Part shown: one piece after another, positions 1 through 64,000 of the stretch
Layout of the letters: each line of letters begins with the position of its first letter
Position numbering within the stretch: position 1 is the stretch's first letter
DNA from: Marsupella aquatica
Lineage: Eukaryota > Plantae > Marchantiophyta
Length of the DNA stretch: 64,000 nt
Direction: 5' to 3'
Assembly (NCBI GenBank): GCA_973895155.1
Contig: OZ316893.1
Location: forward strand, 16,832,645 to 16,896,644
The notes under the pieces: model-generated
Database searches by the model: none
What the model was told of the DNA's origin: nothing
The model's input: the letters and a program-made list of their open reading frames with translations, nothing else
Made by a program: the position numbers and the translations under genes

Positions 1-512
1 ACAACATACACTGTGTCTCTCAGAGACCCTCTCCGAGATGAAATTAAGGGTATTCCGTTTCAAAGGAAGGACCCAAATTGGTTCTATCCAACATCCGATG
101 TCAGAGACCCTCTCTGAGACGGAGTGGTGTGGCCCGAACGGCCAGACGGCAAAAATTGTCAATTGCGTCTTGGGTGGAAAGGGAAGCGAGATTGCAACCC
201 AATCGCTCGGAGACCCTCTCTGAGATGGAGCCGTGTGCCCCAAGTGGCCAGAGAGCAGTTCTCCCAGATCGCATATTGGGTCAGAAAGGTCGCCAAATGA
301 GACCCAGCCTCTCGGAGACCCTCTCTGAGATGGAGTCATGGGCGTACTTTGGCCAGATGACACCACTTGTGGACCCTGTTAACAGTTTCAAAGGGTTAGC
401 TACAACATACACTGTGTCTCTCAGAGACCCTCTCCGAGATGAAATTAAGGGTATTCCGTTTCAAAGGAAGGACCCAAATTGGTTCTATCCCACATTCGAT
501 GTCAGAGACCCT
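1..512 (+). repeat. ~401-bp direct repeat (1-~110 recurs at 402-512) in the MULE-A motif array
   Basis: ACAACATACACTGTGTCTCTCAGAGACCCTCTCCGAGATGAAATTAAGGG... starts at 1 and at 402. Confidence 0.9.
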
Positions 513-721
513 CGCCAAAATACAAGGATGAACCCAAAAGTGCATGCAAAAACTGACCGTATAGTACTTTTCAATGTTTTTACAATGTAATTATGTATGG
601 ATCGCGTGTCCGTACAAATCTACTATCTCAGAGAGGCTCGCCGAGTACAAAATACTGTTGCCCAAATGACCCGAGTCCATCTCAGAGACCCCCACCGAGA
701 ATAATTTAGGGTGGAAACTAA

Positions 722-1570
722 ATGTCAGAGACCCTCGTCGAGTAGGATTCTAGGTAAAAGTCTATGAGAATCCATCTCAGAATCTTGGAGACCCCCGCCG
801 AGAATGACTTAGGATGAAAAGTAAATGACACTCAGCGACCAAGGAAGTCCCTAATCCACCACAGAGAGGCTTGCCAGATAGCGCGACCGCATGTCAGAGA
901 CCCTCGCCGAGTAGGATTCTAGATAAAAGTCTATGAGAATCCATCTCAGAATCTCGGAGACCCCCGCCGAGAATGACTTGGGATGAAAAGTAAATGACAC
1001 TCAGTGACCAAGGAAGTCCCTAATCCACCACAGAGAGGCTCGCCAGATAGCGCGACCGCATGTCAGAGACCCTCGTCGAGTAGGATTCTAGATAAAAGTC
1101 TATGAGAATCCATCTCAGAATCTCGGAGACCCCCGCCGAGAATGACTTGGGATGAAAAGTAAATGACACTCAGCGACCAAGGAAGTCCCTAATCCACCAC
1201 AGAGAGGCTCGCCAGATAGCGCGACCGCATGTCAGAGACCCTCGCCGAGTAGGATTCTAGATAAAAGTCTATGAGAATCCATCTCAGAATCTCGGAGACC
1301 CCCGCCGAGAATGACTTGGGATGAAAAGTAAATGACACTCAGCGACCAAGGAAGTCCCTAATCCACCACAGAGAGGCTCGCCAGATAGCGCGACCGCATG
1401 TCAGAGACCCTCGCCGAGTAGGATTCTAGATAAAAGTCTATGAGAATCCATCTTAGAATCTCGGAGACCCCCACGAAGAATGACTTGGGATGACCAAGGA
1501 AGTCCCTAATCCACCATAGAGAGGCTCACCAGATAGCGCGACCGCATGTCAGAGACCCTCGCCGAGTAGG
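722..1570 (+). repeat. 169-bp tandem repeat, ~5 copies (last full copy has a ~21-bp deletion)
   Basis: ATGTCAGAGACCCTCG starts at 722, 891, 1060, 1229, 1398 and 1546; units are near identical. Confidence 0.95.
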
Positions 1571-1704
1571 AAGTCGGAAGGCTATTTATTCATCCTTCAA
1601 GTCAGGCATTTTTGCAGAGGGGATTATAAGCCACACGACGGAAGAAGAAATGTTTTAGGCAAGGCCGGACGGAATCTTGGAGAATATACTACATCCCCAG
1701 AGTT

Positions 1705-1970
1705 TGCATGTACCTTCTTGGCGGCTGCTGGCAAATATGTACCTTGTACATGTGCAGAATCTGTACCTTCTTGGCGGCCGCTAGCAAATAGGTACCTTCT
1801 TTGTGGTACAGTTGTTATATGTACGCTCCAGATTCTACGATCGTTATATGGTACGCACGTTGTTCGGAATGGTATTCTTGGCGTAAAGTACGGGTACTTT
1901 AACGTCTGATGTACCGCCCAAGTTCTAAGCCTGAAAGTGCGGTATTATTGGCATAAAGTGGTACCAAGAC
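1705..1970. promoter_or_regulatory. GTAC-dense cluster immediately upstream of the MULE-A transposase
   Basis: About 12 GTAC tetramers in ~260 bp counted by eye. GTAC is the SBP-box/SPL binding core; a regulatory role is inferred only. Confidence 0.4.
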
Positions 1971-2369
1971 TTTAACGTCTGATGTATAAAGCCGAAGGCC
2001 TGGGGACTAACATTCCCAGTGTGGATTTGGGACACATGGCTTCTCTTGTGATAATCCGATCAGTAACCGGGGATGTTGTTGTTTTTCGTCAGATTGAGGG
2101 AGACAGTGTTCGAGTCACTAAGGAGCATGAAGTAGCAAGCCGATTTGGTTTGAAGGTAGGGGATTTCATGATTTACGAGGAGAGAGAAGATGGGCTGTCC
2201 ACTTCTGTTGAATCCAAAGGCGATGGAGATGAGCGAGAGTGGTATCTGAAATGTGGCGTGTCCTATACTATCTGCAAAAAGAAAGCAAGTTCATGCAATG
2301 TTAGTGAGGGTCTTGGAGATTTTGCGCACTCCCCACAGATTGATGAACCGGGTGAATTATGGAACAATA

Positions 2370-2810
2370 CACCGCGTCAGAAATCGTCCCAATTTTGGGA
2401 GGACATTCACCAAGTTGGTAGACCCCACTCAAATTCGTCGCCAGTGTGGCAAGATGTTGGAGAGGTAGATGAGCCAGTGAAGGAGACACCTCGACCCAGT
2501 GCAATCAATCTCAGAGGGGGTCTTCGACATGGTGAACCTTCTCGATTGAGTACACCTCGGTCAAATTCATTCCATATGTGGGAAGATGTTGGAGATGTGG
2601 ATACACCAGTGAAGGAGAAACCTCGATCAAGTGCATTCAATCTCAGAGGGGGTCTTCAAGATGGTGAACCTTCTCGGACGAATACACCCGAGTCTACATC
2701 ATCCCAATTTTGGGAGGATCGAGGAGCTGCTTATACTCCACCAAAGGAGACACCTCGATCAAAGGCATTCCTTCTCAGAGAGGGTCTTCGAGAAGGCAAT
2801 TCAGTATGGA
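2370..2810 (+). repeat. 132-bp (44-codon) internal repeat x3 within the transposase N-terminus
   Basis: WEDVG..PVKETPR.SA.NLRGGL..GEPSR peptide repeated; DNA motif at 2508, 2640 and 2772. Confidence 0.85.
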
Positions 2811-4405
2811 AGAATGAGTTCCTTGTCAGTGTTGTTCATGCCATGCTACACGGGAAAGGGACCTCTCGATGTGTACAAGCTGCTCGTAAGATTTTGAGCA
2901 CAAAATTGCCGGAGAGAGTTCAACGATTACCAGAAGTGTATGATGGAGACCATGTTTTTGAGTTGCCACCTTTTACAGGTCCATACTTGAAGGGGTGTTT
3001 CTTTTTGGGCATGGAGCGAAAGAATGATTGTTACATGTGGAGCAGGTTGATTGAGACAGGAGCAAATATCGGCCCAAAGCTAAACAACAACAGTCACGCT
3101 TACAAGATCCAAACTGTGAAGTGTTTGGGTTCTCTGCATTGTATGCATAGGGATTGTGAGAATTTTGAAGAGCGCAAAGAGCACAATTCTGCAAAGTGGA
3201 CCCGAGATCGAGCAGGCACAAATGAGCTGCCTTTCCTTGTTGGATGCGACGTTCCCCCATCAAGTGTAATTTGTAGCTTCTGCAGGAGGCCTCCTAGGTG
3301 TATAGCTGGATGCCCAAGTGAGATGTACTACATCACTCCAACCAAGGACGACCTTAATTACTGTCACAAGTCTCGTGTTGCCATGCATGTTGGAAATCAC
3401 ACCCATCCCGCAATGTTCACGCACAACAAAGATCAACGATCACTTGTGCGTAATCTCGTGGAGGAGGAACTGAAGAGGAGTCCTACTGCACGGCCGTCTG
3501 TGATCAAGGTCGAAGCAGTACAAAAACTTAAAGATATTTTTGAGGACCCAGTGGCTGAGATGGTCACCACTGAGGAGGCAAACGACCTTGATGAAATGTT
3601 GGCCATTCTGGGCGACGAATCTGTTTTCCGCTCGATGATCAGGAGCATCAAGAGATACTCTCATGTGTCGTCTGATGTAAGCATGATACTAGAGATGCGA
3701 AAGCAGACTGCATTTCCTTTTATCCAAAGTGTTTTGTTCCCAGCCCAGAACGTGGGAACAAATGAGCGGCCGCACATTTTTAAAATGAGTACAGAAGGTC
3801 CCGGGTCAGGAGTGGACCTTGTTCGAAGAATGCAGCCAGGAGGGGATCTTGAGCATTCTTGGGTGATGTCTGATGTCATGCACCGCATACTTGACAATAG
3901 ATGGTGCACTATGTCTGCACACATATATGACCATTTCTATCGAGGCTTATGCACAATCTTTGTCTGTGAGCTAGTTTCAGAAGACAGCAATTCATTGCAA
4001 ACTGCATGGAAGGTCATGAGGAGGGTATGTGAAGAACATGGGCTGAAGAATGTGCAGTTCTGTGGATTTATGGCTGATAATGCTGCTGCTGGGTGGAATG
4101 CGATCCGCAATGAATTTTGGGATGGAAAGGTAAATTCCCATAGAGAGAGGTCTGATGCATTTCACTGGGCCCAATCAGTACAGAGAATGCAAAAGCACAT
4201 TGTCCCAAGTAAGAGATTCGAGCATAAAGAATTGTTGGATTCACTTCGGCACGCCGGTAATATAGTTCTTGCCTATCGAGTTTTTGAGAAGCTGAAAACG
4301 TGGTGGAATGAGGGCAATGCGCTACCAGGAAAAGCAAAGGAGCTCACCACGTGGATGTCTTGGTGGATTGTTCGGTTTTCTCAATGGGGAAACTTTTTGA
4401 GACTC

Positions 4406-4564
4406 GTAAGTGTCTTAACACTTTCCCTCCCTATGCATGATATCCGTCAACACGTCGGATCTCGGCGAAGCTCTCCGAGATACGCTCTGATACACCTATT
4501 TTGTCTGTTGCCTAGAACATAAAAAATGACCAAAATTGATATGTTTTCTGGAACAATATTGCAG
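4406..4564 (+). other. Phase-0 GT-AG intron in the MULE-A transposase
   Basis: CTC|GTAAGT at 4406 and TTGCAG|GAG at 4564 join the two ORFs in frame; same position as the intron in MULE-B (29582-29743). Confidence 0.85.
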
Positions 4565-5974
4565 GAGATGGACAGAGAAAAGGCAGCACTCATGCCTAAC
4601 CACAGCGGGGCAGAGTCGGTACACGCATCTATGCGTAAATCCTCATCTAGTACAAAGGTTGGGTTAGTACAATCTTGTACCCTGGATGCATCTCGCGCGT
4701 TGAGCCAGAATGGAGCTTTGAAGAACTACAAACTCAGTGGGAGGAAAGGACGGGGACCGAGCTTGTTTGAACTTCGACTTTGAGATGCTACTGCCGTTGG
4801 GAATGTAGAATCTTTCTTTCCAAAATTGAACACCGCTGTAACTCAACCACACTTGCGTGAGTTCTCATCCGCGGACCCACTTAGCGGAGATGTAGAAACG
4901 GTTCCGATGAAACGCGGGAAGGCCGCTGCTGGCCATCATGTTGTAGTAGAAGATTCCCACCGGCCTGACATTGTTTTGGTAACCAGACCAAAGAAGAGGA
5001 AGTTCAAGGGGATTGCAAATAGGGACGCAAACTTGAAAAGCCAGGATGCTGAAGTTGTGGATCTATCGTCCGATGGCTCTCGTGGCTCGGGCGAACCAGA
5101 TGTTGTCATTGTGGAACCTTGAAAGACGAGGTCAACCCCACGTCCGGAGCCCGTGAGAAGACGTGTTCAGGAAAGTGATTTGGTTCCAAGCATGTTCTTT
5201 TTGGCTCGCATCTCAACGATTGGTAAGAGTCCCGGTTGTCGAGGTGCATTCAAAGGCAAGGAACGGGGAGTATGTGCTCAATTTATCAGAGAGGCAGGAC
5301 TAAAAGTAAGCGGATTAGGCGTTGTCGGTATCTGTTGGCTGGCTGGGAGTAAATTTAACGAACCAGGTGTTCCATATCCGTATTGGTTCTGCCCAAACAA
5401 CCAGTGTTGCACAAAATCATCTTTGCCATTTATTACCGGTGTTTTACCACCACTGCCTTCAAAGTTTCCTGTCTCTCGTGGAACTAATCTTACAGAAGAA
5501 GAGGTCCTGTTCTTGCACAACAATGGAGTGGACGTCATTTTTGGTGAAGATGTTATGAATGAATTGGTGAGTGCTGGCGACATCATAATGGATTTGAACA
5601 CATACCCAGAGCGGATAGATCCTACAATGCCTGATGAGCGTGGTACTCGACGCAATGGCCAGGCAAGGCGAAGGAGGTCAGACACCTCCAAGTACGCTGC
5701 CACACGTATCCGTAATGCTAAGACCGAGGCAATTGTGTGCACATCAATGAGGAGAATCAAAACAGGGAATGCTACAGGCGTGAGGCTCATGGTGAACAAC
5801 ACTTGCAGGGGCCAAACTTCAATACATTGCGTACAGATCTATGTCTTCCCAAGTTGCTCCTGCAAGGATTTCATGTACAGGGAGTCTATGGGAAGAGCCT
5901 ACTTCCCGTGCAAGCACTTGTACTGGTGCTTTGCAAACATCTTGAAAAGGAATATCGACATGGATCAATGTGTT

Positions 5975-6925
5975 AACCAACCAATCTTGACTCTAACTGA
6001 GGTCAGCAACCTTGTATCAAATGTGGGTATTGTCTGATCTCGGCGACCTCCGCCGACATTGTATTTCGGAGACCATCGCCTACATTGTATCTCGGAGACC
6101 CTCGCCAACATTTACCAAACAGCTGAATAGGGTCACTTGTGTTGGACCTAGGGTTTAGGGTTTAGGAAAAATGACCAACCAATCTTGACTTTGAGGTGGG
6201 CAAACTTGTATCAAATATCGGTATTGTCTGATCTCGGCGACCTCCGCCAACATGAACAGGTTTCCTTCCTCATTGTATCTCGGAGACCCTCGCCAACATT
6301 GTATTACTGAGACCCTCGTTAACAGGGTATCTTGGAGACCCTCGCCGACATTGTATCACTGAGACCCTCGCTGACAGGGTATTTCGGAGACCCTCGCCGA
6401 CATTTACCAAACAGCTGAATAGGGTCACCTGTGTTGGGCCTAGGGTTTAGGGTTTAGGAAAAATGACCAACCAATCTTGACTTTGAGGTGGGCAAACTTG
6501 TATCAAATGCCGGTATTGTCTGATCTCGGCGACCTCCGCCAACATGAACAGGTTTCCTTCCTCATTGTATCTCGGAGACCCTCGCAGACATTGTATTACT
6601 GACCTTCGCTGACAGGGTATTTCGGAGACCCTCGCCGACATTGTATTTCGGAGACCCTCGCCGACATTTACCAAACAGCTGAATAGGGTCACCTGTGTTG
6701 GGCCTAGGGTTTAGGGTTTAGGAAAAATGACCAACCAATCTTGACTTTGAGGTCGGCAAACTTGTATCAAATGCCGGTATTGTCTGATCTGGGCGACCTC
6801 CACCGACATGAACAGGTTTCCTTCCTCATTGTATCTTGGAGACCCTCGCCGACATTTACCAAACAGCCAAATAGGGTCACTTGTTTTGGGCCTAGGGTTT
6901 AGGGTTTAGGGTTTAGGATAAATGA
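5975..6925 (+). repeat. ~260-290-bp tandem repeat (3-4 copies) containing the transposase 3' end, motif subrepeats and (TTTAGGG)n telo-repeats
   Basis: AAAATGACCAACCAATCTTGAC at ~6167, ~6459, ~6723; CTAGGGTTTAGGGTTTAGG at ~6148, ~6440, ~6703, ~6892. Confidence 0.9.
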
Positions 6926-6988
6926 CCGTTTTATGTGATCGATATTATGTATCCGTTGTCCTTGTCGGTTTAGTGTTTAGGGTTTGCT

Positions 6989-7717
6989 ATGGACAGGGTC
7001 ACATTACCTCGGCCCGCTCTCAGATTAGGCATGTTTTTTTGTTACAAACTTACTATGGATCGCGGCGCAGGCGAACGTGAGCTTTTGATTGATAGGACAC
7101 AACAAAAGCTTAGATTGGAATTGCGGACGCTTCTGGCTAGTAAGGAACAAGACCGTGCTCGCATTTGGAATCCTCATTATCCCCTACGATGTCACCCTCC
7201 AGTGAGTAACTTGATTCCAGGGTTGCCTGATGAGGTTGTGGAGTTGCACATCTGGCCCCGGATTCGGTCAATGCTCGAAGGTGTTGCAATTTTGGATCCA
7301 GTTCGGGATGGTCATCATCCAGTGAAGACTCTCTTCCTGACGGTGCGATCAGTTGCTCATATCAACAGGAAATGGAGACATTTGATAACAAACTCCATAC
7401 TATGGGCTGCAATGACTACAGCTATAGCATTTTGTCGCGTAAGATGGCCTACAGTGACCCCTTTGTTCTTTCGAGATTCAGTGAGAGCGTTCCCACCGAT
7501 CGATATTTGGAGTCGGTTGTTTGATAGTATCTTAAATGAAAGGATCGATTCTTGGTTGTTATGTGCTTCAGAGAAAGTGGACTGCTACCTCTCTGTATAT
7601 GGTCTTGAGCAAGCGCGAGTAGAGTCTTGGAAAAGGACTTGTGTTGATAACTGGTACATTGAACAGGTTCAAGAAAGACTTGATAATGGTGTTCCTGTTA
7701 ATCGTGACAATTTTTAG
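6989..7717 (+). CDS. F-box-like protein (MULE-A cargo gene 1)
   Basis: LIPGLPDEVVELHIWPRI...VAHINRKWRHLI resembles the plant F-box motif (LIPGLPDD..., V.R.WR.L); intact 242-aa ORF; C-terminus not recognised. Confidence 0.6.
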   Translation: MDRVTLPRPALRLGMFFCYKLTMDRGAGERELLIDRTQQKLRLELRTLLASKEQDRARIWNPHYPLRCHPPVSNLIPGLPDEVVELHIWPRIRSMLEGVAILDPVRDGHHPVKTLFLTVRSVAHINRKWRHLITNSILWAAMTTAIAFCRVRWPTVTPLFFRDSVRAFPPIDIWSRLFDSILNERIDSWLLCASEKVDCYLSVYGLEQARVESWKRTCVDNWYIEQVQERLDNGVPVNRDNF

Positions 7718-8239
7718 CGGCATCGACTGAGCACCAATGTGAAAGTTGTTTGCCCACATTGAATGCCATGTCAAATATCAGCCTGCATTAGTGTAATAGA
7801 CCAATTAGAACAATTAGACCAATTTTGTGTAATAGACCAATTAGAACAATTTTGTACAAAAAAATTTGAATAGTAAAAGTTTGGACGTTTTTTGAGCGGA
7901 ATCTCAGTGCGGTATTCTTGTTATGTTAGTGACCTCTTCAACATACATAGCAGTACACAATTGTCCTTCTCATGTTGGCGAGAGTCTCTGAGATGTGTCT
8001 TGGAGAGGTCGTTTACCATCACTTTTGTCCTCGTGAAGTCGGCCAGAGTCTCTGAGATAAGTCTACTATATTGTGTTGACAAATTGGCGGGCACAATCCG
8101 CAAAATCTCAGAGACCCTCTCTGAGATGGATAACAGATAGGAGACCCCGTAATATATCGAACAGTCCCATAATATTTAGACAATGTTTTTTTACTTAATC
8201 TGCTCCTAGCAATAAAACCATAAGTTTTGGGCAAAATGT

Positions 8240-9052
8240 GTGAGGTCAAACATCCATATCACTATTCACTCTTTGGTTGCCTTATCATGGAGGTCTCCAC
8301 TTGACACTATTCTCATGTTCAACATGGAAGGATCCAATGCGCAGAGGTGTTATCATGAGAAGTGCGCTGCACGGCTTGAGAAGTTCAGGACGACCATTAC
8401 TGAGCTGAAATTGATAGCTCTTTCCGATAAGTTGTCAATATGGAGTTCTCCCGGGAGTTCTGGGGGGGAGCCTATGCGTTATCCATTGCGCAGTCAAGAA
8501 GCCCGAAAGCAGAGTCTCATCCCCGGCCTCCCGGATGATCTGACGGAGGGACACATTTGGCCTCTACTTCGAAACAGATTTGAATGTGCAAATGCTCATG
8601 GCAGAGATGATAATGCTACATTCAACGCAATCAACAACATGCGTGTATTGTCAAGAGTTAGTAGGAAATGGAGATTCCTAATGACTCACTCGAAGGGATG
8701 GGCAGCCATAAAAGTGCTGCTGGACATTGTTGAAAACATATCTGAAAATCGACATTGGACTTGACACTCAACCGCGTCCACGTTTCAAGTCCTCTTGCGT
8801 CAAATTCCTCCTATTGATGCCCTCGCGATGATGTCACCTATATCATTGAAGTCTTGGGTGGCATATTATGTTTGGAGGACAGAGAGATATGAGAGGGATC
8901 TGTATGACAGTTTCTTTGACGAGGATGAGCTTGGAAGGGTCAAGCTATGGGTGGAGAATAGGCTACACACATTGTTGTGGTGTGACGATGTAGCGAGTTG
9001 GGAGAGCAACAATCCCGATAGTGGGTACGGGCTTCATAGTGATGACATTTGA
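8240..9052 (+). pseudogene. F-box-like paralogue (MULE-A cargo gene 2) with one in-frame TGA at 8762
   Basis: LIPGLPDDLTEGHIWPLL...VSRKWRFLM. ORFs 8240 and 8795 share one frame; FQVLLRQIPPID aligns with FRDSVRAFPPID of cargo gene 1. True start is probably a downstream ATG. Confidence 0.6.
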
Positions 9053-9230
9053 TCATTTATGGTTTAGGTCGGTCGCCATTGTTGGTTTAGGTTTAGTTTA
9101 GAAGAATTTATCCTCACCCCTGGTAGTTTTGGTTCAGATTTTGTAACATGGACAAATTTTGTACGAGTTTGTGATTAATAAATTACTTGATATTTGCACG
9201 ACAACACATGTTTGGCACGGTGTTTTTTCA

Positions 9231-9760
9231 ATGTCGACTACCTCGCCGACATGCAGAACTCAGCTTGGGTCTTTGAGATGAATCTTGGTCAGATCTCGGC
9301 GGCCTTCTCCGAGATATACTGGCGTACGTCAAATCGCTGGATGTACGTCAGATCGCCAATGTCGACCACCTCGCCGACATGCAAAACTCAGCTTGGGTCT
9401 CTGAGATGAATCTTGGTCAGATCTCGACAGCCTTCTCCGAGATATACTGGCGTACGTCAAATCGCTGAATGTACGTCAGATCGCCAATGTCGACCACCTC
9501 GCCGACATGCAAAACTTGGCGAGGGTCTCTGAGATGATTCTCGGCCAGATCTCGGCGGCCTTCTCCGAGATATACTGGCATACATCAAATCGCTGGATGT
9601 ACGTCAGATCGCCAATGTCGACCACCTCGCCGACATGCAAAACTTGGCGAGGGTCTCTGAGATGATTCTCGGCCAGATCTCGGCGGCCTTCTCCGAGATA
9701 TGTTGGCATACGTCAGATTGTTGGACGTACGTCAGATCGCCAATGACATGCAACACTCAG
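9231..9760 (+). repeat. 128-bp tandem repeat x4 (right-hand array of MULE-A)
   Basis: ATGTCGAC starts at 9231, 9359, 9487 and 9615; each unit holds three palindromic motif copies, e.g. ATCTCGGCGGCCTTCTCCGAGAT. Confidence 0.92.
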
Positions 9761-10095
9761 CGAGGGTCTTTGACACATTTTGCGGTTTTGAGCAGACAGC
9801 TTAGTTTTGAGCACGCAGCTTTGTGAAGTTGGCGACCCTCGCCGAGATCTTTTCCCAACACGATACAGCCAAGCGTAGCGCCTAACCCACCAAGGAGAGA
9901 CAATGTATGAAGTTTCCAAAACAATTATAGTAAAGATCAAGTCGGCGGTCTCGCTGACATTCTAATTTGGTCGCATTATTGTGTACGGAAAGGACATATT
10001 GGGTCCGCTTGAATGATTTTATGATGTTGGCGAGTACGCCGACATATCCTTGCCAATGTTAGAGACCTCGCCCACATCCCCTCACTATGGACCCT

Positions 10096-10142
10096 TCACT
10101 GATATCAGTGACTGATATCAGTTATCAATCACTGATAACTGA
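10096..10142. repeat. Nested palindromes/hairpins
   Basis: TCACTGATATCAGTGA (10096-10111) is a perfect 16-bp palindrome; TCAGTTATCA (10118-10127) pairs with TGATAACTGA (10133-10142). Confidence 0.85.
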
Positions 10143-10145
10143 TGA

Positions 10146-11829
10146 TGTTACCTATCTCCTCAATCATGTGTAGGGTAGTCCGTATGAAGTTAAGCCGTTC
10201 CATATAGATTAAGTTGGTGCACGACCCCTACTTGTATCTGTTGTCTGTCTTACCCTCAGGTTTGAAGTGCCGAGGTGTATACTCCTTATCCCAAATTCGG
10301 AGTTCAACTGACACCGGCCCGGTTGGCAGGCAGAAGATCTGGGCTAGCCGATGCTCCATGAGTGATAAGGTCTGTCCTGAAACCTTGGTGGTCGATGCGT
10401 TAGTGTCAAAATTGGAGATGAACTCACAAATCTCCTTTGGCCCGGCTGTGCACGATCTCCATAGCAAGTGAGCAAACTGCTCCAACTGATGCTCCTTGAG
10501 ATAGTCCGCGTGGTCGAGTTTCTTGATCGCGATCCAGACTACCTCGGGGACGCTGATTACTTGTAATAAGTTAGACTTTGGATTATCTGTAGGCCGTCGG
10601 GTCTGGTTGGTCGGGGGGTTTGCCGGGGTAGGTGCAGGGGTGGCGTTGGTTTGCGTTGTCGGTTCGGGGGCCGGTGTTGTCCTTGACCACTTCCGAGAAC
10701 GCTGCTCAAGCTGCGGACTAACACGCTCGGAACCCAAGGAATACTCAGTATTGTTCACGGGACGGATGTGGGCCCGATTTGGTGGTACACCGGTGGTCAT
10801 CGGTCGAGGGGCTGGGGGTGGTGTCGGGGTAGCCATATCCCAGTTAAAGGCATTGGAGCTTTCCCCAAGGAATGTAAGGTTACGCGCCGCTTCTCGTTGT
10901 CTACTGATGTCTTCTTCACGCTTCTCGGCTACAATTTGCTGGTCAATGTATCCCGGAATCTTGTCAAACTCGGCTGGAGTCAGTCTCTGGCTGCCCCTCA
11001 GCCTAAAGAACTTTGTAGGAACTTCAAGAATCACCTCTGCCATCGATCTGAACCCTTCCTCGCTGATATATAGCTCGGTGATGTAATCCCGTAGCTCGTT
11101 GTAACTAGAATCCCTGGTGATGGCCGTCTTCTCACAATTAACCTATACTACTTTGGCCACCAGCTTTGCGTATCTTTGTTCGTACGCGGCTTTCTCGGGG
11201 CAAGAGTACTAATAAGTCTTGGAGAACTTAGCACCAACCTCGCTAAACAAGGTCCAAAATCCCAAGGCTGTAAGGGTCATACTAACCTTTGTAGTCTGGT
11301 TCGTCGAGTCCACGTTCCCGCCCGACCGGTCCGCTTGCTGGTGGAGGCCTTACTTGCCCTGACTAAATCTCGCCACAATCCGCTCTTATCCCTCGATAAT
11401 CTTGTAAAGGTCAGCTTGATTTGAGAAAAAGGCGAGAGTGAATGGCAGCGTCCGCAAATTCCGAAAGGTAGGAATGAGCAAATGGCCCATAGCGCCATCG
11501 ACTCCGCTCTTATGGAGGTGCCAGGGTGAGCTCGAGCGTGAGAGGGCAAGGCCGTTTTGGTTGTTGATAATGAGCCGAAGTCGGCGTCTCGGTCCAAGCG
11601 TGATTCTCCTAATGGATTTTTACTCCGCCGCTGCCACCGTACCTCGGTCGAGCGTAATAATCCTCTTCCTTAATTTGTAATTATTTGGTCAACTAACCTA
11701 CTCCTAATCTATTCATAATGGCAAAGACGGCTATTCGTGCTATTCTATGCTACGGCTACGGTCCTAATGACCATATAAATCATAATCTATGACCTATGTT
11801 CGGTTAAGTGACACGCTGCCCGTGTCACA
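10146..11829 (-). mobile_element. LTR-like segment (TGTGAC...GTAACA on minus strand) enclosing an ORF
   Basis: TG/CA termini at both ends; abuts Gypsy RNase H coding at 11830; no matching TSD, so boundaries are tentative. Confidence 0.4.
10228..11043 (-). CDS. Uncharacterised Pro/Thr-rich retroelement-associated ORF
   Basis: 271-aa ORF with a low-complexity middle, lying between retroelement fragments; no domain recognised. Confidence 0.4.
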   Translation of the reverse strand: MAEVILEVPTKFFRLRGSQRLTPAEFDKIPGYIDQQIVAEKREEDISRQREAARNLTFLGESSNAFNWDMATPTPPPAPRPMTTGVPPNRAHIRPVNNTEYSLGSERVSPQLEQRSRKWSRTTPAPEPTTQTNATPAPTPANPPTNQTRRPTDNPKSNLLQVISVPEVVWIAIKKLDHADYLKEHQLEQFAHLLWRSCTAGPKEICEFISNFDTNASTTKVSGQTLSLMEHRLAQIFCLPTGPVSVELRIWDKEYTPRHFKPEGKTDNRYK

Positions 11830-13032
11830 CTTTCATATAGATCATGAGAGTTTGAAGTACCTAGTGAATAAGCCAGATCTTACAGACAGGGTAGCAAGAT
11901 GGATATTGCTATTACAGGAGTTTGACTACGAGCTGAAAACTTTCAGGTTAACTAGCTACAGACTACATTGATGATAGATTCCATGATGATTAAGGAGCTA
12001 TTTGTAGTAGAGGTCACCGATACTTGGTACCCTGATATTCTATGATTTCTCAGCACGTCAAGATTACAGGCAGGACTAAGCATGGAGCAGGCTGCAATTT
12101 TTCTACAAAAAGTTAGATAGTATCAGTGCATTACAAGCATCTTACACAAGTATGGGATCAATGGAAAAATTCAAAGGGGTTTGGAACAAGGAGAAGTAAA
12201 GTGGGTCCTATAGGCTATGCATGGAGAAGAGGCTGGAGGACATTTTGAACCAATAACCACGTTGAAAAAGATCTTAGATGTCAGCTATTGGTGGCCGACC
12301 TTACACAAGGATGTACACCAGTTTATCAAGCAAAAGAGAATGTGATCCTTGCAAGAGAGCGGGAGGACCAAGGGTTGCCACAAGACATCCGTTGCACCCT
12401 ATTCTACCTCTGGCACCATTTGAGAAGTGGGGTATTGATTACATTGGACCCTTGAAGCCATTAACTTGTCCTCTGAGAAACAAGTACATAATCTTAGCTA
12501 CAGATTATGCAACCAAATGGGTAGAGGCTAGGCCAATGACAAAGGATGATGCAGTTACTACGGCACAATTCATGTATGAGAAAATTTTCACCAAGTATGG
12601 AGCACCCCTAGAATTAGTAAGTGATAGAGGAACTCATTTCTTGAATGATATAATTAGTCGTTTAAATGAGTGGTACCTAAAGATAATAATAAATTAAAAA
12701 AATGAGCAGTACCTAGTTTGACATCGTCCTACTACTCCTTACCATCCAAAGGCAAATGGGTTGACAAAACGAGCAAATGGCATCATAGGTAAAATCCTAA
12801 ACAAAATGACAGCTCAGAACAAAATTGATTGGGATGACAAATTGTTTGCTGTTGTTTTTGTTTACAATTTTGCCTACAAGTCAACTACCGGTCATACACC
12901 ATTTTTCTTAACCTTGGACAGGAAGCTTTGGTACCCATGCAACTTGAGATTCCTACATTTCAAGTTACAACTAAGGAGAGATCTTCAGAGGAAGAAAGCC
13001 TAAGAGAGCGACAATATAAATTAGAGGCCTTA
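11830..13032 (+). pseudogene. Degenerate Ty3/Gypsy pol fragment (RNase H end, integrase)
   Basis: DHESLKYL...ARWILLLQEFDY; HH/CC Zn finger; PFEKWGIDYIGP, DYATKWVEA, SDRGTHF; multiple stops and frameshifts. Confidence 0.9.
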
Positions 13033-13442
13033 TGTGACGCCGAAAGCACAACTGGTAATAAGTAATACGGCTTAATCCGTGTTATGCATTCCGAAGTAGA
13101 CGTAGAAATCCATAGTTATTAGCATAATGACATAATCTTAGCTAGTCATGATGTTTAGAACGGGTTTAGTAATAATGGGAGTTCACGCTTGGGTTGGCGG
13201 CGTGGCACTTGACGTACCGACGGATTGGGGGCGTGTTATGGTGGTCAACCTTGGGTCCTATAACAACGCTCCTTAAGTCTCTGCCATGCTTTGACCTGGA
13301 CTAGAGGAGTGATTGAGAAGCCTTGGGCGTAATAGGCTTGGCCTATCATAGGCAGAGGGAGCCGATCGTTTGACCCACAACAAAGGTATAAATATATGTA
13401 GTATCACACTAGGGACATAAATTAACATTTAAGATCCAAAAC
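13033..13442. mobile_element. LTR-like fragment interrupting the Gypsy integrase and hosting the Copia insertion
   Basis: Integrase coding breaks at TGTGACGCC (13033); non-coding sequence follows and resumes briefly at 17990-18015. Confidence 0.4.
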
Positions 13443-13575
13443 TGTCGTGAGGTAATGAGTCTCCAACAGATCTTCTAGTCCGGGAGGTTTTATATATAGG
13501 TGTATGTATCATGTACACCCCTGGTTAGGGTGACTTAACCAGGGTAAATGGTGACTAGACGTGGGGATTATAACA
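13443..13575 (-). repeat. 3' LTR of the Bianca-like Copia
   Basis: TGT...ACA termini; matches 17852-17984; PPT adjacent at 13576-13586. Confidence 0.95.
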
Positions 13576-13944
13576 CTCCCCCTTGGCTAAATAGTGGTAG
13601 CTATGTAGACAACTAATCCTATGAGTCTAGTCTTTGTTGATTATGTTTATGGAGTGTATATGATAGGTGTACAAGCGAGGAGGACTGCCTCGTTAAAAAA
13701 CCTTTATCAACTCTAGCTTAGTAAAAACTCTACCAGTGTAGTAGAGAAAAATATGAGTGCTAAAGGAAAAAGAGTGCAGTCTAACAGTCCTCGTCGTAAT
13801 AAATATCAATGTTAAGTAAAGTTAGATGCTATAGTAAATCTAGCTTTTAACATTTGTCTCATCAGTAGGTCGTCAGCAGCATATCATCAGCATCATGTCG
13901 TCAACATCATCAAGTATCATGTGGAGCAGCAGCCTCCACGGTCA

Positions 13945-16427
13945 TCATGCGTCGCACGCTCCGTAGTCCAATCGCCTGGCAGTGTCGGTGATGGACTGAT
14001 GGTGATAATGATTTGGTGAAGAGATCCGCACAGTTGTCTGCACTTGAAAAACATCGCCAGTTGTAGGCTCTATATATCGGATTATGGACGGTGAGTCAAA
14101 TCCGATGTATATCCCCGACTGTCGTTGGGGTCCCATCTTGGTTCGTTTGGGTGGAGTAATGGGGACCATTACTTGACATCCAAATGAACGAAGATGTGAT
14201 AGGTCAGGTTTAATACCATTAGCAATTTGGTATGGGCTATAGGTATTAAAGGCCGATGGGCGGTATTGGATTAATGCATTAGCCTGTAATATGGCATGTC
14301 CCCATACTGAGACAGGGAGTTTCGACTGCATTAATAGTGGGCGTGCAATTAACTGAAGGCGTTTAATGACCACTTCAGCTAGTCCGTTCTGAAAATGCAC
14401 GTGAGGTACAGGATATTGTACGTCAATGCCAAGTGATGTGCAGAAGTCATCAAATGTTTCGGATGTGACTTCCCCTACATTGTCCACCCTTAGTGTCTTA
14501 ATGGGGTGGTCTGGGAATTGTGCTTTCACGCGCAGGATTTGCGCCAAGATACGAGGCATAACCATGTTCCTCGTTGAAAGCAATGTCACATTTGACCATT
14601 TAGTTGATGCGTCGATTAATACCATGAAGTAGCGGAAGGGTCCGCTCGGTGGGTTGATCGGCCCGCAAACATCGGCGTGGATTATTTCCAAGAATTTGGG
14701 TATTTTGGTTGGCAATTTTGATGCCGTGGGCCTTGTTATTAATTTGCCGCGTGAGCATGCAGTGCATGGGGTGCTAGCTGGAATGTGGCGTGTATTGATT
14801 GGAATGCCACTTGAATTCTTAAGTATTTTGCTTAGCATTGATTGGCCGGGGTGGCCAAGGCGTGCATGCCAAAGCGCGGGCAATTCACTTGTGTTGGCAT
14901 TGTTATGCAAGCATTCAATATGAGTTACATAAAACCCGCAGGGGTACGAGAAAAGGGTTTCTTTAATGATATTCCCCGTAGGGGTATTTTCAACCAAGTG
15001 TATCACTTCCTGATCTCTGGTATCGCCCGTCTGGACATGTAGTCCGTTTGCTCGTATATCTCTAAAACTGAGGAGATTACGCATTGCATTCGGGGCAAAA
15101 ATAGCAGATTCTATGTGTATAGCTGTACCCTACGGGAGTCTAATGGAAGCTGGGCCAAAGCCCTCTTCTATTTGGCTAGGGCCATTAATAGTGGTTAGGG
15201 ATCGACGTGAGGGTGTGATCTTGTGAAAAAGGTGTCGATCCCGGAGGATAGTGTGCGTGGTTGCACTATCTATAATACATGTGCTGGGGCTATTTAGATC
15301 TGGGGTTGTGGAACTACTTGCCACTAAGTGTGCTTCGGGTTGGGCAGGTAGATCTGAAAAGTCTTGGAATGGGTCGCTGGACCCCATAAACGCCCCGTGG
15401 GTTTCACGGGGTGGTGCCCTAGAGGTTTGTCCGTCCCTGAGGGATTGTTGATATAGCTCTTTAAGGTGTTGTGGGATTCTACAGTTTCTGGCTAGTTGGT
15501 CATGCCACATGCATGGCATTTTGGGCGTTCCCGTTGTGGTTGGGATTGTGACCAATCATTTTGGCGGTTGTTGTTATATGTTCTTCCATCGCCGTGTCCA
15601 CCTCGTCCTCCGCGTTTGCCTCGTCCTCCACGTCCTCCGCGTCCTCCGCGTCCACTAAATGACCGTCTGAAATTGTATTGTGGGCGTTGGTTAAAGAAAC
15701 TCCCCCTGTTGGGGTGGTTTCTATGGTTGCCATTCCTACTTCGCTTAATGCCCTGCCTTGATGTGGAGGGTTCAGCGGTGTCGGTAAGATGTGTTTCACT
15801 CTGTGATCCTGAGGGCAGTGTGCCCGCAGGACGTTTTCTAGAGTTAACTAAGAGGAGTTCTTGGTTTCTTTCGGTGACTAGGAGGTGGGCTATGAGCTCG
15901 GAGTATTGCCCGAACTTCATGTTTCGATACTGAGTTGATAGCCACACATTCGATGAATGAAGTGTTGACAAGGTCTTCTCTAGCAGATCCTTGTCTGTGA
16001 CCGGCTCGCCACATAGTGCGAGGGTTGATGTTATTCTAAAGAGTTCGCTATTGTAGGTTGAAATAGAGGTAAAGTCCTGGACCCGTAGGTTGAGCCAGTC
16101 TTGCCTGGCTCTAGGTAATTCAACCAGTTTCTGGTGGTCGAATCGGGTCTGGAGCGCTATCCATAGTTCGCGAGGAGTCAAAAGGTGCATGTATTGTCTC
16201 TGTAGGAATCTATGGATGTGGCGTCTCAGGAATACTAGGGCTTTCGATTCGTTGGCTTTAGTTAATGGGTCTGGTTGTGGTTCACCGGCAAGGATGGGTT
16301 GAGCGAGCCCTATTGCAGGGAGTAGGGTTAGCGAGGTTAGGTTTTCTTTTAGGTTCATGGACCATTCTAGGTAGTTGCCGCCATCTATTTCTAGGGCTGG
16401 AAAGTTAAGTTTCTCTAGGTTGGTCAT
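13945..16427 (-). pseudogene. Copia gag-protease-integrase polyprotein, disrupted
   Basis: gag with RGG repeats; zinc knuckle CHACGMTN/(H)LARNC broken by a frameshift at ~15493; protease CIIDSATTHTI; in-frame TAG at 15130; LWHARLGHPG, CTAC, HADVCGP, RVDN, QNGLAE integrase blocks; truncated near 14040. Confidence 0.92.
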
Positions 16428-17837
16428 TGGGGTGGTGGCTCGATTCCTTTTAGTGGTACTTTAGGCTTATTTACTAGTAGGTATAGTAGGAAATGACAAA
16501 GCACATTTCTGCGGCATGCAAGGTGGGGCTGGGTGGAGAGAGCATGCAAATCCAAAATTCAATTTTAGGGTTTGCACTTAGGATTTAGGTTTTCCTTGGT
16601 ATTTGGTTAACTGCAAAGTTTCCTTTGTATTTTCTCTTTCCTTTGTTAAACTGTGCAGTAATGAAGTTTTGCAGTCTGTGCAGTTATGGGTGATTCTTTA
16701 CTCGTACCCTAGTTAATTGCACTTTCGGCTTTGTAAAGTTAATTTTCTTTGTTACGGGATGCAGTTATGGAGGTTTTGCGGTTATGTGCGCTTATTTGGT
16801 TAAGTGCAACTTTTCCTTTGTAATTGAAATTTCTTTGACAGATTTTGCAGTTAAAGAGGTTTTGCACTTAGCAGCGGTTCTCGAGGTTTTCTCGACATTT
16901 TTGCAATTTTGTTGCAAGATTTGTCGAGGTGCCGTCTTGCTTCCGGGGCTCCTTCGATCACGATTTCATATCCTCTCTCGAGCAATGTCTTCTTGAGGTT
17001 CTCCAATCAACCCCGGTTGCTCCTTTGCTTCTCTTTGTCGATAGTTTCTTCCAGATTCTCAAGGTACCGATTCTCGCTGTGACTTTCCTGAGCACTTTCT
17101 TCGCCTTATTTCTACACAAGCTCCATGGGACTGCCTTTTTGATGGTCAGAGGATCAAATGGTAGGGCTGCGCCTTCCTTCGCCTGTGTCACAACGCTATC
17201 CTGAATTCGTCTTCCTTTAAATCCAACCATTTCCTGGAATCTCCATAGCCCCTCTCAAGTTTCTTTGCCTCTTCGTTGTTCTGCTATATTGTCCTTACGA
17301 GTTCAAGTCTCAATGTCCCTGTGGCATTTCTTTGAAATTTTGGTGCTGCCTGTCTTTTCCTTTTTCGGCTCTTACAGATCTTCGATCCTAGTCTCTCAAT
17401 TCTTATTTCCTCATGATTCCTGGATTCACCTTGCTACTAATCGTTCTCATTCAATCCTGCCTACTCTTTTTGTTTTCTATTGGTTCTTCTCGATTCACTC
17501 CGCTCAGTCTGATCGTTAATCTTATACAATCCCATTCACCATTGCAATTCAATTTTCTGCGCTCGGTTCTCCGTTGTTATCTTTTGGCATATCCTTATGA
17601 ATGTTGTTTTTGTTTCTCTGCCCTTGGTTCTCTGCTTCTCAACCTCTCGCGCTCCTCTTATCACTTTTTGGGTCTGTTTCCTTCATTCGTCATTGGGCAT
17701 TTTTCTCCCCTATCCTTTCCTTTAAGCCTTATCAATCTGTTTCCTTATGAGTCTCGATTCTTGCTTTTCTTAATTTCTTGCGCTCCGTTGGGTCCTCGAA
17801 AAAAAATCTTAGCCTCCTTGCTCAGCCTCGGTGAGTC

Positions 17838-17851
17838 TCGTGCTGATAACG
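17838..17851 (-). promoter_or_regulatory. Primer-binding site complementary to the tRNA-Ile anticodon arm (half-tRNA priming)
   Basis: Plus strand TCGTGCTGATAACG directly inside the 5' LTR; resembles the plant tRNA-Ile(AAU) anticodon arm TCGTGCTAATAACG recalled from memory. Confidence 0.7.
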
Positions 17852-17984
17852 TGTCGTGAGGTAATGAGTCTCCAACAGATCTTCTAGTCCGGGAGGTTTT
17901 ATATATAGGTGTATGTATCATGTACACCCCTGGTTAGGGTGACTTAACCAGGGTAAACGGTGACTAGACGTGGGGATTATAACA
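17852..17984 (-). repeat. 5' LTR of the Bianca-like Copia
   Basis: Matches 13443-13575 except GGTAAACGG vs GGTAAATGG. Confidence 0.95.
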
Positions 17985-18015
17985 AAAACTCAATATTCTT
18001 TCCCATAGAAGAACA

Positions 18016-21000
18016 TGTAAGGAATTATTTTCTATGATTTAGCACTTATGAATGATTAAGGTAACAAAACACAAAGATTGAGCCTTTTACTATGATTGCT
18101 CAGCAAGGCATAGATTTGAATGTTTGCTTAACATTGTAAATAAAATAACAAAATGGAATCAATTAACAAAACACAATGAAAATCTTGAGGTATGGTGAGG
18201 GAGTTAGGAAACAACCAAGGTGACTCCTCAGCATCACTTAATTTGAGATGATTTAAGGTGAGGAATCCGTAAAGACATTTCTGGAATACATGGAATGCTT
18301 TACTAGGATGGTTTATTAAAGTGCCGTCAACACATTTCAACCTTTCCTTCCAAGGTACTAAGTTAGGATTAACAACCAATCACTTCAGCTTCCAATCGGT
18401 ACTTTGAGTCACGAATATCAAGCACCATCATCAACAACTTAAAGTCATAGGTAATTGGGTGATAACATTCGTTGCACCTCGTGCACAAGCAATGTTATGC
18501 CAAAAACTATGCATCAAGAACTAAAGAATATGTGAAACATCACCAACAAGGAATCTATTTCCACGTATACCAAAGATTTAACAAACAGAATGATTTTACT
18601 TCAAGGGTCCAAACTTCTCATCCATTCAGACTTGAAGGGGGAAGAAATCCTTTGTATTAAGTACTCATATGCAATGGAGTTCTCTTTACAAGGTGGAGGT
18701 AACAAAGTTGCAATCTTGCAACTGAGCGCTCATGAAATTTCTTCACACTAAAAGTGACAGAAATTCAACTCAATATAGATTAGCAGGAATCAAAGGAAAA
18801 AGAGATAATGAAAGGACATGCCTTTTCATATCTTAAGGGTCATAAACTAAAGTAAAAAGTATGAAAATATGTTACAGGAGTACTTAAGGTTCACTAGAAT
18901 GCTGCTGGAATGAAAAACTAATCAAAAATGACCCCTAGTGTTAACTGGAGTGAAAGTGTTTTTTGCACTTTTGTGATAAAACTAACAAATAGCAACTTTG
19001 TTTGAATTTTAATTTCTAACATAAAGGTCAGAATGGGGTGCAACTTCTCTAGGTGGAAGATTTACATACATGCTATATGCTGGCAAATTTTCAGACTTTT
19101 CTGAGGTGTCTAAGTGCCTTAATAAAATTGATGAAAAGTGCTGTTGGATATAAAAATACACTTTTCCGGAAAATTTTCTAAGTGTCGGAAGCGCCTTTGC
19201 GCTTTGGCATAGTAGCGCCGTTGCGCCTTTGCGCACTTACGCTACAGCAAAACTACTGAAAAAGTATGAGGCTTTTCTATCTATGATAACTACTTAACAA
19301 AAATTGTTGAGGTCGACTGATCTTGATTTGAAAGATGGAGAAGGTCAATCTTCTTGAAGCAGTGCTGTCTGGTCCGGTGGTTGGAAATTCCTGAATGTCT
19401 CTGTCCGAATCACTTCTCGAAGGAAATCCATAACCTGAGTATCATGTAGAGCAAAAGAAAGTGACCTGATTTGTCGCTCAGCATTTAAAACAGGAAGTAG
19501 TCTCCTGTGGAACATGGTGTTCACCTTACTAGCTTGCATATAGATGCCCACCAGATCATAACTACAACAAGTGGTATGATAGTTGCGTGGAAACTTGTTG
19601 ATGATGGTGCCGGAGTCCTTGGCAAGCGATAGAAGTGGAGTAACACTAGGTAATAGTTTCCGCCACTTCAAGGTGTAAGCAGCCAACCGTTGGGAAGTAA
19701 TGTTGTTCCAGATTCTCTGACTCTCAGCAACCGGTGTAATAAATTGTTGAACAACAAAGGGTTCCTTTGGTAGGGCACTATGGTCAACCTGATATTGTTT
19801 GTTGGTTTGTCTCAAAAAGTTGATGATGAATTCCAAGACATAGGCAGGTAAGTTCCCGAAATATGCCAAAGCCAGATCTCCATTCTCCAGTACAATGTGT
19901 CCAACCAGGATCATGACAGCAAGAATAGGGAAAAAATATTCAGCTTCTGTCCAGATCTCATCAATCTCTGCTATCTCCAAGCGGGTGACATCCTTTAGAT
20001 GAAGTTTCAAGATATAGAGACATTCAACTCTCTTCTTATGATAGTACTGTCAAAACTCTAAGATGGGAGGAGTTCTAAGGTCTGAAACTCTGACAAATTC
20101 AGCAAACTGTTTGATACTCTCCTGAGGAGTCTTAGGGTCAATATGCAGTGTAGGAATGAAATTGACCTGGCAGGATTTAGCTTGACCTGGTGGAAGGATG
20201 TCAGGATAGGAAACAACAAGATGTTCAACTTCAAGTGTAATCTCAGGTTCTGGAAAACTAGGATAGAGCCGGTCTGGTTGATTTGAAGGACTATAAGGAG
20301 AAGTAGGTGAATGACTAGAAGGAGGGGAAGAATAGTAAATGGGAGAGCCAGATGCTGAGGTGTGATAACGGACTGCATTATAGACTTGCTTGGTGTTGCA
20401 TCCAAAAATTTGTGTAAGTCTGTGGACTAAATCTTCACAATATTCTTGATGATGATCTCGGGTAAGTAAAGTTGATGTCTTATGCAGAAGATCATCTAAG
20501 ACATCAATTAAGTGTCTCTCATCACACTCCAGCATGTCGGTCATTTTATTGACAAGAGTAGAATAGTGTTCAACAAAGTGACATGGAGAAGCAGATAGTG
20601 TCTGTTGAAGTTCTAACCTAGGTGATGTATCGTTCTCCTCCATCGGTTCAGCTTCAGCAATATTTGTAACCTTAAGATTGGAGGTAGATGGTGTGGGTTG
20701 AAATAGCTCCATCGCCTCGGAATAGAACTGAGTGGGACCTTGGGTTGGAGAGTATGGAGAATCGGGACTACTAGGTTCAGGCAGAGTTACAGAGGCTGCT
20801 CTTAACCTCTCAACAGAGTCAACTATCTCCTCAGGTTCATAGATCAATAAGTTGCTTAACTTCTCAACAATTTGCTGATTACATTCTACTCTCAGTTCAT
20901 CAGCCATTGGTTTGCTGAACATGAAGGGTCTCTTACGGGATCTCATAGAAGGGGTCAAGTTGTCTACGGATAAATTCTGAGTTGGGACTATAGATGATCG

Positions 21001-22415
21001 AAGAGTAATAGGGACAGGTATGTCAACTACAGGTGCAGGTGGTGGGGATATTCCCACTGGTTCGGATGCATACTCATCGAGATTGGAATTGAGGGGGGTG
21101 TAAAGTCTTCTATCCTGATTGAGATCTTCAAAAAGGGATAGAGGGTTATCAGGAATTGGTGAAGAGGTACTTCTGGGTTCCACAAGTGGTTCTCTATGGG
21201 CAAGAGGGGAAACCTCTGAACAGATAGGTGGGGGGACCTCTGGTTGAACTTCATCAGCATCTTCTCCTTCAATATCCTCGTTTCCTGATTCACTAAAATC
21301 AAATTCATCAAGCAGTCTGATCCGCTCCTCTTGTTTGCCTGGAAGTAAACAATTCCCATGAAAGTACAACTGGCAAAGATAAGCAGGGAGAGTAGTGAAC
21401 TCATCCATTTTCACCTTCTTTACTTGAGATAAAATAACCCGTCTTAGCAACAAGGCCCAGTTGATCTCAGCAACTCCCTTCCAACTTGCCACAATAGTAT
21501 TGGCAAGTGACAAGGTATCATATGCGGTTGGATGGGATGGAGAATTGGAACTAAAAACTCTAAAATGATTTTAAGAGTATAATCAATGCACTGGTCCATT
21601 TTCCATCCATGGCAAACGTTTTGAGTTCCAGAAAAATAAGGTCTCGCAATCTCTCCTTGTCGTGAGTGTAAGCTGTCGCCTTCAGCAGGACAGTTGAAAG
21701 CATCAGCAACAAATTGTAGAGTCCAGAATTCTGGATTTGCTCAAGCAGTTCCCACCATACCAACTTCAATCCGTGCTCCATCACTGAAATCCCTCAAAAA
21801 ACTCAATGAAGTTGCAGACCAAGGCAGAGTGAGTAATTTACTCAGGTGCATGACCGCCAGTGCTTCCTTCAAAATGTGCGAGCTTCTTTTCATCGTAGGG
21901 TATGTCATAGGGACGGCCTTAGGTAAAGGAACTCCTCTCGCAGTCATCTCTCCCCCTTCGTCTGCCATAGCAATAAGAGACAAGGCGTTGTGGCCAACTA
22001 TCGATCCGAAGAGATCTATGCCAGTTGATCCGCTTTTGCTCTGTTGCGCCCTTCCGCCTTTGCTCCGGAATATCGTTACGCAGTTGTGCTCTTGCGCTCT
22101 TCCCCCGAAATGCCGTTGCGCTTTCAGGCCAAAACGCCATCGCGCTTTTGCGCTTAAACGCTGTTTGTAACCCACGGTCAAACCTTGTAGCACTAATCTT
22201 CCTTTCGCGCTTCGAGAATCATAGATAGTAGTCTCTCTGGCTCGTCTCACCCCTACCTAGTTACTTAGGGTATTATCCATTAATCTGCCTAACTTAAGTC
22301 TTAACCTTACTTATATCCAAAAGTAGATTAATTGACTATGTTTAATCTATTTCTAACTACAAAATTTTTTATTTTTATTATTATTTCTAATTTCCTAATT
22401 TAGTCAGCTATTACA
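18016..22415 (-). repeat. Putative 4.4-kb 3' LTR (TGTAA...TTACA)
   Basis: Starts right after the PPT with TGTAA (22415-22411); matching inverted TTACA at 18020-18016. The second LTR is not in the window. Confidence 0.55.
19345..21968 (-). pseudogene. Long extra ORF (~870 codons when joined) inside the putative Gypsy LTR
   Basis: ATG at 21968 (MADEGGEMT); pieces 21741-21968, 20050-21513 and 19345-20010, the last two in frame across a TGA; INWALLLRRVI...LPAYLCQLYFHGNCL block shared with ORF 34120. Confidence 0.6.
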
Positions 22416-22453
22416 TAACTCCCTCCTCAAACGGCGCCGTGTCCTCACAAGCC

Positions 22454-25400
22454 TTAATATTGGGGTAGGAAATATTTCTTGACACGGAACCCATTGATTC
22501 TGGTGTCGAGTTCTTGACCATCCAGCGTGGTGAGTGTAAGAGATCCATTTTCCCATACTTTAATCACATTATATGGGCCAAGCCAATGAGTATGTAACTT
22601 TCCAGGGAATAACATATATCTTGAATCGAAAACAAGAACCAAGTCACCTGCTTTAATATGTACTGTCTTCAGTTTTTGATCATAAATCAGTTTCCTTTTG
22701 GACTGTTGAGTATTAGTTTCTTGAAGGGCAAGGAAACGCTCTTCTTCCAATAAATCAAGGGTATCATATCGATAGTTTAAGCTGTCCTCTTTGTTCATCC
22801 TCTCTTCATCCAAAATTCTATGAGTAGGAACCTCAAATTTAACTGGTACAATACTATCTAATCCATATGTAAGAAAAAATGGAGTTTTCTTGGTGGTTAT
22901 CTTTTCTGCCGTTCAGTATGCCCACAGTGCTGAGGCTAACTTGGTATCCCAATCAACCTTATGAGTGGAGACCATTTTATTCAAAATCTTACCCATTATG
23001 CTATTAGCTCGCTCTGTTAGTCCATTTGCTCGGGGGTTGTATGGTGTGGTCTTTCGATGCTTAATAAGGTACTTGGAGTTAATAAGGTCAATAGTTTTAT
23101 TCAAGAAATGTAAGCCCCTATCACTCACCAGCTCCAAAGGGCAACCAAATCGGGTAATAATGTGTTCGAATAAGAAGGTAGCTGCAGTGTCTTCATTGTT
23201 CAATCTAGTATGTTTGGCTTCAACCCATTTTGTGGCATAGTCAGTTGCTAAAATAATATACCGGCTTCTGCTATATCTAGCTGCAGGGGTTATGGGACCA
23301 ATAAAGTCTATACCCCATTTTTCAAAGGGGGCAAGTGGCAAGATTGGAGTCAAAGGCCATTTGGAGGATGGAGTTGGTTTACCTATCTGTTGGTAGGGAT
23401 CACAACTTTTTATAAACTGATAAGTATCCTTGTGCATGGTAGGCCACCAATAACCGGCACCCTTAATTTTTTTAACATTAGTATTTACTGCAAAATGTCC
23501 TCCAGTTTGCTCCGTGTGCATAGCAAGGATTACTCAGGATATTTCTCGGGTTTCCAAACATCGATGCAATTTTTGGTTGGAAAGCAATTTAATTAGAACT
23601 CCTTTAATCAAGGTGTAAGGGCCAACCTTATGCATAAATACCGATTTCTCTTCAGCAGTAAGTCCAGGTGGATAGGTTCCATGTGTGAGCATTTGAACTA
23701 TATCATAATATTTAGATTCCTCTCCTTCAATATGCCAGATATGCTCATCAGGGAAATTATCTTCTAGAGGTTCTACACTCTCTTGACCAGGTAAGCGGGA
23801 GAGACAGTCAACATTATCATGATGCTTACCGGCCCGGACTTCAACTTCATAATCAAACTCTTGAAGTAGGAGTACCCATCGTGGTATTCTTTCGCTCAGG
23901 TAGGCCTGATTGACTAAGTACTTAAGAGAGTATCTGTATGGAAAATGGTCTTATAACCCAACAAATAATGTCGGAACTTTTTACAAGAAAATATTACTGC
24001 CAGAGCTTCTCGTTCAGTGACTGTATAATTTTTCTCAGTTGAGTTCATTTGGCGACTGGCATAATAAATAGGGTGGTCCTTTTTATTTTTGTCAAGTTGA
24101 CTTAAGGCTGCACCAACACAAAAAGCATAGGCATCTATATAGACATGAAATGGCTTTTCCCAATTTGGTGGTTGAAGTATGGGGGCAGAGGTCAGTTTGC
24201 TTTTCAAGGCATCAAAAGCTAGCTGTCGAGCTTCATTCCATATGTAATCCACATCTTTCTTTAATAACTGTGTAAGGCTCATGGCCAATTCAGCATAATT
24301 ATGGATGAAGCGTCTATAGTACCCAACATATCCTAGGAACGCCCAAAGTTTTTTCAAATTACTTGGAGGCTGTAAGGCTTGGATAATACAAACTTTTTCA
24401 GTATCCACTTCAATTCCTCTTTGTGATATGACATGACCTAGAAAAATTCATTCCTTCATTCCGATAAAACATTTATCTGGGTGGAGGCATAGCTGGGACT
24501 CTCGGCATCTCTGAAAAGTTTGCTCAAGATGATGTAAATGAAGTTTTGCAGCTCCATAAACACAAAAATCATCTATGAATATTTCTAAAAAAATTCTGAG
24601 AAAATCCTGGAAAATAATCATCATGATTCTTTGAAAGGTGCCTGGGGCATTCCATAAGCCAAATGGCATCACTTGAAATGCATAAGTCCCCCAATCTGTA
24701 GTAAAGGTTGTTTTATCTTGGTCCTCTTTTCTTATGGATACTTGATTATAACCAGAGTAGCCATCTAAAAAGCTGTAAAGTTCATGAAGAGCCATCATAT
24801 CCAAAACCATATCAATAAAAGGTAAAGGGTAATGATCCTTGCGGGTGACATCATTAAGTTTTCTGAAATCCTGACATACTTTGATCTTTGGTTTACCATC
24901 CGGTCCAGGCTTCTTTGGAACAATTACAATTGGTGATACCCATTCACTACTGAGTATTGGATAAATAAAACCGGCTGATAGTAACTTATCAAGCTCCTCC
25001 TTAACCATAATGGAATACTTTGGATTTAGCCGATACTTGCGTTGTCTTACTGGTATAGCCCCTGGTAACAAATCAATTCTATGTTCTCCCAATTTAGGAT
25101 GTATACCTTTAAGGTCAGTGTGACTCCAGGCAAAGACATCTCGATATTGTTGTAGCAAGGAAATATACTTCTCTCTTAATTCCCCTTGTATATGGTCACT
25201 AATATTTAGAAACTTTCCTAGTTCAATCTCCACCTTCTGACACTTCCTCGGGTCAACTATCCCATCAGTTAAATTAGCAGGAGTTTTCTCCCATGATCCC
25301 TCCAAGGCTAGTAAGTCACTGTCAGATCCCGACCCCCTGGTTAATTGTCATTTTGGTACTAACCCAATACTTTCTTCTTCTGTCTCAAATACTGAGAGAT

Positions 25401-25760
25401 AATTAACTTCTAAGAATTTTTGAGTAGTAGTTAGTAGATTAGAGTCCGAGAAATCAGAAGTATATCCGTCGTCACTTTGTGTTTCTCCTTGGTATTGGTC
25501 ACTAACCCAACGTAAGGTCACTTTAGGGTTTCCAAAGGATAATTCCTGATTCTTCCAGTTCACATTTACTTTGGCTTTATATAACCAAGGTCTGCCTAAG
25601 AGTACTGGAAAGCTGGAAGGAATATCAGGATTAATCACAATATAATCCAATAAAAAGGTAAGTCCAATGATGTCAGTGGGTACCTTCAACAATCGCCCTT
25701 TTGGAACCACTCTGGATTGATCAGCCATTCTCAATATCTTCTAGCGTCATCACTTTGATG
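22454..25760 (-). pseudogene. Ty3/Gypsy pol (protease, RT, RNase H, integrase), disrupted
   Basis: VLLGRPWL; SEWVSPIVIVPKK, VCQDFRKLN, DGYSGYNQ, MPFGL, FIDDF; YTVTEREALAV; PFEKWGIDFIGP, SDRG, NGLTERAN; WLGPY...INGFRVKKY. Confidence 0.95.
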
Positions 25761-27017
25761 ACATCCCTGCCAGGGTGCAGTCCTTCTTGGACTATCGGTT
25801 TGGCGATAGTCCAAACCCGGGCGGACCTTCCTCAATTGCAGCATTGCTCGGCTTTCCTATGGGAACACAGGGCCCCATGGCACCTCCTCTAGTAGCACCT
25901 GTGGCCAACTTTCCCGCATCAAAACAAGCACAGATGCCACCCCAGGCACCCTTAAGCCGCTCTCCCCCACTGGTTGCACCATCTACTTGTGCGCGGTCTG
26001 TGGTGAATGCAGTCAACCTCAGCTCAGAGGATGAGGAAGCCCCTTCCCTTCACCGCAATCCACTAGGTACCTATCACCCTGGGGCGGGTATCGTGCCACC
26101 GTCCCAATCCCAAACCCGGGAGGCAATCCTGATAGACAACACGGTGACGGTTACAGCCCCAACACTAGTACTAACGGCAAGGGTCATTGTAACGTGCAAG
26201 GAAATAGTAAAAACATTCCTCGCACGGGAACATTTTCTCCTCCATATATGCAAAATCTGGCATGGTTATCACCTTGCTAGCATGACTTGAAACTTGCTAG
26301 GACAAAACTAATCTGTTAAACAACAGAAAATTCACTATTCCACTCAATAACGAAACCTGTCGTGGACGGTACATTTGTACATATCACGTATTTCACGCAC
26401 AATTGGCCACTCAAAGCAACAATAAGTGACCATACTATTTGAACATACGTCAGGCCAGCAAAATTGCTAGCAATCGTGCCACCCATAATTCTTGCACGAA
26501 CTTTGGCATGCGGTCCTTAACAACGTGAAACAATCATCATGATAACAGACAAGGAGCGCATCCAAGGACAGAATCCAAAGCTTCATCCGGCCGTCGAGCG
26601 TGACACCCGCAACAGACAAGATCCCAAACCGTTGGGAAGGATCGATCTCCCACTATCCACCATCCCCTATAGAAACATCTCCCTCGCACCTTTAGAAACA
26701 TTTCCATTCATTCCATTTTGGATACTCTTTCGAGCTCTCTTTCTGTTCAACGTGGGACTCGAAACGCGCTTCTCTTGTTGTCATCGCGGGAGTCAAAGCC
26801 CTGTTGTGACTTGTGCTACTGTTGTTACAGCATTACATCAAGTTCCTCCTCAATCACAAGCACGATAGATTTGGCAGTCGGATCCGGATTGAGGTATCTC
26901 CGTTCTCTGTCATCTGTTTCCCACCTGCTGTTTGGTATTCTCTCAGGTACTCGTTGTCATCGGCTTTCTAGTTTGTCAACATAAGTAGACCTTGCATAAG
27001 ATTGTAAGTAATCTGAA

Positions 27018-27614
27018 TTGCATTGGTTTCTGTTACAGGGAGAAATGGCACGGAACGAGAGTAGAGCTCCTCCAAAATGGATTTTCAAAGTCGGGCGATA
27101 TTATGCCAAAACGGACGATCCACTGGACTCCCCACCAAGGTCCCCTCCACCGAAGCAGAGTACTGTCAACACTGTAGTGAAGAGCAATACATCTCCTTCC
27201 AATTGCGTGGCTCCCGTTGTCTCCAAGGACTCAAAGGTTGCCGCACCTTCTAAAGAGACGTTGTCCAAGGCGGTCTCCCGAACACCATTGTCTTCTCGCT
27301 CAAATGTCCCTATCTCTAAGGGGGTTTCTGAGAAGTGCAAGAGAGAAGAGGAGGAGTCATACTGGAGGACCTCGAGATCCACAACTATTGGACGGAAAAC
27401 GTACTCGCTTCCTCCGACTATGATACAGTCTCCGACTTTGATTTCGACGCGTACAAGGCATCGAGCCCTTAAACAGAAGTCCAATATCAGTAGTCCATCT
27501 TCTAGGGGGCATAGACATTTTGTAATAGTGTATTGTATCCTGAGTCTGGTCCCTGGACCTTGGAGTTGCAAAGAGTTCTTGGACATTTCACGTGTAACAA
27601 AGTTATATGTCTAA
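27018..27614 (+). CDS. Ser/Pro/basic low-complexity ORF, possible further MULE-B cargo exon
   Basis: 198-aa ORF with a possible TTACAG acceptor at ~27038 before MARNESRAPPKW; no domain recognised. Confidence 0.3.
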   Translation: MHWFLLQGEMARNESRAPPKWIFKVGRYYAKTDDPLDSPPRSPPPKQSTVNTVVKSNTSPSNCVAPVVSKDSKVAAPSKETLSKAVSRTPLSSRSNVPISKGVSEKCKREEEESYWRTSRSTTIGRKTYSLPPTMIQSPTLISTRTRHRALKQKSNISSPSSRGHRHFVIVYCILSLVPGPWSCKEFLDISRVTKLYV

Positions 27615-28027
27615 ACATCTTTGTTCATTTTGCAATAAAATCTTGAGAAGTTTGTCAGATTGTAATGTTCCAACCTGTCCTATTATTGCTAGCAACATCG
27701 CTAGTAAAACTATGCATGACTACAATGGTTTGTTTTCTTGCACACATGAGTTATGGAACTCTAAGTTAAGTAGATCTTCGTCAAACAGTACCCGTTTAGC
27801 ACAAAACCAAAAACAGTTACTTCACGAGTTTAATGCCAGCAACATCGCTAGCAAAATAAACAACAATGTGGACACTTACTGAATCATAATAGACCCTCAC
27901 TAACATTACATACACAATATAATTAGTGAGGTACAGGACCTTCCTCTGTTCTGAAAACCAGAAGGCAACAAAATGAGGGACGCAGAAATGTTCACCTCAA
28001 TGGATAATAGAGATTAAGTCAACTACA

Positions 28028-31000
28028 CTACAACAGAATCAAACTCCTCACTTCAGCAGCAGTCAAAATTGGCTGCTTCACAAGATCGTCTCTCTCTAGA
28101 TTCAGTGAAAAATTATTTAAGTACACCCACAGGAGGTGTTTACAAGACATGTGTGTGTCTCTTGTAGAAGTCATCACATGAACAAGAAGGAAAGCAAGTG
28201 GACCCAGCACTGGTGTGCAATTTTAGAATCTGTCTTGTGAGTGACGATAAGATATTGCCATCCCCACCCGTTTCCGAGACATATCTTCTCACTTCCAATG
28301 ACTCTCTTATGTTTGCCAGTTGCAGATCGAATGCGTTTAAGAAGCTCCGGGGTGTTCTGGAAACGTTGACGAACGCCTTTCCCATTCCAGGTCTTGAATG
28401 TACGGTCTGGACAACCAATGTCAACTCTTTTTGGGAAGGCGTTCACATCAATTTGGAGGTCAACACGATTTGGAGAAGAGAATGACCCGATCATTGCTGG
28501 ACCAGAGTATGATAATCCTCTGATTTGAAACCCGTTTTGAAGAAGAAAGTCAATCTCTGTTGGGGACAGCCTGGTCCCTCGCTGGACCTGCAATGCCTCA
28601 GGTGGTTCTGAAAGCTGGGCAAGAGTCCTTTTGCCACCTGTTTTATGGCACCTATTATTCGGACAGAGTACAGAAGCTGACAATGTGGAGAGGACAACCT
28701 CAATCCATGAAAGGCAACACCAACAACTCCAGCCCGGAATGCCTTCAATCCAGTTTCTTTGATGAGATTCCTGCACTAATCTCTTCCAAACACACTTTGG
28801 TCCACTCGTCCATTGCAAATATGTCCACTCCCTTTTCCACTCCGCCTCAAGTGCCAGGTCCCATACGTCACATCAACCTCTTCAATAAAAGGGATCCTTT
28901 GGGGTGCATCCCGAATTTCATCCCGATTATTTTGAGACGGTGGTATTTCTCCAACATAGTTTGGGTCCTATGTTGCATCTCCACGGCTTCGTTCTTCACC
29001 ATCATCTGATATATTAATAACTTCACAAGGGAGGGGAGGTCTAAGGCAAGTGGGATTGTCTTCATTGTCAGGAAAGTCAGAAGGTCCACCAATATCAGAA
29101 GCACCGCTAAAGTTACTAAATTTGGTGTAAGATTTCTTCTTTTCAAACTAGACAACGATGCTACTATGCGCAATATCTTATCATGTCAATGAGAATAGTT
29201 TTCATGAATAGAAGCAAAAGCACTACCCTTCCTTTTTCCTTGCGTTGTTCTAAGATCTCCATGTAAAGGCATTGTTCTATAGAACTCATATTTTCCAGAG
29301 GATTCAAATAGTAGATTGGATGCCTCCTCATAGGCATCCAACGACCCCATTGTATCTGCATTTCTATAGGCCAACTCAAATATTGTAGGACCATTGCCAC
29401 GATGACACCCTTCCAAGTATGCAGTGAACGCTGCAATTTGTCCCGTTGCTCAATTCTGGTCAACTTCACAGGCTTCCATCAAACCATTTTTCTTCTTCGG
29501 CTGGCAGGAACGCATTGATGCGTGAGAAGATTCAGCTCCCGCACAGTTTGGCATCAAAGCAGACTCCCTTGCAGTTTGCGTCTGGAAAATAAACAGAGTT
29601 AACACTTGTATTCACTAGCGATATGTCTAGCTTGAGGCATACTCATGTTTGAGTCAGTGACAGAAAAACCTTTACAAAAAGAAGTATTATGGCTAGCAAT
29701 CTCGCTAGCTTTAATGCATCACAAATAATGGCCCGGTACTTACCACCCAAATAAAGTTACCCCATTGTCTCCACTGCACAACCCACCATGAAATCCACCC
29801 TTGGAGTGATTTAAGCTTGGAACCTGGGTGACAATTCCCTTCTTTCCACCATTTCTGAATGTTGTCGGCTATACAATATGCTTCGACGTATGTTGGAGCA
29901 ATTCTTAACTTCTCCCACATCTTATAGTGCTCCGCATGACATCCCTCCTTGATTCCCTCCAAAGTGTGTCTTCTGAGGGATTGAGAGAAATGGAAAGCAT
30001 CACTATGCTCTTTCATTGGATTTCTGACACCCCCCAAAAATACCCTTTGGATAGCAATCCACCCAGCCTCCGCATTGTCTGCTATGAATCCTCCAATAAT
30101 GGGATTATTCACTCCATTCTTGGATGTGACATCTACCATTAACCTCCACGCAGTCTCAAGCGACTATGTGTCTTTGGCTCTCAACTCACAAGTGAAAATT
30201 GTACACAAAGCGCGTTAATTATGGTCATACACGTGTGCGCTAAAGGTCAACCATCCAGTAGTGATACGATGCATCACGTCAAAACTCACCAAAGAACCTT
30301 CCAAAACTCCTCCAGACTCCATGCTCCTCAAAATTTCCACACCAGATCCAGGACCATTTGTACTCATTTTGAATACATGCGCTCGATCATTTCTGTTTCC
30401 TTGACCAGGAAACAGGTACCTTTGCACAAAAGGGAAATTATTACATGATTGCATTTCACAAAGTGAGTCAAGTTCTCCTTTTTGGGGATTATCCATCTTC
30501 ACACTACGAAGAATAGCTTGGAACTTTGGAGTGGTCAAAACCACTCCAATCGAACTCCAAATTTCTTTCTATTCTTCTCTTGACAATTGAGCCGATGATT
30601 CTGGATGCAATAGGGAGACTAGGTTCCCAATTGACCGGTTTCTCAGACATGCAGGAGTTGAGACTAGATTCAACCTATGGACTCCTTAAACAACATCTTC
30701 CGTTGTTTTTCTTGTAGAATGAGATTTTCCCTTCCAAACGGGGTGGTCATTGAATCCCATATGCACAGCCAATCTGGACATATGCATTGAAATGTGACTC
30801 TCCAAACCTAGCTTAGGGTATACATACAATAGTTTTGTCGGGCAATCTCGAATACAGAGAGGCCTCTCTTCACAGAAGCCATAGACGAGTCCACCCTCAC
30901 TCACTTGCTCTCCAAGACGAAAGATGTCAGTCAGCAACCCTTTGCCTCTAAAAGTGCAGTCATTTTTCACTCAAGTATGTTTCAACTTCCGGCAACCCCA

Positions 31001-31813
31001 ATTATGGCATTCAAGAATGCTATCACAACGGACTTTTGACACAGCCCAATGAAACCTTGGCTTCAAATTTTCAAATGTAGTGACGAGTCTAGTCCAAGGA
31101 TAGCCATCCTTCTCTTGAACCATATCTTGGAGACCTCCTCCGTGCCCGACCCCCTTGACTGTAGGAAGTTCAAAAACAACGTTACCATTGTATGTCGATG
31201 GCGGACTCAAAACCTGACATTCATTCAATTGATTCCCTCTTCTAAATTGTGCAAGTTCACTTGCTCCACTGATATTGAGAAAAGCGTCATAAGCACTCAT
31301 CCGATACACTATGGTCATGCTATCCCCAGTCCTTTGAATCAATTTTGTCACTAACCCTTTGGGTTCGGAACCACCTCATGACTTCACCGACCCACAAGAT
31401 GTGTCTTGCCTTAGACTATCTAGAGATATTTCAATGACATCGGGAGCTATGTCTTTGGGAGGCATCCCAAGATCAATCATAGGAGTTTGATTACCGGGAG
31501 CTAAATCCACTGGTTCCAGAATGACATCAGGAAACTCATCTTTACTGGACAGAACCTTGACATAAGATCCAACCTTCAGTGTCCAAAATTCGGGGGAAGT
31601 ACTATTGTCCTCTCTCAACTCGTGACTCCGTGTTCCATTTTGAGAATACAACTCAAACAACTTCATGATGAGGTAATCTTTTGGTATTCCAAAACGAGTT
31701 GCAAGGAATGACTCTGTCACCCTCACCTCTGACGAACCAGGGATACTTGGCAGTACAACCACATCTCCCATGATTCTATGCTCCAAAACCACCTTGGAAT
31801 TCATCGAGATCAT
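28028..31813 (-). pseudogene. MULE-type transposase (GCM-like Zn, DDE, SWIM), many stops and frameshifts; intron 29582-29743
   Basis: Blocks homologous to MULE-A: GDVVV...ATRFG, VFELP, FKMSTNGPGSGVE, FDVMHRI, GFIADNAEAGW, SDAFHFSQS, MPNCAGAESSHASM, FPSCSCDDF...CKHLLW. Confidence 0.88.
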
Positions 31814-33523
31814 CTCTTCTCAGGATACAAAAAATAAAACGACTATGTTTTGAATCGTCCATACGACTCTTATTTGGAGGACCAAAACTTTGTTCATCCC
31901 AATGGAAACAACACATCGACCAAATTGTCAGATAGTTCCCGTTGATTTGACCGTTATTTTTTCTTTTACTCAATGTATTGGGACGGTTCCCATGCTAGCA
32001 ATCTTGCTAGCTTGGGTGTGCATGTTTTTGGACAAACATCCTGTTGATTTTGACCTCTTTTGAAGGAGATCTGTATCATGGTTTTTATGCTAGCGATATC
32101 GCTAGCCAAAAAGTAAATCCAATGTTTACAAATTTTACCGTTAGGATTCCATTGGGAATAGTCAATGGGTACCATAATGTCAACGGTACAAATTACAGTT
32201 GACACCTATACCATTTTGTATGGATAAGATTATCCTTGTCGTGAAGGTTGTTCTTTGGGTTTTCCAAAAAGTACAACTAGTGGTCTATGCCAGGAGATTT
32301 CTATTATTCCTTCCATCGTACTATCGATCGGTGTCAGTATTCACTATCGTAACTGTGTAAGGCTTTGTTGGGAGTTCCTAACAGTTTGTACGGCTGTCCT
32401 ATTTCTCCTAAAGGCGGTGCGGTGTGGACGTTTTTCATGCGTGCAATTGCTATAGTCTCTGGACATGACCACTCTTCTCCGAAGGGGTTTATTTCATGGA
32501 GTCATCGTTGTCTCTAGAGACTATTTCTTCGAGAGGATCATTTTAGTTGAGGGAGTCGACAAGGAGAGAAACCAGGTCAACAGCTAACAAGAAGGCGCTT
32601 GTAGTGGGCTTGAAGACTCCTAGACGACACAAGATGGTGACGGCGGTAGATGTTGTGGCTCCTGTGTTTGATCCGAGCGCTTCGAAACCTTACACGGTTG
32701 TCATAAACCGTCATCTTCACTCATTCGGAGTGAATGAGTTTGGATTTGCATTGGCTCCCCCTCAAATTCCTCTCTGCCGGATGAGGAACATGCAGATTGT
32801 TTGGTCTCTGCAGAAGGATTCCACTGTGATAGACACATTGAAGTCCGAGTTCAGAATGCAGGGTTACATCAAAGATGCGCCTCGCTTTTACGTTCAGATG
32901 ACAAACAAGGATGGAGAAATCCAGATGTGTATCGATGCCATCCGCGAAACTTGGGATGATATTTGGGTGTTGCAGAACGAGGAGTTTGAACGCGAATGTG
33001 ATTCTCATGTTTCTTTCCAGATTCTCAAGGACAAAATGTTTTGTGTTTTTGATGGAAACCACCAATTGTATTCGTGGGGCCAACTGGCGGAAGATCATCC
33101 AGACAATATTAAGTACCATCCTCGAGTTGTCTGCAAGATTTTCAAGGGTGAAAAAAACTCTTTTGTTCAGATTAAGTCGGCAATGCACGCATTGAACAGG
33201 TGCAAGTTCTCAGGATAATATTTTTCTGAAATTCCTTTTTTACCATATCACTTTCAGCTAGCGATCTCGCTAACATGAGAATGATGTGGAAGGTTAACTC
33301 AATGTCCTGTAGAGAACTCCTGGGTTTTGGAGGCTGAACGCGTCCAGAAGATTTTGAACAATGACTTGTCCGTTTACAAGGATATCATCGACGCTGAGAA
33401 TTACAAACTTTTCCAACATAAGATGGCAAACATGCGAAGGCCGCCTGGTATTCAAAGAACATGACACTGGATGCCTGCACTTATATACTATTCGCTGCTA
33501 ACATTGCATCGCAGACCGAGGAC

Positions 33524-36392
33524 CTGAGTTATGCCTACTGTCCCTGAGTCGAGGATCCTTACCTCTTCAGAGAAGACGAAAGCTTCGCTAATCCTTGACA
33601 TTGAGGAGGATTTTGAGGATTTTCAAACTCATTTCTTCAAGCAGATTTGGCCCCCCAAGACAAGAGAGAAGATCAAGATTGCATTGTTTCGGAGGAGAGC
33701 GAAGAGATACACTATCAATTTTTTGTAGACAGGGAAGTAGCAGACAAATTCTACTGGTGGTCCTACCCAGCTTGCTTCTCCCCATGGATAGCAGGAGTTA
33801 AAGAGGACCCTACAGGTGATAAGTTTGGGGAATATTGTATGTTTCCTTGCAAGGGAAGTGAAGCTCCAAGGAGATTGAGCGAGTGGGAGGTTCTTCACTG
33901 TCCATGGTATTTGAACTCGGACAAATGGTCTATGTAATTAGGTGATTATTCCAAAAAGAGAGTTAAAGTACCAAAACCATACATTTTAAAAAATTTTAAG
34001 TTTTTATAAGGCCCTTTAAGCAAAATTAAGTTAGTATAAGCTCAAATGGGTAAGGATACCATTGGAAGACGTCAAGGCTACTCTGGTTTTCACATATTAG
34101 AAGTCAAGACGGCAAGAAGTTGAAAGGAGCTTCGGAGGTGATCGCCAAGCAGGTGGCTGTCTTGTCTACTACTGGTGATACCTATCTGACACCCTACTTG
34201 GCGCACATTTACTTTTCGAGAGGCTGCTTATCACCAGTGGAGCTGAGCGATTGGAGGAGGAGAGCGAGACACTTTGAGCTACCTCAGCCAGAGTTAGTGA
34301 GAGAGTTGACTCCACCACCGACGACATCTCCGAGACCCCCTCCAATGGAGCAGACGACAGCACCAGATCTACCAGGGATGACTTCTCCCTCTTTTGTTGC
34401 TTCCACTTCTTATCCGTCATGGACTGATTTTGTTGGTGATGCTGAGCGACTAGCTAGTGTGGTTGGTTTCAACCAGCATTTGGTAGATGAGGCCACTAGA
34501 CTCTTGAGTTGTACCCCTCTACAGTTACTTGACTGTATTCGTGCTTTGCTTTCCGAGTCTCGTACCGTCCCACCCACTCATGTTTCACCCCTTGCACCTT
34601 CACCACAGCCTGATCACCCTATGGATGTGGATGAGCCGGAGCTACCTATTGCTGACCCTTCACTCCCTCCTCCATCCTCACCTACACCCCCTCTACCTGA
34701 TCCCATTCTTTCCCCTATCCCTCCTACATTTTCACCTGAGCACCCTCCATCTCCTACCCCTGAGCCTTTACCCCCTTCACCAGTACCCCCTCCAGATCCA
34801 TTTTCCTCTATTCCTGAACCTATTCCTGAACCTATTCCTGAACCTATTCCTGAGACTGAGCCTGAGCCTGAGACTATAGAGCCTCCCAATGTACCATTTA
34901 TAGCTCCTACTCCTTTGATGTCTCAGCCTCCTATTGTCTCTTCTGTTGCCGACATTGAGCCTCTTTTTGTCTTTCCCGCCCAGTTTGATAGGATGATTAC
35001 GTCACTCATCGACGCACACACTCCTCTTGCACCTCCTTTACCTCCACTTATGTTTGGTCGTGAGTCTTTTCCTTTTCCACACACCTACGACATGGTTCTG
35101 ATTTCTCGTGGTATTCTATGGCTACCTATCGACAAGCTGAGATTACCCACGATTGAGACTCCTGACCTTTGGAGTTGGGTTTATCGTTGTAGAAAGGTCA
35201 TAGCACCTTTCCCTCTTCCAGCTCCAGACATTCCATGGCCATCAGATTACTTTGTTTGGATCGGACCGGATGGACATCCCATCCGGAAGACCAGTGAGCC
35301 TCGTTTGATTCGTTACCGTGAGGACCTTTTCCGTCGACAGTATTTGAAGGGACAGAGGACCAAAGGGAAGATAGCCCTTGGTTATGTAGCTCGCCTCCCT
35401 CTACTTGTAGTCGACCCTCCTCCTATTACAGTATGAGATTAGTATTTTATTTTGTAGACTTTTACTTAGCTTTGACCATTTGACTATCCCTTAGTCAAAG
35501 TTGACTTTTACTTTACTTAGTTTAGACTTAGGAAATGAAGAGGCATGTCTCTTCATTCTCCTTAGCCCGTGGGCGATCTCATGTACTTATTGTGATACCA
35601 GTCTCATTTTGAGACAGTGTGGATAGTTATTTGCATCTCCTCATGTTGGAGTTTTGTCCCTTGTACGTGTAATGCAATTTTGCAAGGAAGATTCGCATAC
35701 CTTGGAATTTGATTACTTGTGCTAGGAGTCTACCCCTCCTTCGTATGGTAATGCATGTTGCAATTACCGTAAGAAGTAAAACCCATAAAAATACAGTTTG
35801 TGGAATGTATTAGAAGATCCGTTGGTCGGTGCCTAATCCAAACTACAACATTTGTTGTCCATTTCTGTATTTACATGAAGGACTTATCTTTGGAAGATAA
35901 GTATTGCATGAAATCAAGGAATAGAAATCTATATGATTAAGAAGTAGCGACATTCTTAATTCACGGATTTGAAGTACCATTGTGGTATACTGAATGTGCA
36001 TTAGTTTTTCTTTGGAATTGCGCATCGCTGAAGAAGGAAACATGTTGCCGGCATTTTAATGACACACTACTATACACACAATCTGAAACTTATCTTGGGT
36101 TTTGTGAGCATAGACACTTCTTAAACATAGATTTATGATAGAAACCTAGAGAGCAGCTATAGCAAGGTTATGTTTGACTTATCAACGTCTCAAATAATGC
36201 CATAGCTCTTTCTTAAGACATGGTGACGGAGTTAAATATTGCTAAACTATACCTCTAAAAGCTCTAAGATTCTGTTGTCCAGCAAATGTCACTTTGTTCT
36301 TATTTTATTAATTCCTTGTGTTTTATTTAAGATTCTATTTTTCTTATAGATGTTGAGTACCATCTCTAAACCACTCAAAACACTTTAAAACA
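33524..36392 (+). mobile_element. Composite retroelement/LTR-derived insertion within the MULE-B accessory gene
   Basis: Contains ORF 34120 (homologous to the Gypsy LTR ORF), AT-rich non-coding DNA ending ...TTTAAAACA, and no GCTAGC palindromes; boundaries approximate. Confidence 0.5.
34120..35436 (+). pseudogene. 5'-truncated Pro-rich Gypsy-associated extra ORF
   Basis: EVIAKQV...YLTPYLAHIYFSRGCL aligns with RVILSQV...TLPAYLCQLYFHGNCL of ORF 20050; 12-bp PEPI repeats at ~34810-34870. Confidence 0.6.
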
Positions 36393-39300
36393 TCTTTTCA
36401 TCCCATTCTTGTTCTTCCACGGGAACGAACACCGAGTTTTTAGCATATATTCGATGATATTTGCTTTTGATAGCATACGACAGTCTATGACCTTTGACAC
36501 TGTAGAGAAAGCAGCTCTTCCCATGATCAATCGGGGATTCCTTCCGGAATCTTACATCTTGGAGTCCAAATTGGCACCCACTGATGCTGAAGTTGGTGGT
36601 TGCGAGGCAATGGGAAAGGCTTGTCTTGGTGTAGCTGCCATAATGGATAGGAGTCGAGCTCAAAAGCCAAGAGAAGGAGCATTGAAGGACACATCCAAAG
36701 ATGGGTCCCAGTTATCGAGAAAGCCAAGTTAGTCTGTCAATTTTTTGTTACTTTTTATTTTCAAGTCCGAATGTGTGTCAAATATACAGACACTAATGGC
36801 TTTTGTTTCACAGAGAGGAGGAAGGGTGCGGCTTCTGAGAGTTTGAAGAGTGGAGCAGATGATGGTGATGAACCTCAGTCCCCAGATGTCAAAGTTACAA
36901 CAAAGAGCGCAGTGGATTTAGGAAGTATAAAGCATTTGAAACGGAAGCGGAATATCCAGATTCTTTCAGATTTGGACGATGAAGAAGTTTCAGTTGCTCA
37001 AGGTGTTGCTCGGATGTGTGGTTTGAAGATGGATGGGTAGAGACATTTCCTCGCTTGCAGCAATTTGACCGACACTGCAAACTCAATCAGCGTAAATAAA
37101 GTGAGGCCATCTTGGATGGGAGATGGAGATTGATGGATTATTGGGATGTCAAAGAGCGTGAGTGCCCGAACACTATCTTAATTAATGGAAAGCCTTATGC
37201 TGGGATTGGAGCACATTTGGGATTCATTTCTCTTCCAACTAGGCATAGAACACGCGTTACAGACAAAGAGGTCCCGTCTTGGAATGTTTGGAGCGAGAAA
37301 CTGCTGTATTATTTTTTTGGAGTGATGAGACCAATGCTTTCAGATGACGGATATGTTGCTGTGCTGCACAGCTCGAATTTCAATCACATGAGGCAAATAT
37401 TTACGATAGTCGAGAAAAAAACAAATTCAAACATGTTTAGCAATATACCGTTTTGTTGTCTACCCCTTTATGGAGAGCAGATATGGATATTGAGGTAATT
37501 ATCCCTTCAACTTTTGGAGATGTTTTATACTAGCAATGTCGCTAACAAAATGTTAATTTTCCACTCCTCAACATGATCGGTTTACCTATTATTTTTCCAT
37601 TTTTTGATTCAGTTAATGCTAGCGAGCTCGCTAACAAAGTTTTCAATATTTCTAAAGGATTATGGTTCTTTGTTCAGGTGTGCACTCTCATACTGGAAGT
37701 TTTCTGTCGTGTGGAATTTAATGCTAAGATTCCTAAAGACCCAGTGTATGTTCCTTTGACGTCTTCGGAAGATGCAAGACATAAGTCAATGTTGAGTGTT
37801 TGTTACCCTAAGACTGACCCATGTCCAGCAGCGGCTGTTGCTGGATCAAAAAGGCTTTCAATTGGGTTCATGCAAGCCGTGATGGAATTCCTCACAAAGC
37901 CCAAAGACATAGTCCTTGACTGGACTGTGTGTGACGGGAGCTCGTTTTCTGCCGGAGAATACTCCGGGAGGTTTGTTGTCGGTGTTGAGGACAGGGACAT
38001 TCTCCATTCCTGTGCTCAAAAAGGTTTAAACAGTGTTCTTGAGAGGCACTCGAGCAAGGCAAAGATGATTAAGGATCAGGCAGCCAAGGGTAATCAAGAC
38101 GCTGGGTCGGATGATGAGTTCACGATTCCAGGAGATGAACAGGCTGGGCCTTCAAGCGAGAAAGACGAATTCGACCTGGAGTAAAGTACTTGGCCTCGTC
38201 TGATGTCGGACTCCCTATTTGGTTTCTGTTGTTTTCTTCATTTTGTTGCTCTTCGTCAACTGATGCCGGTGGTTGCGTCAGTGATAGGAGGGTGGATTGG
38301 TTTTCTGAGGAGAGATTTCGTCTTCGGAAGGAAGTCCATGAATCCATTGTGGTTACTCCTGAGAAGCCTTTTACTCTTCTGTGCTATGCTGAGACATCGG
38401 CGAAGCAGGTTGATGAAGCTCCTGTGGTCTTGACTTGGAAGCGAAAGGTCTTCGATCAATGAGAGGTGCTCGAAGATATCTGGATTGTTCAAGGTTTATC
38501 GACAATGAGGCGGGGACAGTCCATCAGTATTTAGATGAGTCTGCCGAGTCCACAGAGAGGGAGACCAGTAGCGATCCTAGTAGTAGTGACATATCTGATG
38601 ATTTAGAGGATGAAGTTTATGACCGAACAAGTAGGAATTTGTAGGACTGGATGTATTGGTCGAAGTCGACTCTTACAGTTTTGCTGTGTTGGAGTTTTTG
38701 GCGATCCACACTTTCAATGTAAAGAGGGACCATATTATGATGGAAGTGTCTACTTGTGGTGATCTTTTTTCGAAAAAACAATGTGTGTGGCTCAAGTATG
38801 GAATGGATATGACAATCATGCATGGTTTTTCCTTGTGATTTTCTTTGATTATTGTAAGAGGTGGAAAACTGAGATATTTTGGCATTGTTTTCATGGAATG
38901 TATTAGGACTTCGAAGGCCAAAAATGCCTCTTTAACAATACCGCCTCGCTAGCAAAATCTCCTGTTTCCTCGCACCATACAATTCCTCGATGATTATTGT
39001 CTTCCCTTTATTTGGGTCTCTTGCCTGTGGTATCTTGTCTTCCCAGTTGTGCCCCTTTGTAATATATATTTCCGGAGCGGCCGAGGAAAACCTAATGTAC
39101 TATCCATCAACTCCCGGAAAGCTCTTACTGAGGCCGCTAACGAGGACTGAGTAGCACAACCCAGTGCCGGTGGGTACGGCTCCACTCTCTTGCTGCCGTG
39201 CCACACCAGCCATGTGATCTTCTTCGAGTTCATTTCGACTTCGAATCCAAAGCCGACTTTCAACTTTGAAACCTCTAATTCAAGTGGCAGCAAGTACGCA

Positions 39301-39668
39301 AGCAAAAGGCACCGGTGGAATTAAATCGATGCAGTCAACGCCTGACTTGATCGATATGATGCTGCCAAACGGTGAGCGCATCCGCGCAAATCTGACAGAG
39401 ATACTCTGTGGAATCAATTGCAACTCGGGCATCACCGATTTTTTCAATTAATTTCACAGGTCATTTTTCTGTCAGTGGCATCTTTCCACGTTTGAGAGCA
39501 GTCTATGAGGGTTTGGGCAGTCCACGAGAGCGTTTACAGCGGTGTACATTATTGCTAACCGTTACTCCGTCAGGCCATCTAATATTGTATCTTGTGTAGA
39601 GAAATGACGTTATATCATTTGTAATTCGTCTTGCGAAGGAGTCTTTGAGCTGTCTGCACTCTGCAGAC

Positions 39669-41825
39669 ATGGTTGAAGTTGGTGCTCTGTATCCTCTAAC
39701 CAAGGATGAGGAGATAGACGCGTCGATTCCCTCTTTGCCAATCCGTAAAGGATTGAATGAATTTGGCCGAAATGATTCTGCATTGTTTACTAAGCAAGTA
39801 AGTCGGAAGCACATCTCCATTGATGTATCTCCTAGTGGCACACTTGAGGTCGCCGTCGAGGGTCCGAATCCAATTGTCCTACGCTCTGGTCCCGGTAAGA
39901 AGAAACTGTTCCCCAAAAACAAATGCATTCTTAGGGATGGGGACGTGATTGAGTTCATTCCTCAAGAGCTTCCTTTCAAGTATATTTCAGTCACCGTCTC
40001 TGTTGCTGAAGCAAAGAATCTTTCAGTTATGAGGCCAGTGCTCCTCAACACAAGGAAGGAAGGGGCGCTGTTGTCTGAAGCACACCTCCTGGATGAACTC
40101 TGTCAGAAGAGGAAAAGTCAAGTTAATGAGGACGAGGCACTTGCCCGGCTGTTGCAGGAAGAAGATGAACTCGCTAGGAAGAGGAATTGTCAAGTTGACG
40201 AGGACGAGTCACTTGCTCGGTTGTTGCAAGAAGAAGTGAACACAGCTGCCGCAGGCGCTTTGGGAGAACCCGGTTTCTCAAATACTGGTCTGAAATACAG
40301 TGCAATGCCTGCCATCACGCAGCTCACGGGAGTAGATGTCAAACTTAAAAGATCGAAGATTGAATATCACGGAGGAGGTGGTGCATCGTCCTTTCAATTA
40401 ATGCGCACTCAATGTATCCCAAGGTGGGCGAATAATGGCTGCATTCGTATTCAGGACGTTATTCGGGGTGATATACAGTTGGCAGTCTTGTCTAATTACA
40501 TGGTAGACGTCAATTGGGTGTTGTCAGCATGTCCTTTGTTGCATACCGTTCCGCAAGTGGTTATGATACATGGAGAGGGTGGTCAGTCATTGGAACTGCT
40601 TCAAGCGAGCAAGCCCAAGAATTGGACTTTGTTCAAGCCACCCTTGCGTCTCTCTTATGGCACCCACCACTCAAAAGCTATGTTTCTGGTTTACCCGACA
40701 GGAGTGCGGATTATTGTCCACACAGCCAATTTGATACACGTGGATTGGAATAACAAAACACAGGGCCTATGGATGCAAGACTTTCCTTTGAAAGTCCCCG
40801 TCGGACAGATGAACAGGTCTGATTTTGAAAATGACCTTGTGGAATATCTGGAAGCTTTAGAGTGGCCCGGGTGTACCATGATATTTCCAAATATTGGTGA
40901 AGTTAAAATCAATGCAAATTTCTTTCGAAAGTTCAACTATAGTTCTGCTTCAGTACGACTAGTTGCTTCAGTACCTGGCTATCATCTTAGCCGTGATCTA
41001 ACAAGATGGGGGCATATGAAACTCCGAAAAGTATTGCAGGAGCAATTGTTTGAAGATAAATTCGAAGGTTCACCTGTTGTGTTTCAGTTCTCTTCTCTTG
41101 GATCACTGGATGAAAAATGGGTCCAAGAGCTTACAACTTCAATGTGTGCGGGTTCTACTCTTGAAAAGAAGCCCCTTGGTGTTGGTAAAGTGCAAATAGT
41201 GTGGCCGACAGTGGAGGACGTTCGTTGTTCTCTTGAGGGTTATGCAGCTGGCAATGCAGTTCCGAGTCCAGATAAAAATGTAAAGAAAGAGTTTTTGAGG
41301 AAGTACTGGGCTCGCTGGAAAGCTGAGCATGCTGGTCGCAGTCGAGCTATTCCACATATGAAGTCATATGTTCGATACAAAGGACAGTCTTTAGCCTGGT
41401 TTCTGCTAACCTCCTCAAACCTGAGCAAGGCCGCTTGGGGCTCGCTGCAAAAGAATGGTACACAGATTATGATCAGATCATACGAGCTAGGAGTATGCTT
41501 CTTACCCTCTCTGATATTGAGACCTTCGCTACGGCCTTTCTCTTGCACAGACAATGCGTCATCTGTCACGCAGGGAGGTCCCCGGACATCTCTGGTTCCA
41601 GTAACCGGAAATGATGAAGACAAAGTCCAACAAGGAAAGCTAGTGACTTCATGCCCGGTGATTGGGGCTGACGTGATTTCCACAGAGAACGTTGTCCGCT
41701 TACCAATTCCGTATAGCTTGCCACCTCCTCCTTATGGACCTGACGATGTTCCTTGGTCCTGGGATCGCCAGTACGAAAAACCAGATGTTTATGGAGATGT
41801 CTGGCCATGCAGTGTACAACTCTAA
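39669..41825 (+). CDS. TDP1: Tyrosyl-DNA phosphodiesterase 1 (FHA domain, two ubiquitin-binding-like repeats, Tdp1 catalytic domain); intronless
   Basis: FHA-like FGRND...VSRKH; DEALARLLQEE x2; YGTHHSKAM, HTANL, QFSSLGS, IPHMKSY, SSNLSKAAWG, IRSYELGV. First ATG at 39669; single open frame. Confidence 0.96.
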   Translation: MVEVGALYPLTKDEEIDASIPSLPIRKGLNEFGRNDSALFTKQVSRKHISIDVSPSGTLEVAVEGPNPIVLRSGPGKKKLFPKNKCILRDGDVIEFIPQELPFKYISVTVSVAEAKNLSVMRPVLLNTRKEGALLSEAHLLDELCQKRKSQVNEDEALARLLQEEDELARKRNCQVDEDESLARLLQEEVNTAAAGALGEPGFSNTGLKYSAMPAITQLTGVDVKLKRSKIEYHGGGGASSFQLMRTQCIPRWANNGCIRIQDVIRGDIQLAVLSNYMVDVNWVLSACPLLHTVPQVVMIHGEGGQSLELLQASKPKNWTLFKPPLRLSYGTHHSKAMFLVYPTGVRIIVHTANLIHVDWNNKTQGLWMQDFPLKVPVGQMNRSDFENDLVEYLEALEWPGCTMIFPNIGEVKINANFFRKFNYSSASVRLVASVPGYHLSRDLTRWGHMKLRKVLQEQLFEDKFEGSPVVFQFSSLGSLDEKWVQELTTSMCAGSTLEKKPLGVGKVQIVWPTVEDVRCSLEGYAAGNAVPSPDKNVKKEFLRKYWARWKAEHAGRSRAIPHMKSYVRYKGQSLAWFLLTSSNLSKAAWGSLQKNGTQIMIRSYELGVCFLPSLILRPSLRPFSCTDNASSVTQGGPRTSLVPVTGNDEDKVQQGKLVTSCPVIGADVISTENVVRLPIPYSLPPPPYGPDDVPWSWDRQYEKPDVYGDVWPCSVQL

Positions 41826-43779
41826 TCAGGAATTGTCACACCATGTTCTATCTACAATTTACAAGGGAAACATGCCTGCCACTTTATGGTGCAAACCAGG
41901 CTTTGCAGTGAGGATGTAAACCTTAGAATCTCGACTTGGGACTCTACATGAGAATTAAGGTTATCAGCATGGAATGGTTACATCACAGTTTCGGCCCTGG
42001 TTTGACATTACTTGTACGCAGATGGGAGCCAATTGCAATCTGTTGGACACTGGGCATCTAATCTGTTACAAATTCCGACGACCTTGGACGAATTCTCTAC
42101 CTGCTTCGAATCCTGTCACTAACCCAAAATTGTGACACTGAGTGTGTACTCATGGTTGTGCTTCTGTTGAGGTTTCTCATGCACCAGCACAAAAGTGGAA
42201 TCCGCGAATTACAGCGAAGGAGGTTACTTCTGTTTGTACCTGCAAGCGTAGAGGCGGGGTGAAAATCCGCAGTGGACGATGATGCTTCCTCACATTTCTC
42301 TATGTCGTGGCAAGTAACATAAATGTTGGCTCTTTACTTGCTGAGGTCTCAGCAGACTTTTGCTTGTCCGTTCTGTGAACTGGTGGCTGATCCAGTCGCA
42401 AAGGAGCTGCGTCCTTATCCTGAGGAGCCTGAGACTTTTGCAAAGGCCGCATCTCCACTACTTCCAACCTTTTTCCTTTAAAACTACTTCCAACCTTTTT
42501 GAATAAAACAATTTCTGAATCGGAGTGGGACACGAATGGGGCTCATTTTATAATAAATTTTGATTTCCGAGGTCACTTTAAGCGGTTTGACTGACAGCTA
42601 ATCACAACTGCAGTCTTTCCCTCTGATGAAAGGTGTGTAGATAATGCGGTGGTAAGTAATATCATAAACTGTGTAGTTTACATCTTTAAGCCAGAAATTT
42701 TCAAAGCTCCTACAGCTTTGTGCATGAGGCAATGGTTGTTTCCAACTGGGTTGATAGTGCGTTCATCACTTACCGGAGAATCCATCACATGACACTCCTT
42801 TCGCCAGAAGCGAAGATTGCTAGAAGAGTTAGCTGTACAGTTTGTAGATGCATGGGACAGATGCGGAATACATCTGTGAGGGACCATCTTCTGATCTGTA
42901 GACTATAATTGTATTTTAGCCTCAACTGGCTCTAAAGTAATGCTTGACCATATGATGTAAGATAGATACCCGCTAGTTGAATTGTATTGGCTACTAGGAA
43001 ATATCCGGTTCCTTAGTTAAAATGAAGATACACGCTGGTGGGCTACCCTTTGTAGACAGATAGTTTGTTCAGAAATTACCGCGGATTGGAAATAAGTAGT
43101 CTCGCGGATGATGAAAGAGAGAGGATAAAGTTATAAAGGTGATCCTGCCAGAACTCTGACTTGGATCACATAGCTGACTTTTGGAAAGGTTAAAAAAAAT
43201 ACGAATAGAACTCTTTGATCAGAGTGATCACGTGTTTGGTTAGAGTGTATGGGACTCCTCCTGGAGTGAGTTGGCCTCAAACCACCACTGGCCATATAAA
43301 AAGTGTCTAAGATTCCTTCCTTTTTCACATGTTTCTCCTCTACTTTGTGAGACTTTGCTCCACAATTTCAAGAAAAATACTAAATAGTAAGATATGTGGA
43401 ACCAGGTTTTTGTCATTATTACTGGCTCTTTTAAGAAAGGTCCAAGGGTTGCATGCCAAACGGCTTTCATTTAGAAAAGTCTCTGAGTAGTGGAGGGATT
43501 TACAAAGCTTTGGGCATTGGCCCAAAACTTGTCCGAAAAACAGGCTCGAGGGCTGCCTGCCAAACAGCTTTCATTTCTGAGAAAGGAGGGATTGACAAAG
43601 CTTTGGGCACTGACCAAAAACTCTCCTAAAAACAAGCCCGAGAGCTGCCTGTGGCTTTCATTTGGGAAGTCTCCTGATAGACGGATTTACACAACTTCAG
43701 GTACAGACAAAACAAATTTTAAAAATTAGGAAATGACATGGACATTCTATCAGGTGCATTCTCTCTGTACGGATGTTTT

Positions 43780-43950
43780 TTTGCATCGTCCAAATAGTTT
43801 CTTGTAAACATCCTCATGAGACAGTTGTCAAGTGCATTCTATCTATACAGAATTTCCTTCTGCTTTTTTGCATCGTCCGAATAGTTTCTTGTAAACATCC
43901 TCATGAGACAGTTGTCAAGTGCATTCTATCTGTACAGGATTTCCTTCTGC
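43780..43950 (+). repeat. 87-bp tandem duplication with degenerate related copies to ~44260
   Basis: GCATCGTCCRAATAGTTTCTTGTAAACATCCTCATGAG at 43783 and 43870. Confidence 0.8.
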
Positions 43951-44779
43951 TTTGTCCCAGCAGTTTCTCCCTGTAAAAACCCTCCATTATCCAGTGGTCG
44001 TCTGGTTTGGCCCAAACAGTTTCTCCCAGCACACATCCCCAAACCAATTTTTGGATAGTCTTAAAGTAGACAATGCAAATAGTTCAGGTTGTCAGGTGCA
44101 TCCAATATGTACAGAACTTTCCTTTTGCTATGTCCCAGTATTTTCTCCTTGTAAACATCCTTCATTTTCCAGTGCTATCTTGCTTTGGCCTAAACAGTTT
44201 CTCCCTGTTCACATCCTCCGTTTTCCAAGCAAATTGTTGGACAATCTTAAAGTAGACAATGCAATTCAATCATGGACCCCTGCCTTATGTATGCTTAAAA
44301 GCTTGTAAGAAAGTTAATATTACTTAATCCGCTGTCCCTGGAAGTGGAACCTGGTGGATCCAGGTTACACTATATATTCAGTTAAGTTCTTAACATACTA
44401 AAAAGAACACTAATTTGTCCTGAAGCATGATTGAGGGACAATGGCAATTTAAGTACTAGAAGTGAACAAAATTGGATTCCTGAACAATTCTCTCTAAAGA
44501 GACAATCTTCCAAACTTCATCATTCATATATCATGGCTCATCTTGTTGAGAAAGGATTGGACATCACGATATCACATGGAACCAATGACTGTACAACATA
44601 CAGTCAACACTCACACAAAGATGCATAGTTCCCTCGGTCTGGGTTACATCCACGGTCGAGAAACAAATATTATACACAAACACCTTACATCTGTCAGAGT
44701 CTAGTAAGCTAATAAGCTGCTAGTATATGAGCATTCCTCTTCTCTCTCTCCCCAGCCTCCAGCTCCTGAAGACTGATCT

Positions 44780-45340
44780 CCAGTATGAGCACAATAAGTG
44801 CTCCTCCAGGGTATAGGCTCTCTCCACTAGTCTAACCTCAACAACCTCTAATTGTGGTAACCTAAGCATGCTCCTGGACCAGTGAACCTTACCAGCTGCT
44901 AGAGTTAGTACTCCAAGTTGCAAGTCAAGATGCAAGAATTGGAGATAGCCAGTGTGCAGGTTGAAACATGCAGGGGCGAGCATCACCGGCTTAAAGCAAG
45001 GTTACTAGCAACATTTGAGGAGCTAGCCAAGCTGCAAAGGGACAATGAGAAGCTCAGCCCACAACTGGTGTGGGTTCCCAAGCACAATTGGAGGTCTACA
45101 TCTAGAGTATGCAGGACTTAAGGCAATGAAGAAGGACTTGAAGGCAATGAAGGAGGCCTTGAAATGGCAATTGAGTGACGCAATGTACTCAATAATGTAC
45201 TATTATAAGGCACTAAGAAAGCCATTGACATTGCAGATGAGGAAAAGGAGGCACTGAAAAAGGAACTTAAGGAAGCCAAGCAAAAGATTGAGAACTTGAA
45301 CTCAAGGCAAGAGGTGCGCAAAATGAATTTCATCAATTAT
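44780..45340 (+). pseudogene. Frameshifted coiled-coil coding relic
   Basis: Heptad-like E/K/L-rich peptides across shifting frames (ELAKLQRDNEKL, KELKEAKQKIENL); family not identified. Confidence 0.3.
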
Positions 45341-45691
45341 CAATCATTTGGCCCTAAACTTTGGCGGCTGAGATTGGCGCAATCTTTGTCAATCACCTTG
45401 CACTAAAGTCTGGTGAACCTCAACTACCCTTGCCAAGATGGGCGTACAGAAAATTAATCAAAAATCGCCTGAAAGTAAATTATTTTTTTGGTTCTTTCCA
45501 TATACCACATTTGTACACTTTTGACACCTGGTAATCTTGGCTGATCTTGCCAAGATTGACATCCGTAGTATAAAATGCAATGTAGGCAAAACAAATTATT
45601 GTTTTTGCCCAACATCTCAGCAGCCTCTATGAGATAATGTGATGACTGATGGACTTGACTAATACCTAATGGTATTGTTATATCTGAAGGG

Positions 45692-46384
45692 TGTTGGAAA
45701 CCGTCAGCTCAGACTAGGCAGCAATGCGGACAATGAGAATGCACACAATCTCATACTACACCTACAAGACACCAATGATGGAGAAACTCTTGAAGGATCC
45801 ATAGCTCATGAGAAAGAACATGTGAAGAATGAGGGAGAGAATGCTCTCCCTCCAACCTATACCCCGCAAGGGGGACTAAGATGTGTGGGCCTAAGTAAGT
45901 GGATTTTATCTTAAACTAACCAAGGGTCAACTAACCCTAGTAAGGCCAAACTGACTAAAGTCGGGAACTTGAGTTAATTCCTAACAATCTCCACCTTGAC
46001 TCCAATTCACACAATGAGTCAAGTGATACACAATATGTAACTAAGTAGCATATCTACATAGTCTCCGGTTTGGCCCTAACATTAATAATATCCACACAAT
46101 GACTAAAGCTACTAGTAGGTAAAACTTTGGTAAGCATGTCTATCACATTCTCCTCTAAAGCCACCTTCTCCAGAAACATTTGCTTCATCTCAATCACCTC
46201 ACGGATGAAGTGATAACAAATATCAATGTGCTTTGTCCTAGCATGGAACACAGGGTTCTTAGCCAGATGCAAAGCACGTTGACTGTCACACAGCAGCACT
46301 GGTCTTTTAGGTGAAAGACCCAGATTACTCATCAATCTCCGTAGCCAGATCAGCTCCTTGGTTGTCTCATAAGCAGCCATGTAC
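45692..46384 (-). mobile_element. Ty1/Copia 3' end: RNase H C-terminus, PPT and 295-bp LTR (45692-45986), cut by the CACTA insertion
   Basis: YMAAYETTKELIWL...CDSQ...NPVFHARTKHID...DMLTK (46054-46384); PPT GTCAAGGTGGAGAT; LTR with TGTT...AACA termini. Confidence 0.9.
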
Positions 46385-47150
46385 CACTAGTAGAAAACAA
46401 TGTATTTTATGACCAAAACAATGACTATTAATCAGGTCTTTTTAACAAAACAATGACGCAATTGTTCTTGTCTTTCCAGACACGTCACAACGGACATTTT
46501 GGTCACGGTCCTTTTGGACAAATGACGCTAAAAACATGTGGTCATTTCATACTATCCTAAATGACCGTTTTTATGATATGGTCATAAATGTTGAACGGTC
46601 CAAAATGACGACACAAATCACCATCGACGGTCAATTGCCGTTGACCGTCGATGGTCCCCGTACCCAATCACACAACGACACATGGCAATAAAAAAACAAA
46701 TAACATTGGTCATTTTGGACTTGTCCAAAATGACGTACATTATATAACAAATCAAATAGTGACACGTGGTTCAAAGAGGATTCACCATTTGGCAATATAT
46801 TTGGGTCATTTTGGACGTGTCCAAAATGACTACAGTATAAACAAGTCATATTGAGACACGTGGTTCAATTGGGAGAAGACACGTAAAGATACACATTAGT
46901 CATTAATGACATGTCTTGAATGACATAAAGTGAGTCATAGTGGACTTGTTTATAATGACCATGAGAAAGGTCATTGTATATGTCATTCTTTGAATCATTT
47001 AGTCTATGTCTTTAATGACCAGAGTTGAGTCATATTGGTCACAAAGATAGTTGTGAATAATGACCATTACATCAGTCATTCTAGCCAGTCATTTAGTCAT
47101 TCAAGCCAGTCATTCAGACGAAGTATTCAATGATTTGGAGAAATTCAAAT
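46385..47150. repeat. CACTA TIR and ATGAC/GTCAT-rich subterminal region
   Basis: CACTAG terminus followed by many ATGAC/GTCAT motifs in both orientations. Confidence 0.85.
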
Positions 47151-47468
47151 TTAAGTGATCATGATAGATAAAACTTGATGTCAATCAAAAATCATATATT
47201 ACAAAGCCATTCAATAGAGTTGCTAAATGAAAACTTAAAGAAACATTCGATATATATCACAAATCCAATTGATATTCATACAAGATACCTTCATAAGTCT
47301 CACGGTAAATATTGAACTCAATGCAAATTTATGAAACAAAATTACATTAACATCAATAATATTAGATTGTCAATTGTTACAACCTGACATACCAATCACT
47401 CTGCATGTTTATAGAAAAACAGAGTTGTCATTCTATCATGTCTATTGTTTCTTGATAGAGTGCTATTT

Positions 47469-50400
47469 CTATTGCTTCTTAAGCAATCTAGAGTTCCATA
47501 GGGCATTCATCCCTTTCACATCAGATAATTTAGACTGGTTCTCCCCTGAATTGGCAAATGGCAATGCCACATCTACAAACACTTCAATCACACGCACTCG
47601 CAAGAAAGGGCTTTCAAAATCTGCACAATGAAACTTATCTTCTCCTGGCAGCCCTGTCACCTCACCTTCTGCCACTATCATGGAATTGTCCACAACGCTC
47701 TTCATCTTCACCAAATCTCCTCTTGCAAACTGTGAACAACACATTTTGTTAAAAATGCAATAAACAGAAATTGAAAGATAGAAGAACACTCAAATCAAAC
47801 ACACATTTACCTTTGCAACGGGGTTAGGAGACTGCATTGGTTTCTTCTGTGCAGGTGATGCATTTGCTGAGGATCCTTTCTTCCTTTTCTTCTTTCCCTT
47901 TCTAGTTGATGGAGTGTCATCCTGTTCACTTGGAATGGGAGTTTCTTTTGGCAACTCAGATGATTCTGGGGTTACATCTGGTGTCAACTGAGTCGACTTA
48001 TCCTCTGGCAACTGAAAGACATCTGAAATGGCTTCTTTGGGCAACTTAGATGGCAAAAGGTTCACTTCCAATTCAGTTTGCTTTAGAGTACTGTTAGCTG
48101 TGTCAGTTGGTCTTCCCTGCGACACAGGAGGCTCCCCTAAAGATGCTGTCATAAAACACACACAAAAGAAATGCATAAACAAACATGTATACACCAGCAA
48201 CATATAATCACACTAAAAACATGCAAGAACATTATAAACATGCAATGACATATACACATCACAATAATTACATTGAATGGACAGTGTATACATGATAGAG
48301 AATTTTACCTTCATTATCGCCTGAAAAAGTAAGAGATCGCTTTCTACTACCTTGTTTGGTAGTTGTAGTCAACTTACTGTGACTAGGCACAACTGTTGGA
48401 ACTTGTGCATTACTGGGGTGATGTGCCATCCACGTAGTCATCATGTTTGTCAACTCCCTCACAGTGCCTTTCAACTCAGCGACATCCAATTTCACAGCCC
48501 CAATGGCAGTGATCTCTTCTTTTGAATGTGGGGTCTGTAAATGAACCACAAACCAACACAACAGTCTCACTGTCAAACTTACAAACGACACAACACTGGC
48601 TCTGTCAAATGGAGAATGATGTACAAATCAAATTGGTATGACAATACTCACAGCTGATCCATGTCTGTTTCCTTGCCCCAGTAAGCTAGCACTTTTACCC
48701 TCCCCACTTGCCAATGATGGGCTCACCTTTGCTCCCACAAAACTACCAGTCTGACCTTCTGCACTTGCCAATGATGGGCTCATTGTCACCTTTGGCAATG
48801 AACCCTGACTACCATGGTTTTCTTTCAGGTCAGATATACCTGGGCTTGATCCTCTCTTCTGCTTCTGTTCAAACACACAATGAATGAGAAATCACAGAGT
48901 TTGTTTTCATCAAGATTCACAAACAAGACAGAATTGATAGTGAAAATGATAGACAATTTACCATTCTCTTTGCTGCTGCAGCATGCCCTCCCCTTCCAAA
49001 GTGAGAGGTATCTTGCACTCGTGCTCTTTTATCAGTCATCTGTTTACTCAAAGATATCAATGCTGGACTGGTAAAATGAGATACCAAAGCTGCCCATTTC
49101 TTTGGATCAACACCAGATGGCCCAAGTTTGGTTGGATCCTCATTGCAAACTTTCTTCCAATAAACATGCATTTTATGGCGCTCTCTCTTCAATATGCCAC
49201 GACAATGACTCTGGAATTTGGTGTTAATAAATTCCCCACCCACATACTCCCACTCAGCTGCCATGTTATTCCACACTGTGGTTGTATGAACTTGTGGATG
49301 ATCAGTCCATTTTGGCTTTGATACATCAAAGACTCTGAGTACGTTGCCACGAAGTTCCTCCAGCCAGTATTGTTTGTTGCCATCAGAATCATCAATATCA
49401 TTGTCATAAATCTGCATTTCATAGACAATGTCAGATCATAACTCTGGAATTTATGCAGAGTCCAGGTTTTATACACACAACAACAGAGAGGATCAGATTT
49501 GTCTAAATCTACAAACAAGTACAATACTCACTTTAATGTGTTTGGGCACCTCTCCGCAATCCCTTCGTTGTTTGGCAGTATTATCAAACTGCTTCTTAGC
49601 ATGCCTTCGTTCCCTGCGCATCTCAGAGGCCCCTCCTGCAATGCACACACATGCATTCAATCAAAAAATATGTACATGATTGAAAAGTTGAGCAAATGTA
49701 CTTGCATATGCAACACGAGCAGATTGTGTATTACCTGAAGATCCTCTGGAATGTAGTACATCAGATTGACCTGATCTGCCTTCAGATGCTGATGGAACCA
49801 CTAAACAAACACACAACACCAAAGCACTTCAATTAATTTCATTTCCAAGTAGAATATCAACTTCCAAACACACCTGAAAAGTAGAACAGTACAATCCACT
49901 CACTTTCATATAAGAGTCCAGTGTCTGGGTCTTTCCAACATCTCACTAGCCCACCTCCACCAGGCCCAGTCTTCTTAGGACCACGATTTTGTTTCTGTAC
50001 CTACATCATGGACAACGTAAGCATATCAACATATAATTTGAAAAAGGGACAAGGATCCCTTCCTATTAGGATGATGAAGTTCAAGCATTACCTGTTGTGC
50101 ACTCTCTGGTTCTGACCCTCCAATGTCAGAATCCTCAGTGTCATACTCAGAAGGAGAACCATAGCCATCATCACCAAACTCTGCCATGTTCACCTTGGTA
50201 ACTTCTGATAGTCTAGAGCTCCTCCTCTTTGGCAATGTTTCAGTTGAAGTACCTTTCACCAAAGCAGGCTTTCCTCTCTCTCGTTGTACATGTGTGGTTG
50301 GGCCTCTAAGGAACAAAGCAATCATCAACATACACCAATGCAGATCAAACATACATGCAAAATGAATCTACAACACCATAACACTAGTACTTATGTACAG

Positions 50401-50640
50401 GATCCATACTAGTATGAGACCAATCTGGAATATGAAAACAGAACATGAACCTGACAACTCCATCTACTGAATCAAATTTGCAATAGACATATCAACACAC
50501 ACATCAGCTTGCAGTCTGGCCCCAGTCCTAGATCACGCATAATTCTGACATTATGCTCTATGTTCCGATTTCGGGCCTCCTCATAAGGATTCACAGAATG
50601 TGACAACCCTTGCAATCTTCCTTTCACAGGCTGCATTCAC
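47469..50640 (-). CDS. Multi-exon CACTA ORF2 (TnpA/Ptta-like)
   Basis: Short exons with GT-AG flanks; NPYEEARNRNIEHNVRIMRDLGL motif; WAALVSHF...RARVQDTSHFGRGG (Transposase_24-like); C-terminal VAEGEV...RVRV...DVALPF. Exact exon chain unresolved. Confidence 0.7.
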
Positions 50641-50734
50641 CAACTGCACAAATGGATAAACCATTAGTCTGATTTCATAAATAGTCCATACTTGTAGTCC
50701 ATCTATGGACTTCACACACCTAGCTAAAACCTAT

Positions 50735-53700
50735 TCACTGCTTAGGCCTGCCCTTTCTTGCAGATCCCTCTGCATCTCTGCCTCGTTTGGGACCAGTACT
50801 TGGTCCTGGATTTTCTCTGGACCTACAGGCCTTAGCCAATTCGATGTGTAATTTGACATTGTTTTCCATTGTAGCATGGAAATCAACGTCTGTGTAATCA
50901 CCTAACACCCTTGTGGACCTGGATTCTTTGTGGAGGATTGTTCTCCATGCTATCCCCTTCTCATTGGGGTGGAAGAAAACCTGCTCCACTTGCTTTGGGA
51001 AAACGTAATCCATTTTCTTGGACACACCCAGTTCTCTATGGAAATTCACCTGCCAAAGACCAGACTTGGTATACCTCATACTGGCAGAGGATTTAGGAGT
51101 CCATGATGGATCTGCCCATTTCCCTTTGAAAAGAATCACCTCTTTCCTCAAGCTGCCATAATTCAGTACCAAGATATCTGTCAAGGCCCCTACATACTGT
51201 ACAGATTCTTCTATGGTTGCACCAGACCTGTCCACTCGCTTCTCAGTGAATGTAGAAGCCATCCCAGAATCAAAAGTGCTGAAAGCACCAGAATCACAAT
51301 CACTCAAACACCCCAAGGATGGAATAGTCCTCCAATGGTGCCCATAGGCTCTACATGCCCTATACAGTCGTGCCTTCAAACTAGGTGGTGTGGAGTATGC
51401 AGATAGTAATGACCGCTCAGACTCTTTCTCAAAATTATGGGTATTGACTAATGTTTGAAACCATTCCCTGAAAGGTGGCAATTCTTGGCAGTCTACGGGA
51501 AATTCCACTGGTTTTCTTCGATTGGCAGGCTTCCTCATCCACTCCTTCCGGAAATCCACTCTTCGTTTGGTAACAGTCTCATTGGTAGCATCATATATCC
51601 TGCATGGCAACAACAACACTGAAGACATTAGTGCACGATCCACCATGAATATACAAACACAATGGGGAAACATAATTATGATCCATATGCCTAAGGATAG
51701 GAGAGTTTCTAGGGTTTATGTACCTATACCATGGAGCCACTGTCTCTTCATTCTCTAATATATAATGATGCATGGCCATCATTTCAGACCAATCCAAAGT
51801 TATCGCCTTTGCAGCCCCTTCCAAAACAATGCCTGCAACGCCAGCATCCTCCTCCAACTCCCAGGTTCGTTTTCCCTCTCCCTTTGCATCAATCATGTAT
51901 TCAGAAAGAAATCCCAAAGACTCATCTAATACATAGCCTTCAGCCATAGAAGCCTCTGGACGTGCCTTGTTTCGTACATAACCCTTCAATACCTTCAGGT
52001 TCCTCTCTATTGGGTACATCCATCTGCCTGTAACTGGGCCACACAAGTCTAATTCCTCCACTAGGTGAATCATTAAATGGGTCATGACATCAAAGAAGCT
52101 TGGTGGAAAATGGATTTCCAAAATGCAGAGAGTGAATGCAACATCCATCATCAAATTCTCATACATTGAAGGGTCCCACACCTTCGTACAGATCTGGCGA
52201 TAGATATTGCTCACCCCAGCTATGGCCAAGCGAACCCCTTCATCAAGTAATCCCATTGTTGCCAGAGGGAGAATCTGTTGCATGAGTTGGTGGAAATCAT
52301 GTGATTTCAACCCAGAGAGTTTCTTGGATTTTGTAACACACTTTGCCAAAGAACTTGAAAAACCAGTGGGCCCTTTCAAGGTCAATAAAACCTCCAAGAA
52401 CCTTGTTCTTTCCTTCTTGCTCAGGCAATATGGGGCTGGGGGCATCAACAATTTGTCATCCTTACGCTTGGGAGCTGGATTGGGTACAAGCCATAGGTGT
52501 TGGCGCACCTGTAAGAGCTTCATGTCTTCTCTCACAGAAGGAGTGTCCTTGGTCCCAATGATAGTGTGCACAATGTTGTGTGCAAGATTCTTCTCACAGT
52601 GCATGGGATCTAGACAATGGTTAATGAGTAGTTTCTGCAGTGGACACACAATTCAGAAATTAGGGCATTGAATACAACTTTTGGCATCACTGGGCAGTAG
52701 TTTGTGCAGTGGACACAATTCAGAAATTAGTGCATTGAATACAACAATTACAAAATCTGGGCTACAGGAAGTATATGAAGAGAATATATTTCAAAGTCAT
52801 ATGAAGAGATTGCAGAAATTCATTGTAGTAGTATGGAGTCTTACATTCCAATAGGGCAACTTGTACAGACCAGTAGCCCTCTTCACTCCATGCACCTTTA
52901 TGGGGCATTTCTCATCCTCAACCTTGGTTCCTCCCTTCTTCAAATATTCTGTTGTCTCGTCTCCCCACTTCTTTCTATCAGAGCTTGTCATTCTACACGG
53001 TGCAGGTCGACTCTCAATTGCACCATCAAAGTATTGTGCACTATCTGGTCTACGAAAAAGATGCCTTGTTGCTAACCATCGACGGTGGCCACTGTACTCT
53101 AATTTCTGCAAGTGCTTAGAACCACGTGCCACACATTCTGGCCCACAGATGACACATCCTTTGTATCCAGAGTGTTGTTGTCCAGATATTAAACCATATG
53201 CAGGGTAATCATTGATTGTCCACAATAGCACAGCCCTAAGGTTGAAGTGTTGAGACAATCCTGGGCGTGGCAATTTGTCAAAGCAGGGCACTCCTTTCTT
53301 CCACAACAGCTCCAACTCCTCATAGAATGGGCCCAATATTATGTCTAGCTGTTCCTCTGTTACTGAATCAGGTCCTGGAATCAGCATAGCTAGCATGACA
53401 AAGAACTTCTTGGTGGTAAGCCAAGGAGGTAAATTGTAATTCAACAACAGTATTGGCCAGGTAGACCAAGCTGTGGAATTATTCCCAAAGGGATTCACCC
53501 CATCAAGTGCCAACCCAAATCGCACATTCCTTGGTTCAGCTGCAAATTCCCGATCAATATTTGTATCCACATGCTTCCAAGCCTTTGAATCTGCTGCGTG
53601 CCGAACCATGTTGTCTGTGCTTCTATTCTCATGATGCCAAGTCATGAGTTTAGATGTACCAGCAGTGGCATACAATCTCTTCAACCTGGGAATTATAGGG

Positions 53701-54728
53701 AAATACCGCACTACCTTCCTTGCCTGTAATGAATTCCCCACTCTCTTCATCTTGGGCTGCTGACACACTGAACAGTTTTCTAACTTGGCATTCTCACCCC
53801 TAAAGAGCATACAACCTTTCTCACAGATAGGGATTCTCTCATAATCCAAGCCAAGCTTTCTCAATAGCTGCTTTGCAGCATATAAGTTCTTGGGCAGATT
53901 ATGCTCTGTAGGCATACCATGCTCCCCCATCAAAGACAACAATGCATTCACTCCTTTGTTTGAGAATCCATGGCCATGACAGATGTTCAGCAGAAGCAAC
54001 ATGAATGACACAACATCTATTTTGCTGCCTGGGAACAAAGGTTGCATTGCTGCATCTAAAGATAACTGTGCAGGATCAGTCTCCACAGGAGTTTTGGAGG
54101 TTTCAAGGGGGTTTACAGGATGGGCACCTCCTTCACTCTCATCATCCCCAAGTACAAAATCCAAGTCAAAACGGTCCTGATCATCTAGCTCATGCTCAGG
54201 GGATTCTTCACTGGTTCTCAGCAACGTTTCTTCCAGTAGAGCCCTGATATGTTCTTCGACATCTATAGTTGGATGTTCTTGAACATCCACAGTTGGATAC
54301 TCTGGAACATCCACAGTTGGATACTCTGGAACATCTACAAATAAATGTTCTTCAACATCTACAGTTGGCTGTTGTGCACAGGTTGCCTGCTGAAGGTTTG
54401 CTACCCTCAATGCCTCAGGGCCATGTTGTGACATGTAGTCAGCACCCCACTCTTCATCAGAAGAGTCCTGTCCCTCTCCCACCCACACTCGACATGCAGG
54501 GTACCGACCATGTTTAATAAGGTGCAGTCTAGCAGTATTCCGATTAGTCCTATAATTCCCTTTGCAGTTCACACAAGGGCAGTACATCTTATGGTCCCCA
54601 CTCTTGTGGCAGGCCTTCTGTTCTCGAACCCACAAAGCATCATCACGATGTTGTACTCTAGCTGGATGGAAGAGCGGCAACTTTGGAGTTCTACCCACAC
54701 CTAACGTATTCTGTGGCAATTGTGCCAT
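50735..54728 (-). CDS. CACTA Tnp2/TnpD transposase, 3 exons (54728-52845, 52634-51724, 51599-50735), apparently intact, 1219 aa
   Basis: MYCPCVNC; RYFPIIPRLKRL, RNVRFGLALDGVNPF, YNLPPW, MLIPGP, WTINDYPAYG; DPMHCEKN, GLKSHDFH, FPPSFFDVMTHL, WMYPIER, VRNKARPEASMAEGY; YVFPKQVEQVFF. Splice phases give one open frame of 3660 nt. Confidence 0.92.
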
Positions 54729-55325
54729 GCTAGCTTGATTGAAATTGTATTCAAACTATGATTTTCAAACTGAATCAGAGTGACATGCATACAAAATTGG
54801 GCCTACCGTCACAGTTGTACAACCGATGCCAACCACAGTCCAATTGCTCAAACCCACAGAGCCCAGTTTCTCAAATCCACTGTAGTAGGGCACCTTCTCC
54901 TTGCATACAAATAGAGCATCACATACAGTGTCATCAGAATGATACTATGAACGTAAATCTCCGTGCCTTCATCATTTCCAGTATTTGTTTGCCTATTAGG
55001 AATGTGAGCAGACAGGTCTGGAATAAGTAACGTTTGTGACACCAGTGACAAATTTACAAGTGAAGTTTAGACATCAATATGGAGGAAAGTCACACTCAAA
55101 GTACATGCTTGAAAATCAGAATCCTACCCTGGAAAAGATAATAAAGTTGATTTCTCAAAATTAATTGCCTCAATCCGCAATGCACTATCGTAGAGTGTGT
55201 ATACATGAGGAGTTCATCAAACTGCATATAAATAGTCCACATGTTTTAGCACTCTGAAAATTGTTTAAGTCCACGTGAAACCATCAAAAAGCTCTATCTC
55301 AAGTTTGTGTTCGATCCAGCCTCAA

Positions 55326-55985
55326 TCAAATCCAAGATATGTGGCTCCTAGCAGGAGTGCCTAGTGTAGGGTCAATGTCATGGTCAGGACAGTAAAACAT
55401 CCCCTTCTTGGGCTGCCCATGCGCTGAGTGATCCCAAATTGTTCGATCATGGGCAAATCCCCTCTGCTGGATAAACAGCAGGCAGTCTTTGTGCCATGCC
55501 TTAGGACACCTCATGCACTGAACCAAAAAGCCATTAGCCCCATCATTGGGCCCCTGTCCACAAGTAAGACAAATATGGAGTCCACATGATGCTGTGCCAG
55601 GAACCAAACACTGCCGACAGTAAAACCGGGCACAGAGAGAGTCTGGACATTTTCTTACCTCTTCACCAATTTTTCCAGACACATGGCACTTAAAGCAAGA
55701 ATGTTCCTCATTCTTGCAATCAACACAAAGCCATTCTCCAACATGGCCATCAGCGAGGGATATAGTTGGGCATAGCCATTGCTGACCCAAAGGACAGGAA
55801 ACATTCTTATGGAAATGTCGGTGGCAAGGCCCATCACAAACAATGAGATCCCCTCCCTCATCACAAATCGCACATACATGTGGACTATTCTGGTTAATCT
55901 CAATGTCTGAATATAAGGACAATTGAGGTGCTTGAGAGGATTCACCTCTGCAACGATTCATGGCCTTCTGCTTATTGCGAGCCAT
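55326..55985 (-). CDS. Stand-alone tandem PHD-finger protein (EDM2/NSD-like) inside the CACTA, with a histone-H3-like N-terminus
   Basis: CAICDEGGDLIVCDGPCHRHFH...WLCVDC...HSCFKC...KCPDSLCARFYC...CGLHICLTC...VQCMRCPKAWHKDCL...FYCPDHDIDPTLGTPARSHI; begins MARNKQKA; intact 219-aa ORF. Confidence 0.8.
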   Translation of the reverse strand: MARNKQKAMNRCRGESSQAPQLSLYSDIEINQNSPHVCAICDEGGDLIVCDGPCHRHFHKNVSCPLGQQWLCPTISLADGHVGEWLCVDCKNEEHSCFKCHVSGKIGEEVRKCPDSLCARFYCRQCLVPGTASCGLHICLTCGQGPNDGANGFLVQCMRCPKAWHKDCLLFIQQRGFAHDRTIWDHSAHGQPKKGMFYCPDHDIDPTLGTPARSHISWI

Positions 55986-58320
55986 GGTCCTGCACACTCA
56001 GACCCTACATCAGATTGTGAAACAAGAAGGAATAACAGGGTGCAGTATGACACAAAAGAATGAGGGTGCAGCATAAAATATGACATGTAACCACAAGGGT
56101 GCAACATAAACCAATGCTTTATAGATGGCAAAGCATTTAGGACTGAGCAGCGCAAATAACCTTGGCCTAGATGATTGGAAGCAATCACAAATATTGCAAC
56201 CTGTATGCCTTTGCTTGCTGTACAGCAGTGCTCACTCACCCTGCCTTTTTAAAATCTGTAAGGGCAACACAGAACAAATAGCAATTGAGTTTCAGCAAAG
56301 CATTCATTTGGCTCTCAAGTTTTAAAATGGACAGAGCAAACACAACAATGTGCACAACAAAGCACAGAGAGCAACAAAACTCCAGCAAACTGGGACTCAG
56401 GCAAGAGATACGAATTTTAGCAGCGAAATCAAATCAAGATTCGGACCTGTGAGTTCAACATGCAGTGCTCACTCACCCTGCCCTTTTTTAAATCTGTAAA
56501 AATCAAGTTTTATTGTGTGCCTTCTACATCTTAAGCTGCTGCACACATCTGTTACAGAACCATAAGTTGCTTTACTCTCAACAAGCTGCTGGTCCACCCA
56601 CTTTTTCAAAAGCTGCACCGTACTCTATCTTCGTGCACAAATGACTATACCGGGCTGCTGTCAGAGACCCTTACGAAGGATTTAAAATTGACCAAGCTGA
56701 TTTTAGTTTAGTTTTGTCCAGTTTGCAGACCAAAGGAAATCATGTGGCTGTATTCATGGAGTTGTATTCATTGCTGTGTATGGATGTTGTGTGAACATCA
56801 GACAGTTAGCTGTAAATTACCATAGTTGAAGAGCAAGGCTTGTACAAAAGCCACTAAGGAATTCTCTGAGGTGGCACAGCAGTTGGCAAACCACACACGA
56901 AACTCTGAAACTTTTTGGCGACAAAATTCTACAGAGTCGCTGCTGGAATCAAGTGAGGATTCACCATACATGCTTGCACTTCTCTTCAGTAAAAAAAAGA
57001 GAAAAGAAAAGGGCTATGATACAGAGGGATGTCAAAAGAAGAGTAAGGAAACCAATTCATTGAGGAACATAGACAGACTAAGGAAAACATCATACAATGG
57101 AAAACTAAGGACTACATTGTAATAATAAGAGATCAAGCTCACCTTGCACCACAAACATTGTCAGACGACAACAAGACAACAAACTGAATTGAACATAGCA
57201 GACAAATCCAACAAGTAGCAATCAGAAATCAACAGCAGACAGACAAAGGACAACTTGGTCAGAACTCGGGCACTTGATTTAGTTGTGGTAAATAGCTGTT
57301 CAGGTTCTGGACAAGCAAGAGCAATACGTGAGCAGACTCCAGAAAAATCATCTCTTGAGATTGAGGAGAAAGGCATTTCCCAGCCAGCTTACTTATGTCT
57401 TGAAAAATGTATCGGACATCGTGGACGCTGGGCCTCAGCTGCTGGCCGCAAGGGAAGATTTTGCCAAAACAAACAATAAAGCTCGAAGATAGTTAAATTT
57501 CTTAGGTCTTTCTAAATGGGGACTGAATTAGCAATTAGAACCAGTAAACCCTGATCTTGGGCAGGCAGAGAGAGAAGAGTCCGCGCCTAATACTTATGTC
57601 TACCCGAATTTTACTGGGACATATGAGCATTGGGATGCCATTGCAAAGCAGAATTTTGTAGCAGTGGAAGGAATCAACATAGATAGCAGTGGAAGGTCGC
57701 AGTGGAGCTAGCATGGTACAGGGAAGGAAATGCAGGCATTGTGCGAGAAAGTGCAATGGCTAGTTCTATGGGATTTCCTTCTCCAATCCATGACAGTGCC
57801 GACGACACGCACAACTGCTACAATCAGTGCGCGTCCAGGATGCTCCATCGCATCACGTCAGGGAACTCAACATTCTAGACATTCGAAAACTGCATTCACA
57901 TTTCTCTGCAAAGGGAACTCAACATTGTAGACATTCAAAAACTGGTGCAAAACTCAGGCACTTAGAGAGAGAGGGACAGAGAGAGAGCGAGAAAGAGAGA
58001 GCAAATAGTCTCTTAGCAATCGGAGCTTCTCTGTCATTGCCATAAGCATACTAGCAGACACTAAGCAACAGAACAAGAAGGCAACATTGGATTCATGGAC
58101 TGACAGCACATTGGTAGCACATTGGCAAAAGCAAAGCAAAAATGCAGAATGAACAAATGGCCAGAAGGGGAAGAAGCGCAAAATTGCACAACTGACCTTC
58201 TCGCACCTCAGCCCAAACTCGCTCCCACAGATATAAGTTCTCGCAGCTCCTTGATGGAACCTCCTGTAGGTTCTCGCCGATTGCAACTCCTCACCCACAG
58301 CTTCTTGCCGATTGTAGCTT

Positions 58321-58587
58321 GCTGCTGATTGCAACTCGTCGCTGATTTGCAGCTCGTCCTCCGCTCCTCACCCGCAGCTTATCGCCGATTGTAGGTCGTC
58401 CTCCGCTCCTCGCCCGCAGCTTATCGCCGATTGTAGGTCGTCCTCCGCTCCTCGCCCGCAGCTTATCGCCGATTGTAGGTCGTCCTCCGCTCCTCGCCCG
58501 CAGCTTATCGCCGATTGCAGCTCATCCTCCGCTCCTCACCCGCAGCTTATCGCCGATTGCAGCTCATCCTCCGCTCCTCACCCGCAA
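58321..58587 (+). repeat. 42-bp GC-rich minisatellite, ~5-6 copies
   Basis: ATCGCCGATT at 58381, 58423, 58465, 58507 and 58549. Confidence 0.92.
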
Positions 58588-59154
58588 CAATGACAAATGT
58601 AAAGAAGCTATTGCCTTGACCCTGCAATCGGGCACTCCAAAGCCCGAATGTCCTCCAAAGCGCAGGGTCCTCCAAAGAAGCTCCCAAGTCCTACCGAGGT
58701 GCTCCGCCGACCGCGCGCAACAAGCTCAAAAACAATTGTAGCCTGAATGGCTTCGGGTCGGAGCTCCTCCTCTAAACCTTGCAAATGGTCACTAAAACAA
58801 TGCCACGTCCAACGCTTCACTCAAACAATGCCTCACCCAATGCTTGCCCGAACAATGCCTCGCCCAACGCTTCGAAGGGTGTCGAAGCTTGGTGGAATGG
58901 AGCACAACGCTGCGCAACCCTAAGCCCTTGCAATGTGCACACAAAGGCATGCCAAGAAATGAGCACATCGAGCGTTGCCCTCTCGATGTTTTTTCAGGAA
59001 AAAGGGCTCCTGTTGGTACGCAAGAACACTTAGCGGGAAAAACCTAATGCTAGACCCCTAAACCCCGTAAAGGTAAGGTATTCTGTTGGATGGGGATGGT
59101 GGATATTGTGGGTCATTAATTAGGGTTATATTCTGACAATATCTCTCACATGTC

Positions 59155-59340
59155 TGGACCCCCCATAAGGCCCTAGGGAAGTTGAGACTAGGTTAATAAC
59201 AATGTAAACCCCCCCCCCCATAAGGCCCTAGGGAAATACCAACTATAGAGGTTAATAACAAGGTCCGGACGCCCCCATAAGGCCCTAAGTAGGGAAGGCA
59301 AGGTTAATAACTCATAATGTCACGACCCCCCCCATAAGGT
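59155..59340 (+). repeat. Degenerate ~57-bp repeat x4 (CCCCATAAGGCCCTA...GGTTAATAAC)
   Basis: CCCCATAAGG at ~59161, ~59216, ~59273 and ~59330. Confidence 0.75.
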
Positions 59341-59699
59341 CATGGCTGTTTGTGTAGGTGCCAACAAGAATGTTAAGGACCAATGTTATATATAAAAAAT
59401 GATGCTAGCGATATAAAAGGTCCGATATATGCCCGCGATATAAACCCATAACCCGCATGCATGAACACCATTTTGGACTACCTTATTGTCTCACCATATG
59501 ATAGTGATACTCATCCAAATATTAGCATTTAATAGCTCTCCACTCCTGACTCAATTGAGAGAAACCCTCATTCATGACTCAAGCACAATTATAGGGTCCC
59601 TTACATGCTACATGACCACTACATATGAGGCTATGTTGTGTAAGAGTTTTTGAGAGCATTACACCAAAGCATTAATAAGTGAGCCTTCCCATGACTATA

Positions 59700-62600
59700 T
59701 GACCTCCAATATGCCAACATTAATGGCTTCCAATATGACAGCGTGAGTGACCCCACGTTTAGTCCTCAGATTGAAGCACCATTTAATTCACAAATGACCC
59801 AATGAACTCCCTTGTACCTCCAAAGAGAACCCCCCAATAGCCTTTGTAAAGACCACATTTCCAGTCATTTGGTACTTCTGACCTCTAGTATGACAACCAA
59901 GATTACCCTAATTTGAGGTGTTTCCATTAATGACACACCATGAGGGACCTCTCTAATGACCACATATGCAGTCAATTGCTCCAAATGACCTCTAACTGAC
60001 TACCAAAATGACCCTTATTGTAGTCATTGACATTAATGACACACATTATGTGAAAATGACCCAATGAAGAGTATACTACCTCTCGGAGTGCCCCTTTACA
60101 ATTCCTTTGGAATTTAATAGAATATATCCAAAATCCAAATATTGGCACAAACATGACATAGTTATATAGAAGGACATAGTCTTCCACTAGTATTGCACTA
60201 TATACCTCTTGGAGAGACAAAAACAATTTTTGTATGCATGCCTTAGGATGGTATGCATGCATGGTGACACTTTTGGCAAATCACTCCAAAGTTGTATGAC
60301 TTGGGAGTGATTTCCCCAAGGTTGCATCATCCCTTAAGTAATTGCAAAAACATGGCTCCAAAGTGCTCATGGTGCAACTAGTGGTTGGAGAATAGTACGG
60401 TGGGTATAGTACCCCGCACCTTGTGGAGAGGTTGCCACCTTCATGTAGAGCCCCATGGCACACTAGGGCCACCTTAAGCTCCTAGACCCAAAAGGGTCAT
60501 TTCTGATGGTACGTAATGACACCATGAGGGACCTCTATAATGACCCCATATGGAGTCATTTGGCACAAATGACTTCCAAAAGGACTGCCAAAATGACCCT
60601 CACTGCAGTCTTTGGCATTAATGACACACTATTCCTCCAAAATGACCCAATGAAGATTACAACACCTACTCACAATGCCTTAAGTCTATTCATATGCAAA
60701 ATGGAGTATTCCCCATCCAAACACCGGCACAAACATGACACAATTACATCACAAGATGACAACCTTCCATTGGTGTTGCGCTACTTCTTGGAGAGACAAA
60801 AAATGGCTCCATTTGCGCTTGGATACGGTGGTATGCATCCATGGTGACACTTTTGGCAAATCACTCCAAAGTTGTATGACTTGGGAGTGATTTCCCCAAG
60901 GTGCATCATGCCTTAAGTAAATGCAAAAACATGTGTCCAAAGTGTTCATGGCACAACTAGTGGTTGGACGATGATGAGTATAGTGTCCCGCACCTAGTGG
61001 AGGGGGTTCTCACCTCTATGTGGGGCCCCATGGCACTCTAGGGCCCACCTCCAGCCCCTAGCCCCAAACTGGTCATTTGTGCTTCTGCTTAATGATTGCA
61101 CAAGGGACCCCTCAAATGACCACAAATCCAGTCATTTGACTTATGTGACAGCCCATATGACAGATTTAATGACCCTACTTGTAGTCATTGGTATTTATGA
61201 CACCAATTTTTTCAGAAATGACTCAATGAAGATTACACTACCTTCTTGAGTGCCCCATCACTATTCATTTGCAAAATAGAATATTCCCCATCCAAACACC
61301 GGCACAAACATGACACAATTACATGGAACGACAACAGCCTTGCACTACTTCTTGCAGAGACCAAAAAAATGGCTTCATTTCCTTTAGATAGGATGGTATG
61401 CATCAATGGTGACACTTTTGGCAAATCACTCCAAAGTCGTACGACTTGGGAGTGATTTCCCCAAGATTATATCATCCCTTAAGTAAACACAAAAACATGG
61501 CTCCAAACTGCTAATGGTGCAACTAGTGGTTGGAGAATAGTAATTATAGTATTTGACACCTAGTGGAGGGGTTGCGAGCTCTATGTGGTGCCACATGGCA
61601 CTCTAGGGCCCACCTCCAGCCCTTAGCTCCAAATTGGTCATTCATGCTTGTCTTCAATGACTGCACTAGAGACCCCTCAAATGACAACAAGTCCAGTCAT
61701 TTGAATTATATGACATCCCATATGACCAATTCAATGACCCTACTTGTGGTCATTGACACTTATGACATGACTCTGTTAAAAAATGACCCAAAGAAGGTCC
61801 TAGCACCGCCAGAGAGAGCCCGCTCTACATTCCTTGCAAAAATGGAATAATCGTATACCTTTAAACATCAGACACATCATAGAGGGAAGCACCACTACCA
61901 CACCCATTCCATTGGTGTTGCGCTACCTCTTGGAGAGACAAAAAAGGGCTTCATTTGCGTTTGGAATAGTGGTATGCATCCATGGTGACACTTTTGGCAA
62001 ATCACTCCAAAGTCATACGACTTGAGAGTGATTTCCCCAAAGGTGCATCATGCCTTAAGTAAACGCAAAAACATGTGTCCAAGGTGTTTATGTCGCAACT
62101 AGTGGTTGGACAATGATGAGTATAGTGTCCCGCACGCAATGGAGGGGTTCTCACCTCTATGTGGGGTCACATGGCACTCTAGGGCCCACCTCCAGCCCCT
62201 AGCCCCAAACTGGTCATTTGTGCTTTTCCTTAATGACTGCATAAGGGACCCCTCAAATGACCACAAATCCAGTCATTAGACTGATATGACTTTCCATATG
62301 ACAGTTTTAATGACCCTGCTTTTAGTCATTGATATTTATGACGGTCCATTGCTCACATATGACCCAATAAAGGCCCTGGTACCTCCAAAGAGAGCCCGCT
62401 TTAGATTCCTTGCAAGGTTGGAATATTCCTCTTCCCTAAACCCGCACCCACACCATACAGGGAAGCACGACTCCCCTGCCCATTCCATTGGTGCAGCACC
62501 ACCTCTTGGAGAACCCAAAAACAACTTTTATTTGCCTTTGTATGTGATGGTGTGCATGCATGGCAACACTTTTGGCAAATCACTCCAAAGTCGTACGACT

Positions 62601-64000
62601 TGGGAGTGATTTCCCCAAAGGTGCATCATGCCTTAAGGAAACACAAAAACTTGTGTCCAAAGTGTTTATGTCGCAACTAGTGGTTGGACAATGATGAGTA
62701 TAGTGTCCCGCACGCAATGGAGGGGTTCTCACCTCTATGTGGGGCCCATGGCACTCTAGGGCCCACCTCAAGCCCCTAGCCCCAAAATGGTCATTTGTGC
62801 TTTTCCTTAATGACTACATAAGGGACCCCTCAAATGACCACAAATCCAGTCATTAGACTGATATGACTCTCCATATGACAATTTTAATGACCCTACTTTT
62901 AGTCATTGGCATTTATGACGGGCCATTGCTCACATATGACCCAATAAAGGCCCTAGTACCTCCAAAGAGAGCCAGCTTTAGATTCCTTGCAAGGTTGGAA
63001 TATTCCTCTTCCCTAAATCTGCACCCACACCATACCCTAAAAGCATGACTCCCCTGCCCATTCCATTTGGGCAGCACTACCTCTTGGAGAACCCAAAAAC
63101 AACTTTTATTTGCCTTTGTATGTGATGGTGTGCATGCATGGCAACACTTTTGGAAAATCACTCCAAAGTCGTACGACTTGGGAGTGATTTCCCCAAAGGT
63201 GCATCATGCCTTAAGGAAACACAAAAACATGTGTCCAAAGTGTTTATGTCGCAACTAGTGGTTGGACAATGATGAGTATAGTGTCCCGCACCTCGTGGAG
63301 GGGTTCTCACCTCTATGTGGGGCCCCATGGCACTCTAGGGCGCACCTCCAGCCCCTAGCCCCAAACTGGTCATTTCTGCTTTTCCTTAATGACTGCATGA
63401 GGGACCCCTCAAATGACAATAATTCAGGTCATTCCACTTATATGACATCCAATGTGACCATTTTAATGACCTTTCTTGTAGTAATTGGCATTTATGACGG
63501 GCCATTGCTCACATATGACCCAATAAAGGCCCTAGTACCTCCAAAGAGAGCCAGCTTTAGATTCCTTGCAAGGTTGGAATATTCCCAAACCCTAATCCCG
63601 CAGCCACACCATGCTAAGAAGCACGACTCCCCTGCCCATTCCATTCGTGCAGCACTACCTCTTGGAGAACCAAAAAACAGGTTTTATTTGCCTTTGGATG
63701 TGATGGTATACATCCATGGTTGCACTTTTGGCAAATCACTCCAAAGTCGTACGACTTGGGAGTGATTTCCCCAAAGGTGCATCATGCCTTAAGGAAACAC
63801 AAAAACATGTGCCCAAAGTGTTTATGTCGCAACTAGTGGTTGGACAATGATGAGTATAGTGTCCCGCACCTAGTGGAGGGGTTCTCACCTCTATGTGGGG
63901 CCCATGGCACTCTAGGGCCCACCTCAAGCCCCTAGCCCCAAAATGGTCATTTGTGCTTTTCCTTAATGACTACATAAGGGACCCCTCAAATGACCACAAA
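59700..64000 (+). repeat. ~578-bp satellite-like tandem array, at least 7 copies, running off the window
   Basis: TTTTGG(C/A)AAATCACTCCAAAG at 60271, 60851, 61416, 61992, 62570, 63148 and 63726; ATGAC/GTCAT-rich. Confidence 0.95.

Follow-up and report, generated by a model that had tools for sequence, protein, structure and literature searches.

The 64,000-nucleotide window of Marsupella aquatica DNA analyzed here contains a multi-copy element at about 26194–38990, which carries two decayed, divergently oriented genes. One encodes a Mutator-like transposase on the minus strand (28030–31820) and is interrupted by stops and frameshifts; the other, hereafter the partner gene, lies on the plus strand (32634–38184). 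A small low-complexity third open reading frame (27044–27500, plus strand) could be assigned to no family. The right end of the element falls at ∼38975–39040 and the left end is uncertain; no convincing target-site duplication was found at the ends, and their inverted match spans only 10 bp and is imperfect (26194 and 38966–38975). The partner gene contains a nested insertion (33935–36482) bordered by a 7-bp direct repeat (33928–33934 and 36483–36489), and other copies show the corresponding empty site, in which 33927 is joined to 36483. A search for RNA data sets with this sequence gave none, which carries no information on expression.

The transposase of the element ends in a CxC...CKH finger and is 35% identical over 536 aa to that of MULE-A, a neighboring element in the same window whose core model matches ISCth4 (E 1.7e-4). 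Pfam returned no match for the window-element transposase; by way of its identity to MULE-A, it is a Mutator/IS256-type DDE transposase. The N-terminal region of this transposase family matches a GCM domain (1odh, E 2e-3, probability 1.0).

The partner gene encodes a ParB-fold domain (32634–33199), then a helical middle, and then a permuted N6/N4-methyltransferase-like domain; the same fusion of ParB and permuted methyltransferase occurs in Riccia and Adiantum proteins, including a full-length annotated homologue from Riccia sorocarpa (KAL3677308.1). When a model of the ParB domain (pLDDT 92.5) was compared with known folds, Noc, ParB, and KorB ranked first (Z 7.4–8.0, rmsd 2.7–3.3, 92–104 aligned) and sulfiredoxin scored lower (Z 5.0–6.3), all of the fold matches being weak (Foldseek E above 0.001, Z at or below 8.0). 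PadC was also among the top rows. As judged from the model, the N-terminus is a ParB/Noc/KorB-fold domain, in agreement with the ParB-like protein proposed by the first-pass annotation, which had missed the methyltransferase domain. The corresponding GxxR motif of ParB is GERR; the partner family has GNHR instead (88 of the 110 homologues with the motif, among the matches listed), and the window copy has GNHQ. An HMMER search gave 210 homologous matches. Word-index searches with the ParB and methyltransferase pieces against longer proteins returned nothing, PDB sequence searches with the ParB domain gave only noise, and at the curated cut-off Pfam matched neither the 24 window pieces nor the ParB region of 25 homologues. 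No ParA ATPase was present among the 24 window ORF pieces, nor could one be accommodated in the gene model. Viral contigs yielded no relative, and a profile search of long homologues against the PDB came back empty, with neither a helix-turn-helix nor a C-terminal dimerization domain. Sequence diversity in the ParB alignment precluded its use in locus scans.

Within the methyltransferase-like domain, the catalytic motif IV (region 37223–37243) precedes the SAM-binding motif I (region about 37900–37960), confirming the permuted order; a PF01555 match in P0248 (E 5e-5) fell below the curated cut-off. The canonical (D/N/S)PP(Y/F/W) motif is absent from the partner, the window copy having SLPT, Riccia homologues DLPT and DMPT, and Adiantum homologues DVPF and DFPI. 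Since the aromatic residue of DPPY/SPPY is missing, the domain may be weak, altered, or a DNA-binding module only, which weakens the idea that the hexamers described below are targets of an active methyltransferase.

Ten palindromic sites of the form GCTAGC-N6-GCTAGC are dispersed through the element. A re-scan of the window returned all ten at the coordinates given by the first-pass annotation, which had called them full sites; they are real, but only three are exact (29692, 31994, and 32089, versus 0.01 expected in the window) and seven have 1–2 mismatches. With up to two mismatches allowed, the window contains 12 matches versus 0.83 expected, 11 of them inside the element, counting a weak overlapping match at 26466, and one outside at 57695. 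A matrix built from the sites themselves scored the ten at 20.6–30.8 bits and the next-best match at 9.8, and nothing comparable turned up in the remaining 51 kb of the window. Comparison of spacers of 0–15 bp yielded 11 sites for a spacer of 6 and 0–3 for the others, except for 7 with a spacer of 2, consistent with the fixed 6-bp spacing reported previously. The spacer-2 matches were mostly the same sites as the spacer-6 set. Every one of the ten sites has A at position 8 and T at position 11, so the consensus becomes GCTAGC-RA-NN-TY-GCTAGC. All eight copies of the 8-mer T[CT]GCTAGC in the window fall within 26274–38946. The two-fold symmetry and constant spacing of the sites fit binding by a dimer. 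No tandem array covers them, the sequences flanking individual sites are unrelated to each other, and paired sites lie 78–147 bp apart.

Full sites surround and populate both genes. The left spacer has a site with one mismatch (26454–26471), which the weak match at 26466 overlaps; two more with one mismatch each (27688–27705 and 27835–27852) share the spacer downstream of the transposase gene. A transposase intron (about 29582–29743) holds a site with two mismatches (29614–29631) and an exact site (29692–29709), and between the divergent genes lie an exact site (31994–32011) and a perfect palindrome (32089–32106). Intron 1 of the partner gene (33200–33292) contains a site with one mismatch (33257–33274), and its last intron (37495–37677) contains sites with two mismatches (37529–37546) and one (37618–37635). 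The partner-gene intron at 36728–36813 has no site. The final 1.3 kb of the element has a half site only (38946–38955, near the right end), and near the probable left end, at 26273–26301, there is a pair of half sites (CTTGCTAG, at 26273 and again at 26293); the half sites noted in the first-pass annotation at 26276 and 38948 are present. Its count of five intronic sites and no coding ones was reproduced with the homology-based gene model. Non-coding DNA makes up 34% of the element and holds 10 of the 10 sites (p 2e-5, or 1.7e-3 with 6 clusters as units). The nested insertion is free of sites, as had been claimed, although its bounds differ from the 33.5–36.4 kb originally assigned.

Conservation of the sites was assessed in the last partner-gene intron (37495–37677) among copies from runs X1 and X4. 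Among the variants listed, 22 places lay outside the two sites and two fell within them; of these two, one restores the consensus and one is at the R position (p 0.03 when hexamer positions are considered, p 0.11 with both variants counted). At the 37529 site, most other copies have the consensus G as first base, and for the 37618 site no variant was listed among other copies. L022, a diverged relative with a transposase about 50% identical, retains in the otherwise unalignable orthologous intron three ATT-GCTAG[CT]-N6-GCTAGC-AAT sites that differ in their inner bases. The middle L022 site sits within a 60-bp perfect hairpin. The motif is therefore kept in other copies and in L022, and its conservation and placement together support the view that the palindromes represent a family-specific address in non-coding DNA that is probably under selection. 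The possibility that every family member has a palindrome in this intron was considered and rejected, since among 37 loci repeated sites occurred there in L022 only. The L015 intron contains a different short repeated palindrome.

Palindromes of other sequence were found in related elements. MULE-A has a related palindrome with a GCGA..TCGC core, present as 46 sites with a 3-nt center; seven of its palindromes share the 18-bp geometry of the window-element sites. One MULE-A palindrome lies in the orthologous transposase intron (4459), and dense arrays occur near the ends. No partner gene is present in the visible part of MULE-A, the upstream part of which extends beyond the window. Among distant relatives, a second 18-bp palindrome, ACTTTY-N6-RAAAGT, is clustered in three of four loci with the partner gene and in none of 16 without it, across 20 locus clusters (loci ≥7 kb; Fisher p 0.0035, or p 0.11 without the two of the three positive loci that served to find the motif). 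These sites adjoin or fall inside the partner gene, and a matrix built from L028 alone detected nine sites in L064 and four clustered sites in L031. L064 also contains a 51-bp tandem array. In the L044 cluster, the partner gene is present and the palindromes are absent. Many gene-negative loci extend <7 kb on one side, so that absence of the gene there is not proven, and no methyltransferase domain was detected in the four partner-gene loci. The transposases of the three palindrome-positive loci do not form one clade (p-AU 0.00015, using a simpler model and 19 rows, with L039, L063, MULE-A, and the window element left out), and loci whose transposases are nearer to those of L028 and L064 do not have the palindrome.

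The observed sites, their non-coding placement and conservation, the ParB fold, the methyltransferase-like domain, and the co-occurrence in relatives form the basis of the reading we favor, to which we give an even chance: that the palindromes are putative sites for the ParB/methyltransferase-like protein that the element itself encodes, acting as a dimer and most likely with an anti-silencing role. The dimer would bind the palindromes, load there in a nucleotide-gated manner, spread, and act on the surrounding element, which would be kept expressed against host silencing. Counted in favor are the L022 and copy-variant pattern, which indicates selection on the site, and the second palindrome, which follows the partner gene and not a transposase clade, as well as the dyad symmetry with its fixed spacing, the ParB-like fold, the distribution of full sites around and within both genes, and the precedents of VANC21, VirB, and the algal accessory genes described below. 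Counted against are the MULE-A palindrome without a visible partner gene, the L044 partner gene without sites, the half sites at both element ends, as expected for a transposase, and descriptions of ParB-fold proteins that can bind ATP or GTP (PMC12704722) or act without DNA clamping (PMC13229309).

It is possible, if somewhat doubtful, that the sites are instead bound by the GCM-like zinc domain of the transposase, with half sites at the ends serving transposition and internal full sites serving self-activation or autoregulation. The GCM match, the terminal half sites, and the MULE-A palindromes, one of which lies in the equivalent intron while others are densely arrayed close to the ends, are all consistent with this, as are the Muta1 transposase, described as binding a terminal motif that is palindromic, along with subterminal repeats (PMC5499845), and that of AtMu1, described as activating cognate copies alone (10.64898/2026.08.24.746577). 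However, in the distant relatives the palindrome does not track the transposase tree and is missing from the nearer relatives, by transposase, of L028 and L064, and the cited transposases bind termini, whereas the window element has no full site within 1.3 kb of its right end. The first-pass annotation had named both proteins as candidate element-encoded dimers; the ParB-fold and GCM-like domains both exist, and the evidence tilts towards the partner protein over the transposase without deciding between them.

The mismatches themselves suggested that the sites might function as hairpins formed by the transposase-sense strand when single-stranded, either as DNA or as RNA, and not as double-stranded sites: on the minus strand, G-T wobbles account for 11 of the 12 transition mismatches between the arms (p 0.006), the single L022 mismatch is likewise a wobble on its transposase-sense strand, and a long hairpin surrounds the middle L022 site. 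This is nevertheless improbable given that the hexamers are invariant and show no co-variation, that three sites in introns of the plus-strand gene contain mismatches in the transcript of that gene, that the stems are weak (DNA −0.9 to −10.2 kcal/mol), that Rfam gave no match, and that the L028 and L064 sites, by eye, show little wobble bias; the bias could also come from shared site ancestry (repeated GCTAAC and GCCAGC variants). Promoter-proximal and intronic placement, together with retention in L022, would suit enhancers collected by the element and bound by a host transcription factor dimer, but the palindromes of related elements share the geometry and differ in sequence, a pattern in line with co-evolution of the sites and a protein encoded by the element, and the rest of the window has no comparable site; we regard a host factor as very improbable. 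The pairing of sites and the decay of the window copy might point to functionless remnants, left behind by local duplication or by a very small palindromic insertion, yet the unrelated flanks, the absence of a tandem array over the sites, and their retention against a variable background in L022 and other copies leave this almost no likelihood, and L022 largely refutes it.

A bolder form of the partner-protein reading, which we consider unlikely, is that a bacterial-type ParB clamp operates in a plant nucleus, loading in a nucleotide-gated manner at the palindromes, sliding, and carrying a methyltransferase-fold domain. Protection or marking of an entire transposon would then need no more than a few point sites, with a separate palindrome for each family, and the related DUF3723 genes carried as cargo by fungal Starships could act likewise. 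If loading and spreading prove true, a ParB-type clamp would exist outside prokaryotes, and there would be a physical answer to how a short motif de-silences a multi-kilobase element, called “enigmatic” in the VANC paper (PMC5735166). Should the transposase turn out to bind the sites, what remains is a tidy case of internal transposase sites.

Algal transposons carry ParB and N4/N6-methyltransferase accessory genes, for which a role in binding and modifying the transposon that carries them has been proposed (PMC12477816, citing Iyer 2011 and Petroll 2025). By description, the partner resembles these in its two domains, its size of about 1100–1200 aa, and its position on the strand opposite to the transposase, and differs in that it is carried by a Mutator-like element, in seed-free land plants, and that a candidate target site is visible, whereas the algal passage names none. 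A literature search, in which few subscription papers were covered, found no target site for the algal genes and no description of the palindrome or partner gene in land-plant MULEs. With a conserved candidate site, another class of site in related elements, and the full-length homologue KAL3677308.1, the locus makes the algal-gene proposal directly testable. Phage ParB-N6N4-methyltransferase fusions are described with the same domain order (PMC12704722, PMC4738411) and are a plausible source of the partner gene, which differs in its long helical middle, introns, and non-canonical motif IV. MpDN4MT1 and rotifer N4CMT also have a bacterial-type permuted amino-methyltransferase domain in a eukaryote (10.1101/2021.02.12.428880, PMC8885841), but are described as host genes with an intact SPPY and shown activity, whereas the partner is transposon-borne and has (D/S)LPT.

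Spm TnpA and the AtMu1 and Muta1 transposases likewise are element-encoded proteins that bind repeated family-specific motifs, in their case clustered at termini, unlike the window element. With ParB/parS, Noc, KorB, and Shigella VirB/virS, the element shares a ParB-fold N-terminus with GxxR and scattered palindromes; KorB and VirB both control genes of the mobile element that encodes them, and VirB is described as a ParB-type anti-silencer loaded at virS (PMC10770331). It differs in that no ParA was found, in its methyltransferase-like C-terminus, and in its eukaryotic host. The motif that VANC21 binds is found in introns as well as spacers, and the VANC/VANDAL system, as described, also combines a MULE and accessory gene with a family-specific motif in introns, spacers, and ends that differs between families (PMC5735166). 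VANC motifs are given there as 8–9 bp, non-palindromic as written, and often tandem, in contrast to the dispersed 18-bp dyad, and the accessory protein here is unrelated, with other domains, no window piece matching any Pfam family at the curated cut-off. The terms parS-like and VANC-target-like used in the first-pass annotation thus hold as analogies and not as memberships, and we describe the sites, with as much doubt as confidence, as VANC-like in logic and parS-like in form.

The window contains three exact matches to GCTAGC-N6-GCTAGC, where 0.01 would be expected, and 12 matches against an expectation of 0.83 when up to two mismatches were allowed. The latter comprise all ten full sites listed in the first-pass annotation, just three of which match exactly, together with a weak overlapping site at 26466 and a match at 57695, outside the Mutator-like element (~26194-38990) that carries the ten. 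A matrix built from these same ten sites scored them at 20.6-30.8 bits and all other window positions at no more than 9.8. When spacers of 0-15 between GCTAGC halves were compared, a spacer of 6 was prominent, in agreement with the fixed 6-bp spacing first reported, and the inner bases were also constrained (consensus GCTAGC-RA-NN-TY-GCTAGC). The half sites proposed near the element ends are supported by the confinement of all eight T[CT]GCTAGC words in the window to 26274-38946. No tandem array was found over the ten sites. On the plus strand, arm mismatches in the sites at 26454-37635 are 11 A-C versus one G-T.

According to the gene model, all ten sites fall in non-coding DNA, which makes up 34% of the element (p = 2e-5, or 1.7e-3 when counted by site clusters). 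Introns constitute 5% of the element and hold five of the sites, as had been claimed. One intron of the partner gene, a plus-strand gene (32634-38184) encoding a ParB-fold domain and an N6/N4-methyltransferase-like domain, contains none. Summed depth in contigs of four runs reaches hundreds to thousands across 25.5-39.0 kb and is 25-175 past 39043, which indicates that the element is multi-copy. In contigs of three runs, 33927 is joined directly to 36483, and the sequence at this joint has a 7-bp direct repeat; the nested insertion previously placed at 33.5-36.4 kb is therefore present, with an extent of ~33935-36482. This insertion is high-copy and contains a proline-rich 460-aa ORF (34054-35436) that had no Pfam match.

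The minus-strand gene at 28.0-31.8 kb shares 35% identity over 536 aa, and an intron position, with the transposase (1976-6034) of MULE-A, a homologous element at 1-10080. For the core of the latter transposase, the structural model has matches to ISCth4 transposase, with E = 1.7e-4, and to the GCM domain, with E = 2e-3. MULE-A has its own palindrome, which occurs in tandem arrays and includes seven copies with a 2-nt centre (9233-10075), and two related ORFs (6974-7717 and 8216-9050). Elsewhere, 13443-17984 and 22454-25740 hold a Copia-like element with 133-bp repeats that are 99% identical and a truncated, decayed gypsy-like pol ending at ~25740. Directly right of the window element lies an intronless 741-aa ORF (39600-41825), presumably resembling tyrosyl-DNA phosphodiesterase 1 by its motifs. 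Minus-strand transposase ORFs at 50735-55997 are taken to be CACTA-like, and a Cys/His-rich ORF at 55326-55997 is presumably PHD-like. Short inverted repeats occur near 46709-46830, and 59788-64000 is a ~578-bp tandem array whose units contain a 52-bp imperfect palindrome.

Other copies of the window element, from runs X1 and X4, revealed at least 24 variant places in the intron at 37495-37677 (40 of 71 rows listed), and 22 of the 24 listed lie outside its two sites. At site 37529, one variant restores the first G and one falls at the R position; site 37618, where depth peaks, has no listed variant. The scarcity of variants in the sites gives p = 0.03 or 0.11, depending on counting. Among 80 metagenome loci, GCTAGC-N6-GCTAGC occurs at least twice only in L022, whose transposase is the nearest relative of that of the window element (50% over the core). 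The L022 counterpart of the transposase intron is unalignable with the window element, and contains three sites that share both hexamers and their spacing with the window element but have GCYGGC as inner bases; the hexamers and their spacing are therefore the selected feature. The palindrome is real, selected and family-specific, and the earlier proposal of a family-specific address is supported. L022:1172-1231 forms a perfect 60-bp hairpin with the middle site at its centre.

The first exon of the partner gene has 210 homologues at E ≤ 0.001. The predicted structure of its domain (pLDDT 92.5) best matches Noc, ParB, KorB and PadC, with weak E-values and consistent Z-scores up to 8.0. By atlas features, this domain (32634-33199) is nearest to clusters of DUF3723 (31-47% of members), a family carried as cargo by fungal Starships, and to a cnidarian cluster, a hint that ParB-like genes of eukaryotic mobile elements may form a broader family. 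A cluster in which 11% have ParB_N also lies close by. GNHR is found in 88 of the 110 homologues showing the motif, among the matches listed. The last exon is similar both to N6/N4 methyltransferases (atlas, 0.91; PDB 5hek, E = 0.019) and to Riccia P0246 (E = 3e-10), and Riccia P0248 (1207 aa), which matches PF01555 (E = 5e-5), is collinear with the window exons. Riccia and Adiantum supply the named homologues (7 of 10 proteins looked up), from which a seed-free land plant is the probable host. Motif IV reads SLPT in the window, with no variant at these codons among those listed, and DLPT or DMPT in Riccia homologues. Absence of the aromatic from motif IV makes ordinary catalysis by this domain doubtful.

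De novo dyad searches recovered both the window-element and MULE-A motifs, gave nothing clearly exceeding shuffles in two control regions, and found a different palindrome, ACTTTY-N6-RAAAGT, in metagenome loci L028 and L064. Among 20 locus clusters of at least 7 kb, four contain the partner gene. Three of these have clustered ACTTTY-N6-RAAAGT beside it (L028:9425-12768, with one site within the gene span; L064:2168-2574; L031:1997-2546), and the fourth, L044, has no such cluster. The 16 clusters without the gene show zero to three scattered matches; L056 and L055, with one site each, have the strongest of these. Co-occurrence of gene and sites gives a Fisher p of 0.0035, or 0.11 after the two discovery loci are dropped. 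Well-supported branches lie between the L028, L031 and L064 transposases, and a single clade is rejected (p-AU = 0.00015). The loci compared are decayed, many with short flanks; in L031, gene and transposase possibly derive from different elements, and none of the four partner-gene loci yielded a methyltransferase domain. L064 also has a 51-bp tandem array. Further repeated palindromes lie near related transposases (L007:22-760; L015, ~2313-2366; L045:16016-16958; L031 and L044), the motifs listed being TCTCGG-N2-CCGAGA, GTTTGGGTCG-tt-CGACCCAAAC, TGGTTAA and ATTGAAA.

Binding of the palindromes by a dimer of the partner protein is the most likely reading and has, in our view, an even chance of being correct. 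By analogy with VANC (PMC5735166), VirB (PMC10770331) and KorB, the bound dimer would act across the element and keep it expressed. The binding itself, the dimerisation, any use of a nucleotide, the spreading and the final effect are all inferred. A ParB-type clamp on the element seems improbable, because ParB-fold proteins differ in nucleotide and function (PMC12704722, PMC13229309). It is conceivable, if somewhat doubtful, that the transposase binds the palindromes instead. Counting against the partner protein, the related palindrome of MULE-A is present at 46 sites with a 3-nt centre and at the seven sites that have the window-element geometry, one copy being in the orthologous intron (4459), and MULE-A has no partner gene within the window, though its upstream part lies outside. 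Half sites at both ends of the window element would also suit a transposase, and MULE transposases bind palindromic and subterminal motifs and activate their own copies, according to PMC5499845 and 10.64898/2026.08.24.746577. Action of the sites as hairpins is very improbable. Of 12 arm-to-arm transition mismatches, 11 could pair as wobbles if the minus strand folded (p = 0.006), a bias for which shared ancestry of the sites is the only other account offered.

The literature searched reported neither GCTAGC-N6-GCTAGC nor the partner gene in land-plant MULEs. According to PMC12477816, Sola1-1 of Ectocarpus carries, opposite its transposase, a gene for a 1104-aa protein that is ParB-like plus N4/N6-methyltransferase; the paper also refers to comparable proteins of algal transposons (Petroll 2025, Iyer 2011). 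The window element is a MULE carrying a ParB/methyltransferase-like accessory gene and its own palindrome. The initial description of the sites as parS-like or VANC-target-like stands as a likeness and not as membership of either system: the palindromes resemble parS in form and the VANC target in layout.

Follow-up and report, generated by a model that had tools for sequence, protein, structure and literature searches.

The window analyzed here, a stretch of 64,000 nt from Marsupella aquatica, contains a multicopy DDE transposon, likely of the Mutator type, which spans approximately 12.8 kb with an LTR-like insert and 10.25 kb without it (Table 1). Its transposase gene lies head to head with a divergent gene on the plus strand, here called the cargo gene, as an earlier note on this DNA had described. 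The peptides quoted in that note are all found on the plus strand between 32496 and 38184, with FDGNHQL at 33048–33068, ILINGKPY and RPMLSDDG within 37160–37414, and TKPKDIVLDW..DGSS..AG..SGR.VVGVE within 37678–38184.

Table 1. Features of the transposon, with positions in the window and the evidence on which each is based.
Feature	Position	Strand	Basis
Whole element (left end tentative)	26181–38988		Raised summed contig depth
Candidate degenerate left terminal inverted repeat	26181–26207	+	20/27 matches to right end
Ten 18-bp palindromes, GCTAGCGATATCGCTAGC, 0–4 mismatches	26454–37635		Motif search
Putative third gene, Ser/Pro/Lys-rich frame after AG acceptor	27040–27614	+	Convergent with transposase
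Broken DDE transposase gene, Mutator/IS256-like	about 28031–31819	-	Paralogue, hhalign, intron
Cargo exon 1, likely ParB/Srx-fold domain, early stop at 32544	32496–33199	+	Language-model neighbors, DndB profile
Cargo exon 2, first part, with stops and frameshifts (5′ boundary tentative)	33313–33932	+	Translation
Solo-LTR-like insert, 2,550 bp, TG...CA	33933–36482		GTCTA duplication, contig joint
Cargo exon 2, second part	36488–36727	+	In frame with first part after insert removal
Cargo exon 3, with a basic/acidic linker, the first methyltransferase-fold half and motif IV (SLPT)	36814–37494	+	Alignments
Cargo exon 4, second half of methyltransferase fold, motif I, acidic tail	37678–38184	+	Relatives
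Right terminal block, ~45 bp, with palindrome half-site	38944–38988	-	Contig breakpoints

A multicopy transposon and its transposase

Contigs from four runs (two studies) were placed on the window at 80% likeness; in run X1 their summed depth, which does not equal copy number and may in the best runs come from the window's own source, was 590–4928 over 25702–39524 and 57 over the adjacent TDP1 gene. This is the pattern of a repeat family spanning both the transposase and the cargo gene. The right end is well defined: in the four runs, 21, 6, 21, and 17 contigs diverge in their flank after 38988, with a depth spike at 38951–38991 and loose contig ends before 38944, and the terminal 45 bp are common to many more loci in the contigs of these runs. 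The raised depth, together with a right end common to many loci, supports the residence of the cargo gene in a multicopy transposon. The best 25-nt match to the right end within the window is at 26181, with seven mismatches (nine for the runner-up); ~0.03 such matches are expected window-wide, for a length that was picked post hoc. The left end is tentative because this best inverted counterpart lacks a target-site duplication, none of the 8–11 bp MULE type being found at the 26181/38988 ends, and it may be damaged. The putative third gene had no match in family searches. Approximately 680 bp from the right end begins an intronless TDP1 gene (39600–41825; FHA plus tyrosyl-DNA phosphodiesterase, E = 4e-97), which is single-copy by depth.

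The transposase gene carries a GT–AG intron (29582–29743) and encodes a DDE core in which (C/D)xxH follows the second Asp, a Mutator/MULE feature; AES is presumably the third acidic site. In hhalign comparisons with 24 IS256-type proteins the match was weak (E = 0.007) and in the expected register, with ADNAE and DAFH aligned to the second-Asp and CxxH regions of IS256 (E = 0.007–0.009). This alignment scored above 30 of 30 shuffles, and with the paralogue alone five of 30 shuffles scored as high. Neither protein had a Pfam MULE match at E ≤ 1, a SWIM match (E = 0.13) appeared only in the paralogue, and searches with the transposase alignment yielded no locus in metagenome and viral contigs and no match in the PDB. 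From these sequence comparisons, Mutator-like seems a reasonable label.

The paralogue, whose core is 47% identical, belongs to a second element (positions 1–9900) with its left arm running off the window. Its transposase gene (1976–6034, plus strand) has an 848-aa open frame and an intron at the same position. This second element also contains a 23-bp imperfect palindrome, different from GCTAGCGATATCGCTAGC, at ~50 sites within 17–9850 (a raw count, without shuffle control), many of them clustered in tandem arrays (169, 128, and 26 bp), a layout also seen in VANC targets. Two of its frames (6974–7714 and 8216–9050), which are related to each other at 32% identity (E = 2e-13) and contain IPGLPD, an F-box-like motif, might be accessory genes; short telomere-like TAGGGTTTAGGG runs occur at 6140–6920 within repeats of 264–292 bp.

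Structure of the cargo gene and its two domains

The copy of the cargo gene in the window is a pseudogene, as had been noted, carrying three or more frameshifts along with at least five in-frame stops (32544, 33462, ~37038, ~37132, and 37438), and makes no protein; copies in public contigs are free from some of these lesions, for instance those at 37438 and 33712. Clean GT–AG introns had been reported, which holds for 36728–36813 and 37495–37677, where the frame is kept, the latter being confirmed by relatives with continuous sequence across the site; in the first intron (donor at 33200), the obvious AG at 33311–33312 breaks the frame and is doubtful as the acceptor. An alternative frame at 36983–37160 was discarded because the relative P0001 gave the true frame.

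The two halves of the gene are separated by an insert of 2,550 bp, not of 2.9 kb as first estimated, that we read as a solo LTR because it has TG...CA ends and the 5-bp duplication GTCTA on both sides. The frame runs on across the insertion site once the insert is set aside, and contigs joining 33927 to 36483 were found in two of the four runs (two contigs in X1, one in X5). Additionally, the Logan cluster P0048/P0055/P0056 aligns within one frame to the beginning of exon 1 and a portion of exon 4, the arrangement that an internal deletion would produce. The contig joint and the P0048 match thus indicate that both halves are one gene split by the insert. This insert is a repeat in its own right, with higher depth, and contains a 460-aa proline-rich frame (34054–35436). 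Family searches with the first part of exon 2 gave no match.

For the methyltransferase exon we retrieved 47 proteins at E ≤ 0.001 (31 at E ≤ 1e-10) among 1.84 billion, so the signal is not due to chance; three of them (P0024, P0036, and P0040) were dropped as repeat proteins, and 13 more short ones stayed outside alignment A2. The core is conserved at 34–63% identity in more than 40 clusters, and in Calypogeia three separate large contigs each carry a paralogue. The proposed beta-class amino-methyltransferase fold (PF01555), in which motif IV precedes motif I in the chain, was recovered as a permuted Rossmann fold using the relative P0004, which is 44% identical over exon 4. The glycines of the SAM-binding GxG are kept in 26 of 31 rows; the window copy has C for the first of them, and its deviating WTVCDG, already pointed out in the earlier note, is a variant specific to this copy, since the family motif is DWxxGxG. 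The same arrangement of motif IV before motif I, with GxG and then an acidic strand end, characterizes beta-class enzymes such as M.MboIIA, CcrM, M1.HpyAVI/DpnA, and M.PvuII, whereas the family described here has DW for DPF, lacks the aromatic residue of motif IV and is spliced and located in a plant transposon.

Motif IV was previously assigned to GKPY as the equivalent of DPPY. However, in an alignment with three phage methylases it is SLPT, within AHLGFISLPT from 37211, that stands opposite DPPY, and this alignment and the variability of GKPY among the relatives rule out the latter as the catalytic motif. None of the seven rows examined matches (D/N/S)PP(Y/F/W); the family forms are xLP[TN] or DPPT. 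The fold is therefore predicted to be catalytically dead, probably as a property of the family beyond this pseudogene, and because of this family-wide degeneration self-marking by methylation can no longer be the leading idea. We consider it unlikely that the protein is an atypical but active methyltransferase of the N4C or N6A kind, loaded by the ParB-like half and marking its own element, for instance at the palindromes. This reading would agree with the conservation of the fold and of GxG, with the resemblance to N4C enzymes of the Ser at the first position of motif IV in this clade, and with the Riccia sorocarpa protein KAL3696265.1 (P0049), which has DPPT, matches nearly the whole N6_N4_Mtase model and is the most canonical member of the family and the best candidate for residual activity. 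Likewise, the second residue of motif IV reportedly contributes only a backbone carbonyl (PMC10406627), so Leu could serve there. Nevertheless, the base-stacking aromatic is kept in zero of seven rows, the first position is F, C or A in four of seven, and replacing Ser and Tyr with Ala is described as abolishing the activity of N4CMT (PMC8885841).

A prokaryotic origin is suggested by the bacterial-type beta-class fold and by the named matches outside plants, each of which is an enzyme from bacteria or phages. A placement with rotifer N4CMT and Marchantia DN4MT1, reported as active host enzymes with SPPY/TSPPY (PMC8885841; bioRxiv 2021.02.12.428880), gains no support here: (T)SPPY is absent, with SLPT in the window copy, and N4CMT scores no better than bacterial enzymes against the cargo methyltransferase; DN4MT1 is set apart by its motif.

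The ParB-like assignment of exon 1 retains moderate support. The nearest ESM Atlas clusters are fungal DUF3723 clusters (0.96, with 189 of 256 features in common), this annotation being present on 31–47% of the members, and a ParB_N cluster appears at rank 28 (0.90; family on 11% of members). A profile of 12 DndB-type proteins, a group of the ParB superfamily according to PMC10853773, matched the motif region with E = 0.0019, above 100 of 100 shuffles, and a probability of 14.5%. Conversely, searches of Pfam, PHROGs, NCBIfam, PADLOC and the sequences in the PDB gave no ParB match. Comparison with a profile built from 30 chromosomal ParBs of one bacterial phylum gave E = 0.69, with 56 of 60 shuffles scoring as high, and the GERRxRA CTPase box of chromosomal ParBs is absent. 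The core motif G-x-x-R reads DGNHR in four X5 contigs, with Q replacing R in the window copy (DGNHQ); that relatives have DGNHR is deduced from the loose end of these contigs after 33058, which by hand translation reads N-H-R-L-Y-S-W. We take D-G-x-H-R to be the ParB/Srx pattern, and the layout of exon 1 (IPL strand, Arg, helix ending in Gly, strand, insertion, strand with DGNHR, helix, strand, helix ending in Asn) presumably fits this fold as well. Exon 1 is thus probably a ParB/Srx-fold domain. Its single-sequence structure model was unusable (pLDDT 33.5). Relatives of exon 1 were not found in metagenome contigs, phages or plasmids. Three sets of matches were rejected: the genome match L004, antisense to a membrane-protein gene; those in three of 401 bacterial genomes, at chance level and in unrelated frames; and galectins from the PDB, as chance.

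The four named liverwort gene models begin downstream of the ParB-like half. A full-length fusion protein is therefore unseen in any database, and the evidence for the ParB-methyltransferase fusion comes from this species group and the one Logan cluster. A word-indexed protein search, in itself weak evidence, gave no longer relatives of exon 1 or exon 4.

The 18-bp palindromes and their possible reader

The palindrome GCTAGCGATATCGCTAGC starts at 26454, 27688, 27835, 29614, 29692, 31994, 32089, 33257, 37529, and 37618, with half-sites at 26274 and 38946, and is absent from the rest of the window even at up to five mismatches. Nine copies in 27000–39200 compare with a mean of 0.025 in 200 simulated sequences, for a consensus derived from the same sequence that was scored. 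Every one of the ten falls within introns or within intergenic or subterminal DNA. These compartments make up 32% of the element, and the confinement is partly forced because CTAG yields a stop in one frame; the insert holds none. A relative with intron read-through, P0016, encodes the palindrome at the homologous position, above the shuffled background, while the traces in P0001 and P0002 stay within it; the exact sequence was absent from viral contigs. A family-specific motif concentrated in the non-coding DNA of the element is a VANDAL/VANC-like trait.

The ParB fold is a dimeric DNA binder. Beta methyltransferases are also described as dimeric DNA binders (PMC10406627), and a cargo dimer might read the two-fold symmetric palindrome. 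Our preferred reading, by analogy and held with somewhat less than even confidence, is that the cargo protein could be a non-catalytic self-recognition factor. Its ParB/Srx-like domain, joined to the dead beta-class fold, would bind GCTAGCGATATCGCTAGC sites in the non-coding DNA of the element and act on its own family, with the methyltransferase fold serving as a DNA-gripping, possibly SAM-binding module rather than as a writer. Occupied sites in the promoter, intron and subterminal DNA might shield the element from host 5mC silencing or, alternatively, help to bring its ends together, with VANC in VANDAL as an analogue. The anti-silencing idea of the earlier note thereby gains circumstantial support from the palindromes, which that note did not contain.

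The nearest rival, somewhat doubtful in our view, is that the transposase binds the subterminal and internal palindromes, and that the cargo is a non-catalytic accessory, such as a partner or decoy for the host methylation machinery or a nucleotide-binding switch. The terminal block common to many loci contains a half-site, with a second one restored at 38931–38932 in other copies, which would fit the transposase as the binder and speak against cargo binding. So would the second element, in which the corresponding transposase intron contains a different palindrome (4459), one of its own ~50 sites, and the visible part shows F-box-like frames instead of a cargo homologue. However, most sites of the main element are far from its ends, in cargo introns and in the shared promoter region, and the left arm of the second element, beyond the window, may hold a divergent cargo gene.

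Last in our ranking, after active self-marking, comes a scenario of the Pack-MULE type, which we regard as improbable: a host or foreign gene would have been captured and be carried along as a passenger that does nothing for the element. MULEs are reported to capture gene fragments often (PMC6446971), and the linkage to this transposase type is documented here for this host. Against this scenario stand the element's own palindrome inside cargo introns, which is kept in a relative, and the conservation of the core and the three Calypogeia paralogues, both described above.

Relation to known systems and neighboring repeats

The preferred reading, that of a self-recognition factor, has its closest counterpart in the VANDAL MULEs from Arabidopsis (PMC5735166; PMC6446971). 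These likewise combine an accessory gene with terminal repeats that are short or degenerate, and have family motifs in introns, intergenic and terminal DNA. The VANC protein is reported to bind these short motifs and to lower DNA methylation (PMC5735166). In contrast to VANC, the cargo combines a methyltransferase fold with a likely ParB/Srx fold, anti-silencing is only conjectured, and the motif is a dispersed 18-bp palindrome instead of tandem arrays; the VANC-type Pfam family had no match at E ≤ 1 to any cargo piece. A MULE with an accessory gene is thus already known, and what seems new is a cargo of ParB-like plus methyltransferase-fold domains: the accessible survey table of MULEs lists no such gene (PMC6446971), and among mostly open-access papers we found none describing ParB/methyltransferase genes in transposons from plants, liverworts, mosses or Selaginella.

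DUF3723 (PF12520) genes, the nearest neighbors of exon 1, are also accessory genes of eukaryotic mobile elements, described as conserved cargo of unknown function in fungal Starships; these move by a tyrosine recombinase, and a methyltransferase half is not reported for DUF3723 in the texts at hand. The DUF3723 Pfam HMM did not match exon 1, and the literature search found nothing linking DUF3723 with ParB. Within the ParB/Srx superfamily (ParB-parS, DndB), the order of predicted elements is alike and the dispersed palindromes recall parS, whereas exon 1 has a ~45-residue insertion before the motif, no helix-turn-helix was identified in the cargo and there is no ParA. The eukaryotic amino-methylase clades in the accessible text of PMC4738411 are algal, fungal or protist, with phage ParB-locus derived ones in algae, and none is from a land-plant DNA transposon. 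The DIRS1 retrotransposons described there likewise keep a dead amino-methyltransferase domain, which differs in belonging to the PCIF1-related group and in being part of a retroelement polyprotein.

More broadly, in a reading that we hold to be less likely than not, liverwort-type Mutator elements could have built a parS/ParB-like self-recognition from prokaryotic parts, with a ParB/Srx domain and a repurposed methyltransferase fold that load at family palindromes and protect or organize the element. Such a system would parallel VANC independently and be related, on the plant side, to the Starship DUF3723 genes, for which ParB/Srx is offered as a fold hypothesis. If true, plant DNA transposons would have a second means, unrelated to the first, of recognizing their own copies, and a factor that counteracts silencing at specific sequences would be useful as an epigenome tool; the named candidate site makes a binding test direct. 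The comparisons also indicate that methyltransferase folds of bacterial type form a widespread family in the repeats of liverworts, the one plant group with reported 4mC. This family is apart from DN4MT1 by motif, and its Riccia DPPT form may sit nearer to an active ancestor.

Other repeats in the window include a Copia-like retroelement with two near-identical short LTRs (13447–17984) and Gypsy-like pol fragments (11800–13000 and 22457–25740). To the right of the element, a CACTA-type element (50738–55997; Transposase_21, E = 5e-66) is accompanied by a neighboring NSD-like PHD-finger frame that may be a chromatin-reader cargo, and a tandem array with a unit of ~577 bp, every unit containing a near-perfect 30-bp palindrome, occupies 59800–64000.
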